Source: Malacoraja senta
Lineage: Eukaryota
Assembly: GCA_038087875.1 (NCBI GenBank)
Contig: CM075990.1
Coordinates: 4,900,001-4,964,000 of the forward strand
DNA: 64,000 bases
Direction of reading: 5' to 3'
Positions 1 through 64,000 of this stretch are shown here, piece after piece. How positions within the stretch are numbered: the stretch's first letter is position 1; the number at the start of each line of letters is the position of its first letter. The translations under genes were made by a program, and so were the position numbers. The notes beneath the pieces were generated by a model. That model had not been told where the DNA came from. It worked only from the letters and a program-made list of their open reading frames with translations, and made no database searches.

Positions 1-59
1 CGCTCCATAGGTGCTGCCTCACCCGCTGAGTTTCTCCAGCACTTTTGTCTGTTTTCACT

Positions 60-298
60 TTGGAGCTCCACCCGGGGTCTCCACTTCAGAGCTCCCCCCA
101 CGGTCTCTGACTTGGAGCTCCCCCCACGATCTCAACCTCTGAGCTCCTCCCACGGTCGTGCCTTGGAGCTCCACGTGGTCTCCGCTTCGAATAGTATATT
201 TACAGGTGTGCAGTAGCCCTTCAGTTTCCGACTTAGTAAAATCCAACTTAGGCAAGGGTCAGCGGGATGTAACCCTTACGTAAATCAGGGAATGTCTG
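60..298. mobile_element. Possible pogo/Tigger-like MITE right end with internal degenerate GAGCTCC repeats
   Basis: Ends CTTACGTAAATCAGGGAATGTCTG|TA, resembling a Tigger-type TIR plus TA; the left end is not seen. Confidence 0.4.
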
Positions 299-1092
299 TA
301 TTGTTAACTCTGATTTTCACGTCACTGTTTTTCCTTATCTATTTCATTATTTTGCTCTGAGATGCTGCTTTAAACTGAAAACAGACACAAAATACTGGAG
401 TAACAGTGGAAGAGGCAGCATCTCTGGAGTCTGAAGAAGGGTCTCAACCCAAAATGTCACCCATTCCATCTCTCCAGAGATGCTGCCTGACCCGCTGAGT
501 TACTCCAGCATTTTATTTAGCTTAGTTTAGTTTAGTGTATTTATTGTCACGTGTACCGAGGTACAGTGAAAAGTACATAATTACTGTGTCATTTTCCTTG
601 CAGTCTGTATATAGGTCCATCGCGAGATCTCAGCTTCTATACTGCATGCCTTGCGATAAAGTCTAGAGTTTCATGAGGTTTCCTCACATCTTGCCTTAAT
701 ATTCTGAGAAGCAATAACTCAAATCCCACGGCCTTTCCCCATCACCAGGACTCCTTCCGTCCACGTCGTTATTTTGCCCATCACCTCCGACTCGCTGACA
801 TGAAGTAATGTTGAGATCACGGGACAACCAGCTGGCAAGCTGCTTCTGGGAGGTTTGGTTTTACGCAGCAGCATGAGTTGGAAGCAGCTGGATTTTTGTT
901 AGAGAGTGCGCGAGCGTTTTGAAATTCCCTTTCTGTAAGTGGAGATAGGGCTTCATCTCTACACACTACTGTACCCTAGCCTGGTACAGGATTGAGAAAA
1001 ATACATCGCCTGTGACAGGCTCCACTGCAACAACCAAGAAACCACACCAATGCCTCGACTTCCTTCGAAGGATGAGGAAGTTCGGCATGTCC

Positions 1093-1397
1093 CAATAGAC
1101 AATAGACAATAGGTGCAGGAGTAGGCCATTCGGCCCTTCGAGCCAGCACCACCATCCAATATGATTATGGCTGATTATCCACAATCAGTACCCCGTTCCT
1201 GCCTTCTCCCCATATCCACTGACTCCACTATCTTTAAGAGCCCTATCTAGCTCTCTCTTGAAAGTTTCCAGATAACCGGCCTCCACTGCCCTCTGAGGCA
1301 AAGATTTCCACAGACTCGCAACTCTCTGTGTGAAAAAGTGTTTCCTCATCTCCGTTCTAAATGGCTTACCCCTTACTCTTAAACTGTGGCCCCTGGT
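1093..1397 (-). mobile_element. CR1 3' fragment inserted in a Rex1/Babar-like LINE remnant (about 1040-1560)
   Basis: CR1 3' UTR with an (ATTGTCT)n tail on -. The flanks join into a Rex1-like RT C-terminal sequence (TNFYRYTVESILSGCITAWFG). Confidence 0.8.
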
Positions 1398-1574
1398 CCC
1401 CTACAACTCCCACCAACTTCTACAGATACACCGTAGAAAGCATTTTATCGGGATGCATCACAGCTTGGTTTGGGAACAGCTCCATCCAAGACTGCAAGGA
1501 TTTGCAGTGAATTGTTGATACAGCCCAGACCATCACACAAACCAACCTCCCTTCTATTGAGGAAAGAACTACAT

Positions 1575-2665
1575 AGGTAGGGAGGGATTGGACCAATAGG
1601 GTATGTTGAACAATCCCTGTTCCAGGCGTACACTGGCCCTCTCCCCGAACTCTACCTCCGCTACATTGATGACTGCATCGGTGCTGCCTCCTGCACCCAT
1701 GCAGAACTCACTGACTTCATCAACTTCACCACTAATTTCCATCCTGCACTCAAATTCACTTGGACCATCTTCGACATCTCCCTACCGTTTCTGAATCTCA
1801 CCGTCTCCATCACAGGAGGCAGACTATTGACCGACATCTACTACAAACCTACTGACTCCCATAGCTATCTAGACTACACTACTTCCCACCCTGTTTCCTG
1901 TAAAGTCCTCTATTCCCAATTCCTCCATCTACACCGCATCTGCGCCCAGGATGAGGTTTTCCATACTAGATCATCGGAGATGTCCTCATTCTTTAGGAAA
2001 TGGGGGTTCCCCCCTCTCATTATAGATGAGGCTCTCACTAGGGTCTCCTCGATAACCCGCAGCTCTGCTCTTGCTCCCCCTCCCCCCATTCGCAACAAGG
2101 ACAGAGTCCTTGCCGTCGCATACAGCATATAATCCTCCAACACTTTGGCCACCTCCAACGGGATCCCACTACTAGCCACATCTTCCCATCTCCACCCCTT
2201 TCTACTTTCCACAGAGACCGTTCCCTTCGCAACTCCCTGGTCAACTCATCCCTTCCCACCCAAACCACCCCCTCCCCAGGTACAGTCCCCTGCAACCGCA
2301 GGAGATGCAACACCTGTCCCTTTACCTCCCCCCTTGACTCCATCCAAGGACCCCAGTAGTCTTTTCAGGTGAGGCAGAGGTTCACTTGCACCTCCTCTAA
2401 CCTCATCTACTGTATCCGCTGTTCCAGGTGTCAACTCCTATACATCGGCGAGACCAAGCGCAGGCTCGGCGATTATTTCGTTGAATACCTTCGCTCAGCC
2501 CACCTTAACCTACCTGATCTCCCGGTTGCTCAACAGTTTAACTCCCCCTCCCATTCCCACACTGACCTTTCTGTCCTGGGCCTCCTCCTATGTCAGAGTG
2601 AGGCCCAGCGCAAATTGCAGGAATAGCACCTCATATTTCGCTTGGGTAGCTTACACCCCAGTCTC
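1575..2665 (+). mobile_element. Penelope-like retroelement fragment (RT C-terminus + GIY-YIG endonuclease)
   Basis: LRYIDD RT motif, TDIYYKPTDSHSYLDY, and CTSSNLIYCIRCSRCQLLYIGETKRRL (GIY-YIG); frameshifted. Confidence 0.92.
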
Positions 2666-3166
2666 TATGTAAATATAGTTAAATGTTTAAAAGAAAACAT
2701 ATATAAAAAAACCAAAAAGAAAAAAGAGAAAAAAGGAAAAAACAAAACCCCCCTAAACTAGACAAAAAAGAAGCAAAACAGAATCTGGGCTGCAAAGAAT
2801 TTCAACAATTTAAGTCCCTTTTTTTGTAAACCAGAATCTGCAGTTCCTTGCTTCTACTGTGAATCTTCCTTCTTTATTAGAAGCTTGTCTCTGACCATTA
2901 AGATGCTGCGCTCACTAAGCACAGTATTATTGCAAGAGGGGACTATGCCAGCTTCAATATCAGTGTAGCACTCTTCCCCATTTGCCAACTCGCATGTCTG
3001 CACTCCCAGGGCAATAGGTGGCTGGCTTATCTTCAACACATGGGGCCCATTATCCTCAGTAAGGGACTCTTTCCTCTTCACTGTCTTCACCATAGGAGAA
3101 GTGCTGATACAGTTGGGGCATTGGATCCTTTCGATGGATGCTGTATTCCCCCCGAGCACGGTCCTG

Positions 3167-3477
3167 CACAGTGGTGCTGCAGTAGAATTACTGCCTTTGG
3201 AGTTACAGCGCCAGAAACCCTAGTTCGATCCTGACTACGGGTGCCGTCTGTACGAAGTTTGTACGTTCTCCCTGCGACCGTGTGGGTTTTCTCTGGGTGC
3301 TCTGGTTTCCTCCCACACTCCAAAGACGTACAAGTTTGCAGATTAATTGGCATCGGCAAAAACTGTAAATTGTTCCTAGTGTGTAGGGTAGTGCTGGTGT
3401 ACAGGGATCGCTGGTCGGTACGGACTCGGTGGGCCGAAGGGCCTGTTTCTGTGCTGTATCTCTAAACTAAACTAAAC
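3167..3477 (+). mobile_element. tRNA-derived V-SINE (HE1-like), representative copy
   Basis: A/B-box-like head, V-domain GGGTGCTCCGGTTTCCTCCCACA-like core, and a CR1-like tail with (CTAAA)n. Other copies at about 4090-4375+, 6348-6550+, 6900-7165-, 8733-8912+, 10926-11220-, 11514-11812+, 12122-12415+, 18367-18665+, 31980-32297-, 55869-56180+ and 56818-57030+. Confidence 0.88.
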
Positions 3478-3547
3478 GGTGTCAATTTTGCCCCTGCTGC
3501 GTCATCTTGTGGACTAGGTGTTTCGACTGGACTCTTTTCTCTTGCAG

Positions 3548-3715
3548 GGTGGTGATTGCCGTCTGCAGTGGGAACGTAGATGTGCCGTTGATTAGGGAGT
3601 GCCTGGACCGAGCCCTGGTGCTGGACAACAGGATGTGCAAGTTCTCCATCCAGATGTGTGACAGCACCGGGGACCTGGCGAAACTGCTGGAGGTACTCAC
3701 CCGCGAGGAAGTGAG
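3548..3715 (+). CDS. Internal exon of a threonine dehydratase/ammonia-lyase (TdcB-like, ACT-domain) gene
   Basis: Acceptor ttttctcttgcag|G. Encodes VVIAVCSGNVDVPLIRECLDRALVLDNRMCKFSIQMCDSTGDLAKLLEVLTREEV(R), which resembles the end of the PLP fold-type II domain (SGGN-like motif) and the start of an ACT domain. Donor AG|gcgagt keeps phase with the next exon. Confidence 0.82.
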
Positions 3716-4982
3716 GCGAGTCGACAGAGAGCGCCGGACAATTTCATAACTGCACTCATCCCAGGATTGTATTGAAATCATAGAACATTGTTACAGCTCT
3801 GGTTATTTGGCCCATCACACCCACGCTGGCTCCCGGATCAACAATCTACTCAGTCCCATTCCCCTGCTTTCTCTGCCACCCCAAAATTATTTCTCCTTCA
3901 TTTCTCATAACATTTCCTTTGTAAAGATCTGAATGACACAGTTTTCACTGTCTGGAGGAAAGTCCCAGATCATCACCATTACATGTAAAGAAAGACGTTT
4001 TTCTAAGCATCCCTCATTCGACATGTCAACATAGGTGTGTGAGAGGGTGTTGGTATAGGTGCTAATGTGCGCTCGTGTTGGGTGTCACAATATCACAGCG
4101 GTAGAGTTGCTGCCTCACAGCGCCTGAGACCGGGTTCGATCCTAACCATTGGCGCGGTCTGTAAGGAGTTTGTACGTTCTCCTTGTGATCACGTGTGTTT
4201 CCTACGGGTGCTCCGGTTTCCTCCCACATTCCAAAGGCGTGCAGGTTTGTAGGTTAATTGGCTTCTGTAAATTCTTCCTAGTGTAAAGGATAGAACTAGT
4301 GTACAGGTGATCGCTGGTCAGCATGGACTCAGTGGGCCGATGGGCCAGTACCCAGGCTGTATCTCTAAACTAAACATATATTGGTTTGAGAATGTAATTT
4401 GTCATCTGTAAAATGATGCCTATTTTCCCATTGCCACGTCTGGGGCTATTTTAGGGAGGAATTCTAGTTCCCTGGTGTAGTGTTACGACTGGATCAATCT
4501 TCTCTTAGGGTGACCATGAATGGTGAAAGGTCAATTTGTTAATTTGTTGAGCCACCAGGGATCATTTCATGAATTGATACATTTCAGACATTGGTGCATT
4601 GACAGAGGGAAGAATACATTCTATGGATTTGATTAGTGAATCCTGACATACTTGGGCAAGTTATGAACCTGTCTATGGTGCTTGGACCAAATGTGTCCTT
4701 ATCCAAGGTAGACCATGATCTGATTCATGCCAGCAATCGCTACAAACACCACAGCAACTGAACCATCCTATCACCAACTAGAGAGAGGTCCTGATCTACC
4801 TCATTGGAGATCCTCGGACTTTAATTGGACTTTTCTGGACTCTATCTTGCAGTGAAGGTTATTTATTCCCTTATGTGTACATTGTGGACAGCTTGGTTGT
4901 AATCATGTATAGTCTTTCCGGTGACTGGATAGCAATCAACAAAAAGGCTTTTTACTGTACTTTTGTACATGTAACTTCGGTA

Positions 4983-5487
4983 CAGGTTCACCAGACTGAT
5001 TCCTGGGATGGCAGGACTTTCATATGAAGAAAGACTGGATAGACTCGGCTTGTACTCGCTAGAATTTAGAAGATTGAGGGGGGATTTTATAGAAACCTAC
5101 AAAATTCTTAAGGGGTTGGAGAGGCTAGATGCAGGAAGATTGTTCCCGATGTTGGGGAAGTCCAGAACAAGGGGTCACAGTTTAAGGATAAGGGGGAAGT
5201 CTTTTGGGACCGAGATGAGAGAAAAAGATTTCACACAGAGAGTGGTGAATCTGTGGAATTCTCTGCCACAGAAAGTAGTTGAGAGGCCAGTTCATTGGCT
5301 ATATTTAAGAGAGAGTTAGATGTGGCCCTTGTGGCTAAAGGGATCAGGGGGTATGGAGAGCAGGCAGGTACAGGATACTGAGTTGGATGATCAGCCATGA
5401 TCATATTGAATGGCGGTGAAGGCTCGAAGGGCCGAATGGCCTACTCCTGCACCCATTTTCTATGTTTCTATGTTTCTATGTTTCTAT
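4983..5487 (+). mobile_element. CR1 3' fragment
   Basis: ORF2 C-terminal peptide and (TTTCTATG)n tail. Confidence 0.92.
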
Positions 5488-5804
5488 GGGACAATAAACA
5501 AAACAAAACTAGAATAATTTACTAAACAAAATGGCAGTTTATTTTAGTCCTTCAATCAGTTGTCCTATGTTCAGAACACTAAGTGATCCCTTGTCTTAAC
5601 ATGAACCACCCCAATCAAATTCATCTTCCTGCATACTCCCTATAACACTTTTATCAAGGTGTGAGTATATTGCGACTCGTTGTACTTGCCTCTGCATGTA
5701 CTATTCACCAAGAGGAACCAAATGAGAAGAGGTGAGCAGAGACACTGGCCAACAGTACACATGTGAAATATTATATATATAATATGCAATAGATGCTTAG
5801 TGCT

Positions 5805-6012
5805 AGACACAATATGCTGGAGTAACTCATAACTGGGTGGTGGGTGGTGCAGTGGCGATACTGCCCACTCCCCTGACATCAGTCTGAAGAAGGGTCTCAA
5901 CCCGAAACGTCACCCACTCCTTCTTTCCAGAGACGCTGCCTGTCCCGCTGAGTTACTCCAGCATTTTGTGCCTATCTTCGATTTAAGCAGCATCTGCAGT
6001 TCTTTCCTACAC
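5805..6012. mobile_element. Short Penelope-derived element (GCTGGAGTAACTCAGCGGG subfamily) with a 12-bp TSD
   Basis: ATGCTTAGTGCT on both flanks; contains CTGAAGAAGGGTCTCAACCCGAAACGTC. Many related copies occur in the window (e.g. about 380-515, 16658-16742, 17570-17690, 38930-39315, 43572-44005, 45890-46660). Confidence 0.72.
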
Positions 6013-6121
6013 ATGCTTAGTGCTGATCTCTGAAGAGGAATTTTCTCTCGCCTGTCCTGAATCTTTTACCTGCCAGTTATTCTTTCCGCTTGCATCTCTA
6101 ACTCTTTCTTTCTGGCCTTAG

Positions 6122-6179
6122 GGTGTTGGATGTATTTCAGGAGCGGTCTTTTGTTACCTCGGGTATTTTCAGCATTAAG
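6122..6179 (+). CDS. Penultimate exon of the threonine dehydratase-like gene
   Basis: Polypyrimidine tract plus ttag|G, donor AAG|gtaaga. Encodes (R)VLDVFQERSFVTSGIFSIK, matching the middle of the ACT domain (I.D+.H/QER motif). Confidence 0.82.
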
Positions 6180-7889
6180 GTAAGAAAAGATGGAAAATCA
6201 CATTCGTTCGGTATGTTGAAGTCAAAGGCTTTTCATTAATGGTTATCAGCTGGCAAATGCAATGTCTTTTGGCACTTAGATTTAAATTCATCGCAGATGG
6301 AAAAGAATGAATGGTATCCCACACTGGAAACTAGGAATCATACAAATTGGCGCAGCGGTAGAGTTGCTGCCTTACAGCACCAGAGACCCGGGTTCGATCC
6401 TTACTACAGGCGCTGTCTTTGCGGAGTTTGCACATTCTCCCTGTGACCAGGTGGGTTTTCTCCGGGTGCTCCAGTTTCCTCCCACACTCCAAAGACGTGC
6501 AGGTTTGTAGGTTAATTGGCTTCGTAAAATGATAAATTGTACTAAACCAAACCAATCATCCATTCACCCTATGGATCCAACAAATTCAAAACTGGTGACG
6601 TTTTATTCAGGTAAAAACTCAGCCAGGTACTTGCAGCGTGAACTGGAACCAACTCTTTTGCGTGATTCAGGGACAGCAGTGGTCACCAGAAGTGATGGAT
6701 CCATTTATTTGACACAGCACATTCCCAACCAATGCTGCTACTGAGTATTAGATGATGATATCAAGGGATGAGTTGCAAGGTGAATTAGAACCACTGATCA
6801 GCCCTGATCTAACTGAATGGCAGAGCAAGCTTGAAGGGCTGAATGGCCTATTTCCACCTTAAACAAGGACAATTTGGAATCAGTCAACATTCAATTATTT
6901 ATTTTAGTTTAGAGATGTAGCGTTGGAACAGGCCCTTCAGCCCACGCCAACCAATAATAACCCCTACACTCATTCTATCCTGCACAGAATCCAATTAACC
7001 TACAAACCTGTACGTCTTTGGAATGTGGGAGGAAACCGGAGCACCCGGTGAAACACTCACACAGTCACAGGGAGAACGTACAAACTCCCTACAGACAGCA
7101 TCCGTGGTCAGGATCGAACCCGGGTCTCTGGTGCTGTTAGGCAATACCACTGCACCACTGTGCCGACATGTCAGCCATTGACTGTGGATGTTATTTCTAT
7201 AAAAGTCATCAATGAGCGCGTTCAATCAGCTGATTCTTTGGAGCATTGCAAGTTGGGAGGAAGGAATAGTTGACATTTCGGGTCGAGACCTTGCATCAAG
7301 ACACTATTAACAATTTGCCCCCCCCCCCCACGCCACCCCACCCACAGACGCTGAATCCCTGAATCCCTCTGAATCCCGACAGCAGCTTTTCGTGCAGCAA
7401 TATTCAACAGAAATTTGCACAAAATCAAGGCGTTAGGCCTTTTCAGCATTAAAGCATGGAAAGCTGGCACTGTTCCACACTCTATTCTATATCAGCCATC
7501 CAGAACAAGCTATTCCACTCATCACCTGCACTCCCACAGTCTCCATATGGGCTGTCCCTTGAACACATCCTCAGCACCTGCCCCGTCCCACACACAATTA
7601 CACCCCAAATGGGACCTCTAACCCAGGGTGAGTCATGTCCCTGTCTTGGTGGTTCTGCTACATCTGAAGTGGCCTGAGGTTTAAGCCAAGGCAAACATTC
7701 CCATCTCTCCCGCGAGGTTACGTCACACATCAAGAGCAGCCCTTTCTGCGCAGCCAAATAAAATAATCAAAAAAGCCAGCAGTCAAAAACTAATTCATCA
7801 TTAAACTGAAAAATCCGAACAAAGGCAAAACGTGCCTATTTGGATTCAGCCGACACTGGAAAAGAATAAAATACCACTCAGAATTATGT

Positions 7890-8008
7890 TTAAGAAGGAA
7901 CTGCAGATGCTGGAATATCTAAGGTAGACAAAAATGCTGGAGGAACTCAGCGGGTGAGTTTCTCAGCTGTGAGTTTCACCCGCTGAGTTTCTCCAGCATT
8001 TTTGTCTA
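7890..8008. mobile_element. Short Penelope-derived fold-back element with a 14-bp target duplication
   Basis: Same 5' end (TTAAGAAGGAACTGCAGATGCTGGA) with shorter arms; ACTCAGAATTATGT at 7876-7889 and 8009-8022. Confidence 0.78.
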
Positions 8009-8916
8009 ACTCAGAATTATGTAGCACTTTGGTTGTTTAAGGTCTCTCCAGAATAAGGGCAACATATTTCCCCCCCTATGCAGTGGGAACATTGAAGTGA
8101 CTGGAAGGCACTTGAAGAGCAATTATATCTATGCATCAGTAAATCTGCTTTCTAACTTCAGTCATCAGGGGTACAGGAGATTTAAGCACAGAGTTTGAAT
8201 GCGACCAGCACTCCCCTCATCTCCTTCAAGCCCCCTTCTCCCTGATACATGCTGGTGGCAAGAGGCAGAGCGGGAACAAATAACAGCAAGAAGCCATTAA
8301 AGCACTGTTCATTCATTCACACTGTACCCTCTGTTGTCAAGCTGGAACGGGTAGAGTGTGGATTTACGAGGATGTTGCCAGGATAGAGGGTCTGAGCTAT
8401 AGGGAGAGGTTGAGTAGGTTGGGATTCTATTCCTTGGAGCGCAAGAGGATGAGGGGTGATCTTATAGAGGTGTATAAAAGCATGAGAGGAATAGATCGGG
8501 TAGAAGCACAGTCTCTTGTCCAGAGTAGGGGAATCGAGGACCAGAGGACATAGGGATTTTAACACAAAATCTACCAGCAGAATAGATCAGTGGTGCAGCT
8601 GGTAGAGCCACTGCCTCCTTGCACCAGTGACCCAGGTTCAATCCTGACCTGGGCTGCTGCCTGTTAGCCTGTTCTCCCTCCGACTGCGTGGGCTTCCTAT
8701 GGAAGCTCCAGGTTTATTCCTCCAGGGCTGCCTGGTGGCGCAGCGGTAGAGTTGCTGCCTTACAGCACCAGAGACCCGGGTTCGATCCTGACTATGGGTG
8801 CTGTCTGTACGGAGTTTGTACTACTCCCTGTGGCCACGTGGGTTTTCTCCGGGTGCTCCGGTTTCCTCCCACACTCTAAAGACATACAGGTTTGTAGGTT
8901 AATTGGCTTCTGTGAA

Positions 8917-9836
8917 GTGCAAAGCTGGGTGGCAGTGTGAACTGTGAAGAGGATGCTATGAGGATGCAGGGTGACTTGGACAGGTTGGGTGAGTGGGCAG
9001 ATGCATGGCAATATAATGTAGATATATTATTCACAGTATTATGTGGATATATGTGAGGTTATCCACTTTGGTGGCAAGAATGGGAAGGCAGATTATTATC
9101 TGAATGGTGTCAGGTTAGGATAAGGGGAAGTACAACGAGACCAGGGTGTCCTTGTACATCAGTCACTGAAAGTAAACATGCAGGTACAGCAGGCAATGAA
9201 GAAAACTAATGGCATGTTGGCCTTCATAACGAAAGGAGTTGAGTATAGGAGCAAAGAGGTCCTTCTGCAGTTGCACAGGGTGAGGCCACACTTGGAGTAT
9301 TGTGTGCAGTTTTGGTCTCCTAATTTGAGGAAGGACATTCTTGCTTTTGAGAGAGTGCAGCGTAGGTTCACGAGATTAATTCCCGGGAAGGCAGGACTGT
9401 CATGTGATGAAAGAATGGAGCGACTGGGCTTGTATTCACTGGAATTTAGAACGATGAGAGGGGATTTTATAGAAACATATAAAATTATTAAGGGATTGGA
9501 CACGCTAGATGCAGGAAACATTTTCCCGATGTTGAGGGAGTCCAGAACTAGGGGCCACAGTTTAAGAATAAGGGGGAGGCCATTTCTGAGATGAGGAAAA
9601 ACATGTTCACACTGGAGAGTTGTAAATTTGTGCCACTGAAGGCAGTGGAGGCTGATTCATTGGATGCATTGAAAAGAAAGTTAGATAGAGCTCTTTGGGC
9701 TAGCGGAATCAAGGGATATGCGGAGATGGCAGGAACGGGATACTGATTGTGGATGATCAGCCATGATCACATTGAATGGCAGTGCTGGCTCGAAGGGCCG
9801 AATGGCCTACTCCTGCACCTATTGTCTATGTTTGTA
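8917..9836 (+). mobile_element. CR1 3' fragment
   Basis: CR1 ORF2 C-terminal peptide (RPHLEYCVQFWSP) and a 3' UTR ending GGCCGAATGGCCTACTCCTGCACC. Confidence 0.92.
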
Positions 9837-10519
9837 TGAAAGTGTCATTGCATGCTGACACCCACGGGAGTGGAATTAGTACGTGTCGATGTCTTTGGAG
9901 GGAGGATGGCTTCCGTGTTAGTTCTTCGGCTTAAGAATTACCAAGGCTTAGAATTACCAACACACAGCACATGATGTAAGTAGAGGCTCTACTTGGCAGG
10001 GTAGGCTGTTGTTCATAAGCAGAGCGAATGGCTTATCTCCATCTTCTGCCCTATTGGCCACACGTCACTTCCAGCCTGAGGAGTTCACTGTGCCACTGAC
10101 AGGGCCAATCATAAAGTAACACATGAACAAGCTGGAGTGTTGCGGCTTGTATTTCCCATCAGTCTGACAAGTATTTGGCTGCCTCTCGATCACCCCTTGA
10201 AACACATCATTGGTGTGTCCTCACATCATGATTAGTTACAGATAGTTATTTCCATCTGGTAATAGAATGATCAACAACTTCATTGCCAGTTTTATGCATG
10301 CACTTACCCGCTATTTCATCATAAAAACTAAAATTACCTCTCTTCATCCCCACTATTTTCAGTTTTCTCGACGTTCTTTTGAGATGATATCATCTCACTA
10401 ATTTGTTACTCAGAACCGCAGCATTTTCAACTTACATCATTATTACTCAAGAGTTTGAGAACTTGTACAAAGTCCTTTGGTGATGTAACTTGTCAGTTCG
10501 TGCAACTCCCTCTGTGTAA

Positions 10520-10728
10520 AGGGCCTGTCCCACTTGGGGGTCATTTGCGCGTCACGCAGGTGGCACGCGAAGATTTTGTGAATCCCAAAATCCTGGGCAG
10601 CCGCGCGCGACCGCTCGTCACTGCCTACGTCACCACGCACCTTGCGCGTGTAATGCACGCCATGCGAGCGTCGTGCATCGTGACGTGTAAATGATGTCGT
10701 GTAAATGACGCGCAAATGACGCCCAAGT
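10520..10728. mobile_element. Truncated Harbinger-type MITE
   Basis: Left TIR AGGGCCTGTCCCACTTGGG; the right end stops at CCCAAGT. CpG-rich palindromic interior. Confidence 0.7.
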
Positions 10729-11513
10729 TCAGTAACAATCCACTCATGTAACGTCCACTATTAGTGGGATATGTCTAACATGTGCAACATGTGAAGCCTA
10801 CAGTCTACAGGTAAGACTGTATCGGCTCTCCAGTGTAACTTCCCGTGGCGGACTGTGCAGCGACACTTCACATGAATAACTCCCTGATTTTAGTAGTCTG
10901 TAACAGATTCCATGTGCACCATATTTATTTTAGTTTAGAGCTACAGCATGGACACAGGCCCTTCGGCCCATCGAGCCTGCTCCAATTTTATGGCAATCAC
11001 CCATATATGAGTTTTACCTTACACACTAAGGACAATTTACAGAAGCCAATTAGCTTACAAACCTCCACATCTTTGGGACGTGAGAGGAAACAGGAGCACC
11101 CGGTGAAAACCCACGTGCTCACTGGGACTCAGTACAGACAGCATCATTAGTCAGGATGGAACCCAGGTCTCTGGCACTGTAAGGTAACGACTCTACTGCT
11201 GCACCACCACCATGCTGCCCTGTGCCTCCATGTACTGTAAATGGAGTGAATTCTATGACATCTCTATTACAATGTCATGGCCATTGTCATGGCTTAAACT
11301 CTAATGTGCCCTCGTTTCACAACAGCTTTCTCTGACCTAATATCTACATCCATCATACGTACAGTGTTAAGTTACGTAAGACATTTAAAGTAGAACAGTA
11401 TTGTAGCTGGGTCATTTCTGGGAAACTAGCTCTCTGCAATACTGCCTGTAACATGGGCTAAGAGTTCAGGGAGTTTTATAGTCATAGGTTCCGAAATGGA
11501 ACAATAACAGCAT

Positions 11514-11812
11514 GGGGGCGCAGCGGTAGAGTTGCTGCCTCACAGCGCCAGAGACCTGAGTTCGATCCTGACTATGGGTGCTGTCTATTCAGAGTTTGCA
11601 TGTTCTCCCTGTGACTGCATGGGTTTTCTCTGGATGCTCCAGTTTCCTCCCACATCCTAAAGACGTGCGGGTTTGTAGGTTAATTGGCTTCTGTGAATAG
11701 TTCCTAGTGTGTAGGATAGAACTAGTGTACAGGTGATCGTTGGTTGGCGCGGACCTGGTGGGCCGAAGGGACTTGTTGCCGTGCTGTCGCACTAAACTAA
11801 ATTAAACTAAAC
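11514..11812 (+). mobile_element. V-SINE full-length copy
   Basis: GGCGCAGCGGTAGAG head, GTTCGATCC B-box, V-domain and (CTAAA)n tail. Confidence 0.88.
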
Positions 11813-12967
11813 AATGGAATACTATTATTTATAGTTTTACTATTCCTCTTCATCTCAATACTTCCCTTGAATAATATCTGAGTGGGTTTCAAAACACAGC
11901 TTGTGAATTTATAGCCCAGGGCTTCCCAGTTATTGCTATGGCTGAATTTCAGATGCTGAGCCTGTGTGAGTTTGGAGATCTCCAGCGTTGTGTGGCAGTC
12001 TGATAGACATTAGGTTGCAGTAGATCTGGAGTGAGATGGGCAAATCCTAAAGGATTCCCACTCAACACAGCGTCCCCACTCCTGGAGGAGATCACGAGTT
12101 TGCATGTCAGCATGTGTGCGGCATGGTGGCGCAATGGTAGAGTTGCTGCCTTACATCACCAGAGACCTGGGTTTGATCCTGACTGTGGGAGCTTGTCTGT
12201 ACGAGTTTATACCTTCTCCCAGGGACCGCGTGGGTTTTCACCGGGAGCTCCGGTTTCCCCCCCACACTCCAAAGACGTACAGGTTTGTAGGTTAATTGGC
12301 TTGGTAAAATTGTAAATTGTCCCTAGGATAGTGTTAGTGTATGGGGATCACAGGTCGCCGCGGACTCGGTGAGCCGAAGGGCCTGTTTCTGTGCTGCATC
12401 GCTGAACTAAAATAAACATAATGAACTCACTGAGGAATATAGACACCATCTTTTGCCATTTTGCCAATTAAATAGTGAGTTATCTAATCTGTGTCTCAAT
12501 ATCAAGTACCATCAATTCCTCCAGATTCCTTCTCACTGATGTCCCTCCGCTGAAATTACAATGGGTTCTCCACATAGTGCTGCATCGTGAGTTTCATAAT
12601 CAAATGCCCAACACATTGAACATCCCTCGGTCTCTAAAATGATCGTCCCTCCTCACACTGTGTGCAGATCATCTGCCTGTCAATATCAACGTTAGCCGGG
12701 AAGAGAGAATATATTTTAATTTAGTTTAGTTTATTGTCACGTGCACTGAGCTATAGGGAAAAGCTTTTTAGTTGCGTGCTATCTAGCCAGCGGAAAGTCT
12801 ATATATGATTACAATCACACTGTCCACACGGTGCAGATTATGAAATGCTGCCGTTGGAGCATAGATATAAAGGAGTAGAACGATTGTAATGAATGATTGC
12901 AGATTCGCTTCGAGATTTTGTTCAGAGATGCAGCGTGGAAACAGGCCCTTCATCCCGCTGAGTCTAT

Positions 12968-13308
12968 AATAATAATAATAATGGATGGGATTTATATAGC
13001 GCCTTTCTAATAATCAAGGCGCTTTACATCGCATTATTCATTCACTCCTCAGTCACACTCGGTGGTGGTGAGCTACTTCTGTAGCCACAGCTGCCCTGGG
13101 GCAGACTGACGGAAGCGTGGCTGCTAATCTGCGCCTACGGCCCCTCCGACCACCACCAATCATTCACACACATTCACACACATTCACACGCAGGCAAAGG
13201 TGGGTGAAGTGTCTTGCCCAAGGACACAACGACAGTATGCACTCCAAGCGGGATTCGAACCGGCTACCTTCCGGTTGCCAGCCGAACACTTAGCCCATTG
13301 CGCCATCC
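12968..13308 (-). mobile_element. tRNA-derived CORE-type SINE with an L2-like tail
   Basis: On -: TGGCGCAATGG A-box, GGTTCGAATCC B-box, CORE-like GTGTCCTTGGGCAAGACACTT, and tail GGCGCTATATAAAT-(TAT)n. Inserted into a V-SINE tail. Confidence 0.82.
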
Positions 13309-13457
13309 ATCAACCGTTCACACTAGTTCTATGTTATCCCACTTTCACAGCCACTCCCTACACACTAGGAACAATTTACAGAAACCGTCGAACCTGCAAA
13401 CCTGCGCGTCTTTGAGAAAGCACCCAGTGTCGCAAAGAACAAAGTGAATCAATGAAT

Positions 13458-13905
13458 CAGTCAAGTCAAGTCAAGTCACTTTTATTTCTATAGCACATTT
13501 AAAAAACAACTCTCGTTGGCCAAAGTGCTTTACATTGGTGGAGGTACTAACGTTATACAACAGTGGTTCATAGATTAAATACAAACATCACTACATACAT
13601 ATAGCCCTCGCTCAGAGGACGTCAGGAAAGGCTTGAGAGTAGAGATGAGTTTTAAGTCTCGACTTAAAGGAGTCGTTGGAGGGGGCAGTTCTGATGGGAA
13701 GAGGGATGCTGTTCCACAGTCTAAGAGCTGCAACCGCAAAGGCGCGGTCGCCCCTGAGCTTATGCCTAGACCGCGGGATGTTCAGTAACCCCAAGTCGGC
13801 CAATCTGAGGGACCTAGGGGTGGTGTGGTGGGTAAGCAGACTTTTGATGTATGTGGGGGCAAGCCCGTTAAGGGCTTTGTTGACATAAAGGAGGATCTTG
13901 AAATT
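13458..13905 (-). mobile_element. L2-clade LINE 3' fragment
   Basis: Encodes GDRAFAVAALRLWNSIP...FKSRLKTHLY; (TTGAC)n tail. Confidence 0.88.
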
Positions 13906-14519
13906 TATCAGTGGTGTGAATCCAATGAATCAGTGGTAGAGGGAAGTGTGAAGTCTGATGAAGGGTCTCGAAGCGAAACATCTTTTGTGCCTTTGCTTGG
14001 AGGGAAGATAATTTAAGAGACCCAGGGGTGTACAATGTGTTGGGCATCTGATTATAAAAGAGTCACCATGCAGCACTGTGTTGACAACCCAAGCATGGAA
14101 ACTCTGGGTAAATAAAACTTGGTGCCGTCCTGAAGCAAATGCGCCCACATCATAATGGGGCTGGGTATCTTTAGGAAGTTGATGGAGATTGGAAGTGCCA
14201 CCATGTTTCTCCAACTTCCTACCGTAGCTTGGACCAGACCTCAAGCTGTATAACTTCCCATCTTAACCTCCCCACCTCTCCCTCATATTCCCAACACTGA
14301 GATATTAGAGAGGAAGGTGAGGAGAATAAGAGACTTAAATGATCTTCCCTACTCACGTTGTGAGTGCAGATCACCTGCCTGTCGAGACTTCGGTCTTTAC
14401 TCTCAGTATTAATTGTTTGGGATTTTATTCTGCATTAATGCTTGTCGTGGTGTTAAAAGATGCGAGTTGTTGTTAATAGTTAACGATGTAGACAGCTTGT
14501 ACATGGTTGTCTCCTCCAG

Positions 14520-14627
14520 GTCACTTCTGTTATCGAGGTCCGAGATCGATCGCAAATGGTGCAGGTGGAGAGGACGCTGAGGGAGCGCTACACCAATTTC
14601 ACCTGGGTGGAACGGGCTGAAGACTGA
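14520..14627 (+). CDS. Terminal coding exon of the threonine dehydratase-like gene
   Basis: Acceptor tctcctccag|G, phase 0. Encodes VTSVIEVRDRSQMVQVERTLRERYTNFTWVERAED*, with the V..ETRD-like end of the ACT domain. AATAAA at 15301 is a candidate polyA signal. Confidence 0.8.
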   Translation, partial: VTSVIEVRDRSQMVQVERTLRERYTNFTWVERAED

Positions 14628-17600
14628 GGCAGAGGTGAGAGAGTAAGGGTCAATGTAGGCAGAGAACAATGCCAGGTGCGTCTCCAGGTGTAGTTTCAAG
14701 CAGTCTGTATATGGTTTCCATTTGCCGGTATATGCCGGTCATTTCTGGCAAGTCGGTCAAAGGAAACGCCTTCATTGCCAACCATACCAAGGTCAACATC
14801 TTCTCAGTGTCAGCAGTGACACAATGGTAGCATTCCCACCTTGGAGTTAGAAACCCCTCTCCACAAATTGGAGCATGAAATTCAGGCAGGGACTCCGAGC
14901 AGCACCGGGGGAGTTCAACAATGGCAGAGGTTTCCTCATTTTGATGCCTACTCACCTCTGCAATTTCTTGGACAGAGCAGTTTCCATTCCACATTTACCA
15001 GCATTTGGTCCATATCCCTCCAAACCTGTCCTATCCATGTACCTGTCTAACTGCTTCTTAAATGTTGCGATAGTCCCTGTCTCAACTACCTCCTCTGGCA
15101 GCTTGTTCCAAACATCCACCACCCTTTGTGTAAAACAGGTTACCCCTCAGATTCCTATAAACATTTCCCCCCAACACCTTAAAAGGTGTCATCAATAATT
15201 TTGCTGCCATTACCATCATGAAGCCTGAGTATTAAAGTTCCAAGTAAAAGTTAATGAAAGTCCTTCACAATTTCAAGGAGGTCCAAGGAAAGGCACGGTC
15301 AATAAAATTATTCCAAGATATGGTCGCAACTGTTACTTGTACATCACAATGAGATAATGAACAGGTAATGTCTTTAATTGTTAGTGGAAGGATATGGGAA
15401 TGGAAAAAGGTTTTCTGCACAATAGTACCACGAGTGGGTAAACAAAATCTCAGCTCAATGATACTTCTGATATCATAGTACTCCCTTGGCTCTCTGAAGT
15501 GTCATCCTTGAGCTAGTCCCTAGAATGTGATTTGAATCCACCATCTCTGACTCGGGCAAGCATATTATTATGGTATAACCAACGCCGGAGACATTTGGAC
15601 AGTACATGGATAAAAACATAGAACAAATAATAGGAGAAGTTTGTGCTTTAGGGAGAGTTAGGGCAGGCTGGAGGATGAGCAGCGATCTAACAGAGGTATA
15701 TAAGCTCATGAGAGGAATAGATTGGGCAAATGCATTTTTTACCCAGAGTAGGTGTATCATGAACCAGGTTTAATGTGAGATGGGAACATTTTAATAGGAA
15801 CCTGAGGGCCCACTTTTTTTCACAGAGGGTGGTGGGTATATGGAATCAAGGGATATGGGGAGAATGGCGTACTGATTTTGATGATCAGCCATGATCATAT
15901 TGAATGGTGGTGCTGGCTCGAAGGGCCAAAATAGCCTACTCATGCACCTATTTTCTATGTTTCTATGTGATTGCTAAGATGATAATGGGAGGTTGTGATA
16001 AATTGCTATCAGCATGGATTCAGACTTTTACTTTCTATATGGAGGTTGAGCATTTCCAACATTTTCTATTTTTGTTTTATGTCTCAAGTTCTTCACCACC
16101 AAAACACCAGCCAGGTGGGATCACAGGAGAGTTTTATATACAGGCTGTCTGCTGCAACAGTTATAGCATCCTCAATGCACCATTATTAACAACGAGCAGA
16201 ACTAGTTGACATCGCCAGCATTTCCAATTTAATGGAAAGATAAAACTAGAAACAGACTTTTCAGCCCAAGGAACTTTAGTATATAAACCCTTGGCTAGAT
16301 CAGAAGCAAGAGGCAAACTGGCTCACCCCTTCGGGAATTTGGGCTGTCACGAAATCCTTGTTTACATTTCATACTTCATGCTGGCTTGAAAAGGGTTTAT
16401 TGTCCCTCCGATCACTGGGACTAAATCCTGGAACTCCTGACTCAATAGCACTGTGGGCAGCTTTGTGCTGTAAGGAGTGCCGTAACATTGAGACCAACCA
16501 CTCAAAGGGCCGCAGCGGATCACCCTCATCTGCCACTATTTTCTCCAGAGCAATTACCAATCGCAATAAGTGCTGATCCTGCCACTGATACCTACATCCC
16601 ATCAATAAATCAAAGTAATACATTGTGTACAAGACTACACAAGTTAATACATCAAAGATAGACACAAAAAGGTTGAGTAACTCAGCGGGACAGGCATCAT
16701 CTCTGGAGAGAAGGAATGCGTGGCGTTTCGGGTCGAGACTGAGTAATAAATTAATCTCATCATCAGGTTTATTTAAAGATGAGGATAAATACTGAGGAAT
16801 AAGGACGAGCTGAAAGGTCTCCCAGTAATTGAAGGGTTATTCACTGCCGAGACTCTGGGTGTTCAGACTGGTTAGTAAACCCAGCTGTGATGTGGCTTTT
16901 GTCTCTCTGTCAGAGACAACTGTAGCACTGGGTCAGAAACAGGGTCACTGCGGTTCTAGCTTGGATCCAGTCCTCATTAAGCCCACAGCCATATTCCCAC
17001 ACGAAATGGAAACCAGACAAATCCTCAGCACTGCAAGGGGATGATGTTGATTTCAGTTAAGTATGTTTATCTGCTATCTCCAATAGGATGAAGAAGCTAA
17101 AAAGAAAATGCAGGTTTCACTTCATGCTCTGAAACATATTTTAATGTTAGGAGAATACAGGACAATTTCACAGGTCTAATAACAGGAATCACTCTGTTTT
17201 TCTTCCTACAGATGCAGCTTGACCTGCTGTCTATTTGTATTCTATTGTTGTTACAGTACTGGATGAAGTCATATCAGTTTATCAAAATGCAACAATGAAT
17301 GCTCTAGTTTTAAATGTACAGTTGGTCCACATGGATCAGTATTGCAATTACTTAGCTTCTAAACAAATAGCTTAAAGGACACCTTTTTACCATGATACAA
17401 ATTCTTCTTCTTTCAATTTGTTAATGTCTGCTGTCTTATAAAAGTTTGGCATTGGTAGATCACTATCTAGAAAGTTCGAAGCAATTATTCATTTATTACT
17501 CATTTATTTGGCCATTTTGATGACGGTTTCCTGTTTTAAGGCCATCATGTACAAGGCATTATCAGTTCTAATGAAGAAGGGTTTCGACCTGAAACGTCAC

Positions 17601-19643
17601 TTATTCCTTTTCTCTAGTGATGCTGCCTGACCCGCTGAGTTACTCCAGCACTTTGTGTCTATCTTTGGTGTAAACCAGCATCTGCAGTTTCTTCCTTCTT
17701 CTTCTTCTTTCGTGTGGCGTGCACAGCCTAAAGTTGTTGGACAACTTATTCTATTTGATCTTCCGTTTGTGCACGTCGAGTTGATTGCATTAGTCGAAAC
17801 AGGGCGGACCACGTGAAGGTTGCAATCTTCCACCCCAGTTTCTTCCTAATACCTTTGGACAAGCACCTGACCTCAGAACCTTAAAGGATTAGACTCCGCA
17901 ATGCCCCATGAAATAAATGTACATCTCAGCACAACACGGAGTCACATAAACATGGGAGGCGCTGAGTTTGATGGTTACTCAGCAGAAGATAGTGGAGTTG
18001 TCCTCAGTGACTTTGGTAAGAGATGGGAAACTGAGCAAAGATTCTTTCTCACAATTGCCACTCAATGGCTCGTGCAGGGTTACAAGCAGTGTTTCCACTC
18101 TGAAGAAAATTACCCAAAATTCTAGCAATTTCTAGCAATAGGGCACCGTGTATGGAACAGCTCTTCCAACGACCAAGAAATTGCATATACACTGATTTGC
18201 CCGGGTTTCAAGGGTTGCATCAGATTTGAGAGATGCACAAGGCTTCAATCCCATAGATTGAACATCATTGTTATAGCGTAGAAACAAAAGAACTCTTGAT
18301 GCTGGTTTACAAAGAAGGATACAAAGTGCTGGAGTAACTGGGTGGCACAGTGTTGCTGGATTGGCTGCACAGTGGTGCAGCGTAAAGTTGCTGCCTTACA
18401 GCGCCAGAGATCCGTGTTCGATCCTGACCATGGGTGCTGTCTGTGTGGACTCTGTATGTTCTCCCTGTGACCACATTGGTTTTCTCTGGGTGCGCTGGTT
18501 TCCTCCCACATTCCAAAGATGTGCAGGTTTGTAGGTGAATTGCAAATTGTCTGTAAATTGTCCCTTGTGTGTATCATAGAACTAGTGTGTCGGTGATCGC
18601 TGGTCGGCACGGACTCGGTGGGCCAAAGGGCCTGTTTCCACCCTGTATCTCTAAAACTAACTAAAGGGTTAGGCAGCATCTCTGGAGAACATGGATAAGT
18701 AAAGAGGGGTCTGAAGAAGGATCCCAACCTGAAACGCCACCTATCCATGTTCTCCAAAGATGCTGCCTGACCTGCTGAGTTACTCTGGAACTTTGTGCCC
18801 ACCATTGTTATAATATCTCGCAGATGTTTTGTATGTGAAGTGAGATATTAATAATAAAATATTATAATCGTGTGCAAAGGCAATTATGACCAATAATGCT
18901 TTGTATGTCACCCCAGATGATATTGTTCTGTATAATAAATGATCACACTAGATCAAATTAGTCTCGTCTCACACCACAAGTCTGGTTTGTTGATCCAACA
19001 AGGTCCAGGATTACATCCAAAGACTGAAGGTTATTCTCCACCTGATTTCTCACACCTTCAGCCCATGGTGAATGGCTTTTCATTGTTTGTGTCTTATGAA
19101 CCAAACCCTCTGACCTCCCATAAACAAGGTGACATTTTGCTCTCAGAGAGGACGATAGATAGTCTGATGAACGATGATTTTCTACAGGGAGCCTTGGAAC
19201 ATAGATGAACAGCTATTACTAGCTCACAGCAAGATTTTTCAGTGATCTGGATAATTCCATGTTATGTTTACGGCTGGAGTTACAGCTATTCTGTGAAAAG
19301 AGGAAAGGTTGTGTGGTCATGGTGGCTTTGCATTTTTAATTACTAACAAAGGGATTATCTGATTAAACCACTATCCCTCATATGGAAAACATCAGCATTA
19401 AAAAGTCCTATCCTAAAACCCTGCCAATAATTGTCCAAGATCTGTCTGTGAACTGGCAGTGCCATGGAGCAGTTGAGAAGTTTGGTAGGTATTACCTTGG
19501 TTCAAATTATTGTCCTCTGTCAGATAGTTATGTTATGTTATTCAAGTTGAAGCTTAATGTAAGGAACCGCCAATGCAATGTGGGGTTAGAGTCCATAGTC
19601 ACACAGTAAGGAAACAGGTGCTTTGGCATATCACACCTACATT

Positions 19644-20222
19644 GACAATAGACAATAGGTGCAAGAGTAGGCCATTTGGCCCTTCGAGCCAGCACCGCCA
19701 TTTAATGTGATCATGGCTGATCATCTGAGGTAGAGAATCCCCAATCAGTACCCCGTTCCTGCCTTCTCTCAATATCCCCTGACTCCGCCATCTTTAAGAG
19801 CCCTATCTAGCTCTCTCTTGAAAGTATCCAGAGAACCGGCATCCGCAGGCAGAGGCAGAGGTCTCCTGAGGCAGAGAATCCACAGACTCACAACTCTCTG
19901 TGTGAAAAAGTGTTTCCTCATCTCCGTTCTAAATGGCTTACCCCTTATTCTTAAACTGTGGCCCCTGGTTCTGGACTCCCCCAACATCGGGAACATGTTT
20001 CCTGCCTCAAGCGTGTCCAAACCCTTAACAATCTTATATGTTTCAATAAGATCGCCTCTCATCCTTCTAAACTCCAGAGTATACAAGCCCAGCCACTCCA
20101 TTCTCTCAGCATATGACAGTCCTGCCATCCCGGGAATTAACCTTGTAAACCTACGCTGTACTCCCTCAATAGCAAGAATGTCCATCCTCAAATTAGGGGA
20201 CCAAAACTGCACACAATACTCC
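19644..20222 (-). mobile_element. CR1 3' fragment
   Basis: Encodes EYCVQFWSP...RRMRGDLIETYKI, followed by the CR1 3' UTR. Confidence 0.92.
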
Positions 20223-20265
20223 ATCAAGCACTCATCTACACTGATCCCATTCTCCCTCACACACA

Positions 20266-20627
20266 TAATAATAATAATAATAATAATGGATTGGATTTAT
20301 ATAGCGCCTTTCTAATACTCAAGGCGCTTTACATCGCATTATTCATTCACTCCTCAGTCACACTCGGTGGTGGTGAGCTACTTCTGTAGCCACAGCTGCC
20401 CTGGGGCAGACTGAAGGAAGCATGGCTGCTAATTTGCGCCTACACCCCTCCGACCACCACCAATCAATCAATCACTCACACACATTCACACACATTCACA
20501 CACAGGCAAAGGTGGGTGAAGTGTCTTGCCCAAGGACACAACGACAGTATGCACTCCAAGCGGGATTCGAACCGGCTACCTTCCGGTTGCCAGCCGAACA
20601 CTTAGCCCATTGCGCCATCTGTCGTCC
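20266..20627 (-). mobile_element. Second copy of the CORE-type SINE
   Basis: Nearly identical to 12968-13308. Confidence 0.82.
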
Positions 20628-20779
20628 CATCACCATCAATGTTGACTACACACCCCAATTCTTCTGCCACTCACTTACACTTGGAGAAATTAACAATGGC
20701 AGATTAACCAACCAAGATATCCTTTGAATGTGGGGTTGAGGCAGAGGTGGAGTCGCAGGAAGAACATGCATGCTCCACA

Positions 20780-21375
20780 TGGGATGGTTTGGGAACAGCT
20801 CCATCCAAGACAGCAGGAAATTGCAGAGAGTTGTGGATATAGCCCAGACCATCAGGCAAATCAACCTTTTCATTGACTCCATCCACACTTCACTCTGATT
20901 CGGCGAGGCCACCAGCATAATCAAGGAGCAGTCTCAATCCAGTCACTCTCTCTTCTCCCATCAGGCAAGAGATACGGAATGAATGAATGACTACGTTTAT
21001 TGGCCAAGTATTCACATACAAGGAATTTGCCTTGGTGCTCCGCCCACAAGTGACAGCATGACATACAGTGACAGTTCAGAATGATACATAAAACATTAAT
21101 AATCATGTTGTAAACTCACCTCCAGACAGGGACAGTTTCTTCCCAGCTGTTATCAGGGAACGGAACCATCCTATTAACAATTGGAGAGTGGTCCTGACCT
21201 ACCATTTACCTCGTTATAGACCCTCGCACTATCTTTACTCAGACTATACCTTGCACTAAACATTATTCCCTTTGTCCTGCATCTGGACACCGTGGACAGC
21301 TTGATAGTAATCATGTATAGGAGTTCCACTGACTGAATAGCATGCAACAAAAAAGCTTGTCACCGTACCTCGGTA
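20780..21375 (+). mobile_element. Rex1/Babar-like LINE 3' remnant
   Basis: TGGTTTGGGAACAGCTCCATCCAAGAC...AAATTGCAGAGAGTTGTGG and the family 3' UTR. Related pieces at about 4760-4975, 24300-24670(-), 34430-34700, 46040-46185 and 47500-48050. Confidence 0.7.
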
Positions 21376-22797
21376 AAACAGGAGGTTTGGATTGTACATG
21401 GGTCCCGGGGGTTGTGAGACAGCAGTGTTGACTGGTGCACCCACAGTGGCCCCACAGATGGATAACGTAGATAATTAGAGCCCACATTTCATAGTTTATT
21501 TTGTGGGGCGTTGACACAGACCTGAGCATAAACTGTTAAGATGAAGCACATTGAACATTCAAGCACAAGAGCGAGTCATTTATAGGTGTATTGCAAAGTT
21601 TATTTTCATGTACTGGAAGCAAAAATAAAATCATTACACATAATATGCAATAGCCTGAAGTTCACAAAATTATGGCCTTTGAGAATAGGTGCCAGGACCT
21701 GAATTCTTTGCTCTAAGGCTGACCTGACTCAATAGTTTCAACCCAGTTGGGGCATTCGTTGAGCCAGCTCAGGGAAGTTGCAGCTCTATTCATAGCCTGA
21801 CCTGGTGGAAGAGCCAACTGATCAGATTGCAGGATATCCCCCAACTCTTGCTACTTCCCAAGGTGTTGCAGAAAGATCCCATGAAAGAGTGGACACATCC
21901 TGACTGACTAAGGTAGAATTACCGGAGCTTAAGTCCATTCAAAGACTTGTCCTTAATCAAACAAATTGAAGTAATTCAGTGTCATTGATCATCACAGACC
22001 CTGTCTGGCACACAAGTACATCTTCCTTTACCCACATGGCATAAATGTTGCATTCCCTCACATTTTGAAAGGTTCAGAGATGATCCGTTTGTGGTAATTA
22101 AAGTTATAAAGTAATTTGATAGGGCGAGGATTTGTTTCATCCAGTGTCACACCTAAACAAAAGATCCAGACTTTTCAACTGTAGGGACAAGGAGAATCGT
22201 TTTCCACGCACAGAGCAATGGAAATCTGGAATTCCTTTCCATGAGAGAGAAGAATGGAAATCAACTGGACTTTTCAAATCTGGGGCTGATGGATTTTTGT
22301 TGGCTAAGGATCTCCGGAGAAACACCAAAGGCAGATGGATGGAACTGAGGCACAGGCTTACTGTAGAACAGGGCTGAATGGCCTCCAGTGATTCCCAGTG
22401 TAAGAACAGCAGTCGATTAAGCATAAGATGTATTCAAGAGAGAGTTAGATTACAGCTCTTAGGGCTAACAAAATCCAGAGATATGGGGAGAAAGCAGGAA
22501 CGGGATACTGATTTTAGATGATCAGCCATGATTATATTGAATGGTTGGTGCTGGCTCGAAGGGCCGAATGGCCTACTCCTGCACTTACTTTCTACGTTTC
22601 TATTATTCAATTAAAACGGATGACTGATGTTATGACTTGAAAACGCAAGCTGGTATAAATAATGAACCAATATGTGCAGAACTCCACCAGAAATTATTGG
22701 GTCACACCATGCCCGTTAATTTAAAGTCTCCAATTTCCCTGAAAATGGAGTATCTTTCAGCCCAATGTTGCCGGAGACGACGAGTGTTGTTGGGTCT

Positions 22798-22915
22798 TCA
22801 CTTTTCCTTCTGCTCTGGTTTGTACGACAACAGGTGCTGCAGGGAGGTGAACCCAAACAGAAATGTTTGAAGCGCCCACTTGGTTCGAGTGCATGAGTTT
22901 GTGATTCCTTTATCA
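22798..22915 (-). CDS. TMEM254: TMEM254 terminal coding exon
   Basis: Acceptor ctctttctctttgcccctcacag. Encodes (S)DKGITNSCTRTKWALQTFLFGFTSLQHLLSYKPEQKEK*, with the KGIT and W..QTF.FG motifs. The assembled protein is 122 aa. Confidence 0.92.
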
Positions 22916-23163
22916 CTGTGAGGGGCAAAGAGAAAGAGGGGTTAACATTAACGAGGACAGTGAGATCATTGCACCCGTATCCAGACTCAGTCTTGCCAAA
23001 AAACATTGATTCAGATTTGTGGTCATTGCAATAGTTTTTACTTTGGTAATAACAGTTGGTTGGATCTTGGTTACATGAAGTTTCAGTGTCGATAGTTGCC
23101 AACTTATCCATGGGATCCTAAAAGATCTAGCAATTCCCTTTGGCCAGAAGGACTTTCAAAGTT

Positions 23164-23334
23164 TTTAAGAAGGAACTGCAGATGCTGGAAAATCGAAGGT
23201 AGACAAAAATGCTGGAGAAACTCAGCGGGTGAGGCAGCATCTATGGAGCGAAGGAAATAGGCAACGTTTCGGCCTGAAACGTTGCCTATTTCCTTCGCTC
23301 CATAGATGCTGCCTCACCCGCTGAGTTTCTCCAG
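23164..23334. mobile_element. Short Penelope-derived fold-back element with a 15-bp target duplication
   Basis: Perfect inverted arms centred on TTTCGGCCTGAAA; AGGACTTTCAAAGTT at 23149-23163 and 23333-23347. Confidence 0.8.
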
Positions 23335-23850
23335 GACTTTCAAAGTTATTTTGATTGGAAAAATCTGATATTTCAAACTATCATTTGCACCAGGTTTTGG
23401 TAAAATATTAGATGTTGATCTTGCCTTGCTCAGTCCGAACATGCGTCTTCGAAAGGAGACTCCTTAAGTCCACTGGAACAACCTTCCATTTGCTGAGCAT
23501 GCATTCTCCTTCAATGAGCCAGGCAACTAAACCCTGACTTGTATTATTGACCCCTCGTAAAAATTGGTAATTGTGACAGGATGTAGCATGCCGCAAATAT
23601 TACTAATAAACAAACATACTGCACAGAGGCCTTACCTTTTGCTTTAAGGTGCCTCTCTTTCTAAACTGCTGCACTGCAACACCGAGGATCTGCTAGGGTG
23701 GAAAAGCTTCCACTTGCCGATGAGGGACTTGCCCTGCTTGCTCTCTAACCTGTAGGTAGCACTCTTGTTTCTGAATATCAAGGCTGGGGATATCCCATCC
23801 CACTACAAAATGTAGGCACATATACCAGTGGAACACAAACTGTTGGAGGC

Positions 23851-24206
23851 TAGATTGTTAAGGGTTCGGACACGCTAGAGGCAGGAAACATGTTCCCGAT
23901 GTTGGGGGAGTCCAGAACCAGGGGCCACAATTTCAGAATAAGGAGTAAGCCATTTAGAACGGAGACGAGGAAACACTTTTTCTCACAGAGAGTGGTGAGT
24001 CTGTGGAATTCTCTGTGGAATTCTCGGTGGGTTCTCTGGATGCTTTCAAGAGAGAGCTAGATAGGGCTCTTAAAAATAGGGGATATGGGGAGAAGGCAGG
24101 AACGGAGTACTGATTGGGGATGATCAGCCATGATCACATTGAATGGCGGTGCTGGCTCGAAGGGCCGAATGGCCTACTCCTGCACCTATTGTCTATTGTC
24201 TATTGT
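23851..24206 (+). mobile_element. CR1 3' fragment
   Basis: CR1 3' UTR with an (ATTGTCT)n tail. Confidence 0.88.
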
Positions 24207-25671
24207 TAGCTCTTTCAGAAAAGATTTCTGCTCTCCATAGTGCATGTCAGGGCATTATTTTAAATACAAGCAGGGGAAGTCTGTTTCATGCCTTGTTTCA
24301 TTTATTTTCGTCACCTGTACCGAGGTATCGTGAAAGGCTTTTTGTTGTGTTAACCTGTCAGCAAAAAAAGACTATTCATGATTACAATCAAGCCGCCCAC
24401 AGTGCACAGATACAACGCTTAGAGCAAGTTAACGTCGAATAAAGTCCAGTTAAAGGTAGTACGAAAGTCTCCAATGAGGTAGATTGGAGGCCAGGACCTC
24501 CCACATCTGGCAAGAGGACGGTTCAGTTGCCTGATTACAGCTGGGAAGAGACGATCCCTGAATCTGGAGGAATGCGTTTTCAAACTTCTATACCTCTGGC
24601 CTGATGAGAGAGGGGAGAAGAGGGAGAGACTGGGGGGAGGAGTGCCCTTGATTTTGCTGGTGGCCTGACCGAGGCAGGTGTCACACCAAAGCAAAAGAGG
24701 GACAAGGAGAATCATTTTCCACACAAGAGCATTGGCCAACAGAATCTCTCAAACTGATTACCTGGGTGGCACATTGCTGTTTGAAGGAGGTTCCTGTGCA
24801 TATTTGGACTGCCATTTTCTCATCAGTCCTGTTACACTTTGAAAATATTTCATTTGGCACGAGAATTTTGAAATTGATGGTTTAATTCTAAAAGCCATTT
24901 ATTTCACTGTTAGCAATGAACAAATCCCACTTCAATACAGGTTACCCGATGGGATGGAGAGTTGGGAGGAAGCCCACATTTGAACTACGTGCTACGGGAA
25001 TACCCCTAGCACTGTTTATTATGGTTATAGGGGGAAGGTTACTTGTATTTGTGGCCAGGTTTGAAACATTGCTTTTGTTAAACACCACACAGAGTGGGCT
25101 GTTCCAAATGAGCAGAACTGAGACCATTACGGTGGTAATTATCTTCAAATATTTACTTTGACACAGTTTTAGGCTGGGAGAAATGCCAACAAATTGTGAT
25201 CCACAGATTTATTTTCCTCTCTGCAGACCAGTGTTGCACAACAAGAGCTCACTTGGGGAAACTAATTCATCCATGACGTTCAGGAAAAAAAATTCTTGGA
25301 AGAGGCTTCTTGTTGGAAATTCATCCAAGCAATATATTCCTCCCATAGGAACAGAGTGCTGGAGACTGCAGGGGCCTATTCTGGATCACTTGCTGGATAT
25401 CAGCTCAGGCAGGTCTATTTCAGTAATTAACTAGCTGAAGCCTGGGATCCTGCCTCAAGCTCTCCACCAGAGAACAGGGTGGATAAGATGTGCCAGCTGG
25501 GATCGTGCTCCCCTTCTCTCATCACATCTTGGAAGAGTCAAAATGGAGGCAGTCTTGATACCAGAATGGATGTTCTCCCAGAGGGTTCATTTCGAATAAG
25601 TCAGTTATGGAGCATGGCCACAGGCCCTTCAGCCAAACTCATCCTTGCCCACCAAGGTCCCTATCTTAGCT

Positions 25672-25856
25672 TTTAAGAAGGAACTGGAGATGCTGGAAAA
25701 TCGAAGGTAGACAAAAGTGCTGGAGAAACTCAGCGGGTGCAGCAGCATCTATGGAGCAAAGAAAATAGGCAATGTTTCGGGCTGAAACGTTGCCTATTTC
25801 CTTCGCTCCATAGATGCTGCTGCACCCGCTGAGTTTCTCCTGCACTTTTGTCTACC
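25672..25856. mobile_element. Short Penelope-derived fold-back element with a 14-bp target duplication
   Basis: Same family; TCCCTATCTTAGCT at 25658-25671 and 25857-25870. Confidence 0.8.
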
Positions 25857-26814
25857 TCCCTATCTTAGCTGGTCCCCTTTGCCTGTGTTTGGGCCATATC
25901 CCTCTAAAGGCCCATTTTTAGTTATGTGACCAAAAAGATGAAAAGGAATACATTTCTTCTAATTCTCAATAGCATTACAGGCTTATTGTTTTGTACTGCA
26001 CGTATGATTCATATGTTTTTTCGGTTTAAATGTTTGTTTAGGGCAAGAGGTCAAACACGACTGGTCACGTGTGTGACATTTTTGTTCACTTCCCAAAGAG
26101 TGGGCCTAAACCTTTCACGTCCATACCTTGACTAAATGCATTTTAAACAATGTAATTGTACCCGCCTGTAATGGCGCAAGCAGATTGAGGGTAATGGAGA
26201 AAGAACACTTCAAGTTAAAAACACCACATTTATGAAACATCAAAACAGCAATGAAACAAGTCCGGGTCAGCTCAGAGTCAAGGTTGTGAACCATCTGGTT
26301 CAGTTTTCAGACTCGGTTGCCAGGGAGACGCATGGGATTTGTGACTTGTGAATACAACTGGAAGCGGGGGGCCAGGGACAATGGCTTTTGTTTCCCTATA
26401 TTTAATTACACAAAATCCCATCAGTACCCAGTCTTATGTGGAATTCCTGACAAATTACTGATTCTCTGTTCTAATGGCCAAAACACACTGCCAACAATTC
26501 AATAAAAAATACATAATCTCATTGCAGAAAGCAAACATATGAACAAGTATCCTGTTGGCAAGCTACAAACTTCAGTAGAGTAAACTGCAGTAAACAACGA
26601 ACAAGAGATGATGAACTTACAGAATGTGAAGGATTCCTTCAGTGATTTATCAGAGTGCGGGGCATTCATTCTGAGACCATGGGCCTCCGACCTCCACCAC
26701 TTGACTAATTCTGCTCTCCTCCAACTCTGTTCCCCTCCTGGGCTATTCAATCATGAAAGGAGCTGCAAAGCCATGGGCACAGCATGCGTTGTGAATAGGA
26801 TGTTGGCCACCCCA

Positions 26815-27496
26815 CGCCCCCCACACACACACACACACACACAGCACTCCATCCACCCCCCCCCCACACACACACACAACACTCCATCCATCTCACACAC
26901 ACACACAGCACTCCATCCACCCCCCACACACACGGCACTCCATCCACCCCCCCCCCACACACACACACAACACTCCATCCATCTCACACACACACACACA
27001 CAGCACTCCATCCACCCCCCCCACACACACACACACAGCACTCCATCCACCCCCCCCCCCCCACACACACACAGCACTCCATCCATCCCCCACACACACA
27101 CAGCACTCCATCCATCCCCCACACACACACAGCACTCCATCCATCCCCCACACACACACAGCACTCCATCCATCCCCCACACACACACAGCACTCCATCC
27201 ATCTCACACACACACACACACACACAGCACTCCATCCATCACACACACACACACAGCACTCCATCCACCCCCCCCCACACACACACAACACTCCATCCAT
27301 CTCACACACACACACACACACACACACACAGCACTCCATCCATCACACACACACACACAGCACTCCATCCATCTCACACACACACACAGCACTCCATCCA
27401 TCTCACACACACACACAGCACTCCATCCATCTCACACACACACACAGCACTCCATCCATCTCACACACACACACACACACACAGCACTCCATCCAT

Positions 27497-27529
<33 letters not shown>

Positions 27530-27800
27530 CACTCCATCCATCCCCCACACACACACAGCACTCCATCCATCTCTCACACACACACACACACAGCACTCCA
27601 TCCATCTCACACACACACACACACACACAGCACTCCATCCATCTCACACACACACACAGCACTCCATCCATCCCCCACAAACACACAGCACTCCATCCAT
27701 CTCACACACACACACACACAGCACTCCATCCATCCCACACACACACACAGCACTCCATCGACCCCCCCCACACACACACAAACTGCACTCTATCCATCCC
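26815..27800. repeat. Compound minisatellite: AGCACTCCATCCA(T/C) unit alternating with variable (CA)n and poly-C runs
   Basis: Directly visible, about 30 units, degrading into CA-rich sequence up to about 28340. Confidence 0.95.
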
Positions 27801-28574
27801 ACACATAGCACTCTACCCACCCCTCACCCTGCATATGCACAGCACACTGCACCGATCCCACACACAACAAATCACCCATCCAATACCCTGTACACCGTAC
27901 GCATACACACTACATCTATCCCATATGCTGTGAGCACACACACACATCTACCCTTATCACTCTGTGTCCGTGCACACACACACACACACACACAGCACTC
28001 CACTCATCTACCACTCTGCACTCACAGCGCCATCGACATGTCCCATATGCCCCCGACACACACAAAGCACTCTGCCGTCCCACACTATACACACCCACAC
28101 ACAGCACTTCACCCATCCAACTCTGCACTCACACACACCGCAATCTACTCATCCAATACTGTGCACACACACAAACACAAACCGCATGACACTTGCCAAC
28201 ACTGCACGTGTGCTTGCACACTCATTGCTGTCCACCCATGCAACATTCTGCATGCGTGCAGGTGCACCCACCCTCCAACACGCTGCATGCACAAACATCG
28301 CATACACCCATTTCTCTTTCACACACACACACAGCTAATTTTCTCCCACCCTAAAATAAGAATAAGTGGGTCCACGACGGCACACACACATGAATTGGAA
28401 TTGGCACAAAACCAACTTTACTTCCCACGGAGAGGGCAGCTGTTTTCATATCATATAAAGCATAGCTCTCTCTGTCCAACACTCCCTCACTACTTCATGG
28501 AGGTTTCAATAATACCATCTTCCAGCTTTTTTGGCAGCAACCCACAACAAACACCTTTATTAAATTCAACTCTG

Positions 28575-29365
28575 GAGTAGTTCCTGAGGATTGGAGGGTA
28601 GCAAACGTAACCCCACTTTTTAAGAAGGGAGGGAGAGAGAAAACGGGGAATTACAGACCAGTTAGTCTAACATCGGTAGTGGGGAAACTGCTAGAGTCAG
28701 TTATTAAAGATGGGATAGCAGCACATTTGGAAAGTGGTGAAATCATTGCACAAAGTCAGCATGGATTTACGAAAGGTAAATCGTGTCTGACGAATCTTAT
28801 AGAATTTTTCGAGGATGTAACTAGTAGAGTGGATAGGGGAGAACCAGTGGATGTGTTGTATCTGGACTTTCAGAAGGCTTTCGACAAGGTACCACATAAG
28901 AGATTAGGATACAAACTTAAATCACACGGTATTGGGGGTTCAGTATTGCTGTGGATAGAGAACTGGCTGGCAAACAGGAAGCAAAGAGTAGGAGTAAACG
29001 GGTCCTTTTCACAATGGCAGGCAGTGACTAGTGGGGTACCGCAAGGCTCAGTGCTGGGACCCCAGCTATTTACAATTTATATTAATGATCTGGACGAGGG
29101 AATTGAAAGCAACATCTCCAAGTTTGCAGATGACACTAAGCTGGGGGGCAGTGTTAGCTGTGAGAAGGATGCTAGGAGACTGCAAGGTGACTTGGATAGG
29201 CTGGGTGAGTGGGCAAATGTTTGGCAGATGCAGTATAATGTGGATAAATGTGAGGTTATCCACTTTGGTGGCAAAAACGGGAAGGCAGACTATTATCTAA
29301 ATGGTGGCCGATCAGGAAATGGGGAGATGCAGCGAGACCTGGGTGTCATGGTACACCAGTCATTG
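28575..29365 (+). mobile_element. CR1 RT fragment
   Basis: QHGFTKGKSCLTNL, YLDFQKAFDKVPH, GVPQGSVLGP and FADDTK motifs. Confidence 0.93.
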
Positions 29366-29528
29366 CCAGTGTCAGCTCAAAATATTTACCTACGTTGTTG
29401 CATAAAAGATTAAAATCTTATTTTAATTTATCAGCAGAGGATATGCTTTCTTCCCCAGTTCTGAATGTCCTGGCTGGTGTTGATCCTGTCTCTTTCACAC
29501 CCCCTGCTGGCTCTCTGCAGCATTTCAG

Positions 29529-30067
29529 GAAACATAGAAACATAGAAACATAGAAATTAGGTGCAGGAGTAGGCCATTCGGCCCTTCGAGCCTGCACCGC
29601 CATTCAATACGATCATGGCTGATCATCCAACTCAGTATCCCGTACCTGCCTTCTCTCCATACCCCCTGATCCCTTTAGCCACAAGGGCCACATCTAATTC
29701 CCTCTTAAATATAGCCAATGAACTGGCCTCAACTACCCTCTGTGGCAGAGAGTTCCAGAGATTCACCACTCTCTGTGTGAAAAAGTTTTTCCTCATCTCG
29801 GTCTTAAAGGATTTTCCCCTTATCCTTAAGCTGTGACCCCTTGTCCTGGACTTCCCCAACATCGGGAACAATCTTCCTGCATCTAGCCTGTCCAACCCCA
29901 TAAGAATCTTGTACGTTTCTATAAGATCCCCTCTCAATCTCCTAAATTCTAGCGAGTATAAGCCAAGTCTATCCAGTCTTTCTTCATATGAAAGTCCTGA
30001 CATCCCAGGAATCAGTCTGGTGAACCTTCTCTGCACTCCCTCTATGGCTATAATGTCCTTCCTCAGG
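29529..30067 (-). mobile_element. CR1 3' fragment
   Basis: Encodes QRRFTRLIPG...LYSLEFRRLRGDLIETYKI; (TTTCTATG)n tail. Confidence 0.93.
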
Positions 30068-30568
30068 AAAGGTCCACTGGCTGCAAATCATTCCACTGAA
30101 GGTTTCAATAAAATGAAAAGGCATGTGGATTATTCCTGAACTTATATATTTTTTCATTTCTCTGCATTACATTGTACGGTTGGGCAGGTGGGCTGAGTAA
30201 CTGGTGGGTTAATGCAGTTTAATACAGAGATGCACGGGGTGATGCATTTTGGGAAATTAAAGCTGGGCAGGACTGAAACAGTGAATGGCAGGGCTCTGGG
30301 GAGTGTTGTAGAGCAGAGGGATCTAGGAGTACAGGAACTGTTGCTTGAAAGTAGCACCACAGGTAGATAGGGTGGTCAAGGAGGCTTTCGGCACATTGGC
30401 CTTCATCTGTTAGAATACTGAGTACAGAAATTCAGAGATGAACACAAAAAGCTGGAGTAACTCTGGCTCAGACAGCACCTCTGGAGAAAAGGAATCGGTG
30501 ATGTTTTGGATCGAGACCCTTCTTAAGACTGAGAGTCAGGGGAAAGGGAAACAAGAGATATAGACGGT

Positions 30569-31020
30569 GATATATCAAGAACTTCACTGGCTTCCCATTT
30601 CCCACCGGATCACCTACAAAATCCTGGTCCTCACCTACAAAGCCCTCAACAACCTGGCCCCCCCTTATCTCACGGACCTCCTCTCCCCCTACCAACCCTC
30701 ACGGTCCCTCAGATCCACATCAGCTGGTCTCCTCTCCACTCCGAAATCAAACCTCTGCACTTTTGGAGGCAGAGCCTTCTCCAGGGCAGCTCCCAGGCTC
30801 TGGAATTCCCTCCCACAACCGGTCCGAAATTCTGAGTCCCTCACCATCTTCCAGTCCGGCCTCAAGACCCATCTCTTCACCTCTGCATACCCTTAGTCCC
30901 ACGTTCCCCTCCCCTCTGTCTTACTGCTCTATTTTGTTTTGTTTATTCCTGACTCTCAATTGTAAAGTCCTGAAAAGCGCTATATAAATAAAATCTATTA
31001 TTATTATTATTATTATTATA
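30569..31020 (+). mobile_element. L2-clade LINE 3' fragment
   Basis: Encodes LHWLPISHRITYKILVLTYKAL...APPYL...RSLRS...AFS.AAPRLWNSLP; tail AAGCGCTATATAAATAAA-(TAT)n. Confidence 0.92.
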
Positions 31021-31490
31021 TAGAGAGATATAGAACAAATGAATTAAAGAAATGCCAAAAAGTACTGTACCTAACCTAAAGGGAACACGCCATTGTTAGC
31101 TGTGGCCTCGGTGAAAATGACTCAACAAGACGACTTTCAAGCTTGTACAACTTGGGTGGGGGAGGGATGGAGAGAGAGGCTATGCAAGGGTTACTAGAAG
31201 TTAGAGAAATCAAAATTCATACCCCTGGGTTGTAAGCTACCCAAGCGAAATATGAGGTGCTGTTCTTACAATTTGTGTCTGGCCTTACTGACAATGGAGG
31301 CAGCCCAGGACAGAAAGATCAGTGTGGGAATGGGAAGGGGAATTAAAGTGTTTGGCAACCAGGAGATCAGGTAGGTCCAGGCGGACTGAGCGAAGGTGTT
31401 CAGTGAAACGGTCACCCAGTCTACGTTTGGTCTCGCTGTCGTACAAGAGTCCACACCTTGAACAATGGATACAGTAGATGAGGTTGAAAT
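31020..31490 (-). mobile_element. Penelope-like element 3' part (GIY-YIG remnant + terminal repeat), split from 30436-30568 by an L2 insertion
   Basis: Encodes NLIYCIHCSRCGLLY..ETKRRLGDRFTEHLRS; the terminal-repeat sequence continues on the other side of the L2. Confidence 0.8.
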
Positions 31491-31979
31491 GATCAAGTAT
31501 TCCGCTTGTGCCGAACACTTCAACACATTTCTAGGAGATCAAGGTGAGCTGATATTTCAAAGCAATAGGAAATACTCCTCATCCTTCATGTGTTCCAACT
31601 AGAACCGACATTTGGCAAGAGGATCGAGGGCTGTTTACACCAAATTTCTAAAGAGCCTGGTGCCATCAGCAGCATGTTTCACTGGCACACCACTTGTCTT
31701 GTTGATGAATCAAGGGACATCTGGGTCTAACATAAAGCGCTGCAAGTCTCACCTGTCTCCCCTCAGCAAAAAGCTAGGTTTGCTGGGTCTGTCACTGTCC
31801 ACACAAGGAAAATTAACAAAAGACCAAACAAACAAAGAATATTCACCTCATGGGTCCGCGTTGTGCCAGAACTCTATAGCTCAGGAATTATTTTCTGATG
31901 GAATGCTTTGCAACATAGAAAAATAAAACAGGCAAAAGGCATATGGTAATGCTCCCACAATAGTTGCCCACAATGAGTG

Positions 31980-32297
31980 ATTTCGTTTAGTTTGGAGATA
32001 CAGCGCAACAACAGGCCCTTCGGCCCACTGGGTCCGCACAGACCAGCAATCCCTGCAAATGAACATTATCCTACACACATTGGGGACAATTTTTACATTT
32101 ACCAAGCCAATTAACCTATAAACCTGTACGTCTTTGGAGTGTGGGAGGAAACCGAAGATCTCGGAGAAAACCCACGCAGGTCACGGGCAGAACGTACAAA
32201 CTCCGCACAGACAGCACTCCTAGTCAGGATCGAACCCTGATCTCTGGTGCTGCATTCGATGTAAGGCAGCAACTCTACCGCTGCGCCACCGTGCTGC
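31980..32297 (-). mobile_element. V-SINE full-length copy
   Basis: Reverse complement of the same family. Confidence 0.85.
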
Positions 32298-32507
32298 CTC
32301 TATCCAGGCCTTTCACTATTCGGTAAGTTTGTCACATTGATTGTGAGAGTTTTACCGTATGCATATAGTTTAGTTAACTAGTTTAGTTTAGTTAACTAGT
32401 TTAGTTTAGTTAACTAGTTTAGTAAATTAAACTAAACTAAATGTATACGGTAAAGCTTCCACAATCAACGTGACTAACTTACCGAATCGTGAAAGGCCTG
32501 GATAGAG
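32298..32507. repeat. Long imperfect inverted repeat with a tandem TAGTTTAGTTAAC centre
   Basis: The CTCTATCCAGGCCTTTCAC... arm pairs with ...GTGAAAGGCCTGGATAGAG; the right arm continues as a CR1 3' fragment to about 32780. Confidence 0.9.
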
Positions 32508-33253
32508 TGGATGTGGAGAGGATGTTCCCACTAGTGGGAGAATCTAGAACCAGAGGGCATTGCCTCAGAATAAAAGGACGTACGTTGCCACAGTAGGCTG
32601 TGGAGGCTAAGTCATTAAGTATTTTTAAGGCGGAGATTGACAGATACTTGATTGGTAAAGGTGTCAAAGGTTATGGGGAGAAGGCAGGAGAATGGGGTTG
32701 AGAGAGGAAGATAGATCAGCCATGACTGAATGGCGGACTAGACTTGATGGGCTGCATGGCCTACTTCTGCTCCTATGACATATGAACCATGATATATAGT
32801 TTACCTTTCTTTTGCTAACTACCGGAACCAGAGATAATTTCTTCCTCCAAGGCAGCGCCTCGGAACCTTATTACATCTTGAGACCCATCAGAGGACAGGA
32901 AGAACCACAGTTTCACCAAAGCTTTTAAAGACTAGATTTGTGTGCACAAGTCTCGAGACTGAGACTCAACCACACAACCTTCTGACTCGTAGACAAGGCT
33001 CAGTCTACAAAGCAGCCCAAATAGGCAATCTCATTCTCAAGAGAAGGATGGCTGTATTGGAAGAACGTAAAGTCATACCAGCGCAATAAGGTGAATACTC
33101 GATGAATGAGGCAACCCCAAGGAGACTTTACACGCTCTACTCGATCTGGGATTGGTGTCTGGTGATTATTTTATGGAAAGTAGTTCTATCGCAGCAACAT
33201 ATGCAAATAGGATGAGAAAGTGAGATGAACAGGAAAACATGAAATAGCCTCAC

Positions 33254-33313
33254 CTGCAGAGTTTAACGCTGTACAGTGCCTCGACAACATGGAGCAGCCA
33301 GGCCAACCAGTAA
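33254..33313 (-). CDS. TMEM254: TMEM254 coding exon 3
   Basis: Acceptor catctgcag, donor gtgagg. Encodes (G)YWLAWLLHVVEALYSVKLC(S); phases are consistent with both neighbouring exons. Confidence 0.93.
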
Positions 33314-33479
33314 CTGCAGATGATTGGAAATAAGAACACAAATGGACTTAACTAAAACAGCATCAACAAAACACAGTTAGATACAGCTCAGAATTTCTTC
33401 TTGCACTCCACTGCATTGTGAACGACAGAACTATACAATGGACCAGACATGGGTTGGGCTTCAGGTCAAATTCTAGCAC

Positions 33480-33754
33480 AGGTATATCTCCACTTTTTTC
33501 TTTTCTTATTTTTTTTCTTTTCTTTTCCTCTCTTATATCTTTATTTGCTCTTTGGCCACACTACTTTGGTTGTCTAGGGGTTCTATTTTTTCACTTTTCA
33601 CTTTTTCCCTTTCTTGTTTTTTCTCTCTTTTCACTCATTTTCAGGTTAAAAGGTCAAAATTGAACCTGTACAATAACTGTATATTTTACATGCCGAATGT
33701 TTTATTCTTGTACAATTGCTTCTAATAAAAATAATTAATTTTTTTTTTTTTTTT
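33480..33754 (+). mobile_element. Short L1-like 3' UTR insertion with a 12-bp TSD
   Basis: T-rich 3' UTR ending CTTCTAATAAA, as in the L1 near 49630; flanked by AAATTCTAGCAC at 33468-33479 and 33755-33766. Confidence 0.75.
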
Positions 33755-33840
33755 AAATTCTAGCACTGTGGCCCATGCAATTTTCTCTCGCCTACTTTTC
33801 AATCAGCAGGCAAATCACAATAGAAATATTATTTAACTTA

Positions 33841-34408
33841 AGGGCCTGTCCCACGAGCAGGCGACTGCGTGCGGCTAGCGCGACCTAACGTGGTCGCTTG
33901 AGCCGTACGGCCTCCCGGGGCCGGTCCCACTTCGATCGGCGGAGGCGTATGGAGTTGTGCGGGGCTGGTCCCGACATCGCGCGGGGCTCCGAAAAACTGA
34001 CACTGTCCAAAAATTCCGAGCAACAACGGCCTGTCGGCCCGCAGCCGCATTGAGGCCGTACGTAGCGCCTCGACAGGCGTACACAGCGTCTTGACGTCGT
34101 ACGCAGCGTCTCGACGCCGTACGCAGTGTCTTGACGGCGTACGCCTAGGGCGTGGCGTTGCGCGATGACGTCACCGCCCGGCGTGCCGTTGCGTGAGGCC
34201 GTAACCGCCCGACACCGTGCGACGTCCAAATTCAGTCGGCCCGCCTCCCGCCCAGCTGATTGGTGAGTATGATGTCGGGACCAGCCCCGCACAACTCCAG
34301 ATGGCTCCGCAGTTGGAAGTGGGACCGGCCCCGCGAGGCCGTACGCCTCAAGCCACCACTTTTGGTCGCGCTAGACGCATGTAATCGCATGCTGGTGGGA
34401 CAGGCCCT
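33841..34408. mobile_element. PIF/Harbinger-type MITE
   Basis: TIR AGGGCCTGTCCCAC...GTGGGACAGGCCCT with a TTA duplication; CpG-rich interior with tandem GACGxCGTACGCAGCGTCT repeats. Confidence 0.85.
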
Positions 34409-35666
34409 TTAAACATTCATTTCCTCCACTTCTACAGGTGTAGGGAGCATATTGACTGGTTTGGCAACTCGAAGGCCCAGGAACGAAGAAGTGGTGAACA
34501 CTGCCAGTCAATCACAGGTACTGACCTCCCCACCAATGAAGGGATAAGAGACGTAGCTTCAAAAGGGCAGCAAGCAGACACTCACACCACCCTGGCTACA
34601 CCCTCATTTCACTCCTGCCATCGGGGATATAGGAGCCTGAAAACTAACGTTCAGGAGCAGCTTCTACCCTACAACTAGCAGGCTATTAAACATTACAACC
34701 TTCCAATATGCTCTAAACTACATAGCCCTGCAAGTATGAATTTCATTGTGCTGTTTCAGGACATACTGTACGACAATAGAACGCTCTTAACACTATTGTC
34801 TCTTGACGCTAGTTGCACTGCAACGAGTCTCCAGTGACCTAGTAGCACCACTCAAATTGACCACGTTGTGTAATTAGAAGGGCAAGGGCAGCAGGCGCAT
34901 TGGAAGCTCCTGGCCAAGTGACACCATTGTGGCTGAGCACATGCTGCCATTTCTTCACAGCCAGGGTCAGCAAAACTCTTCAACATCCTCACTAACAGCA
35001 CTTCTACTGGCACATTGACTGCAAATGGCTGCCTCGCCCCCATCTTGTCAAGGGCAGCAGAGAAAAGAGAGAGATGCTTACCTCACTGGCAAATCAGAAT
35101 TTCAGGGAATGCCGACCTTCAAAAATATTGGCAGCATAGAAGGGGCGACAGTGGCACATCATCTGAGATCAAAACACACCCCCACACGATGTGTGTGCTG
35201 TTCAGAACGTGACCATGTCTTAAGGCAATGTTCAGAACATCAATAGATAATATCAAGATTTATAAAATGGTTGTACATATTTAGATCCTCAGCAAAATAA
35301 CAAAAAAGGTGCTCGAATTTACAGAAATGAGGAAACTAGGGCACAGAATTGTTCAATGTTTCACCTCTTAAAGTCAACAGATCTAAGGTCAACAGATGTG
35401 ACCTTGAAGTTTCATGTTTGTCCATGTTAATTGTCATACAACATTTACAGATCCCAATGGATCTCTTGACGTGTTTAGGGTGCTATGCTAAGTGAAGCCC
35501 CTCCAATTTTACACAGCACAAATGGGGCAGACCAGTAAAACAGAACAGAACTGATAGACCGAGGTTTCAAGAGCCAAATGATTGGGGATTAGTGATGGAG
35601 GTGGGGAAAGGAAGGAGGAGGAGGAGCTGGAGAGGGTCAATGTCACAACACTCCAACATTACTTAC

Positions 35667-35770
35667 CCAATATACAAAAGGGGGTGATAATTGTCCACCA
35701 GATACTTGGAGATGTTGCCCCAGAGTCCCAGGCTCTTGTATGGTATGCTCTGTGGCCAAAACATCAGCAG
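35667..35770 (-). CDS. TMEM254: TMEM254 coding exon 2
   Basis: Acceptor ttcattgcag, donor gtaagt. Encodes LLMFWPQSIPYKSLGLWGNISKYLVDNYHPLLYI(G), with the FWPQSIPY motif. Confidence 0.93.
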
Positions 35771-36450
35771 CTGCAATGAAATGCAACGCATGGTTTGCTC
35801 ATCCAATATTTTGATGAAACATCCTTAGCCCAACACCCTTAGCCCAAGACTCACAACCCATAGAGAGTAATAGCCAGAAAGGCAATTGAGTTGGGGAAGG
35901 GGGAGTGAGGTGGATGCTGGAGGAAATGGAAAACCCCCCAACTTAGATTCATCAAGTCATACAGCACAGAAACTAGCCCTTCGGTCCAAGTTGCCCACGA
36001 CGAATAAGATGCCACTGTGAGAATTGTGGAAACTGAACTGTTCTTCAATCTTGTCATAATCATGGGGCACCACTTCATACTGAGGGAACTGAACGGTAAT
36101 TCAACATAATTTCTCACTGGCACTCGGTTAAACATGTCTGGTCACACTGATCCATGAAGTCAACAACTTGAACAGCTGCTTGTCTTATTTATTTAGTAAT
36201 AGGGCTGTGTTGCTAAGGGAAAGGGCAGACTACTGATCACGAAACCTAGCCATGTAAACAAAAGTACGTGACCCACTGCACATATGTCCCTGTGAAGAAT
36301 GGTATAAAAGGGCTGAATGCTTTGAGTCTGTGGAGCAATCTCTTGATTGTCTTTTCTTCTCGTCTAACAAGTTATTGCTAAATGCGTGCAAATAAAGAAA
36401 TTAATTGTCACTAGCCCTGCCTGGCATGCATGCATACATGCATCCATCCA

Positions 36451-37206
36451 TCTATCTCTCATCTTGTTTGTTTGTATGCGTGCATGTGCGTGAGATCCCG
36501 AAACTCCACAAAAACGGTACATGATAGCGCTACAATTTTTGGCCCACCTACTTGTCCTGTGATGTGCTGTAGCAAGTTTCGTTCAGATTGATGCTATATT
36601 TTACAAGTTATTGACATTTTAAACTTTACAAAAAACACTTTTCAAACCACTTTTCCACTTGCTCTGCCCGTTACCATGTTAACAAATGACAGGACTCCCC
36701 AATGCAATGAGATTTGTTACATTGTTGTAAGGAGAGGGAGGGAGTGGGGGAGGGAGTGCGGGAGGGGAAGAGGAGAGGAGAAGTGATCCCATAATTGTCG
36801 AGGATGTTTAATGTTATTTAAACATTGTGTTTAGTGGGGGAGTGGGATAGGAGGGAGGTGAGGAGTGGGGGAGCAGGGAGATAGAGGGAGAGGAGGGGGG
36901 TATGGAGGGGAGAGGGGTTATGGAGGGAGGGAGGAAGTGGGGGAGGGGAAGAGGAGAGGGGAAAGAAGAGGGAGGGTGTAGATGAGGGTGAGGGAGTGCT
37001 GGGGGATGAGGGGGAATGGAGGAGGATAGCGTTAGGAAGAGGGATCGCGAGGCATAGTTGGGAGGGTTGCCGTGACTCGCGTCACAACAGGGATCTCTGG
37101 CATCACAACGGGAACCCCTCAACCACACCTGCGCAGTTGGGGGCTATGGGTCAGTGGTGGAATATTGCCTTGGGGGACAGGGCCCAACGGATCGGCACTG
37201 GTCTAG
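36451..37206 (+). mobile_element. Probable non-autonomous Helitron
   Basis: A|TC start, GTTT/GT microsatellite near the 5' end, GC-rich subterminal segment, CTAG|T end, no TSD; purine-rich low-complexity interior. Confidence 0.5.
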
Positions 37207-37784
37207 TCTCTCTCCAAACCTTTCCCATCCAACATACTTAACCTTCCCCACAGCCGACAATGGACCATTGTGGGCTCCACCTTTCCTTGATCATCGTTGC
37301 TGGCTTTTGGTCTGTCTTTTTGCGTATCTTTCATTAATTTGTTCTATGTACCTTTTCATATCTCTCGGTGCCCTCTCCCCTGACTCTCAGTCTGAAGAAG
37401 GATCTCAACCCAAAACATCACCCAGAGAGGCTGCCGGACCCGCTGAGTTACTCCAGCTTTTTGTGTCCATCTTCGATGTAAACCAGCATCTGCAATTTCT
37501 TCCTACATTCATATTAGTTTCACCCTGTGGGGTTTGCACAGCAGTGTTTCAGAGATTAATATAATTCCTCAAGATTTCACGATAACCTAGGAGATCCGGT
37601 TACCTTAGTGGAGACTGGCAAGGAGATCTGTAGTCACAAGGAAGACTGGGGAAGAATGAAGATGGATGACATATATGCAGAACTATCACCAGTCTGATTG
37701 TGGAAAGGCAAGATCAACAAGAGACCAGCCTCGTAAACGAGGGTTTAAGAAGGAACTGCAGATGCTGGAAAATCGAAGGTAGAC

Positions 37785-38258
37785 ATTCCTGGGATGTCAG
37801 GACTTTCATATGAAGAAAGACTGGATAGACTCAGCTTGTACTCGCTAGAATTTAGAAGATTGAGGGGGGATCTTATAGAAACTTACAAAATTCTTACGGG
37901 GTTGGACAGGCTAGATGCAGGAAGATTGTTCCCAATGTTGGGGAAGTCCAGGACAAGGGGTCACAGTTTAAGGATTAAGGGGAAATCCTTTAGGACCGAG
38001 ATGACAAAAACATTTTTCACACAGAGTGTGGTGAATCTCTGGAACTCTCGGCCACAGAAGGTAGTTGAGGCCATTTCATTGGCTATATTTAAGAGGGAGT
38101 TAGATGTGGCCCTTGTGGCTAAAGGGATCAGGGGGTATGGAGAGAAGGCAGGTACAGGATACTGAGTTGGATGATCAGCCATCATATTTAATGGTGATGC
38201 AGGCTCGAAGGGCCGAATGGCCTACTTCTGCACCTATTTTCTATGTTTCTATGTTTCT
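37785..38258 (+). mobile_element. CR1 3' fragment nested inside a short Penelope-derived palindromic element
   Basis: CR1 peptide and tail; the flanks GTAGAC|...|AAAAGTGCTGGAGAAAC rejoin into the short element. Confidence 0.9.
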
Positions 38259-39441
38259 AAAAGTGCTGGAGAAACTCAGCGGGTGCAGCAGCATCAATGG
38301 AGCGAAGGAAATAGGCAACGTTTCGGCCCAAAACGTTGCCTATTTCCTTCGCTCCATAGATGCTGCTGCACCCACTGAGTTTCTCCAGCACTTTTGTCTA
38401 CCCTCGTAAATGAGGGACTCAGAAACCCCTACATCAAGAAGCTGAGGAGGCAAGGCATTTGTTTAAGGCAGAGATGGTTCTGGGAGGAACCATGAGGACA
38501 TGAGGAGGGGGGGTGAAAGTCAAATTCAGTTTAGCCACGACCTAATGGAATGACAGAGCGAGCTCACGGCATTCCGTGCCACATATTTCTTATGTTCACT
38601 GCTCATTTATTTTGCAGAGGGGATCTACCAATTGCAACAGATCCTCCAAGTTTATCCCTAGACTGCCTTCTGATCTCCACCCAAGTTGAATGGAAAAAGG
38701 AATAATGGGAGGGTAGGGAGTGGAAATGTAGAAAGATAAATCCCAATTGCAAATCCTACCCACCAAAGTTCACTGTGGAAAAGGCATCAATCGCAGATTT
38801 AAGTGCAGGACTGATGTGACGGTGAAGCACACCATAGATGAATAGCCTTGCTCGTCTCTGTTAATGAATTGCTAGTTCGGGGAGGAATAACTAGTGGGGA
38901 AAGATACCGATGCAAATCTAGATTAGGTGTAGACACAAGGAACTGCAAATAGACACAAAGTTGTGAAGTAACTGAGCGGGTCAGGCAGTATCTCTAGAGT
39001 AAAAGGAGTGATAACTATACGGGTCGGGATCCTTCTTCAGACCCAAAGTGTCACCTATCCTTTTCCTCCAGAGATGCTGCCTGACCCACTGAGTTACTCC
39101 AGCACTTTGTGTGTCTATCTTTGGTATAAAACATCATCTGCAGTTCTTTGTTTCTCCAAAGAGGACAGATTGCTGGAGTAGCTCAGCAGGTCAGGTAGCA
39201 TCGCAGGCGAACATGGATAGACAACAATTCAGGTCGGGACCTTTCCTCCGACCTCTATCAATGTTCTCCTGAGATGCTGCCTAACCCACTGTGCTACTCC
39301 AGCACTCTATGCCTTCCTTAGATTGGGTGTGATGCCTCTGCTTTTACTAAAAAGAGAAAGGATCACAAATTAGCATTCTTGCAGCCTGCAGACTTGGATG
39401 GGATGTCTGCAAACTGGCTGATACATTCCAAACAGACTCAC

Positions 39442-39528
39442 GGTGTAATAGCCGAAGGATCCAGTAACGACAGCCATCCAGAAGAAGCTCGTCCTTTTGA
39501 AGTAAGTATCAGAGCCCTTAGCAGACAT
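39442..39528 (-). CDS. TMEM254: TMEM254 coding exon 1
   Basis: Encodes MSAKGSDTYFKRTSFFWMAVVTGSFGYYT, followed by a gtgagt donor; matches the TMEM254 N-terminus (TYF.R..LFW...T.SFGYYT). In-frame upstream ATGs at 39546 and 39561 make the true start uncertain. Confidence 0.9.
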
Positions 39529-40804
39529 TCTTTCCACTGGTTCCATACCGGCAGCTTGCATCTCAAACAACTACAACATTGTTCGGGAGTTGAAAGGTCA
39601 CTAGCTTCATTTCACTTCCTGTCTGATTTCTTAAAGGTAGACTGCCCGGTTAGACGAGAAACACAAATAACAGAACAGTTCAGTTACAAAGAAGGGTTAA
39701 TTAGCAAATCATAAAACCCTTTGCTCCATAGAATGAGATCTCTGAAGTAAGCCTAAAGTCATGAGTGTTTAAATGTCATTTGTACCAGAATCAGATTAAT
39801 TAAATTCTTACTTGCTGCAGCTTTACAAACCATCAACGCAATAACATTACACAAATAAATATACAATTATCAATAATACGTACAAAGAATTATCAGTAAT
39901 ACCATAATAGTGCATTATATAACTGACCTGCAAGTCTTGGGAGCAATGTGAGAGCTAGGATAAAGGCTGTCACAAGGCACGGATTATTTCAATGAATGAC
40001 TGCGTTTATTGTGAATTCTGTGGATCAATTGGCATTTGACCTAAATATTTCATTTCAGTAGGCATCTCGTGCCTTGATTGCATTTTAAATAAAATGTGGT
40101 AGAAATTCACAAATGCATTGCAGCTGGACAGAACATATTTGAACAAGAAATACATTTCTGTAGGAACTCAATGAATGTGAAGGGAATGAACAGATGGGAA
40201 TGGACTTTCAGTTTGCCCCCTTCCACCCATAACCCTTCCTGGTTTACATTTTCCTCCACTTATCTGACATCCTTTTGTCTGCATTACATTTCGATCCTTT
40301 GTCCACCCACCTGCCAAACAAACCCCCTCACCTGCATCCACCTATCACTTGTACCTCTGTGTCCCTACGCCCACACCTCAACATGTCCCGGGCCTGCCAT
40401 GGTGCAGTGTTCTTCTTCCATCGCCTCCACCTCCACGTCTTTTTCTACAGTAAGGAGTCCTCTTTGGAAGAAGGCTCTCTACCTAAATTGTCACTGATCC
40501 GTGTTCTCACGAGATGCTGCCTGACCTGCGAACTTACTCCAGCACTTTGTGTTCAATCAAATTATGCTGAGAGAATTAAAAGCTACAGCTGTCAACACAT
40601 TCTGTAGGAAGGAACTGCACATGCTGATAGATTCAGATTTCAGTCTAAAAAGGGGTATGAACCCAAAATGTCACTTATTCCTTCACTCCAGAGATGCTGC
40701 CTGTCCCGTTGAGTTACTCCAGCATTTTTTCTACCACATTCTGCACATTCATTGGTCATGAGGAAAAGAACTACCCACCGTTCATCCTATACCTGCTCTG
40801 AGTA

Positions 40805-41222
40805 CAGAAACATAGAAAATAGGTGCAGGAGTAGGCTATTCAGCCCTTCAAGCCAGCACCACCATTCAATATGATCATGGCTGATCATCCAAAATCAATA
40901 TCCCGTTCCTGCATTCTCCCTATATCCCTTGATTCTGTCTGAAGAAGGGTCTCCACCCGAAACGTCACCCATTCCATCTCTCCAGGGATGCTGCCTGTCC
41001 TGCTGAATTACTCCAGCATTTTGCATCTCCCTTGATTCTGTTAGCCCTAAGAGCTTTATCTAACTCTCTCTTGAAAATATCGTGAATTGGCCTCTATTGC
41101 CTTCTGTACAAGAGAATTCCACAGATTCACAACTCTCTGGGTGAAAAGGTTTTTTCCTCATCTCAGTCCTAAATGGCCCGCCCCTTATTCTTAAACTGTG
41201 ACCCCTGGCTCTGGACTACCCC
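40805..41222 (-). mobile_element. CR1 3' fragment interrupted by a short Penelope-derived element (40939-41028)
   Basis: CR1 3' UTR on -; CCCTTGATTCTGT is duplicated on both sides of the inner insert. Confidence 0.85.
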
Positions 41223-41588
41223 GAGCATCAGGAAGATCAGGGGGCCTTGGAGGGGAGGATGCTCATCAAATTGCGGAGCATCCTGGACAACACAGCTCAC
41301 CCCCTCCATGACACACTGGTAAACCTGGGGAGTACCTTCAGCAACAGTGTTTAAGTCGCAAAATGAATTCAGTCTGAATTCAAGTGTTCAGTCTGAAGAA
41401 GGGTTTTGGCCCGAAACGTTGCCTATTTCCTTCGCTCCATAGATGCTGCTGCACCCGCTGAGTTTCTCCAGCACTTTTGTCTACCTTCAGCAACAGACTG
41501 GTTCCACCAAGGTGCAGTACAAAACGCCACAGGAGATCGTTCTTCCCTGTGGATATCCCCTTTCTGTCTTGGGGTAGACTGAGACTAA

Positions 41589-42124
41589 AGGGCCTGTCCC
41601 ATTTGGGCGACATTATCGGCGGCAGCCTGAAAAGAGGTTGTTGCGGCGTGACGCGGAGTGACGCATGTAATGACGCGTGGTGTCTCCTTGCTGCCGCTGG
41701 ATTTTGGAATGTTCAAAATCTTTCCGCGACACCTGCGTGTCTTATCATGTCGTGCGCCCTGTCGCACGCTGATGTAGCCTGTCCTGTGGGTGACGCCCGG
41801 TGACGCAAGGTCATGAGCTCGGCTAATTCATTTTGCGACAGCCTGCGTCATCATACGTCATCATGCGTCAACCTGTTGTCCTCAGATGTCGTAGACAGTG
41901 GCGTAGTCTGTAGTATCTTGCCGTATTGTGTCGCGGGTGGACGTATGATGACATCGGCTGTTGCTGTTTGGCGTCTGTGTGGTCACAGGATGTCGTAGGT
42001 GCTGTTGTATACTGTCGAATGTTGTCGCTGCTGATGTCCTGGAAATTGTGACCGGCTGATGTAGATTGTCGCAGTCACTGACGCCCGCAGTCGCTGAAAA
42101 AAATCACAAAGTGGGACAGGCCCT
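41589..42124. mobile_element. PIF/Harbinger-type MITE (same TIR, different interior)
   Basis: TAA|AGGGCCTGTCCCA...TGGGACAGGCCCT|TGA. Confidence 0.8.
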
Positions 42125-42420
42125 TGACTCCCACCACCCCCCCCAACCCAAATCTTTGCACATCTCCAATCCTTTCCACTCGTCACTTTAATTTCATGTT
42201 TCAAGTATTTTTTGTTTTTATGAATGTTGGCAGTTCAATTTCCCTCCTGGGATAAATAAAGTTCTATCGTTACCGTATCTCCCCTAGTCCTCGTGTAAAC
42301 ATAACAGACGACATGGCCAGAGTGAGGACCACCGTAAATTGAAGGAGCAGCACCTCATATTTCACGTGGGCCAGTTTGCACCGTAGCGGTATGAACATTG
42401 ACTTCTCTAATTTCATCAAA

Positions 42421-43570
42421 ATGGTGAATTTTTGCACTGTAAAAAATTGTAGAAGTCGGGGTAAGTGTGAGAGACATGTACCCAACTTCAGAATTCCAAA
42501 AGTGAAGCGAAATGAAGGTAAAGAGAAGCGAGAGCTGAAGGGATATCAACAGCTAAAGTGCTTGGCGAACATTGGCCGTGCAGATATCAAAATTGAAAAT
42601 ATTGGGAATTATCGCGTTTGCTCACTGCATTTCAACAACAGTAAAGGGCCTGTCCCAGGGGCATGCGATTCCATGCGGCAAGCGCGACCTAACCGGAAGC
42701 GGGGGCCACGCGGAGGTCGAGTGAGCCCCGTACAGGGCCGGTCCCACCAGCATGCGGCAAGCGCTACCAAACCGGAAGCGGGGGCCACGCAGAGGTCGAG
42801 TGACGTCAAGACGGTGCGTATGGCGTAGAGGCGGTGCGCACGGCCATCGATGCGGCGCGCACGGCCTCAATGCGGCTGCGGGGCGGCAGGCCGTTGCCGC
42901 GTGTAATTTTTTAACAGTGTCAGTTTTTCGGAGCCCTACGCGATGTCGGGACCAGCTCCGCACAACTCCATACGGCTCCGGCGATCGAAGTGGGACTGGC
43001 CCCGCGACCTCCGCGCGGCCCCCGCTTCCGGTTAGGTCGCGCTTGCCGCATGGAGTCGCATGCCCGTGGGACAGGCCCTTTAGGCATTATTTGTGTTTTG
43101 TCTTGATCCTTTGGTATCTAAAAAGTCTCAGAAGTGATAAATCTGTCTGTAAAATTTTTAAATCAGCCATGGTTCTGAAGTGGGTTTTTACATGCAAAAA
43201 GAAAACGCTTCTGAAGCTAAATTTATCTGTCTGTCTGTCACCTCCCGGCGGCCGTGAGCAAACGCAGTGAGCAAACGGCCAATGTTCGCCAAGCACTTTG
43301 GCTGTTGTTGTCCCTTCAGCTCTCGCTTCTATCTACCGTCATTTCTCCTCACTTTTGGAATTCTGAAGTACGATAAATGTCTCTCACGCATCCCGATTTC
43401 CATAATTATTTACAGCGCAAAAATTGACCATTTCGGCGGGTTTTAACGGGCCCGCTACGCTGGAAACAATGGTCAGTTATTACCTGCAGTTCATCGCGTG
43501 TACTCCAGTTGGCGTAGCGTGGCAACGGTACATGTCATGGGTCGTGACCCGACTGCCGTGCAACCTCCCT
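42421..43570. mobile_element. Non-autonomous palindromic DNA transposon with THAP-domain-coding arms (possibly ISL2EU/PHIS group)
   Basis: 42421-42640 encodes MVNFCTVKNC...FRIPK...RVCSLHF (C2CH THAP signature). A diverged inverted copy lies at 43276-43431. The right end reads GTGCAACCTCCCT|AT. Confidence 0.65.
42645..43079. mobile_element. PIF/Harbinger-type MITE nested in the THAP-coding palindromic element
   Basis: TAA|AGGGCCTGTCCCA...TGGGACAGGCCCT|TTA, with roughly 70-bp extended inverted arms. Confidence 0.85.
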
Positions 43571-44039
43571 ATAGGTGACGTTTCGGGTCGAGACCCTTCT
43601 TCAGACTGAGAGTCAGGGGACAGGGATATAGACGGCGATGTAGAGAGATGTAGAACAAATAAATGAAAGATATGCAAAAAAAGTAACAATGATAAAGGAA
43701 ACAGGCAATTGTTAACTGTGGGCGAGGTGAAAACAAGTACAATGAGGCTTAACAAAACGATGTTGAAGCTGGTCCAATGACTTGGGTGAGGATGGAATGG
43801 AAAGACGAAGGGTTACAGCTTACAGTTAACAACGGCATGTTTCCTTTATCATCGTTACTTTTTTGCATATATTTAATTCATTGTTCTATATCTCTCTACA
43901 TCACCGTCCTTTCTCTCTCATTTCCCTTGACTCTCGGTCCGAAGAAGGGTTTTGAGACGAAACGCCACTTATTCCTTTTCTCCACAGATGCTGCCTGTCC
44001 CGCTGTGTTCTTCAGGGCGGTCCCCTTCCGAGTGGGTGG

Positions 44040-45191
44040 AGCGGGCCTGACGTCACGTGACGCCACACGGCGGGCGGAGCGGGTCTGACGTGACGCCACA
44101 TGACGGGCGGAGCGGGTCTGACGTGCCGCCACACGGCGGGCGGAGCGGGTCTGACGTGACGCCACACGGCGGGCGGAGCGGGTGTGACGTGGCGCCACTC
44201 GGCGGGCTGAGCGGGTCTGAGGTGACGCCACACGGCGCGCGTAGCGGTGACGCCACACGGCTGGCGGAGCGGGTCTGACGTGACGCCACATGGCGGGCGG
44301 AGCGGGTCTGACGTGACGCCAGATGGCGGGCGGAGCGGGCCTGATGTGACGCCACTCGGCGGGCGGAACGGGTGTGACGTGGCGCCACTTGGTGGGTGGA
44401 GCTGGTCTGACGTGACGCCACACAGCGGGCTGAGCGGGTCTGAGGTGACGCCACACGGCGCGCGTAGCGGGTCTGACGTGACGCCACTCGGCGGGCGGAA
44501 CGGTGTGACGCGACGCCACACGGCGGGCGGAGCTGGTGTGAGGCGACGCCACACGGCGGGCGGAGCGGGTGTGAGGCGACGCCACACGGCGGGCGGAGCG
44601 GGTGTGAGGCGACGCCACACGGCGGGCGGAGCGGGTGTGAGGCGACGCCACACGGCGGGCGGAGCGGGTGTGAGGCGACGCCACAAGGCGGGCGGAGCGG
44701 GTGTGAGGCGACGCCACACGGCGGGCGGAGCGGGTGTGAGGCGACGCCACACGGCGGGCGGAGCGGGTGTGAGGCGACGCCACACGGCGGGCGGAGCGGG
44801 TGTGAGGCGACGCCACAAGGTGGGCGGAGCGGGTGTGAGGCGACGCCACACGGCGGGCGGAGCGGGTGTGAGGCGACGCCACACGGCGGGCGGAGCGGGT
44901 GTGAGGCGACGCCACACGGCGGGCGGAGCGGGTGTGAGGCGACGCCACACGGCGGGCGGAGCGGGTGTGAGGCGACGCCACACGGCGGGCGGAGCGGGTG
45001 TGAGGCGACGCCACACGGCGGGCGGAGCGGGTGTGAGGCGACGCCACAAGGCGGGCGGAGCGGGTGTGAGGCGACGCCACACGGCGGGCGGAGCGGGTGT
45101 GAGGCGACGCCACACGGCGGGCGGAGCGGGTGTGAGGCGACGCCACACGGCGGGCGGAGCGGGTGTGAGGCGACGCCACACGGCGGGCGGA
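44040..45191. repeat. GC-rich 33-bp minisatellite (about 34 units) at the presumed CUEDC2 promoter / CpG island
   Basis: Unit GAGGCGACGCCACACGGCGGGCGGAGCGGGTGT, nearly invariant over about 44506-45191 (about 20 copies). Diverged TCTGACGTGACGCC variants occupy 44045-44505. Confidence 0.97.
44048..44061. promoter_or_regulatory. Overlapping CRE (TGACGTCA) and extended E-box (GTCACGTGAC)
   Basis: Exact consensus matches at 44048-44055 and 44052-44061 at the edge of the CpG island; function not shown. Confidence 0.45.
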
Positions 45192-45310
45192 GCCACCGTT
45201 GACGCCGGGTGCTGCTGCTGCTGCTGCTGCTGTTGGCGGCAGCTCAGCCTGGGCACGATTTGTAAACGGCTGCAGTCAACTTGGTGGGAAGCCTCGCCGC
45301 GGGGAACGGT
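45192..45310 (+). other. CUEDC2: Probable non-coding first exon of CUEDC2 (start position uncertain)
   Basis: CpG-rich segment right after the GC-box minisatellite, ending at a gtaagt donor (45311). Contains (CTG)7. The next exon carries 5'UTR sequence before the ATG. Confidence 0.55.
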
Positions 45311-45534
45311 GTAAGTGAGGCCACGGAGCTCGATGAATTGGTCGAGGGGAGGTGGGAGAGAGCTGCCCGGGAGGAGGGGGCGCTTCAACCGCGCGGAAAC
45401 CTCGGGGTTGGTGGGCAATGCCCGGGGACCGTGGAGAGGGAACCCTTCGTTCCCCCTCCCTCCCTCCCTCCCTCCCTCCATCCCACACTTGGGGGCATTG
45501 TTTTTGTCTTTGCACTATTATTTGTTTGTTTATA

Positions 45535-45547
45535 TATTATATATATA

Positions 45548-45596
<49 letters not shown>

Positions 45597-45656
45597 ATAT
45601 GCATATACATATATATACATACACAAACACATTATACAGAACACACACATTACACA

Positions 45657-45739
<83 letters not shown>

Positions 45740-45760
45740 CACAGAGAGACAGACAGACAC
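45535..45760. repeat. Compound microsatellite (TA)n/(TG)n/(GA)n
   Basis: Directly visible. Confidence 0.97.
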
Positions 45761-48700
45761 TAAATTCCAGGGAGATCCCTCCCCGTGCCCCGTCCTCACT
45801 CGGAATGGGGATAAGCTGGGAGTGTTTACACCGCAGAAAGGAGGTGGCGAGCGGCTACAGACCAGCCAGGCATTCATTGCAAAATATTAAACTGCTACAA
45901 GAAGTCAACGGGTCAGGCAGCATCTGTGGAGGGAATGGACAGTCTGGAGAAGGGTCCTCGCCTGAAATGACTGTCTATTTCCTCCACAGATACTGCCTGA
46001 CCCTGTGAGTTCCTCCAGTACTTTGTATTTTTATGGACTTTATTGTGTACTGAGCGTTTATCCTTTATCTGCACACTGTGGACGGTTTGGTTTATAATCG
46101 TGTGTAGTCTTGCTGACTGGATAGCACGCAAACAAAAGATTTTCACTGTACCTTGGTGCACGTGACAATAATAAACTAAACTAAACGTTGCTTAAGATTC
46201 CAGCACGTTGTGTCTTCAGGAATAAAAGCATTGTGGATAGACATAAAAAGCCGGAGTAACTCCGTAGCACAGCCAGCATCTCTGGAGAAAAGGAATGGGT
46301 GACGTTTCAGGTCTGTTACCCATTCCTTCTCTCCAGACGGGCTGCCTGTCTTGCTGAGTTACTCCAGTATTTTGTGTCTATCTTCGGTATAAACCAGCAT
46401 TGTACGCAGTCGTGGAATTCACAAACAGATAGACGCTCAAATTCACTGTTTAATCTGGGAAGAAGGCAAATGCATGGGGTGGATGGTGAAGGAGTTGACT
46501 GGATACTGGAAGCTGGGTGCTTCGGCTTATTAAAGAGCACATAAGTCTGAAGAAGGGTCCTGGCCTCAAATGTCATCTGTCCATTCCTTCCACAGATACT
46601 ACCTGACCAGCTGAGTTCCTCCAACACATTGTGTTTTGCTCAAGATTGCAGCATCTTGTGTCTTCAGGCAGTTAATCTTTGAACAAGTTAGAGTGTCAAA
46701 ATCAAATTGTCAGTTTCATCTGGGTGGGTGGAAAATGCATGGTTGAAGGGCTGATTAGGTACTGGACACTGAGTGCTATGATATATTAACGAGTAACTTG
46801 GGTAAAGTCTAAAGAAAGGTCCCAACCCAAAATGCCATCTGTCCATTCACTCCATTGTTGCTGCTTGCTTTGCTGAGTTCCTCCAGCACTTTATTTTTTT
46901 CCCCCTTAAGATTGAAGCATCAGCAGTTTCTTGAGTCTATAACTAGGATAAGTACCTGGAGAAAAAAAATCCGTTGGAACTTGGGGGAGGGGTGAGTTTG
47001 AGAGGTATCATCTGATTTAAGCATTTGATTCAGTTAAATGTTCACAAATGCCACCATGAAGAATGGATCTAAAAACAGCAACCTGGAATTAATGACATAT
47101 TCCAATGATGTTCCAAAAAAACTGAGACTGTGTATGTCTATTTCTAGCAATCTGATTGGTGGACCAGGTTGCTAATATATTATCCATGATGTGGTTACGG
47201 GGGACCAATCAGATGTGAGTACACTGCCCTCCATTTAAAAACTTCACTGAAAAGTAAGAAATTGAAGCAGCTGACATTTGTCATAGAAACTTTTTTTTAA
47301 TAAATGAATCTTACTCGTGAGTTAAAGCATAAGATTGGGGATTTGAGATTAAATTTGTTCAGCTACAAATGTGTCAGTAACATGAACTCTGACTGATGTT
47401 CCCTCATCTTTTGCTATCTTTGAGACCTTGTGTGCCTTAAGTCAGTATATGTTATTTTCTCTGGGCTGCAACTGGAGAAAAGTGAGATGTGATGTCTCCA
47501 GTGACTGCAGATGCACCAATGAAAGCATTCTATCGGGATGCATCAAAGCTTGTCCTGGCTGCACCTCTGCTCACAAACTGCAAGAAATTGCAGAGAGATG
47601 CGGATGTAGATCAGTCCATCACACATTCCAGCCTTCACGCCTCCCCAATCGACTCTATCTACACTTCACATTTCCTTGAGAATGCAGTCAACATAATCAA
47701 GGACCACTTGGGTCATTCCATCTGCTCCCCCTCTCTCGGGCAGTAGATACAGAAGCTTGATAAACGTATACCACCAGATTCAAGACCAACTTTTTCTTCA
47801 CCGTTACTGCTAAAGGTGTAGTCCTGATCTCTCAACCAACCTCGCTTCAGACCTCCCTCTTATTTATCTGCACTTTTCCTGGAACTGAATTGCTGTAACT
47901 CTAGATTCTGTACTGGTATTTTTCTATTTGCGCTACCTGTTGTACTTGTCTAATGACAGTTCTCATGTACAGTATGATTTAACCGGATAGCTTGCCAACA
48001 AGGTTTTTCACTGCATCTTGGTACCCATGACAATAATAAACCAATACCAATAACTCTCTGCTCTCAATATTGAGCTAACAGAAACAGAAAGCTCTCCGTT
48101 CCCTGTTTGGGATTTTATGATCACAAGTGAAGAATGATGGTCTGGCTACTTTGAAATCCATGCCACTGGCTTTGATCTTGACACCCAATCAAGTCATTTC
48201 TGCAGCCTTTGGTTTTACACCTCGTTGATTGGGTGATGTTCTCTGGAATGTGAAGGCTGTAAACTATTTGAAAAAGAAAAAAACAGGGAACCGGGACACA
48301 AGGAGAGAGATGTGCTCGATTTAAATAGAACTGTGGGAGATTAATCAATAGACACCAGTGTTTCTTGAACAGGAAATTCATTGGTCCATGGTTAATTCAT
48401 TTCACTCTCACCAAGTCAACATGTATTGTTGCTAGCATTCATGCTCAATGGCAAAGTATCAGGAAGAGATGACTTGAGAAAAGAAAAATGTTTGGTGATG
48501 TTAGCTCAAAATGACAATCCAGTAAACAGAAGGACAGGCAACCGTGATATGATGATAGGATTTAAACCACATGACCTTATTTTGGGGTTTGAGATATCCA
48601 AGTTCCGTTACAAAATTCACATTATATATGCAATACGTTTATTGGCAACAGTATTTATTTATCATGACTATTTCTGTGTTGCATTTACATATATTACTCT

Positions 48701-48868
48701 TTATAAATTATTTAAGAATAAGGGTCAAACTGTTGAAGTGAAGAAAGGTCATTATAATGGGGGATTAAGTTGATATTTAAAATCAGTCTCTTTCCCATTG
48801 CAGTGTGAAACTGTACCAGTGCTTTGTTTTTGCAGGTCGGACCTTGGTACTGTTCAGCCGTTGGTACC

Positions 48869-48942
48869 ATGGCATTGGAAAAACTTATCCATGATTCGTT
48901 GACAAAGTTTGTTCACTCGTACATCCCTGATGCTGATCTCAG
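48869..48942 (+). CDS. CUEDC2: CUEDC2 coding exon 1 (exon starts at 48836)
   Basis: Acceptor tttgtttttgcag, strong Kozak context ACCATGG, donor AG|gtgact. Encodes MALEKLIHDSLTKFVHSYIPDADL(S), matching the CUEDC2 N-terminus. Confidence 0.93.
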
Positions 48943-49599
48943 GTGACTAATAAAAGCACTGAAGAAGCTTCCATTTGTGATGACCCTATTCTAACTCTAG
49001 CGAATCACAGAGTGCTGGAAGAATTCAGCGAGTCAGGAAGTAACTGGGAAAGGAATGGACGGGCGACAGACTGATGAAGAGTCCCGATCTGAAACCGCTT
49101 TTCCATTCGCTCCGCGGATGCTGCCTGAGCCGCTGAGTTCACCCAGCACTTTGTGTTTTGCTCAAGATTCCAGCACCTGCAGTCTCTTGTGTCTCCACTC
49201 TTCTAACTACAGATTCCAGAGTATTTGCAGCCACTTACGTACTTTTGAAAATATATTTGTTGTTGGAAACTTAGCATCCAATGAACACTCGGCAAAGCCT
49301 CAGAAACAGCCAAGAAATAATGACTGGATGTTGAAAAGTTAATCGGGAGGTGGGGAGGGGGGTCATTGACAGGACAATGGAGAGAATTCTCTGCTGTTTA
49401 TAGGAACTTATGCATCCAGTTTAGTATTTTAATTTCGCAACTGAAAGATAGCATTATCAGATACTTGTACTTTATGTCATATTTCCTGTCATAAGTTTCA
49501 AGATAATGAAGCTAAAGGTGTAACACAACAATTAATTATTTGGTTAAATAAAGGCCTGCCAATACAGTAGACTTAAATTAATGAAAAATTTGGATTTTT

Positions 49600-51395
49600 A
49601 AATTTTTTTATTTTATTTATTTTAAAAATTTATTAGAAGTAAGTACGTTACATTTTGATGGTACCTTTTTACAGGTTCCCAGAATTATTAAAACATTTTA
49701 TGTACAACTTCCTTGTTTTTTTTTTTTTTAGAAAGAAATGAGAAAGAAAGAAGTAGTGAAGAGTAAAGAAAAGTCTAGTGAGTGAGAAGTAAAGAAAAGA
49801 AATAAGTAAGAAAGTGAAGCAAAAAGGAGATTCTCCCTCGCCACAAGTCGATGCTTTTTTATGTTCTTAATCATTTTTCGCCCAAACCCAGAATTTTTTA
49901 ATTTTACAATACTATTGCACCACATGAATCCACAAGGTCAATAAATGGAGACCAACTCGTTAAGAATTGGTCTTGTTTATCTATTAGGAGGAGTCTCATT
50001 TCTTCCAAGTGGGCAGTTTCCAACATATTACCAATCCACATTTTGAGTGTTGGTATAGTAGCATTTTTCCAAAATTTAAGTATGAGTTTTTTTGCTGTTA
50101 TTAAACCATAATTAAAAAATGAAATTTGGGATATATTTAATTTGTTTCCATCTCCTATTACTCCGAAGATAATCATTTCCATATTAGGTTCCATTTTTAT
50201 CTTAAATAAACTAGTAAATATATCAAATATATCACACCAAAATCCATGAAGTTTTGTGCAAGAAACGAAAGAATGTGTGATATTGGCATTTTGAGAAAGA
50301 CATTTATCACAGATGGGAGAAATATTTGAATACAATTTATTCAACCTAACTTTTGAATAATATAATCTATGTAATATTTTAAATTGAATTAAATTATGTC
50401 TAGCGTTAATCAAACATTTATGTATATATATCAAATACCTCTCCCATGTTTCTTTAGGAATTTTAATCATTAATTCTTTTTCCCAGTCTTCTCTAATCGC
50501 CTCTGTTGATGGCAATTCTCTATTAAGAATACTATTATATAAATATGATATTAATTTTTGTGAGTCCGCCTTAATATTCATTGCTTCTTCCAGTGGGTCT
50601 ATCATTATGCTCTGTAGTCTTGGTATATATTTTTTTATAAAGTCACATATCTAAATATTTAAAGTATTGGTTATTATTCAGATTAAATTTTGATTTTAAT
50701 TGTTGAAATGATAATAAATTTCCCATTTCATACATGTCACCCACCTTTTTAATTCCCAATCTTTCCCATTGTCTATATGTTTTATCCATAAAAGATGGTT
50801 TAAATACCGGATTATTCACTATTGGTGTTAATGATGATAAGTTCCTTAATTTTTAAGTTAATTTTATTTGTTTCCAAATTCGAATTATATTATGTATAAT
50901 TGGATTCTTCTTATATAATGTATTCAATTTTATCGGGGAGAAGAGGATCGCTCCTAAATCGTACGGAAAACAATCCTCTTTCTCCATTCTTATCCATTCC
51001 ATCTGTTGAGAAGGGCTGTCCAACCAATAAATGATATTCTTAATATGCACTGCCCAATAATAATATAAAAAATTAGGCAGTGCAAGTCCCCCTACATCTT
51101 TAGGTTTACACAGATGATTTCTTTTAATTCTATGTGCTTTATAGTCCCAAATAAAATTAGTAATATTAGATTCTAGTTCTTTAAAGAAATATTTTGGTAT
51201 ATATATTGGTATGGATTGAAATAAATATATTATTTGTGGTAGAACTATCATTTTTATAGCATTTATTCTGCCAATTAATGATAGTGGGAGCGATTTCCAA
51301 AATTTAATCAGAGCGTTCACATTATTTAATAAAGGACTAAAATTAGCATTAAATAATGATTTATATCTTCTCGTAACTTGAATACCTAAATATTA
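49600..51395 (-). mobile_element. 5'-truncated L1-clade LINE in a CUEDC2 intron (antisense)
   Basis: ORF2 C-terminal peptides LSLIGRINAIKM, GGLALPN...YYWA and the Cys/His knuckle CDKC...TH.F..C. AT-rich; 3' UTR with AATAAA and an A-rich tail. Confidence 0.9.
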
Positions 51396-51490
51396 AAATT
51401 TGTACTTGTATAGGATGTAGAATACAGTATATTTGGATTTTGCCTTTTATTGCATTGGAGCAGTATGGTCAATATTTTTTGCTTCTACAG

Positions 51491-51634
51491 TGTTATTGAT
51501 GAGGTCATCCTTTCGTACATCACGGGTGTGCTGGAGGAGCTTGGATCGCCAGACTCATCAGAAGAGAATTTTGATGTGGAAATGTTTGTTGAAATGATGG
51601 AGGCCTACATCCCAGGCTTTGCAAAAATAAGCAG
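51491..51634 (+). CDS. CUEDC2: CUEDC2 coding exon 2
   Basis: Acceptor ttttgcttctacag, donor AG|gtcagg. Encodes [47 protein letters not shown]. Confidence 0.95.
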
Positions 51635-52024
51635 GTCAGGAATTTTTTGTCATCATAATTGGTCTCTAGATCCCTGAAGTTTTTGTAGTAGAACTTAAAT
51701 GACAAAGGTGACTGACTGATGTGATTAACATTTAAATTAAGAGAAGTAAGGTCACAAATAAGGTATTATTTTCTTAAAGTGATTAAAAAAAATGCTGACT
51801 AATCTCTTAAAGACACAACCTCCAGAGATCATTGAAGAGTGATTAAAAATAGCATCAATGGTGGATTGAAGTACAGGAAGCAGGCATTAATGAACTTTGT
51901 CTGCTGTGCCTTAGTGGGTTGTATGTTTGCCCATAGGCCACACTGCTGGAGGTTTAGTCAAGAGTGTTTTATTGTCATATGTCCCAGATAGAACAATGAA
52001 ATTCTTACTTGTTTAAGTCCCATT

Positions 52025-52190
52025 TCAGTGCACTACTCCAGGAATGCTGCACATTCAGAGGTCCCACCTTTTTGATAAGATGTTAAGCTCAGGATCTATC
52101 TTCCTCTGGATGTAAAAGAAATCGGAATCGTTTTGAAGAAAGAGAAGTCTTTCCTGAACTTCTGACTAACATTTAGCCTTCCATCCATAC
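52025..52190 (+). mobile_element. Ancient DeuSINE-like (SacSINE1/AmnSINE1-related) remnant
   Basis: TGCTGCACA..AGAGGT...TTT..GAT.AGA.GTTAA...TGGA.GTAAAAGA...GAAGAA resembles the Deu domain as recalled; highly diverged. Confidence 0.45.
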
Positions 52191-53321
52191 TGGCTGGGAA
52201 GGGATTGGGAGCACCCTGAATTTGTGCAAGCCAATTTATATTTGGAACAAATGAGAGAAAACCATGTCCATTCTATATCGGGCAGACATCATTTATTATT
52301 AATCTGTGTTGTTATCACCAATCATGGATAAGGAAAGGCTCAGAGCAAAGTGAGACAAATGCAGGCAAGCGGGATCAGCTTAAATAGACATTTTGGTCAG
52401 CATGGGCAAGTTGGGCTGAAGGGCCTATTTCCGTGCTGTTTAATTCTGAATCTATGTATTTATGCTGCATGTACAAAATTGCTGAACGGTCAAGAAAGTA
52501 GGGTAATACTGTGCATGACTCTAAAGGTCTGCAGAGTGCTATGTAGGATTATCTATTACAAAAGCAAATAGAGTATTGGTACTGGGTTGTACTATGGGAA
52601 GATACAATCCAAAACAAAGGATTCTGCTGTCATTATGTAAAATATAGGTGCGGTAAATTCATCCAAAGTATTAGGCCTGAAATTAGATCACATGATTGTG
52701 AACTACTGTGTATGATCACAGCATACAATCTCTTAAACAATGTTAAGTGTACAAAATGGTAAGGAATAGTTAAGGATTTGTAATAACTATTCAATATACT
52801 TCGGTAGGCATCTTGTAGAAGAAGGGCAGTGAGTGCTGTGCATTTGTAATGTTGGGGAGTTTTCCTGTATATTTTTGTGACTGCCTTTTTCTTCTCTTGC
52901 ACTATTCGATATAAATCAATAGAATTTCAGTCCGTTTTTGATCTCCCATCTCTCCTGGTGACTTGCTACCTCACCAGGAGAGGAGAAGAGTTGACTGTAC
53001 ACAAAAATGCTGGAGAAACTCAGCGGGTGCAGCAGCATCTATGGAGCGAAGGAAATAGGCAACGTTTCGGGCCGAAACCCTTCTTCAGCCAATTCCCACC
53101 ACCCTTCTTCAGACTGCTTGTGCACATCTGAATGCTGGTTGTTCAGTAGAGTTAAGTAGTGCCTGAGAATCAGTCACTCATGCAGTGATCAAATCTGGAA
53201 CCTTGCAAGGTCTGTGGAGTTTGCCCATTTGTGAGATAAATTTGAGAATTAAAAAAAAGGCTTTCAAAAGTATCCATGTTAATGACATCAGATTAAAATG
53301 CAGCTTTTTAAATTTTTTCAG

Positions 53322-53383
53322 CATCACTATTTATGAGATGATGTTTGATTTGGCCGCACAGCTGATCGAAGCCCGTAACAAAG
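53322..53383 (+). CDS. CUEDC2: CUEDC2 coding exon 3 (gene continues, later exons not identified in the window)
   Basis: Acceptor ttttttcag, donor G|gtaagt. Encodes (S)ITIYEMMFDLAAQLIEARNK, matching the MM..L..QL..ARNK motif. Confidence 0.92.
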
Positions 53384-54416
53384 GTAAGTCCCAGGAACTG
53401 TGAGTGGGGCAGTTGTAGAAAGCAGAATGAACTGTTCAATGGTTCCTCCATCATGTGTACCAAGGAACTGTGAAATTATTTTTTTGCATACAGATACGTA
53501 AGATTATTGCCATACATAAGTAGAATAAGTATATAACATACAGAAATAGCCCACTGAGTCTATATGCAAGAGTTACTAGGCTTAGGCACCATTTCACAGT
53601 CCCAACTGCAGCTGGCCATAAAGGACTGTTGCAGCCATCGCCCTCATCTAGTCGTCCCCTGATCCGTCATCCCTCTCCTCACCTGACCATCTTCCACCTC
53701 CGTGCCCCATGGGCATCTCCTGCAATGACCTGGAGGGCGCGGAAGGCAAGACCCCCTTCTTACTGGCCTTTTGTCCCGTGTCCGCTGCCGTCGCCAATTC
53801 CCACCACCCTCCTCTCCGGTTCCTAGTCTTTGGGGGGGGGTCATGGGCCGGGCTTGGCCCCGAACACCGGAGAGGAGATCCATGCTAGTAGGTCTTATGT
53901 TTGATCTTTATCTATGCCAAATTGAATCATCTAGACTCTGTTAATAGTTTTGTGTGTTGCAAATATCGTCGGTGTCTGTTTCTCTTTCTCTTCTCCACTT
54001 ATGATGGTGTTTCTGATTGTTGTTCTGTGATTCTGCTGGGGCAGAATCTCTATCTGCCATATGCAGTGGGTAGTAAGTGAGAGAGAAGTATGCTCTTGTA
54101 AATGTCACTACTCCATGTGCAGGGGTGTTAACACCAACACTAATTCATCAACGCTGTATGTTTACTTGAGGCTATCCATCATGTTTATGGCCACTTTTAT
54201 TACTTGTATGTATTCCTATGGAAGCAATAATATGGTGACATTTCAAATAAATGTATGGCCTGGAATGACTGGAATGACATGAATGTCTAGGAAGCAAACC
54301 GTGGGAGGATTGAATAGACTGCATTTCGGCTCCCATCAGTTTTTCTGACAATTTTATACATTTCTGGGCGACAAATTCAGGAACTTTCAAAAGATCAAAT
54401 TTTACATTAAAATATA

Positions 54417-55225
54417 CAGTGCCCTCCATAGTGTTTGAGACAAAGACCCATCATTTATTTATTTGCCTCTGTACTCCACAATTAGAGATTTGTAATAGAA
54501 AAAAATCTCATGTGGTTAAAGTGCACATTGTCATATTTTAATAAAGGCCATATTTATACATTTTGGTTTCATCATGTAGAAATTACAGGAGTGTTTATCC
54601 ATAGTCCCCCCCCCCCCCCCCATTTCAGGGCACCATAATGTTTGGGACACAGCAATGTCATGTAAGTGAAAGTAGTCATGTTTAGTATTTTGTTGCATAT
54701 CCTTTGCATGCAATGACTGTTTGAAGTCTACGATTCATGGACATCACCAGTTGTTGGGTATCTTCTCTGGTGATGCTCTGCCAGGCCTGTATTGCATCCA
54801 TCTTTTGCTGATGCTTGTTTTGGGGGCTAGTCCATTTTAGTTTTCCCTTCAGCATATAAAAGGCATGCTCAATTGGGTTCAGATCGGGTGATTGACTTGG
54901 CCACTCAAGAATTTACCATTTTTTAGCTTTGAAAAACTCCTTTGTTGCTTTAGCAGTATGTTTGGGATCATTGTCTTGCTGTAGAATGAACTGCTGGCCA
55001 ATGAGTTTTGAGGCATTTGTCCAAACATTATGGTCCCCTGAAATGGGGGGACTTTGTATAAACACAGCTGTAATTTCTACATGGTGAAACCAAAATGTAT
55101 AAAATTCTGATAATGTGCACTTTAAGCACATGTGATTTTTTTTCTATTACAAATCTCAAATTGTGGAGGACAGAGACAAATAAATAAATGATGGGTCTTT
55201 GTCCCAAACCTTATGGAGGGCACTG
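54417..55225 (-). mobile_element. Internally deleted Tc1-like element
   Basis: TA|CAGTGCCCTCCATA...TATGGAGGGCACTG|TA termini, long imperfect TIRs, and a transposase remnant QQFILQQDNDPKHTAKATKEFFKAKKW. An extra partial TIR copy sits at about 55260-55311. Confidence 0.9.
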
Positions 55226-57166
55226 TAGTTGTGAACTTCATCTTTACGGCAACTTCCAAAACAAATAAATAAATGATGGGTCTTTGTCCGAAACATAATG
55301 AAGGGCACTATAGGGTTAAACTCTGCAGTAATTTGTATGTTTTAAAAAAAAAGTAGCAATTGAATTTGAGATTTTTGTACATAATTTACCATTAAATGTT
55401 TATACACTGTGCTAATCATATTTCAAATCCTGAACCTTCAAAGAAACAACAGCAGTAACTTAGAACATCTTTTTACTTAATTTCTGAGATGCCAACAGTT
55501 CAGTCTTCAGAATTGAGGGAGATTTCTCTCCACTGAGGGTTCAAAGATGACCAAAGAGTCTTATGCAGGATTCGTAGATTCTGCTAAAGTTGGGACAATT
55601 AGAGCTCCATAGAACAGGTTGATATGGGTGGTTTTGAATAATGGATGCTCTTTCCACTGTTTGTATTTGACTTCCATAAACTTGCATTGGAGAGATTTGA
55701 AGGACTTGCTGTGTTGCCATATGTCTCGTCAGTTTTGGGTTGGAGGTATTGGGGTGGTTTTAATTTGAAAGGTGCTTTAAAGACATTTTTCAAGCATTCG
55801 GGTGATAGTTATTGCACTTTCCAGGTGGTAATTATAGCACCTTTTGGAGAGTCTGTTTGGCCAATTAAGGGCGGCACAGTGGCGCAGCTGGTATAGCCGC
55901 TTCCTCACAACGCCAGAGACCCTGGTTCAATCCTGATCTTGGGTGCTCACTGTATGGAGTTTGCTCATTCTCCCTGTGACATATGGATTTGTCCCACATG
56001 CTGTGGTTTTCTTCCACATCTCAAAGATGTGCAGGTTTGTAGGTTAATTGGCCTCTGTAAACTGCCCCTAGCATGTAGGGAGTGGATGAGAAAATGGGAT
56101 AAGATAGAAATAGCGTGAACATGGATGGTGTGGACTCACTGAGCAGAAGAGCCTGTTTCCATGCTGGATCTCTGTACTAAATGGCTGTAGTGCATTTTAT
56201 AGATCAAACAAACTGCAGTCTGTAAACTGCAAACTGTGCTGGTAGTGAAATCTTAGAGTGGTAGATTGGGTGGCAATCAACAAGGTTCTTTGTTCTAGGT
56301 TGTACAGAGTATCTTCTGTTGGAGTTGCACATTTAGGTCGTGGCAGATTATGCTGTCACATTCCTGTCACATTCCTGTTCATGGTGCAAAGGCTGTGAGG
56401 AATTAGAGGATGGGTCACTCCTCGCAGAATATCCAGTTTCTGGCTGCTCATGTAGCAATAGAATTTACATGGTTGGTCCCACTGTTTCCGATCCCAGCAT
56501 GTTGTTAATGGGGATCTTGCCATTTGGAATTGAGTTGAACGTCTGCAGGAAATGCTTAGACTTTCTCTTGTTGGAGATTGTCACAGTCTGGTACCTGTGT
56601 TGTGTTAATGTTACACATATCAGTCCACATTTTTTTAATTGTCCAAGTCTTGCTGCATACGTGACTATTTTCTTCCTTGTTATCTAGGAGCTGTGATTAG
56701 AACGGCAGACTCCACAGTCACAAGCCAGTAATCCTCCTCCCGATATGAAGTGCAGGGGGTTGTTAATGAATGAGATGATTTTCCTTGGACACTCTTTAAG
56801 GAACTGCTATAACTTTAGTGGCACAGTGATATAGCTAGTGAACTTGTTACCATATAAATTCAGAGATCCAGGTTCAACGCTGACCTTGGGTGCTGTCTTT
56901 GTGGAGTTAGCCTGTGTTCCTTGAGATTGCATGGTTTTACTCCAGGTGCTTCGGTTTCCTCCCACATCCCAAAGATGTTTGCATTGGTAGGTTAATTAAT
57001 GTAAATTGCCCCTTGTATGTAGGTGAATGGTAGAATGTGAAGCATGATGGGAATGTGGTAGGAATCAAAATGAGGATGCAGCAGTAATTGATGTTAGTTC
57101 TGACTTTACACATGCAAGGGAAAGTCAAATCCCCCTCTGGATCAGTGACTGGATGGTCTAACCTAT

Positions 57167-57428
57167 CCTTGTACACCGGTCACTGAAAGTTGGTGTGCAG
57201 GTACAGCAGGCAGTGAAGAAAGCTAATGGAATGTTGGCCTTCATAACAAGAGGATTTCAGTATAGGAGTAAAGAGGTTCTTCTGCAGTTATATAGGGCTC
57301 TGGTGAGACCACATCTGGAGTATTGTGTACAGTTTTGGTCTCCTAATTTGAGGAAGGACATCCTTGTGATTGAGGCAGTGCAGCGTAGGTTCACGAGATT
57401 GATCCCTGGGATGGCGGGACTGTCATAT
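57167..57428 (+). mobile_element. CR1 internal fragment nearly identical to the Tc1-interrupted part of the downstream CR1
   Basis: Encodes VQQAVKKANGMLAFITRGFQYRSKEVLLQLYRALVRPHLEYCVQFWSP; contains the uninterrupted CAGTTATATAGGGCTC junction. Confidence 0.9.
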
Positions 57429-60080
57429 TACACCTTTCTTTGTACTTACACAGAAAATGTTCCTCCTCCTCCTGGCTTCCAAGACACTGTATGTTCTTTG
57501 AAGAAACAATCGAGCGATTGGGAACAGAGGTCATCGATGGAGTTGGAAAGCAATTTGGTGACAGGAGTAGGAGCCACGGCAAAGGTTCAGTATTCTACAG
57601 ATTATAATGGGTTTGGGTGGTTTTGACCAAAGCCTTGATTGCCGTGCTGGGGGCTTCAAATACTGAGGAAATGAAAGGAAAAGTTCAAATGCTAACTGTA
57701 GCAGGTTAAGGAGACCACTAAAGTAAATCATGCGGGAATCAACACAGGGCGTCTGTGGGTGCGTACATTTTGTGCTGTGTGGATGCAACGGAGGAAGCCT
57801 TAAAGTGCCCCAATGTAGAACATTTGTGGACATAAGACTAGGAGAGGTTTAGCCAGGAGGAAGCTGAGCAACACCTGGTAGATACTTACCATGGTAGTTT
57901 ACCCTTAATATTCAGGGTTATACATCGTATAGAAAAGACAGGCAGGTGGGCAGAGGAGGGGGGGTAGCTCTGCTGGTGAGGGATGGAATTCAGTCTCTTG
58001 CGAGGGAAGACATAGGGACTGACGAGGTAGAGTCACTGTGGATTGAGTTGAGGAATTGTAAAGGCAAGAAGACACTAATTGGTGTTATTTACAGACCCCC
58101 AAATAGTAGCCTGGATGTAGGGTGTAAGTTGCAGCAGGAGTTAAAACTGGCATGTAACAAAGGTAATGCCACTGTGGTGATGGGGGATTTCAATATGCAG
58201 GTAGACTGGGAAAATCAGGTTGGTTCAGGACCCCAAGAAAGAGAGTTTTTAGAATGCCTCCGAGATGGATTCTTACAGCAGCTTGTAATGGAGCCGACCA
58301 GAGAAAAGGCAATTCTGGATTTAGTGTTGTCCAATGAACCAGATATGATAAGAGAACTCGAGGTAAAGGAACCGCTTGGAGGTAGTGATCATAATATGAT
58401 TAGTTTTAACCTGCAATTTGGGAAGGAGAACGTTAAATCAGAAGTGGCAGTGATGCAGTTGAACAAAGGGGACTATGAAGGCATGAGAGGGGAGCTGGCC
58501 AAAGTAGACTGGAAAGGGATCCTAGCAGGAATGACGGTGGAACAGCAATGGCAGGAATTTCTGGGCATAATCCGGGAGACACAGGATAATTTCATTCCAA
58601 AAAGGAAGAAAGATTCTAAGGGGAGTAGGAGGCAACCGTGGCTGACAAGAGAAGTTAGGGATAGAATAAAACTAAAAGAAAAAATGTATAACACAGCAAA
58701 GAGTAGCCGGAAGCCAGAGGATTGGGAAACTTTCATAGGACAACAGAAGGAAACAAAACGGGCAATAAGGGCTGAAAAGATGAAGTACGAGGGGAAGCTG
58801 GCCAGGAATATAAAGAAGCTTCTTTAGATATGTTAAGGGAAAAAGAGTAGCAAAGTCAAATGTGGGTCCCTTGAAGGCAGACACGGGTGAAATTATTATG
58901 GGCAACAAGGAAATGGCAGAAGAGTTGAATAGGTACTTCGGATCTGTCTTCACTAAGGAAGACACAAACAATCTCCCAGATGTACTGGAGGATAGAGGAT
59001 CTAAGGGGGTAGAGGAACTGAAATAAATTTTCATTAGGCGAGAAATAGTATTGGGTAGGCTAATGGGACTGAAGGATGATAAATCCCCTGGGCCTGATGG
59101 CCTGCGTCCCAGGGTCCTCAGGGAGGTGGCTCTAGAAATAGTGGACGCATTGGTGATCATTTTCCAATGTTCAATAGATTCAGGATCAGTTCCTGTGGAT
59201 TGGAGGATAGCTAATGTTATCCCACTTTTCAAGAAAGGAACGAGAGAGAAAACGGGGAATTATAGACCAGTTAGCCTGACTTCGGTGGTGGGAAAGATGC
59301 TGGAGTCAATTATTAAAGAGGTAATAATGGGGCATTTGGATAGTGGTAAAAGGATTAGTCCAAGTCAACATGGATTTATGAAAGGGAAATCGTGCTTGAC
59401 TAATCTTCTGGAATTTTTTTGAGGATGTGACAAGTAAAATGGATGCAGGGGTGCCAGTGGATGTAGTGTATCTAGACTTTCAGAAAGCCTTTGATAAGGT
59501 CCCGCATGGGAGACTGGTGACTAAAATTAGAGCACATGGTATTGGAGGTGGGTGTTGACATGGATAGAAAATTGGTTGGCAGACCGGAAGCAAAGATTAG
59601 GAGTGAATGGGTCCTTTTTAGAATGGCAGGCAGTGGCGAGTGGAGTGCCGCAAGGCTCGGTGTTGGGGCCGCAACTGTTTACCATATATATTAATGATTT
59701 GGAAGAGGGAATTAGGAGCAACACTAGCAAGTTTGCGGATGACACAAAGCTGGGTGGCAGTGTGAACTGTGAAGAGGATGTTAGGAGGTTGCCGGGTGAC
59801 CTGGACAGGTTGAGTGAGTGGGCAGATGCATGGCAGATGCAGTATAATACAGATAAATGTGAGGTTATCCACTTTGGCGGCAAAAACAAGGGGTCAGATT
59901 ATTATCTCAATGGGGTTAGGTTAGGTAAGGGGGAGGTACAGCGAGACCTGGGTGTCCTTGTACACCGGTCACTGAAAGTTGGCGTGCAGGTACAGCAGGC
60001 AGTGAAGAAAGCTAATGGAATGTTGGCCTTCATAACAAGAGGATTTCAGTATAGGAGTAAAGAGGTTCTGCAGTTATATA

Positions 60081-61697
60081 CAGTGGCTTGCAAAAGTATT
60101 CATACCCCTTGAACTTTTCCACATTTTGTCACGTTACAACCACAAATGTAAATGTATTTTATTGGGATTTTATGTAATAGACCAACACAAAGTGGTGCAT
60201 AATTGTGAAGTGGAAGGAAAATGATACATGGTTTTCAAATTTTTTTACAAATAAAAAACTGAAAAGTGTGGCGTGCAAAAGTATTCAGCCCCCCTGAGTC
60301 AATATTTTGTAGAACCACCTTTTGCTGCAATTACAGCTGCAAGTCTTTTGGGGTACGTCTCTACCAGCTTTGCACATCTAGAGACTGAAATTTTTGCCCA
60401 TTCTTCTCTGCAAAATAGCTCAAGCTCAGTCAGATTGGATGGCTAGCGTCTGTGAACAGCAATTTTCAAGTCTTGCCAGAGAGTCTCAATTGGATTTAGG
60501 TCTGGACTTTGACTGGGCCATTCTAACACATGAATATGCTTTGATCTAAACCATTCCATTGTAGCTCTGGCTGTATGTTTAGGGTCATTGTCCTGCTGGC
60601 AGGTGAACCTCCGCCACAGTCTCAAGTCTTTTGCAGACTCTAACAGGTTTTCTTCCAAGATTGCCCTGTATTTGGCTCCATCCATCTTCCCATCAACTCT
60701 GACAAGCTTCCCTGTCCCTGCTGAAGAAAAGCATCCCCACAGCATGATGCTGCCACCACCATGTTTCACAGTGGGGATGGTGTGTTCAGGGTGATGTGCA
60801 GTGTTAGTTTTCCGCCAAACATAGCGTTTTGCATTTAGGCCAAAAACTTCAATTTTGGTCTCATCTGACCAGAGCACCTTCCTCCACATGTTTGCTGTGT
60901 CCCCCACATGGCTTGTGGCAAACTGCAAACGGGACTTCTTATGGCTTTTTTTCAACAATGGCTTTCTTCTTGCCGCTCTTCCATAAAGGGCCGATTTGTG
61001 GAGTGCACGACTAATAGTTGTCCTGTGGACAGATTCTCCCACCTGAGCTGTGGATCTCTGCAGCTCCTCCAGAGTTACCATGGGCCTCTTGGCTGCTTCT
61101 CTGATCAATGCTCTCCTTGCCCGGCCTGTCAGTTTAGGTGGACGGCCATGTCTTGGTAGGTTTGCAGTTGTGCCATACTCTTTCCATTTTCGGAAGATGG
61201 TTTGAACAGTGCTCCGTGAGATGTTCAAAGCTTGGGATATTTTTTTATAACCTAACCCTGCTTTAAACATCTCCACAACTTTATCCCTGACCTGTCTGGT
61301 GTGTTCCTTGGGCTTCATGATGCTATTTGATCACTAATGTTCTCTAACAAACCTCTGAGGCCTTCACAGAACAGCTGTATTTATACTGAGATTAGATTAC
61401 ACACAAGTGGACTCTATTTACTAATTAGGTGACTTCTGAAGGCGATTGGTTGCACTGGATTTTATTTAGGGGTATCAGAGTAAAGGGGGCTGAATACTTT
61501 TGCACGCCACACTTTTCAGTTTTTTATTTGTAAAAAAAATTGAAAACCATGTATCATTTTCCTTCCACTTCACAATTATGCGCCACTTTGTGTTGGTCTA
61601 TCACATAAAATCCCAATAAAATACATTTACGTTTGTGGTTGTAACGTGACAAAATATGGAAAAGTTCAAGGGGTATGAATACTTTTGCAAGCCACTG
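60081..61697 (-). mobile_element. Tc1-family DNA transposon, IR/DR type, full length (1617 bp)
   Basis: About 213-bp TIRs (60081-60293 and 61485-61697) starting CAGTGGCTTGCAAAAGTATTCA, with an inner repeat GCAAAAGTATTCAGCCCC. TA on the left flank, TC on the right. Inserted in a CR1. Confidence 0.97.
60299..61318 (-). pseudogene. Tc1 DD34E transposase, 339-codon frame with a single in-frame TAG at 60443-60445
   Basis: Paired-like HTH N-terminus, GRPPK motif, WSDETK, QQDNDPKH and SPDLNPIE (34 residues between the second D and E). The frame continues past the TAG as PSNLTELELFCREEWAKI...KGGSTKY*. Confidence 0.95.
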
Positions 61698-63815
61698 TCG
61701 GGCTCTGGTGAGACCACATCTGGAGTATTGTGTACAGTTTTGGTCTCCTAATTTGAGGAAGGACATCCTTGTGATTGAGGCAGTGCAGCGTAGGTTCACG
61801 AGATTGATCCCTGGGATGGCGGGACTGTCATATGAGGAAAGATTGAAAAGACTAGGCTTGTATTCACTGGAGTTTAGAAGGATGAGGGGGGATCTGATAG
61901 AAACATATAAAATTATAAAAGGACTGGACAAGCTAGATGCAGGAAATATGTTCCTAATGTTGGGCGACTCCAGAACCAGGGGCCACAGTCTTAGAATAAA
62001 GTGGAGGTCATTTAAGACTGAGGTGAGCAAAAACGTTTTCACCCAGAGAGTTGTGAATTTATGGAATTCCCTGCCTCAGAGGGCAGTGGAGGCCAAATCA
62101 CTGGATGGATTTAAGAGAGAGTTAGATAGAGCTCTAGGGGCTAGTGGAATCAAGGGATATGGGGAGAAGGGAGGCGCGGGTTATTGATAGAGGATGATCA
62201 GCCATGATCACAATGAATGGCGGTGCTGGCTCGAAGGGCCGAATGGCCTCCTCCTGCATCTATTTTCTATGTTTCTATGTTTACAAGTTGTGGAAAATAA
62301 TTGATTGGTTTAGGCAAAAAGTGACCATAGGTAGGTCTACAATGACCTGAAGCTGCTCTCAATGACCAACCTTCCATTATGACCTCGGGAATGTGGATAA
62401 TTGCTCACAATTTCACAAAGTTTAATACCGTTTGCAATTCATCAGATAATCTATCGGCTCATGCCTGAATGCAGCAAGACCTAGACAAAATACAGTCATG
62501 GACTGATGTGTTGAGCAATTTTTACGGCACTCATGCCAACGAGAGAGAGAGAGAGAGCCTTGGCCACCTTCCCTCTACGTTCAATGGCATAAACAGACCT
62601 CGGTTCCAACTGTTTGCAAGAATGAGTGCGCCTCTAAAATTCAAAGCTGAGCTCTTCCAAGACAAAGCAGCAAGGGACACCCACCCATGCTCTAAATCTA
62701 GAACAGTACAGCACAAGGACAGGCTCTTTGTCTGACAATGTTCATGACAAACATGATGACAAGACCAATTCTTATCTGCCTGCACATTATCCATGGCCCT
62801 CCATTTTCAGCATATCCATATGCCTATCTAAAGGTTTCTTAAATGCCTCTATTTTATCTATTAAATGCCACTATCATATCATAAACATTGAGTGCCTTTG
62901 CCAGCGGGGCACTTTGCTGCACATTGTACCGTCCACATTACACAGGAGTTACCCAGCTGCCGTGTGGGAACGGTAACACTAGTTGCTTCACTTCCAAATC
63001 ACCCAGACACGGAAATATAGCATTGTTCCTTCATCATTGCTGGGTGAAAACCCTGGATCTCCTCATCCTTTACTAGAGAACTGCAATGGTTCCAGAAAGC
63101 AACTCTCCACCACTTAAGTGATAAAGACAGAGATTGCTGGAAACATGCAGGAGGTCAGGCAGCATCTGTGGGCAGGGAAACATTGACCATTTTAGGACCA
63201 GGAGCCTGTGATGTAGGGAATGGACTTGAATCATTAACATTGCAAGAGCTGACTTCCACTGAAGATTGCATCCCATAAATGAAAAAAACTAAAGACATTA
63301 AACAAGATGGGGTTGAATTCCTCATTAGTTTCAGCATTTAGGGAATAAAATCCAGTGCATCTGATCCAGACAGCTAGGAATTTATTAGATCCCAGATTCA
63401 ATTACATATTGTAAGAAACAAATAAACAAGGATTCTTCCAGACAAACTTGCAGATCAGCGGTCCAGAATAGGCAATCTGGTCTTTTTGTCCTCTTTTACT
63501 AAGGCTTTAATAGATCTAGGGTAGATGGAAGAGGAAAGCTTTTAAAGAAAAATGTACATTTTTAGAAGCACTGCAATATTTTTGGGGGGAGTGGGAAACT
63601 TAGATATTACTTTGGAGATACAACGTGTAAGACAGCAACTCTACCGCTGCGTCACTGTGCCGCCCCTTGCACCACTCTGCACAATGTATCGCAATGGATG
63701 AATCTGTATAAGGTTAATTTTACTGTGCAATAGCTCCACCTGTTGACTGAATGATGTTGCAAAAAAAAGCGCAGGTTGCATTTATATTAGTGTGCCTAAC
63801 TTGCAGTGAAGTGTT

Positions 63816-64000
63816 AAAGAAGGAACTGCAGATGCTGGAAAATCGAAGGTACAATAAAATGCTGGAGAAACTCAGCGGGTGCAGCAGCATCTATGGAGCG
63901 AAGGAAATGGGTAACGTTTCGGGCTGAAGAAGGGTTTCGGCCCGAAACGTTACCTATTTCCTTCGCTCCATAGATGCTGCTGCACCCGCTGAGTTTCTCC
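63816..64000. mobile_element. Short Penelope-derived fold-back element (runs off the window end)
   Basis: Same family; retains CTGAAGAAGGGTTTCGGCCCGAAACGTT at the fold. Confidence 0.78.

Follow-up and report, generated by a model that had tools for sequence, protein, structure and literature searches.

Small hammerhead variants associated with Penelope-like elements (PLEs), with a diminished stem III and cleaving as dimers, were reportedly described by Lunse, Weinberg and Breaker (as cited in PMC6765202); as far as their description goes, both the diminished stem III and the dimer model are alike in the skate motif analysed here, shark or ray examples may well be among their variants, and batoid cases may already be on record. 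In the consensus and figures of Cervera and de la Pena (2014, PMC4209133), the minimal hammerheads (min-HHRs) of metazoan PLEs combine CUGANGA and an extra base after A9 with a G10.1-C11.1 pair, GAAA, an NUH triplet, a palindromic 15.2-16.2 without loop III, a U-rich 5' flank and a location in the pseudo-LTR (pLTR), and they occur mostly as single truncated copies, with opposite-strand pairs 100-700 bp apart, all of which is the same here. The skate motif differs in its helix II of 4 bp, versus 7-8 bp in Schistosoma, and in a helix I of 2 bp whose first pair is U-A or U-G, and Fig. S3 of that paper has no row for a cartilaginous fish. The Poseidon element PAc of Anolis (Frangieh et al. 2024, PMC11167929) likewise has a pLTR hammerhead, AT-rich flanks, an optional tail of 30-40 nt and an RT start inside the RNA, roughly 100 nt downstream of the ribozyme, as we propose here; the skate element differs from PAc in its Neptune-type CX4CX2C linker and is known here from sequence alone.

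Animal non-LTR retrozymes are, as described in PMC7229834 and bioRxiv 10.64898/2026.07.22.740005, also non-coding, derived from PLE pLTRs and provided with a type-I hammerhead, and the latter source reports retrozymes and PLEs from one chondrichthyan genome. Retrozymes are head-to-tail tandems, whereas the skate copies are solo or head-to-head, with one decayed direct pair of 262 nt, and no tandem of intact motifs occurs in the window (the whole stretch of 64,000 nucleotides that was analysed). The motif is thus not a retrozyme, and neither is it a canonical type-I hammerhead (Rfam models; intronic amniote type), which has a 6-bp helix I with loop 1-loop 2 contacts: helix I here is 2 bp at most, and no Rfam hammerhead family is matched. 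Penelope of Adineta vaga (Arkhipova et al. 2013, PMC3846280) shares head-to-head pLTRs, palindromes at the junction, a tail on one arm, target duplications and an Inr-like motif in the pLTR, but has a low copy number and, in the account of that paper, no pile-up of 5' ends at the ribozyme.

Our literature search, for which subscription papers were mostly out of reach, turned up neither a report of hammerheads in PLEs of sharks or rays nor one of a pile-up of 5' ends at the motif. To the class known since 2014 the ribozyme would add batoid fishes and a Neptune-type element, as one of its weak members; the motif is probably inert in most copies and will not surprise a specialist. The abundance of its family makes copy ends countable, and the pile-up of 5' ends bears on where PLE RNA starts, on cutting in vivo and on the role of the hammerhead in insertion.

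The hammerhead-like motif and its element

On the plus strand, positions 5884-5911 read CTGAAGA, an extra A, GGGT-CTCA-ACCC, GAAA, CG, T and C. With the descriptor, and with the numbering and consensus given in PMC4209133, the putative minimal type-I hammerhead spans 5882..5913 (+): helix I pairs 5882-5883 with 5912-5913 (2 bp), CUGANGA occupies 5884-5890 and the extra A 5891, helix II pairs 5892-5895 with 5900-5903 around a loop at 5896-5899, and GAAA (5904-5907) runs into the palindromic ACGU (5907-5910), with the predicted cut after C5911. The initial annotation had reported a recurrent hammerhead-like motif at six places and proposed a search with a minimal type-I descriptor. Run on both strands in strict form (CUGANGA, an optional extra base, helix II of at least 3 bp, GAAA, a palindromic pair and UH), this search returned exactly those six sites, namely 5884+, 40939+, 41393+, 63924+, 53088- and 43604-, against a mean of 0.02 and a maximum of 1 in 200 dinucleotide shuffles. 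A looser pattern with at most one mismatch gave 13 matches, compared with 1.47 +/- 1.23 in 100 shuffled windows, none of which reached 13.

All six strict copies have the extra unpaired base between A9 and 10.1, the closing pair G10.1-C11.1 and ACGU in place of helix III. The proposed minimal hammerhead fits the metazoan consensus in PMC4209133 point by point, and the extra A after A9, which had been likened to natural hammerheads, is a trait of that consensus. As a repeat, the motif yields 46 profile matches (arms) in the window, 21 of which span the 5' half of the core in an ungapped test (two more, at 45943+ and, in part, near 53110-, fall under threshold and outside the 21). Among these core-bearing copies the extra A is kept in 20 and G10.1 in 18, H17 is C in 16, T in 5 and G in none, and departures from ACGU mostly reflect CpG decay. 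The whole core and helix II survive in 6 of the 21, and helix I as well in 4. Helix I had been given as 2-4 bp, of which the lower value holds: its contiguous length is 2 bp in four of the six strict copies and 0 bp in 53088- and 63924+, and 3-4 bp are never seen. By its letters, the motif is real and belongs to the minimal self-cleaving-RNA folds known from PLEs.

The element itself is represented by two remnants. The first (1596..2662, +) is a broken PLE open reading frame with the C-terminal part of the RT, a CX4CX2C linker (at about 2290-2320) and GIY-YIG, has a frameshift near 2120 and stops, and ends short of the UTR. It aligns at 49-62% identity to the RT and GIY-YIG proteins P0019, P0008, P0003 and P0005. 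Four of five relatives match RVT_1, GIY-YIG or both in Pfam at or near threshold (P0019 with both matches just under the curated cut-offs), and the fifth matches GIY-YIG below threshold; the ORF fragments of the window by themselves matched no Pfam family. The closest proteins come from elasmobranchs, and for both the retroelement remnant and one host exon the top match is batoid, which places the window in a skate or ray. The second remnant (31019..31485, -), 82% identical to the first over 263 nt, holds the GIY-YIG end, the stop and 3' UTR, and the remainder of this UTR lies with a decayed motif copy at 30429..30571 (-), a LINE fragment inserted at ~30572-31018 having split it. The GIY-YIG end, the stop and the 3' UTR (31485-31203, -) are followed on the same strand by the decayed motif (30533-30429, -), and the UTR aligns with the DNA upstream of the 43604-, 37392+ and 43939+ copies. 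Because of this continuity of ORF, UTR and motif, and of a UTR common to other copies, we place the motif in the 3' UTR/pseudo-LTR on the PLE coding strand, and the earlier derivation of the short elements from Penelope is confirmed inside the window.

A CX2-5CxxC motif lying in the linker that joins RT and endonuclease marks Neptune or Nematis, not Poseidon, in the classification of PMC8557442. By its linker the skate element would be of Neptune type, on a criterion common to Nematis; a Poseidon label was dropped for the same linker. We regard it as very likely that a Neptune-type PLE from a skate or ray carries this motif as its minimal type-I hammerhead, on the coding strand and in the 3' UTR/pLTR.

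The family is very abundant. Contig pieces aligned on 151 bases number 149,913, 175,400 and 145,834 in three sequencing runs, each of a different organism, and 16,900 in a fourth, totals which, like summed depth, are not copy numbers; the runs consist of contigs, which carry no RNA ends, strand or level. A search for an ORF start in the downstream block or at helix II found none, and a scan of viral contigs for the core gave 0 matches. Scanning metagenome contigs for the downstream block gave nine loci, with no core upstream and no PLE protein, which were rejected as chance matches in DNA of GC 0.50-0.72.

Among the individual copies, the short pLTR copy at 5862..6006 (+) comprises ~20 nt of UTR, the motif, the downstream block and a tail of 30-40 nt, and stands head-to-head with an inverted, further truncated partner arm of the same insertion at 5791..5829 (-). 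The intact-core copy at 40937..41027 (+; C3 at 40939) begins at the motif and has a 2-bp helix I and a 13-bp target-site duplication, and 454 nt from it on the same strand lies an intact-core copy of a second subfamily (41388..41488, +), with a GUU cut triplet, U-G pairs and a 2-bp helix I. An intact-core copy with long UTR (43571..43800, -; C3 at 43604) is head-to-head with a decayed copy at 43820-44013 (+); the copy at 53000..53088 (-) has core and helix II intact and the 5' strand of helix I absent; and the foldback pair at 63819..64000 holds the intact 63924+ core, devoid of helix I, inside a long hairpin. The pair at 23169..23340 is joined at the internal palindrome of helix II, and those at 25677-25858 and 38260-38409 are like it; because CUGANGA is absent from all three, there is no ribozyme in them.

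Several rearranged copies were also seen. The one at 16634-16739 has an internal deletion between two GTCT repeats which removed the 5' half of the core, and at 53000-53115 the 5' half of the motif is partly duplicated just upstream of the 53088- copy, with akin repeated starts at 41355-41392. Two direct units of ~262 nt at 46400-46935, which have an upstream stretch in common and a decayed motif apiece, are the sole retrozyme-like direct pair in the window. Copies corresponding to 5878-5979 in runs X17, X19, X22 and X2 have head-to-tail joints from 5969-5979 to 5878-5883 (1-17 contigs per run), which would place two motifs ~100 nt apart.

Taken together, the 46 arms include 13 head-to-head pairs, 12 arms end at the far tail end (profile position 140-141), paired arms differ in tail most clearly at 23169-23340 (by 36 nt), and two solo copies have target duplications of 13-14 bp; this layout of inverted partner, tail and target duplication is on record for PLEs in PMC8557442 and PMC3846280. 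Could the short palindromic repeats instead be MITE-like foldback DNA elements, with an accidental likeness to hammerheads? Several copies are near-perfect hairpins of 170-200 nt and three have the same centre, as such elements might, but the arms are unequal, the junctions variable, single arms frequent and the tail confined to one arm, and a Penelope ORF and UTR run on into this sequence. The common centre is a natural 6-bp palindrome at which the loop of either arm may be kept, as for independent joins, and we consider this reading largely refuted and extremely improbable.

Conservation, folding and possible cleavage

Once CpG sites and the two changes private to the 5884 copy were left out, variants present at 4% or more in at least one run occurred at 0 of 11 core positions, 0 of 4 in helix I, 1 of 7 in helix II (an A to G change that keeps a U-G pair), 2 of 2 in the loop and 16 of 61 downstream (Fisher p = 0.049 for the core and, with the stems added, 0.025); the best-kept downstream block has variants at 7 of 34 positions. 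This suggests an excess conservation of core and stems that is weak and marginal and is biased by the 80% likeness filter, which drops distant copies, and by contig ends, near which differences are uncounted. The general base G12 (as identified in PMC6155905) belongs to a CpG; 7 of 21 window copies and 9.8-13.6% of run depth have lost it, no less than for the downstream control CpG (6.8-9.3%). G12 thus decays like any CpG, and inserted copies are therefore unprotected and most of them dead.

In all 21 window copies 10.4 and 11.4 remain paired, 17 times as U-A and 4 times as U-G, and in these copies, all from close subfamilies, 82% of stem cells are paired versus 15-44% when slid. Covariation, the other proposed check, came out no better than shuffles among these close subfamilies (score 0.248 versus 0.235, with 149 of 500 shuffles as high), and two-sided stem changes amount to 3 pairs, versus 2.4 in shuffles. 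The initial annotation counted a lack of excess conservation or covariation of core positions, next to a lack of cleavage in dimers, as refuting the hammerhead; for genomic copies we consider the former an unfair test, because inserted copies decay neutrally and selection acts on the source lineage only.

In short folds helix II is stable in four of the six strict copies, and helix I has a probability of at most 0.02 in all six. With natural flanks, long folds keep helix II in one of five (0.88) and partially in another (0.38), and lose it in three; at 5884 the purine-rich core is predicted to pair with the downstream pyrimidine tract, leaving helix II at 0.02. An ACGU duplex appears in 0 of 6 homodimer minimum-energy folds, from a program that ignores the tertiary contacts of the core. 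An alternative hairpin across loop II and GAAAC was set aside as minor (probability at most 0.11). No longer or distal helix I was found by eye or by folding, save at the decayed copies 45943+ and 39250-, which are abutted by an inverted arm. At these two places (45889-46030 and 39138-39324) the arm abuts C3 and the foldback restores a long helix I round a decayed core; such joins could by chance yield a stable monomeric hammerhead-like fold. Rfam returned no hammerhead among 50 matches at E up to 5, which is to be expected for a motif devoid of helix III, and its miRNA-family matches were dismissed as generic hairpin matches to foldback repeats.

How far such a fold would cut can be gauged from its relatives. 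Min-HHRs are described in PMC4209133 as silent as monomers and weak as dimers, and the helix I of Fig. S3 there runs from 2 to 6 bp, the 2-bp cases being G-C pairs; the skate helix I, at most 2 bp (U-A or U-G plus G-C), lies at the lower limit of this range and ranks with its weakest helices. One of nine retrozyme dimers of Xenopus was reported to cut (bioRxiv 10.64898/2026.07.22.740005), and the Anolis PLE hammerhead is reported to cut only with protein and to be dispensable for insertion in vitro, with no sign of cleavage in vivo in Anolis RNA-seq (PMC11167929). The initial annotation had called activity uncertain, and this caution was right and should be stronger, because helix I is at most 2 bp, covariation is absent and most cores are mutated. 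Judging by these analogies, whether a source-like RNA would undergo measurable, probably protein-assisted, cleavage seems to us an even call, and most copies, including the intronic one at 5884, are expected to be inactive or nearly so.

Where the short copies begin

Among the 21 core-bearing copies, 16 start at most 5 nt from C3, at TCAGT, ~30 nt upstream of the cut site. Likeness to the UTR is lost 0-5 nt from C3 in 15, at 6-20 nt in none and at 21 nt or more in 6; the UTR match of the 40939 copy is spurious, its 13-bp target duplication setting the start at the motif, which makes 16 versus 5. For 6 of the 16 the UTR of their own subfamily is absent from the window, and 10 remain. By a second method 17 of the 46 arms start at -8..+2 (p 3e-10 versus a uniform spread), an interval chosen afterwards and with arms that are partly dependent, the 17 being the 18 found by the script minus the 5876 arm (own UTR excluded). 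In the runs, the best-supported joints land at 5878-5883, and 107 loose ends of X2, with mixed flanks, fall at 5881. The principal 5' loose end lies at 5879 and, in at least three of the four runs, continues into a UTR-like consensus, so longer copies are also common. The fall in depth at 5872-5883 was excluded as evidence for the pile-up because the reference copy differs from its relatives at 5877-5878, which clips alignments.

The start point of most short copies is an initiator-like TCAGTCT at 5879..5885 (+), whose boundary A (5881) we take to match the initiator (Inr) consensus. Matches to this consensus occur at 1.2% of window positions, and a TCAGTCT-type Inr together with GTCA at +29..+32 at 63 of 127,926. 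An internal Inr/DPE promoter in the pLTR is reported for the Penelope of D. virilis (PMC2377424). The pile-up suggests that the short copies come from uncleaved RNA beginning at the ribozyme; its simplest reading, to which we give an even chance, puts the start of the RNA 3 nt before C3, and this would account as well for a helix I that cannot exceed 2-3 bp. Microhomology may add to the pile-up in foldback pairs, because purines in this pyrimidine-rich RNA are concentrated mainly in the core, but it leaves solo copies unexplained. Few arms begin at the cut site: of 24 internal starts, 5 lie within -4..+2 nt of it and one is exact (p 0.04, with the interval chosen afterwards).

The main rival to an RNA start is a 3' splice site, since TCAGTCT can alternatively be read as the end of a pyrimidine tract with a CAG acceptor. 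A pLTR intron would then end at CAG, one base before the U preceding C3, and the spliced RNA would have a different, perhaps longer, helix I, as in Penelope of Drosophila virilis. The UTR-bearing copies do have a long pyrimidine tract ending in CAG, and the bases before the core, a G at -2 in 18 of the 21 copies and an A at -3 in 11, also fit the AG of an exon end. The intron end of D. virilis maps to the 5' end of helix I (PMC4209133). On the other hand, the short copies share no common upstream exon, the motif abuts the inverted arm in eight of them with 0-8 filler bases, four aligned UTRs show no conserved donor, and U-rich 5' flanks belong to the general min-HHR consensus of PMC4209133. 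We therefore hold splicing to be improbable as the cause of the pile-up.

We hypothesise that in RNAs of the source lineage two copies would most likely pair via the palindromic ACGU and so form helix III, and that the element's own RT-endonuclease protein would aid the hammerhead fold. A slow cut after GUC or GUU might follow, which, going by the family, we judge to be evenly balanced, and insertion would need no cleavage. The short genomic copies would derive from RNA starting ~3 nt before C3 at a pLTR promoter; RT would start internally 90-125 nt downstream, at two sites that would account for the optional tail, and extend to the 5' end of the RNA; and two such cDNAs would be joined head-to-head by microhomology into foldback pairs. 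For the Anolis PLE, unprocessed RNA is reported as the main template, with an internal RT start and extension of both strands (PMC11167929). Once inserted, copies would decay neutrally, nearly all being inactive or nearly so, as would be the 5884 copy with its 2-bp helix I and no near partner. This account as a whole, from the PLE hammerhead to the copies made from the start site, is in our view the best explanation and somewhat more probable than its alternatives combined.

A bolder form of the start-site reading is less likely than not: the pLTR promoter of skates and rays may fire 3 nt before the core, so that the ribozyme is the 5' end of the RNA and overlaps an Inr/DPE-type promoter, and internal RT initiation on that end would turn out solo pLTRs of 100-125 nt in bulk from uncleaved RNA. 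If true, the smaller set of arms beginning at the cut site would be a genomic record of in-vivo cleavage, and the junctions in a single skate genome would suffice to locate, by counting alone, where PLE RNA starts, where it is cut and by what rule copies are joined.

The same observations can be read with a ribozyme that is only vestigial, descended from a PLE hammerhead and no longer cutting, its letters kept as a binding site for the PLE protein or as a core promoter with the initiator at 5881 and the downstream element at +29..+32. The 2-bp helix I, the predicted sequestration of the core by the downstream tract, the lack of covariation and the rare coincidence of Inr and GTCA all agree with it, as do the internal Inr/DPE promoter of Penelope (PMC2377424) and the normal insertion in vitro of hammerhead mutants (PMC11167929). 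Across subfamilies, however, all core positions are kept, and with them the extra A and the G10.1-C11.1 pair as well as the palindrome and an H17 of an allowed type, none of which a promoter would need, and weak activity in vitro is usual for the min-HHR class as characterised in PMC4209133. A vestigial ribozyme is thus rather unlikely, if clearly less so than splicing.

Host genes and neighbouring repeats

The last three coding exons of an L-threonine ammonia-lyase-like gene lie at 3546..14624 (+; exons ~3546-3701, 6117-6182 and 14514-14624), and the 5884 copy sits in sense in the intron 3702-6116, with the end of the element ~110 nt and the cut site ~200 nt upstream of the next exon. TMEM254 covers at least 22801-35824 (-; Pfam matches at 35666-35824, 33253-33351 and 22801-22941), and the copies inside it are decayed or coreless. 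The initial annotation had placed several copies in introns of three host genes. Two of the genes could be mapped, and a third was not found among the 150 of 679 candidate ORFs scanned against Pfam or among the others, read by eye; of the intact copies, 5884 is intronic as stated, while the other five lie beyond 40,900, where the same scan mapped no gene, and hence outside the mapped ones.

An intact, sense, intronic copy might raise the idea of a host-domesticated ribozyme cutting the threonine ammonia-lyase-like pre-mRNA. Nothing points to this at 5884: the repeat is very abundant, with 46 arms in these 64 kb; the copy has private changes as others do, its helix I is 2 bp long and helix III is missing; and the nearest intact copy on the same strand lies 35 kb away, outside the mapped gene. 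Loss of G12 affects 7 of 21 window copies and 10-14% of depth, no less than the 7-9% at the control CpG. Domestication is, in our view, very improbable.

Other features of the window were noted in passing. A coding-looking frame of 37 aa at 47669-47779 (-), with no match in Pfam or the Atlas, is a possible exon of a third gene, and 39373-39570 (-) is by its look a probable first coding exon of TMEM254, with no support from Pfam; two foldback PLE pairs lie just downstream of it at 38943-39324. A DNA transposon at 60080-61698, which we take to be Tc1/mariner-like, has 221-nt inverted repeats and a transposase frame of 295 aa (60443-61330) and lies inside a LINE, and a second transposon remnant near 54685-55143 has a DDE_3 match. 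Directly after the PLE arm 43933-44013 comes a GC-rich minisatellite of 33 bp (43950-45260), with ~34 overlapping copies listed. The long AT-rich palindrome at 32288-32517, which holds a short internal repeat, presumably sits within a CR1-like 3' end, and many CR1-like LINE ends occur in the window. Finally, a tRNA-derived SINE family, which we assume to be HE1/V-SINE-like, is present at 3173-3433, 6342-6602, 8730-8910, 11510-11770 and 18366-18626.

Follow-up and report, generated by a model that had tools for sequence, protein, structure and literature searches.

The short fold-back insertions that recur through this stretch of skate DNA (the window hereafter, that is, the whole 64,000 nucleotides analysed) are likely to be minimal, dead-on-arrival insertions of an EN+ Penelope-like element, which retain only its pseudo-LTR (pLTR) end and were twin-primed and then joined. 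Their anatomy, their target duplications (TSDs), their two classes of end and the linkage between an older relative and a GIY-YIG piece are read directly from the window. As a set, these minimal Penelope insertions are real, abundant, old and of known architecture, and what still makes them of note is the evidence for two-ended priming at their junctions, drawn from a small number of copies.

A 24-nt start motif has five exact matches in the window, all on the forward strand (7892, 23167, 25675, 37747, and 63817), as against none in 100 shuffles. They lie where the earlier note on this DNA had placed five insertions with a common start (7890, 23164, 25672, 37744, and 63816). Its description of near-perfect fold-back hairpins, each complete copy having a direct repeat of its own, also holds, as the arms are 86-97% complementary within copies and copies 1-4 have TSDs of 14, 15, 14, and 15 bp. 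The five copies are laid out as follows:

7876-8022: copy 1 with its 14-bp TSDs; tail arm on the reverse strand, tail-less arm on the forward strand, without hammerhead sequence
7876-7889 and 8009-8022: TSD of copy 1, 14 bp, exact
~7959-7976: templated filler between the tail arm and the tail-less arm of copy 1
23149-23163: left TSD of copy 2, 15 bp
23164-23198 (-): unpaired Penelope "tail" of copy 2, the distal end, 35 nt
23199-23272 (-): long pLTR arm of copy 2, reaching the stem-II palindrome
23273-23332 (+): short pLTR arm of copy 2, which stops ~14 nt before the tail-less boundary
23333-23347: right TSD of copy 2, 15 bp, an exact match to the left one
25658-25870: copy 3, inside an older interspersed repeat; tail arm on the reverse strand, tail-less arm on the forward strand
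25658-25671 and 25857-25870: TSD of copy 3, 14 bp, exact
37729-38416: copy 4, split at ~37786-38258 by a LINE 3′ piece, which we take to be CR1-type
37729-37743 and 38402-38416: TSD of copy 4, 15 bp, one mismatch
63815-64000: copy 5, truncated by the window end, with its TSD outside; the forward-strand arm has the whole hammerhead core and the tail arm is without it

The elements themselves measure 119, 169, 185, 185, and at least 186 bp in copies 1-5. TSD lengths are uncertain by 1-2 nt, some bases being common to the TSD and the element end, and the short arm of copy 2 ends with 2 nt of microhomology to the target. When tandem arrays were left out, 4 of 3000 trials with random pairs of positions reached the TSD score; when they were kept, 49 of 3000 did. 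Both flanks of copy 3 align to a paralog of its host repeat at 52321-52450 (-), where they overlap on a single target-equivalent stretch, which suggests that the duplication arose upon the insertion of copy 3 there; in a second paralog, the left flank only is covered. As to whether the flanking repeats had been duplicated before insertion, then, the paralogous site holds the target once, and no orthologous empty site was found among the 15 joints listed of 1836 (contigs of four runs on 22620-26500). We do not claim palindromic targets (nine TSDs score 30 for palindromicity against 24.3 ± 2.9, p = 0.039, in a post hoc test with weak TSD candidates counted in), nor a bias of the five copies toward one orientation (p = 0.06), older copies lying in both.

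The insertions had been described as having a fixed start and a variable fold point. The start is indeed fixed; so, for the most part, is the second end, which had gone unnoticed and lies 35 nt inside the first. The long arm carries a tail of 35 unpaired nt; in copies 1, 3, and 4, as in those at 1-50, 41348, and 52997, no more than about 6 nt separate the end of the short arm from the inner edge of this tail. Further young and older copies in the window are:

1-50 (+): young-subfamily arm, truncated by the window start, with a tail-less end
5791-6024 (+): older two-armed copy in the opposite orientation, with a 12-bp exact TSD, a 26-nt tail-less arm and a full tail arm
18263-18812: older two-armed copy with a 13-bp TSD (one mismatch), a tail arm and a tail-less arm, split by another insertion
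38949-39153: older two-armed copy with a junction of the type seen in copy 5; a TSD was searched for and none found
40596-40743: older two-armed copy with a 9-bp TSD candidate, a 22-nt tail arm and a tail-less arm with hammerhead
41333-41496 (+): additional young-subfamily copy with a 15-bp TSD; the element, 41348-41481, has a 6-nt tail-like stub, a templated filler, a full hammerhead core and a tail-less end
52997-53090 (-): one-armed young-subfamily copy with a full hammerhead core and a tail-less end; no TSD found

Around 18 other clusters, the TSD search gave 12 bp or more in four cases, weak candidates of 8-11 bp in four and none in ten. When the 16 two-armed elements of the window were classed by eye, eight proved to combine a tail end with a tail-less one, and another four fit this layout roughly (copy 2 and those at 360, 38949, and 46236); copy 5 is cut off, and three misfit or are too eroded (39165, 43571, and 45888). 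The layout of the young copies matches the inverted-pLTR-plus-tail form of ordinary Penelope insertions, for which the available text of PMC8557442 gives an inverted 5′-truncated copy plus a tail of 30-40 bp at one end. Inverted pLTRs and short extensions are also among the PLE traits listed in the accessible part of a curation guide (PMC8969392). The pair at 43571-44009 is a larger head-to-head arrangement, with arms that run into the Penelope 3′ UTR and lie ~100 nt apart; neither of its ends has a tail, and no TSD was found.

Four window queries yielded 45 related segments after merging. In sense orientation, the unit consists of a hammerhead-like motif followed by ~100 nt up to the fixed end. 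Judged by its sequence, the repeat is the pLTR end of a Penelope-like element, because an older relative is collinear behind a GIY-YIG piece and because of the identity of the ORF at 1581-2661. The segments concerned are:

1581-2661 (+): broken Penelope-like ORF piece, with the RT C-terminal part and GIY-YIG
2825-2852 (+): tail remnant behind this ORF piece
30436-31485 (-): older Penelope 3′ end, with a broken GIY-YIG coding piece, 3′ UTR and hammerhead pLTR, collinear
~30572-31017: LINE piece interrupting the 3′ UTR of this older element

Over 263 nt, the GIY-YIG piece at 31485-30436 (-) and the end of the ORF at 1581-2661 are 82% identical. Of 1410 candidates, 68 are related to the upstream part of this ORF at E 1e-20 or better; RT (PF00078) is present in many of these and GIY-YIG (PF01541) in two. 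The best relative is a skate protein, 74% identical, and the Atlas returned the same RT and GIY-YIG families. Pfam placed GIY-YIG on one of four ORF pieces at E 0.012, below the cut-off, and gave no match for the other three. The ORF piece also carries a Cys cluster directly ahead of the GIY-YIG part. Penelope ORF pieces occur in public skate and ray proteins labelled as host enzymes or kinases (P0001, P0006, and P0009), and such entries are probably gene models that absorbed the element.

The collinear GIY-YIG piece, 3′ UTR and hammerhead pLTR at 31485-30436 (-) thus bear out the Penelope origin that had been proposed. The expected link to an autonomous Penelope terminal repeat could be made for this older relative, whose pLTR is 73-77% alike to the young subfamily, and not for the young subfamily itself, no ORF being joined to its own pLTR in the window. 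We found no account of the repeat family in cartilaginous fish in the literature searched; Repbase or Dfam may catalogue it.

Read by eye, whole hammerhead cores stand at 41390-41420, 53090-53060 (-), and 63923-63952, each having the two core boxes, one additional base following position 9, a stem II that begins with G10.1-C11.1, and a palindromic CG (15.2-16.2) replacing helix III. Compared with the features of the minimal Penelope type I hammerhead listed in the available part of PMC4209133, the pLTR bears a predicted minimal type I hammerhead motif whose core features are present on inspection. Helix I does not exceed 2 bp, and GUU is the triplet. Rfam gave no family at gathering score over the whole window, its sole match in 41300-41600 being irrelevant (E 2.4). 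Single-strand folding did not recover the hammerhead fold; three copies with the core had z-scores of 0.6, 0.8, and 0.5, and copy 5, in which the hairpin at the junction prevails, had -2.4. Copies 2-4 are without the CUGAAGA half of the ribozyme, and copy 1 is without the motif altogether. In copies 2-5, both arms extend past the predicted cleavage site and the folds lie 5′ of it, which argues that the template RNA was uncleaved; the Anolis Penelope element is reported in the accessible text of PMC11167929 to use uncleaved RNA in vitro. Window-wide, ~11 pLTR arms start within 6 nt of the hammerhead C3 position, the site of a 9-nt interrupted palindrome, and this cluster marks either a preferred point of 5′ truncation or the 5′ end of an RNA.

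Five junction types are found among the six young two-armed copies. In copies 2-4, the fold falls on an interrupted palindrome of 15 nt whose centre is hammerhead stem II. The earlier note had put the fold mostly at the hammerhead-like core; in these copies the centre lies 3 nt 5′ of GAAAC and not at the GAAACGTT core itself. On the antisense strand, the stem-II palindrome is predicted at -2.3 kcal/mol alone versus -16.2 as a homodimer. The fold-centre base on the forward strand is C, G, and C in copies 2, 3, and 4, and snap-back of the tail-primed strand alone would give G. The junctions of copy 5 and of the copy at 38949 are exactly as snap-back of one cDNA from the hammerhead 5′ edge would leave them, and they can be read as a cDNA that reached this edge, folded onto stem II and copied itself. 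The snapped-back cDNA would be the tail-less one at 38949 and the strand from the unseen end in copy 5; at some junctions, then, the self-priming suggested earlier reads well. Short templated fillers are present in copies 1, 41348, and 52997.

Where the arms are unequal, the tail-less arm reaches further 5′ in 7 of 9 pairs and the tail arm in 2 of 9, with copy 5 included by assumption (p = 0.18, not significant). Within copies 2-5, the arms show 7 differences in 228 positions and agree at three diagnostic columns, and copies 3 and 4 have both ends, the fold and variants in common. The loss of 18 nt from a copy 5 junction could have produced copy 3. Arm concordance could also have arisen by later gene conversion, and unequal arms by later deletion.

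The mechanism that we propose would begin with a GIY-YIG/RT protein making staggered cuts 14-15 bp apart. On uncleaved element RNA, reverse transcription would then be primed from each target 3′ end: from one end it would start at the distal site and yield the 35-nt tail, and from the other at the proximal site. Synthesis would stop early, often at the hammerhead hairpins, and the two cDNAs would be joined head to head via a short palindrome or microhomology, sometimes after one of them had snapped back and copied itself; gap filling would yield the TSD. The order of these events and the choice of the autonomous element's RNA as template are our reconstruction. The arm concordance and the junction data are in keeping with one source RNA on which priming took place twice, the products being joined afterwards, and a single fold-back from the fixed start would be insufficient alone, because some tail-less arms hold pLTR sequence that is absent from the tail arm. 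L1 5′ inversions arise by twin priming: cDNA synthesis starts from both ends of the target, and the two products are linked through microhomology. There, however, the two arms are non-overlapping parts of the RNA, whereas both skate arms copy the same pLTR stretch. Against the proposed mechanism stand the missing ORF link of the young subfamily in the window, the three of 16 two-armed elements that misfit, and the likeness of copies 3 and 4 in ends and fold, as expected from one hairpin master.

It is possible, and we suggest it tentatively, that Penelope elements routinely twin-prime on one RNA or source RNA pair, from a distal and a proximal start, with the tail-less cDNA often the longest and the one that snaps back. 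If true, a single model would cover the palindromic junction, the tail at one side only and the inverted arm. How Penelope elements form inverted arms and tails is called unresolved in the available part of PMC8557442. In the minimal inserts, which are very abundant, a stretch of up to 200 bp takes in the two ends, the junction and the TSD, and genome-wide counts of end classes and junctions could separate two-ended priming from simple self-priming computationally. We found no statement of the two-ended priming model in the open-access literature; the supplements of PMC11167929 and PMC8557442 may bear on insertion structures.

A close biochemical likeness is to Poseidon of Anolis carolinensis (PAc). 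As far as the available text of PMC11167929 goes, its protein cuts and extends both strands, uses uncleaved RNA, is a predicted dimer and starts reverse transcription at two adjacent sites, between which the Penelope tail is located. The same text describes neither second-strand joining nor inverted products, and the start site is equal between strands in vitro, so the rule of one tail per insert is not predicted by that work. The AT-rich targeting of PAc is weakly echoed in the skate, where TSDs are 60% AT versus 55% for the window. Inverted EN+ Penelope insertions, as covered in the accessible parts of PMC8557442 and PMC3846280, are alike in their head-to-head inverted pLTR, one-end tail, variable TSDs, self-priming-type palindromic junctions and minimal pLTR hammerhead, and the tail of 35 nt compares with 30-40 bp in PMC8557442. 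Palindromes at head-to-head junctions are interpreted as self-priming in PMC3846280. The skate inserts differ in being cut down to the pLTR only (119-186 bp), in TSDs of 14-15 bp versus 8-10 bp in the rotifer examples of PMC3846280, and in their high density of 45 segments in 64 kb.

Other templates or other kinds of element have to be weighed against this reading. The same integration chemistry may have acted on a short non-coding RNA of the pLTR only, a retrozyme- or SINE-like monomer mobilised in trans, but we regard this as rather unlikely. On the 5′ side of the hammerhead core, young copies extend for about 5 nt at most, many older ones start there too, and non-autonomous pLTR-derived retrozymes exist in vertebrates, including one cartilaginous fish, according to the available part of 10.64898/2026.07.22.740005; yet older members run into the 3′ UTR and ORF, the commonest loose end among those listed extends upstream of the core, and the window yielded no tandem array of the unit. 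The non-LTR retrozymes of that report resemble the skate repeats as non-coding, pLTR-related type I hammerhead repeats in vertebrates. They are described there as head-to-tail tandem units, each with a complete hammerhead, whereas the skate copies are single head-to-head inserts whose hammerhead is mostly truncated. We rejected a non-LTR retrozyme array, with no tandem unit array in the window and copies 1-4 without a complete hammerhead core.

A preformed hairpin of tail and two arms that copies itself as a unit, the non-autonomous hairpin system envisaged in the earlier note, would explain the shared palindrome fold of copies 2-4 and the likeness of copies 3 and 4 in both ends and variants. 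It is nevertheless improbable, as the fold-centre base varies (C, G, C), copies 1, 5, and 41348 combine different junctions with the same outer ends, older subfamilies with the same ends also have other junctions, and copies 1-4 have no complete ribozyme. With the published Penelope layout matched and the template apparently uncleaved, a separate ribozyme-linked system of this kind is not upheld. That the insertions are short, non-coding and very abundant, with near-perfect inverted arms, might suggest a MITE or fold-back DNA transposon, which we consider very improbable: the inverted repeat is not terminal, given the 35-nt unpaired tail, the TSDs of 14-15 bp have no common sequence, and sizes (119-186 bp) and centres vary. 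A MITE identity was ruled out by the homology to the Penelope pLTR, barring a matching transposase with these ends, and the target-primed retrotransposition with long TSDs that the earlier note had suggested is supported. Skate-type Penelope end stubs are ordinary as a family and could be misfiled as MITEs.

Contigs of four runs (4 of the 24 listed) were compared over 22620-26500, which covers two of the five copies (copies 2 and 3). The flank contigs of organisms B and C differ by ~4.5-5.5% of letters. At copy 2, they cross the TSD and run 22-27 nt into the element (C on both sides, B on the right side); at copy 3, those of B enter by 22-27 nt on both sides and those of C by 11 nt on the left. 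These entries fall short of the 31 letters of our bridging rule, and contigs of the same organism stop likewise. Copies 2 and 3 appear to be occupied in two related organisms that are ~5% diverged, and for this reason they would be old; copies common to related species are usable as phylogenetic markers.

A LINE-tail joint exactly at 23164 is found in 11, 8, 17, and 15 contigs of the four runs, which supports a genome-wide fixed start. In the joint from 24196 to 23164, a CR1-type microsatellite tail meets the element start directly (8-17 contigs, all four runs), and one of the two, the CR1-type element or the pLTR element, may favour the other as a target. The only loose end listed within the element, at 23266, occurs in 431, 249, and 775 contigs of three runs (it is not listed in the fourth) and continues into the full, unfolded hammerhead core, which indicates that unfolded pLTR forms are common, at 82% likeness. 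Summed contig depth over the element is ~10^5 times that of the flanks, a measure of abundance and not of copy number. Pattern scans gave no matches in metagenome contigs, viral contigs and prokaryote genomes; a single pattern match in a bacterial contig (L001) has flanks that look unrelated and was taken as chance.

Several other features of the window lie outside the pLTR family. A head-to-head inverted duplication at 32298-32507, with 101-nt arms (83%) and an 18-bp tandem at its centre, is attached to a CR1-type piece and is unrelated to the pLTR repeats. At 33840-34409 and 42642-43082 lie two GC-rich elements that end in long inverted arms, of 139 and 78 nt; they have in common a 16-nt end motif that also occurs at 10517 and ~41586, and are probably a true MITE family. 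Presumably, the frame at 42343 is THAP-like and the ORF2 fragments at 49904-51392 (-) are L1/Tx1-type. Among CR1 pieces at 60443-61330 (-) lies a stop-free frame of 295 aa, which to us looks like a Tc1/mariner transposase. Finally, a 33-bp minisatellite of 34.7 copies with 91% matches occupies 44059-45193 and is open in several frames.
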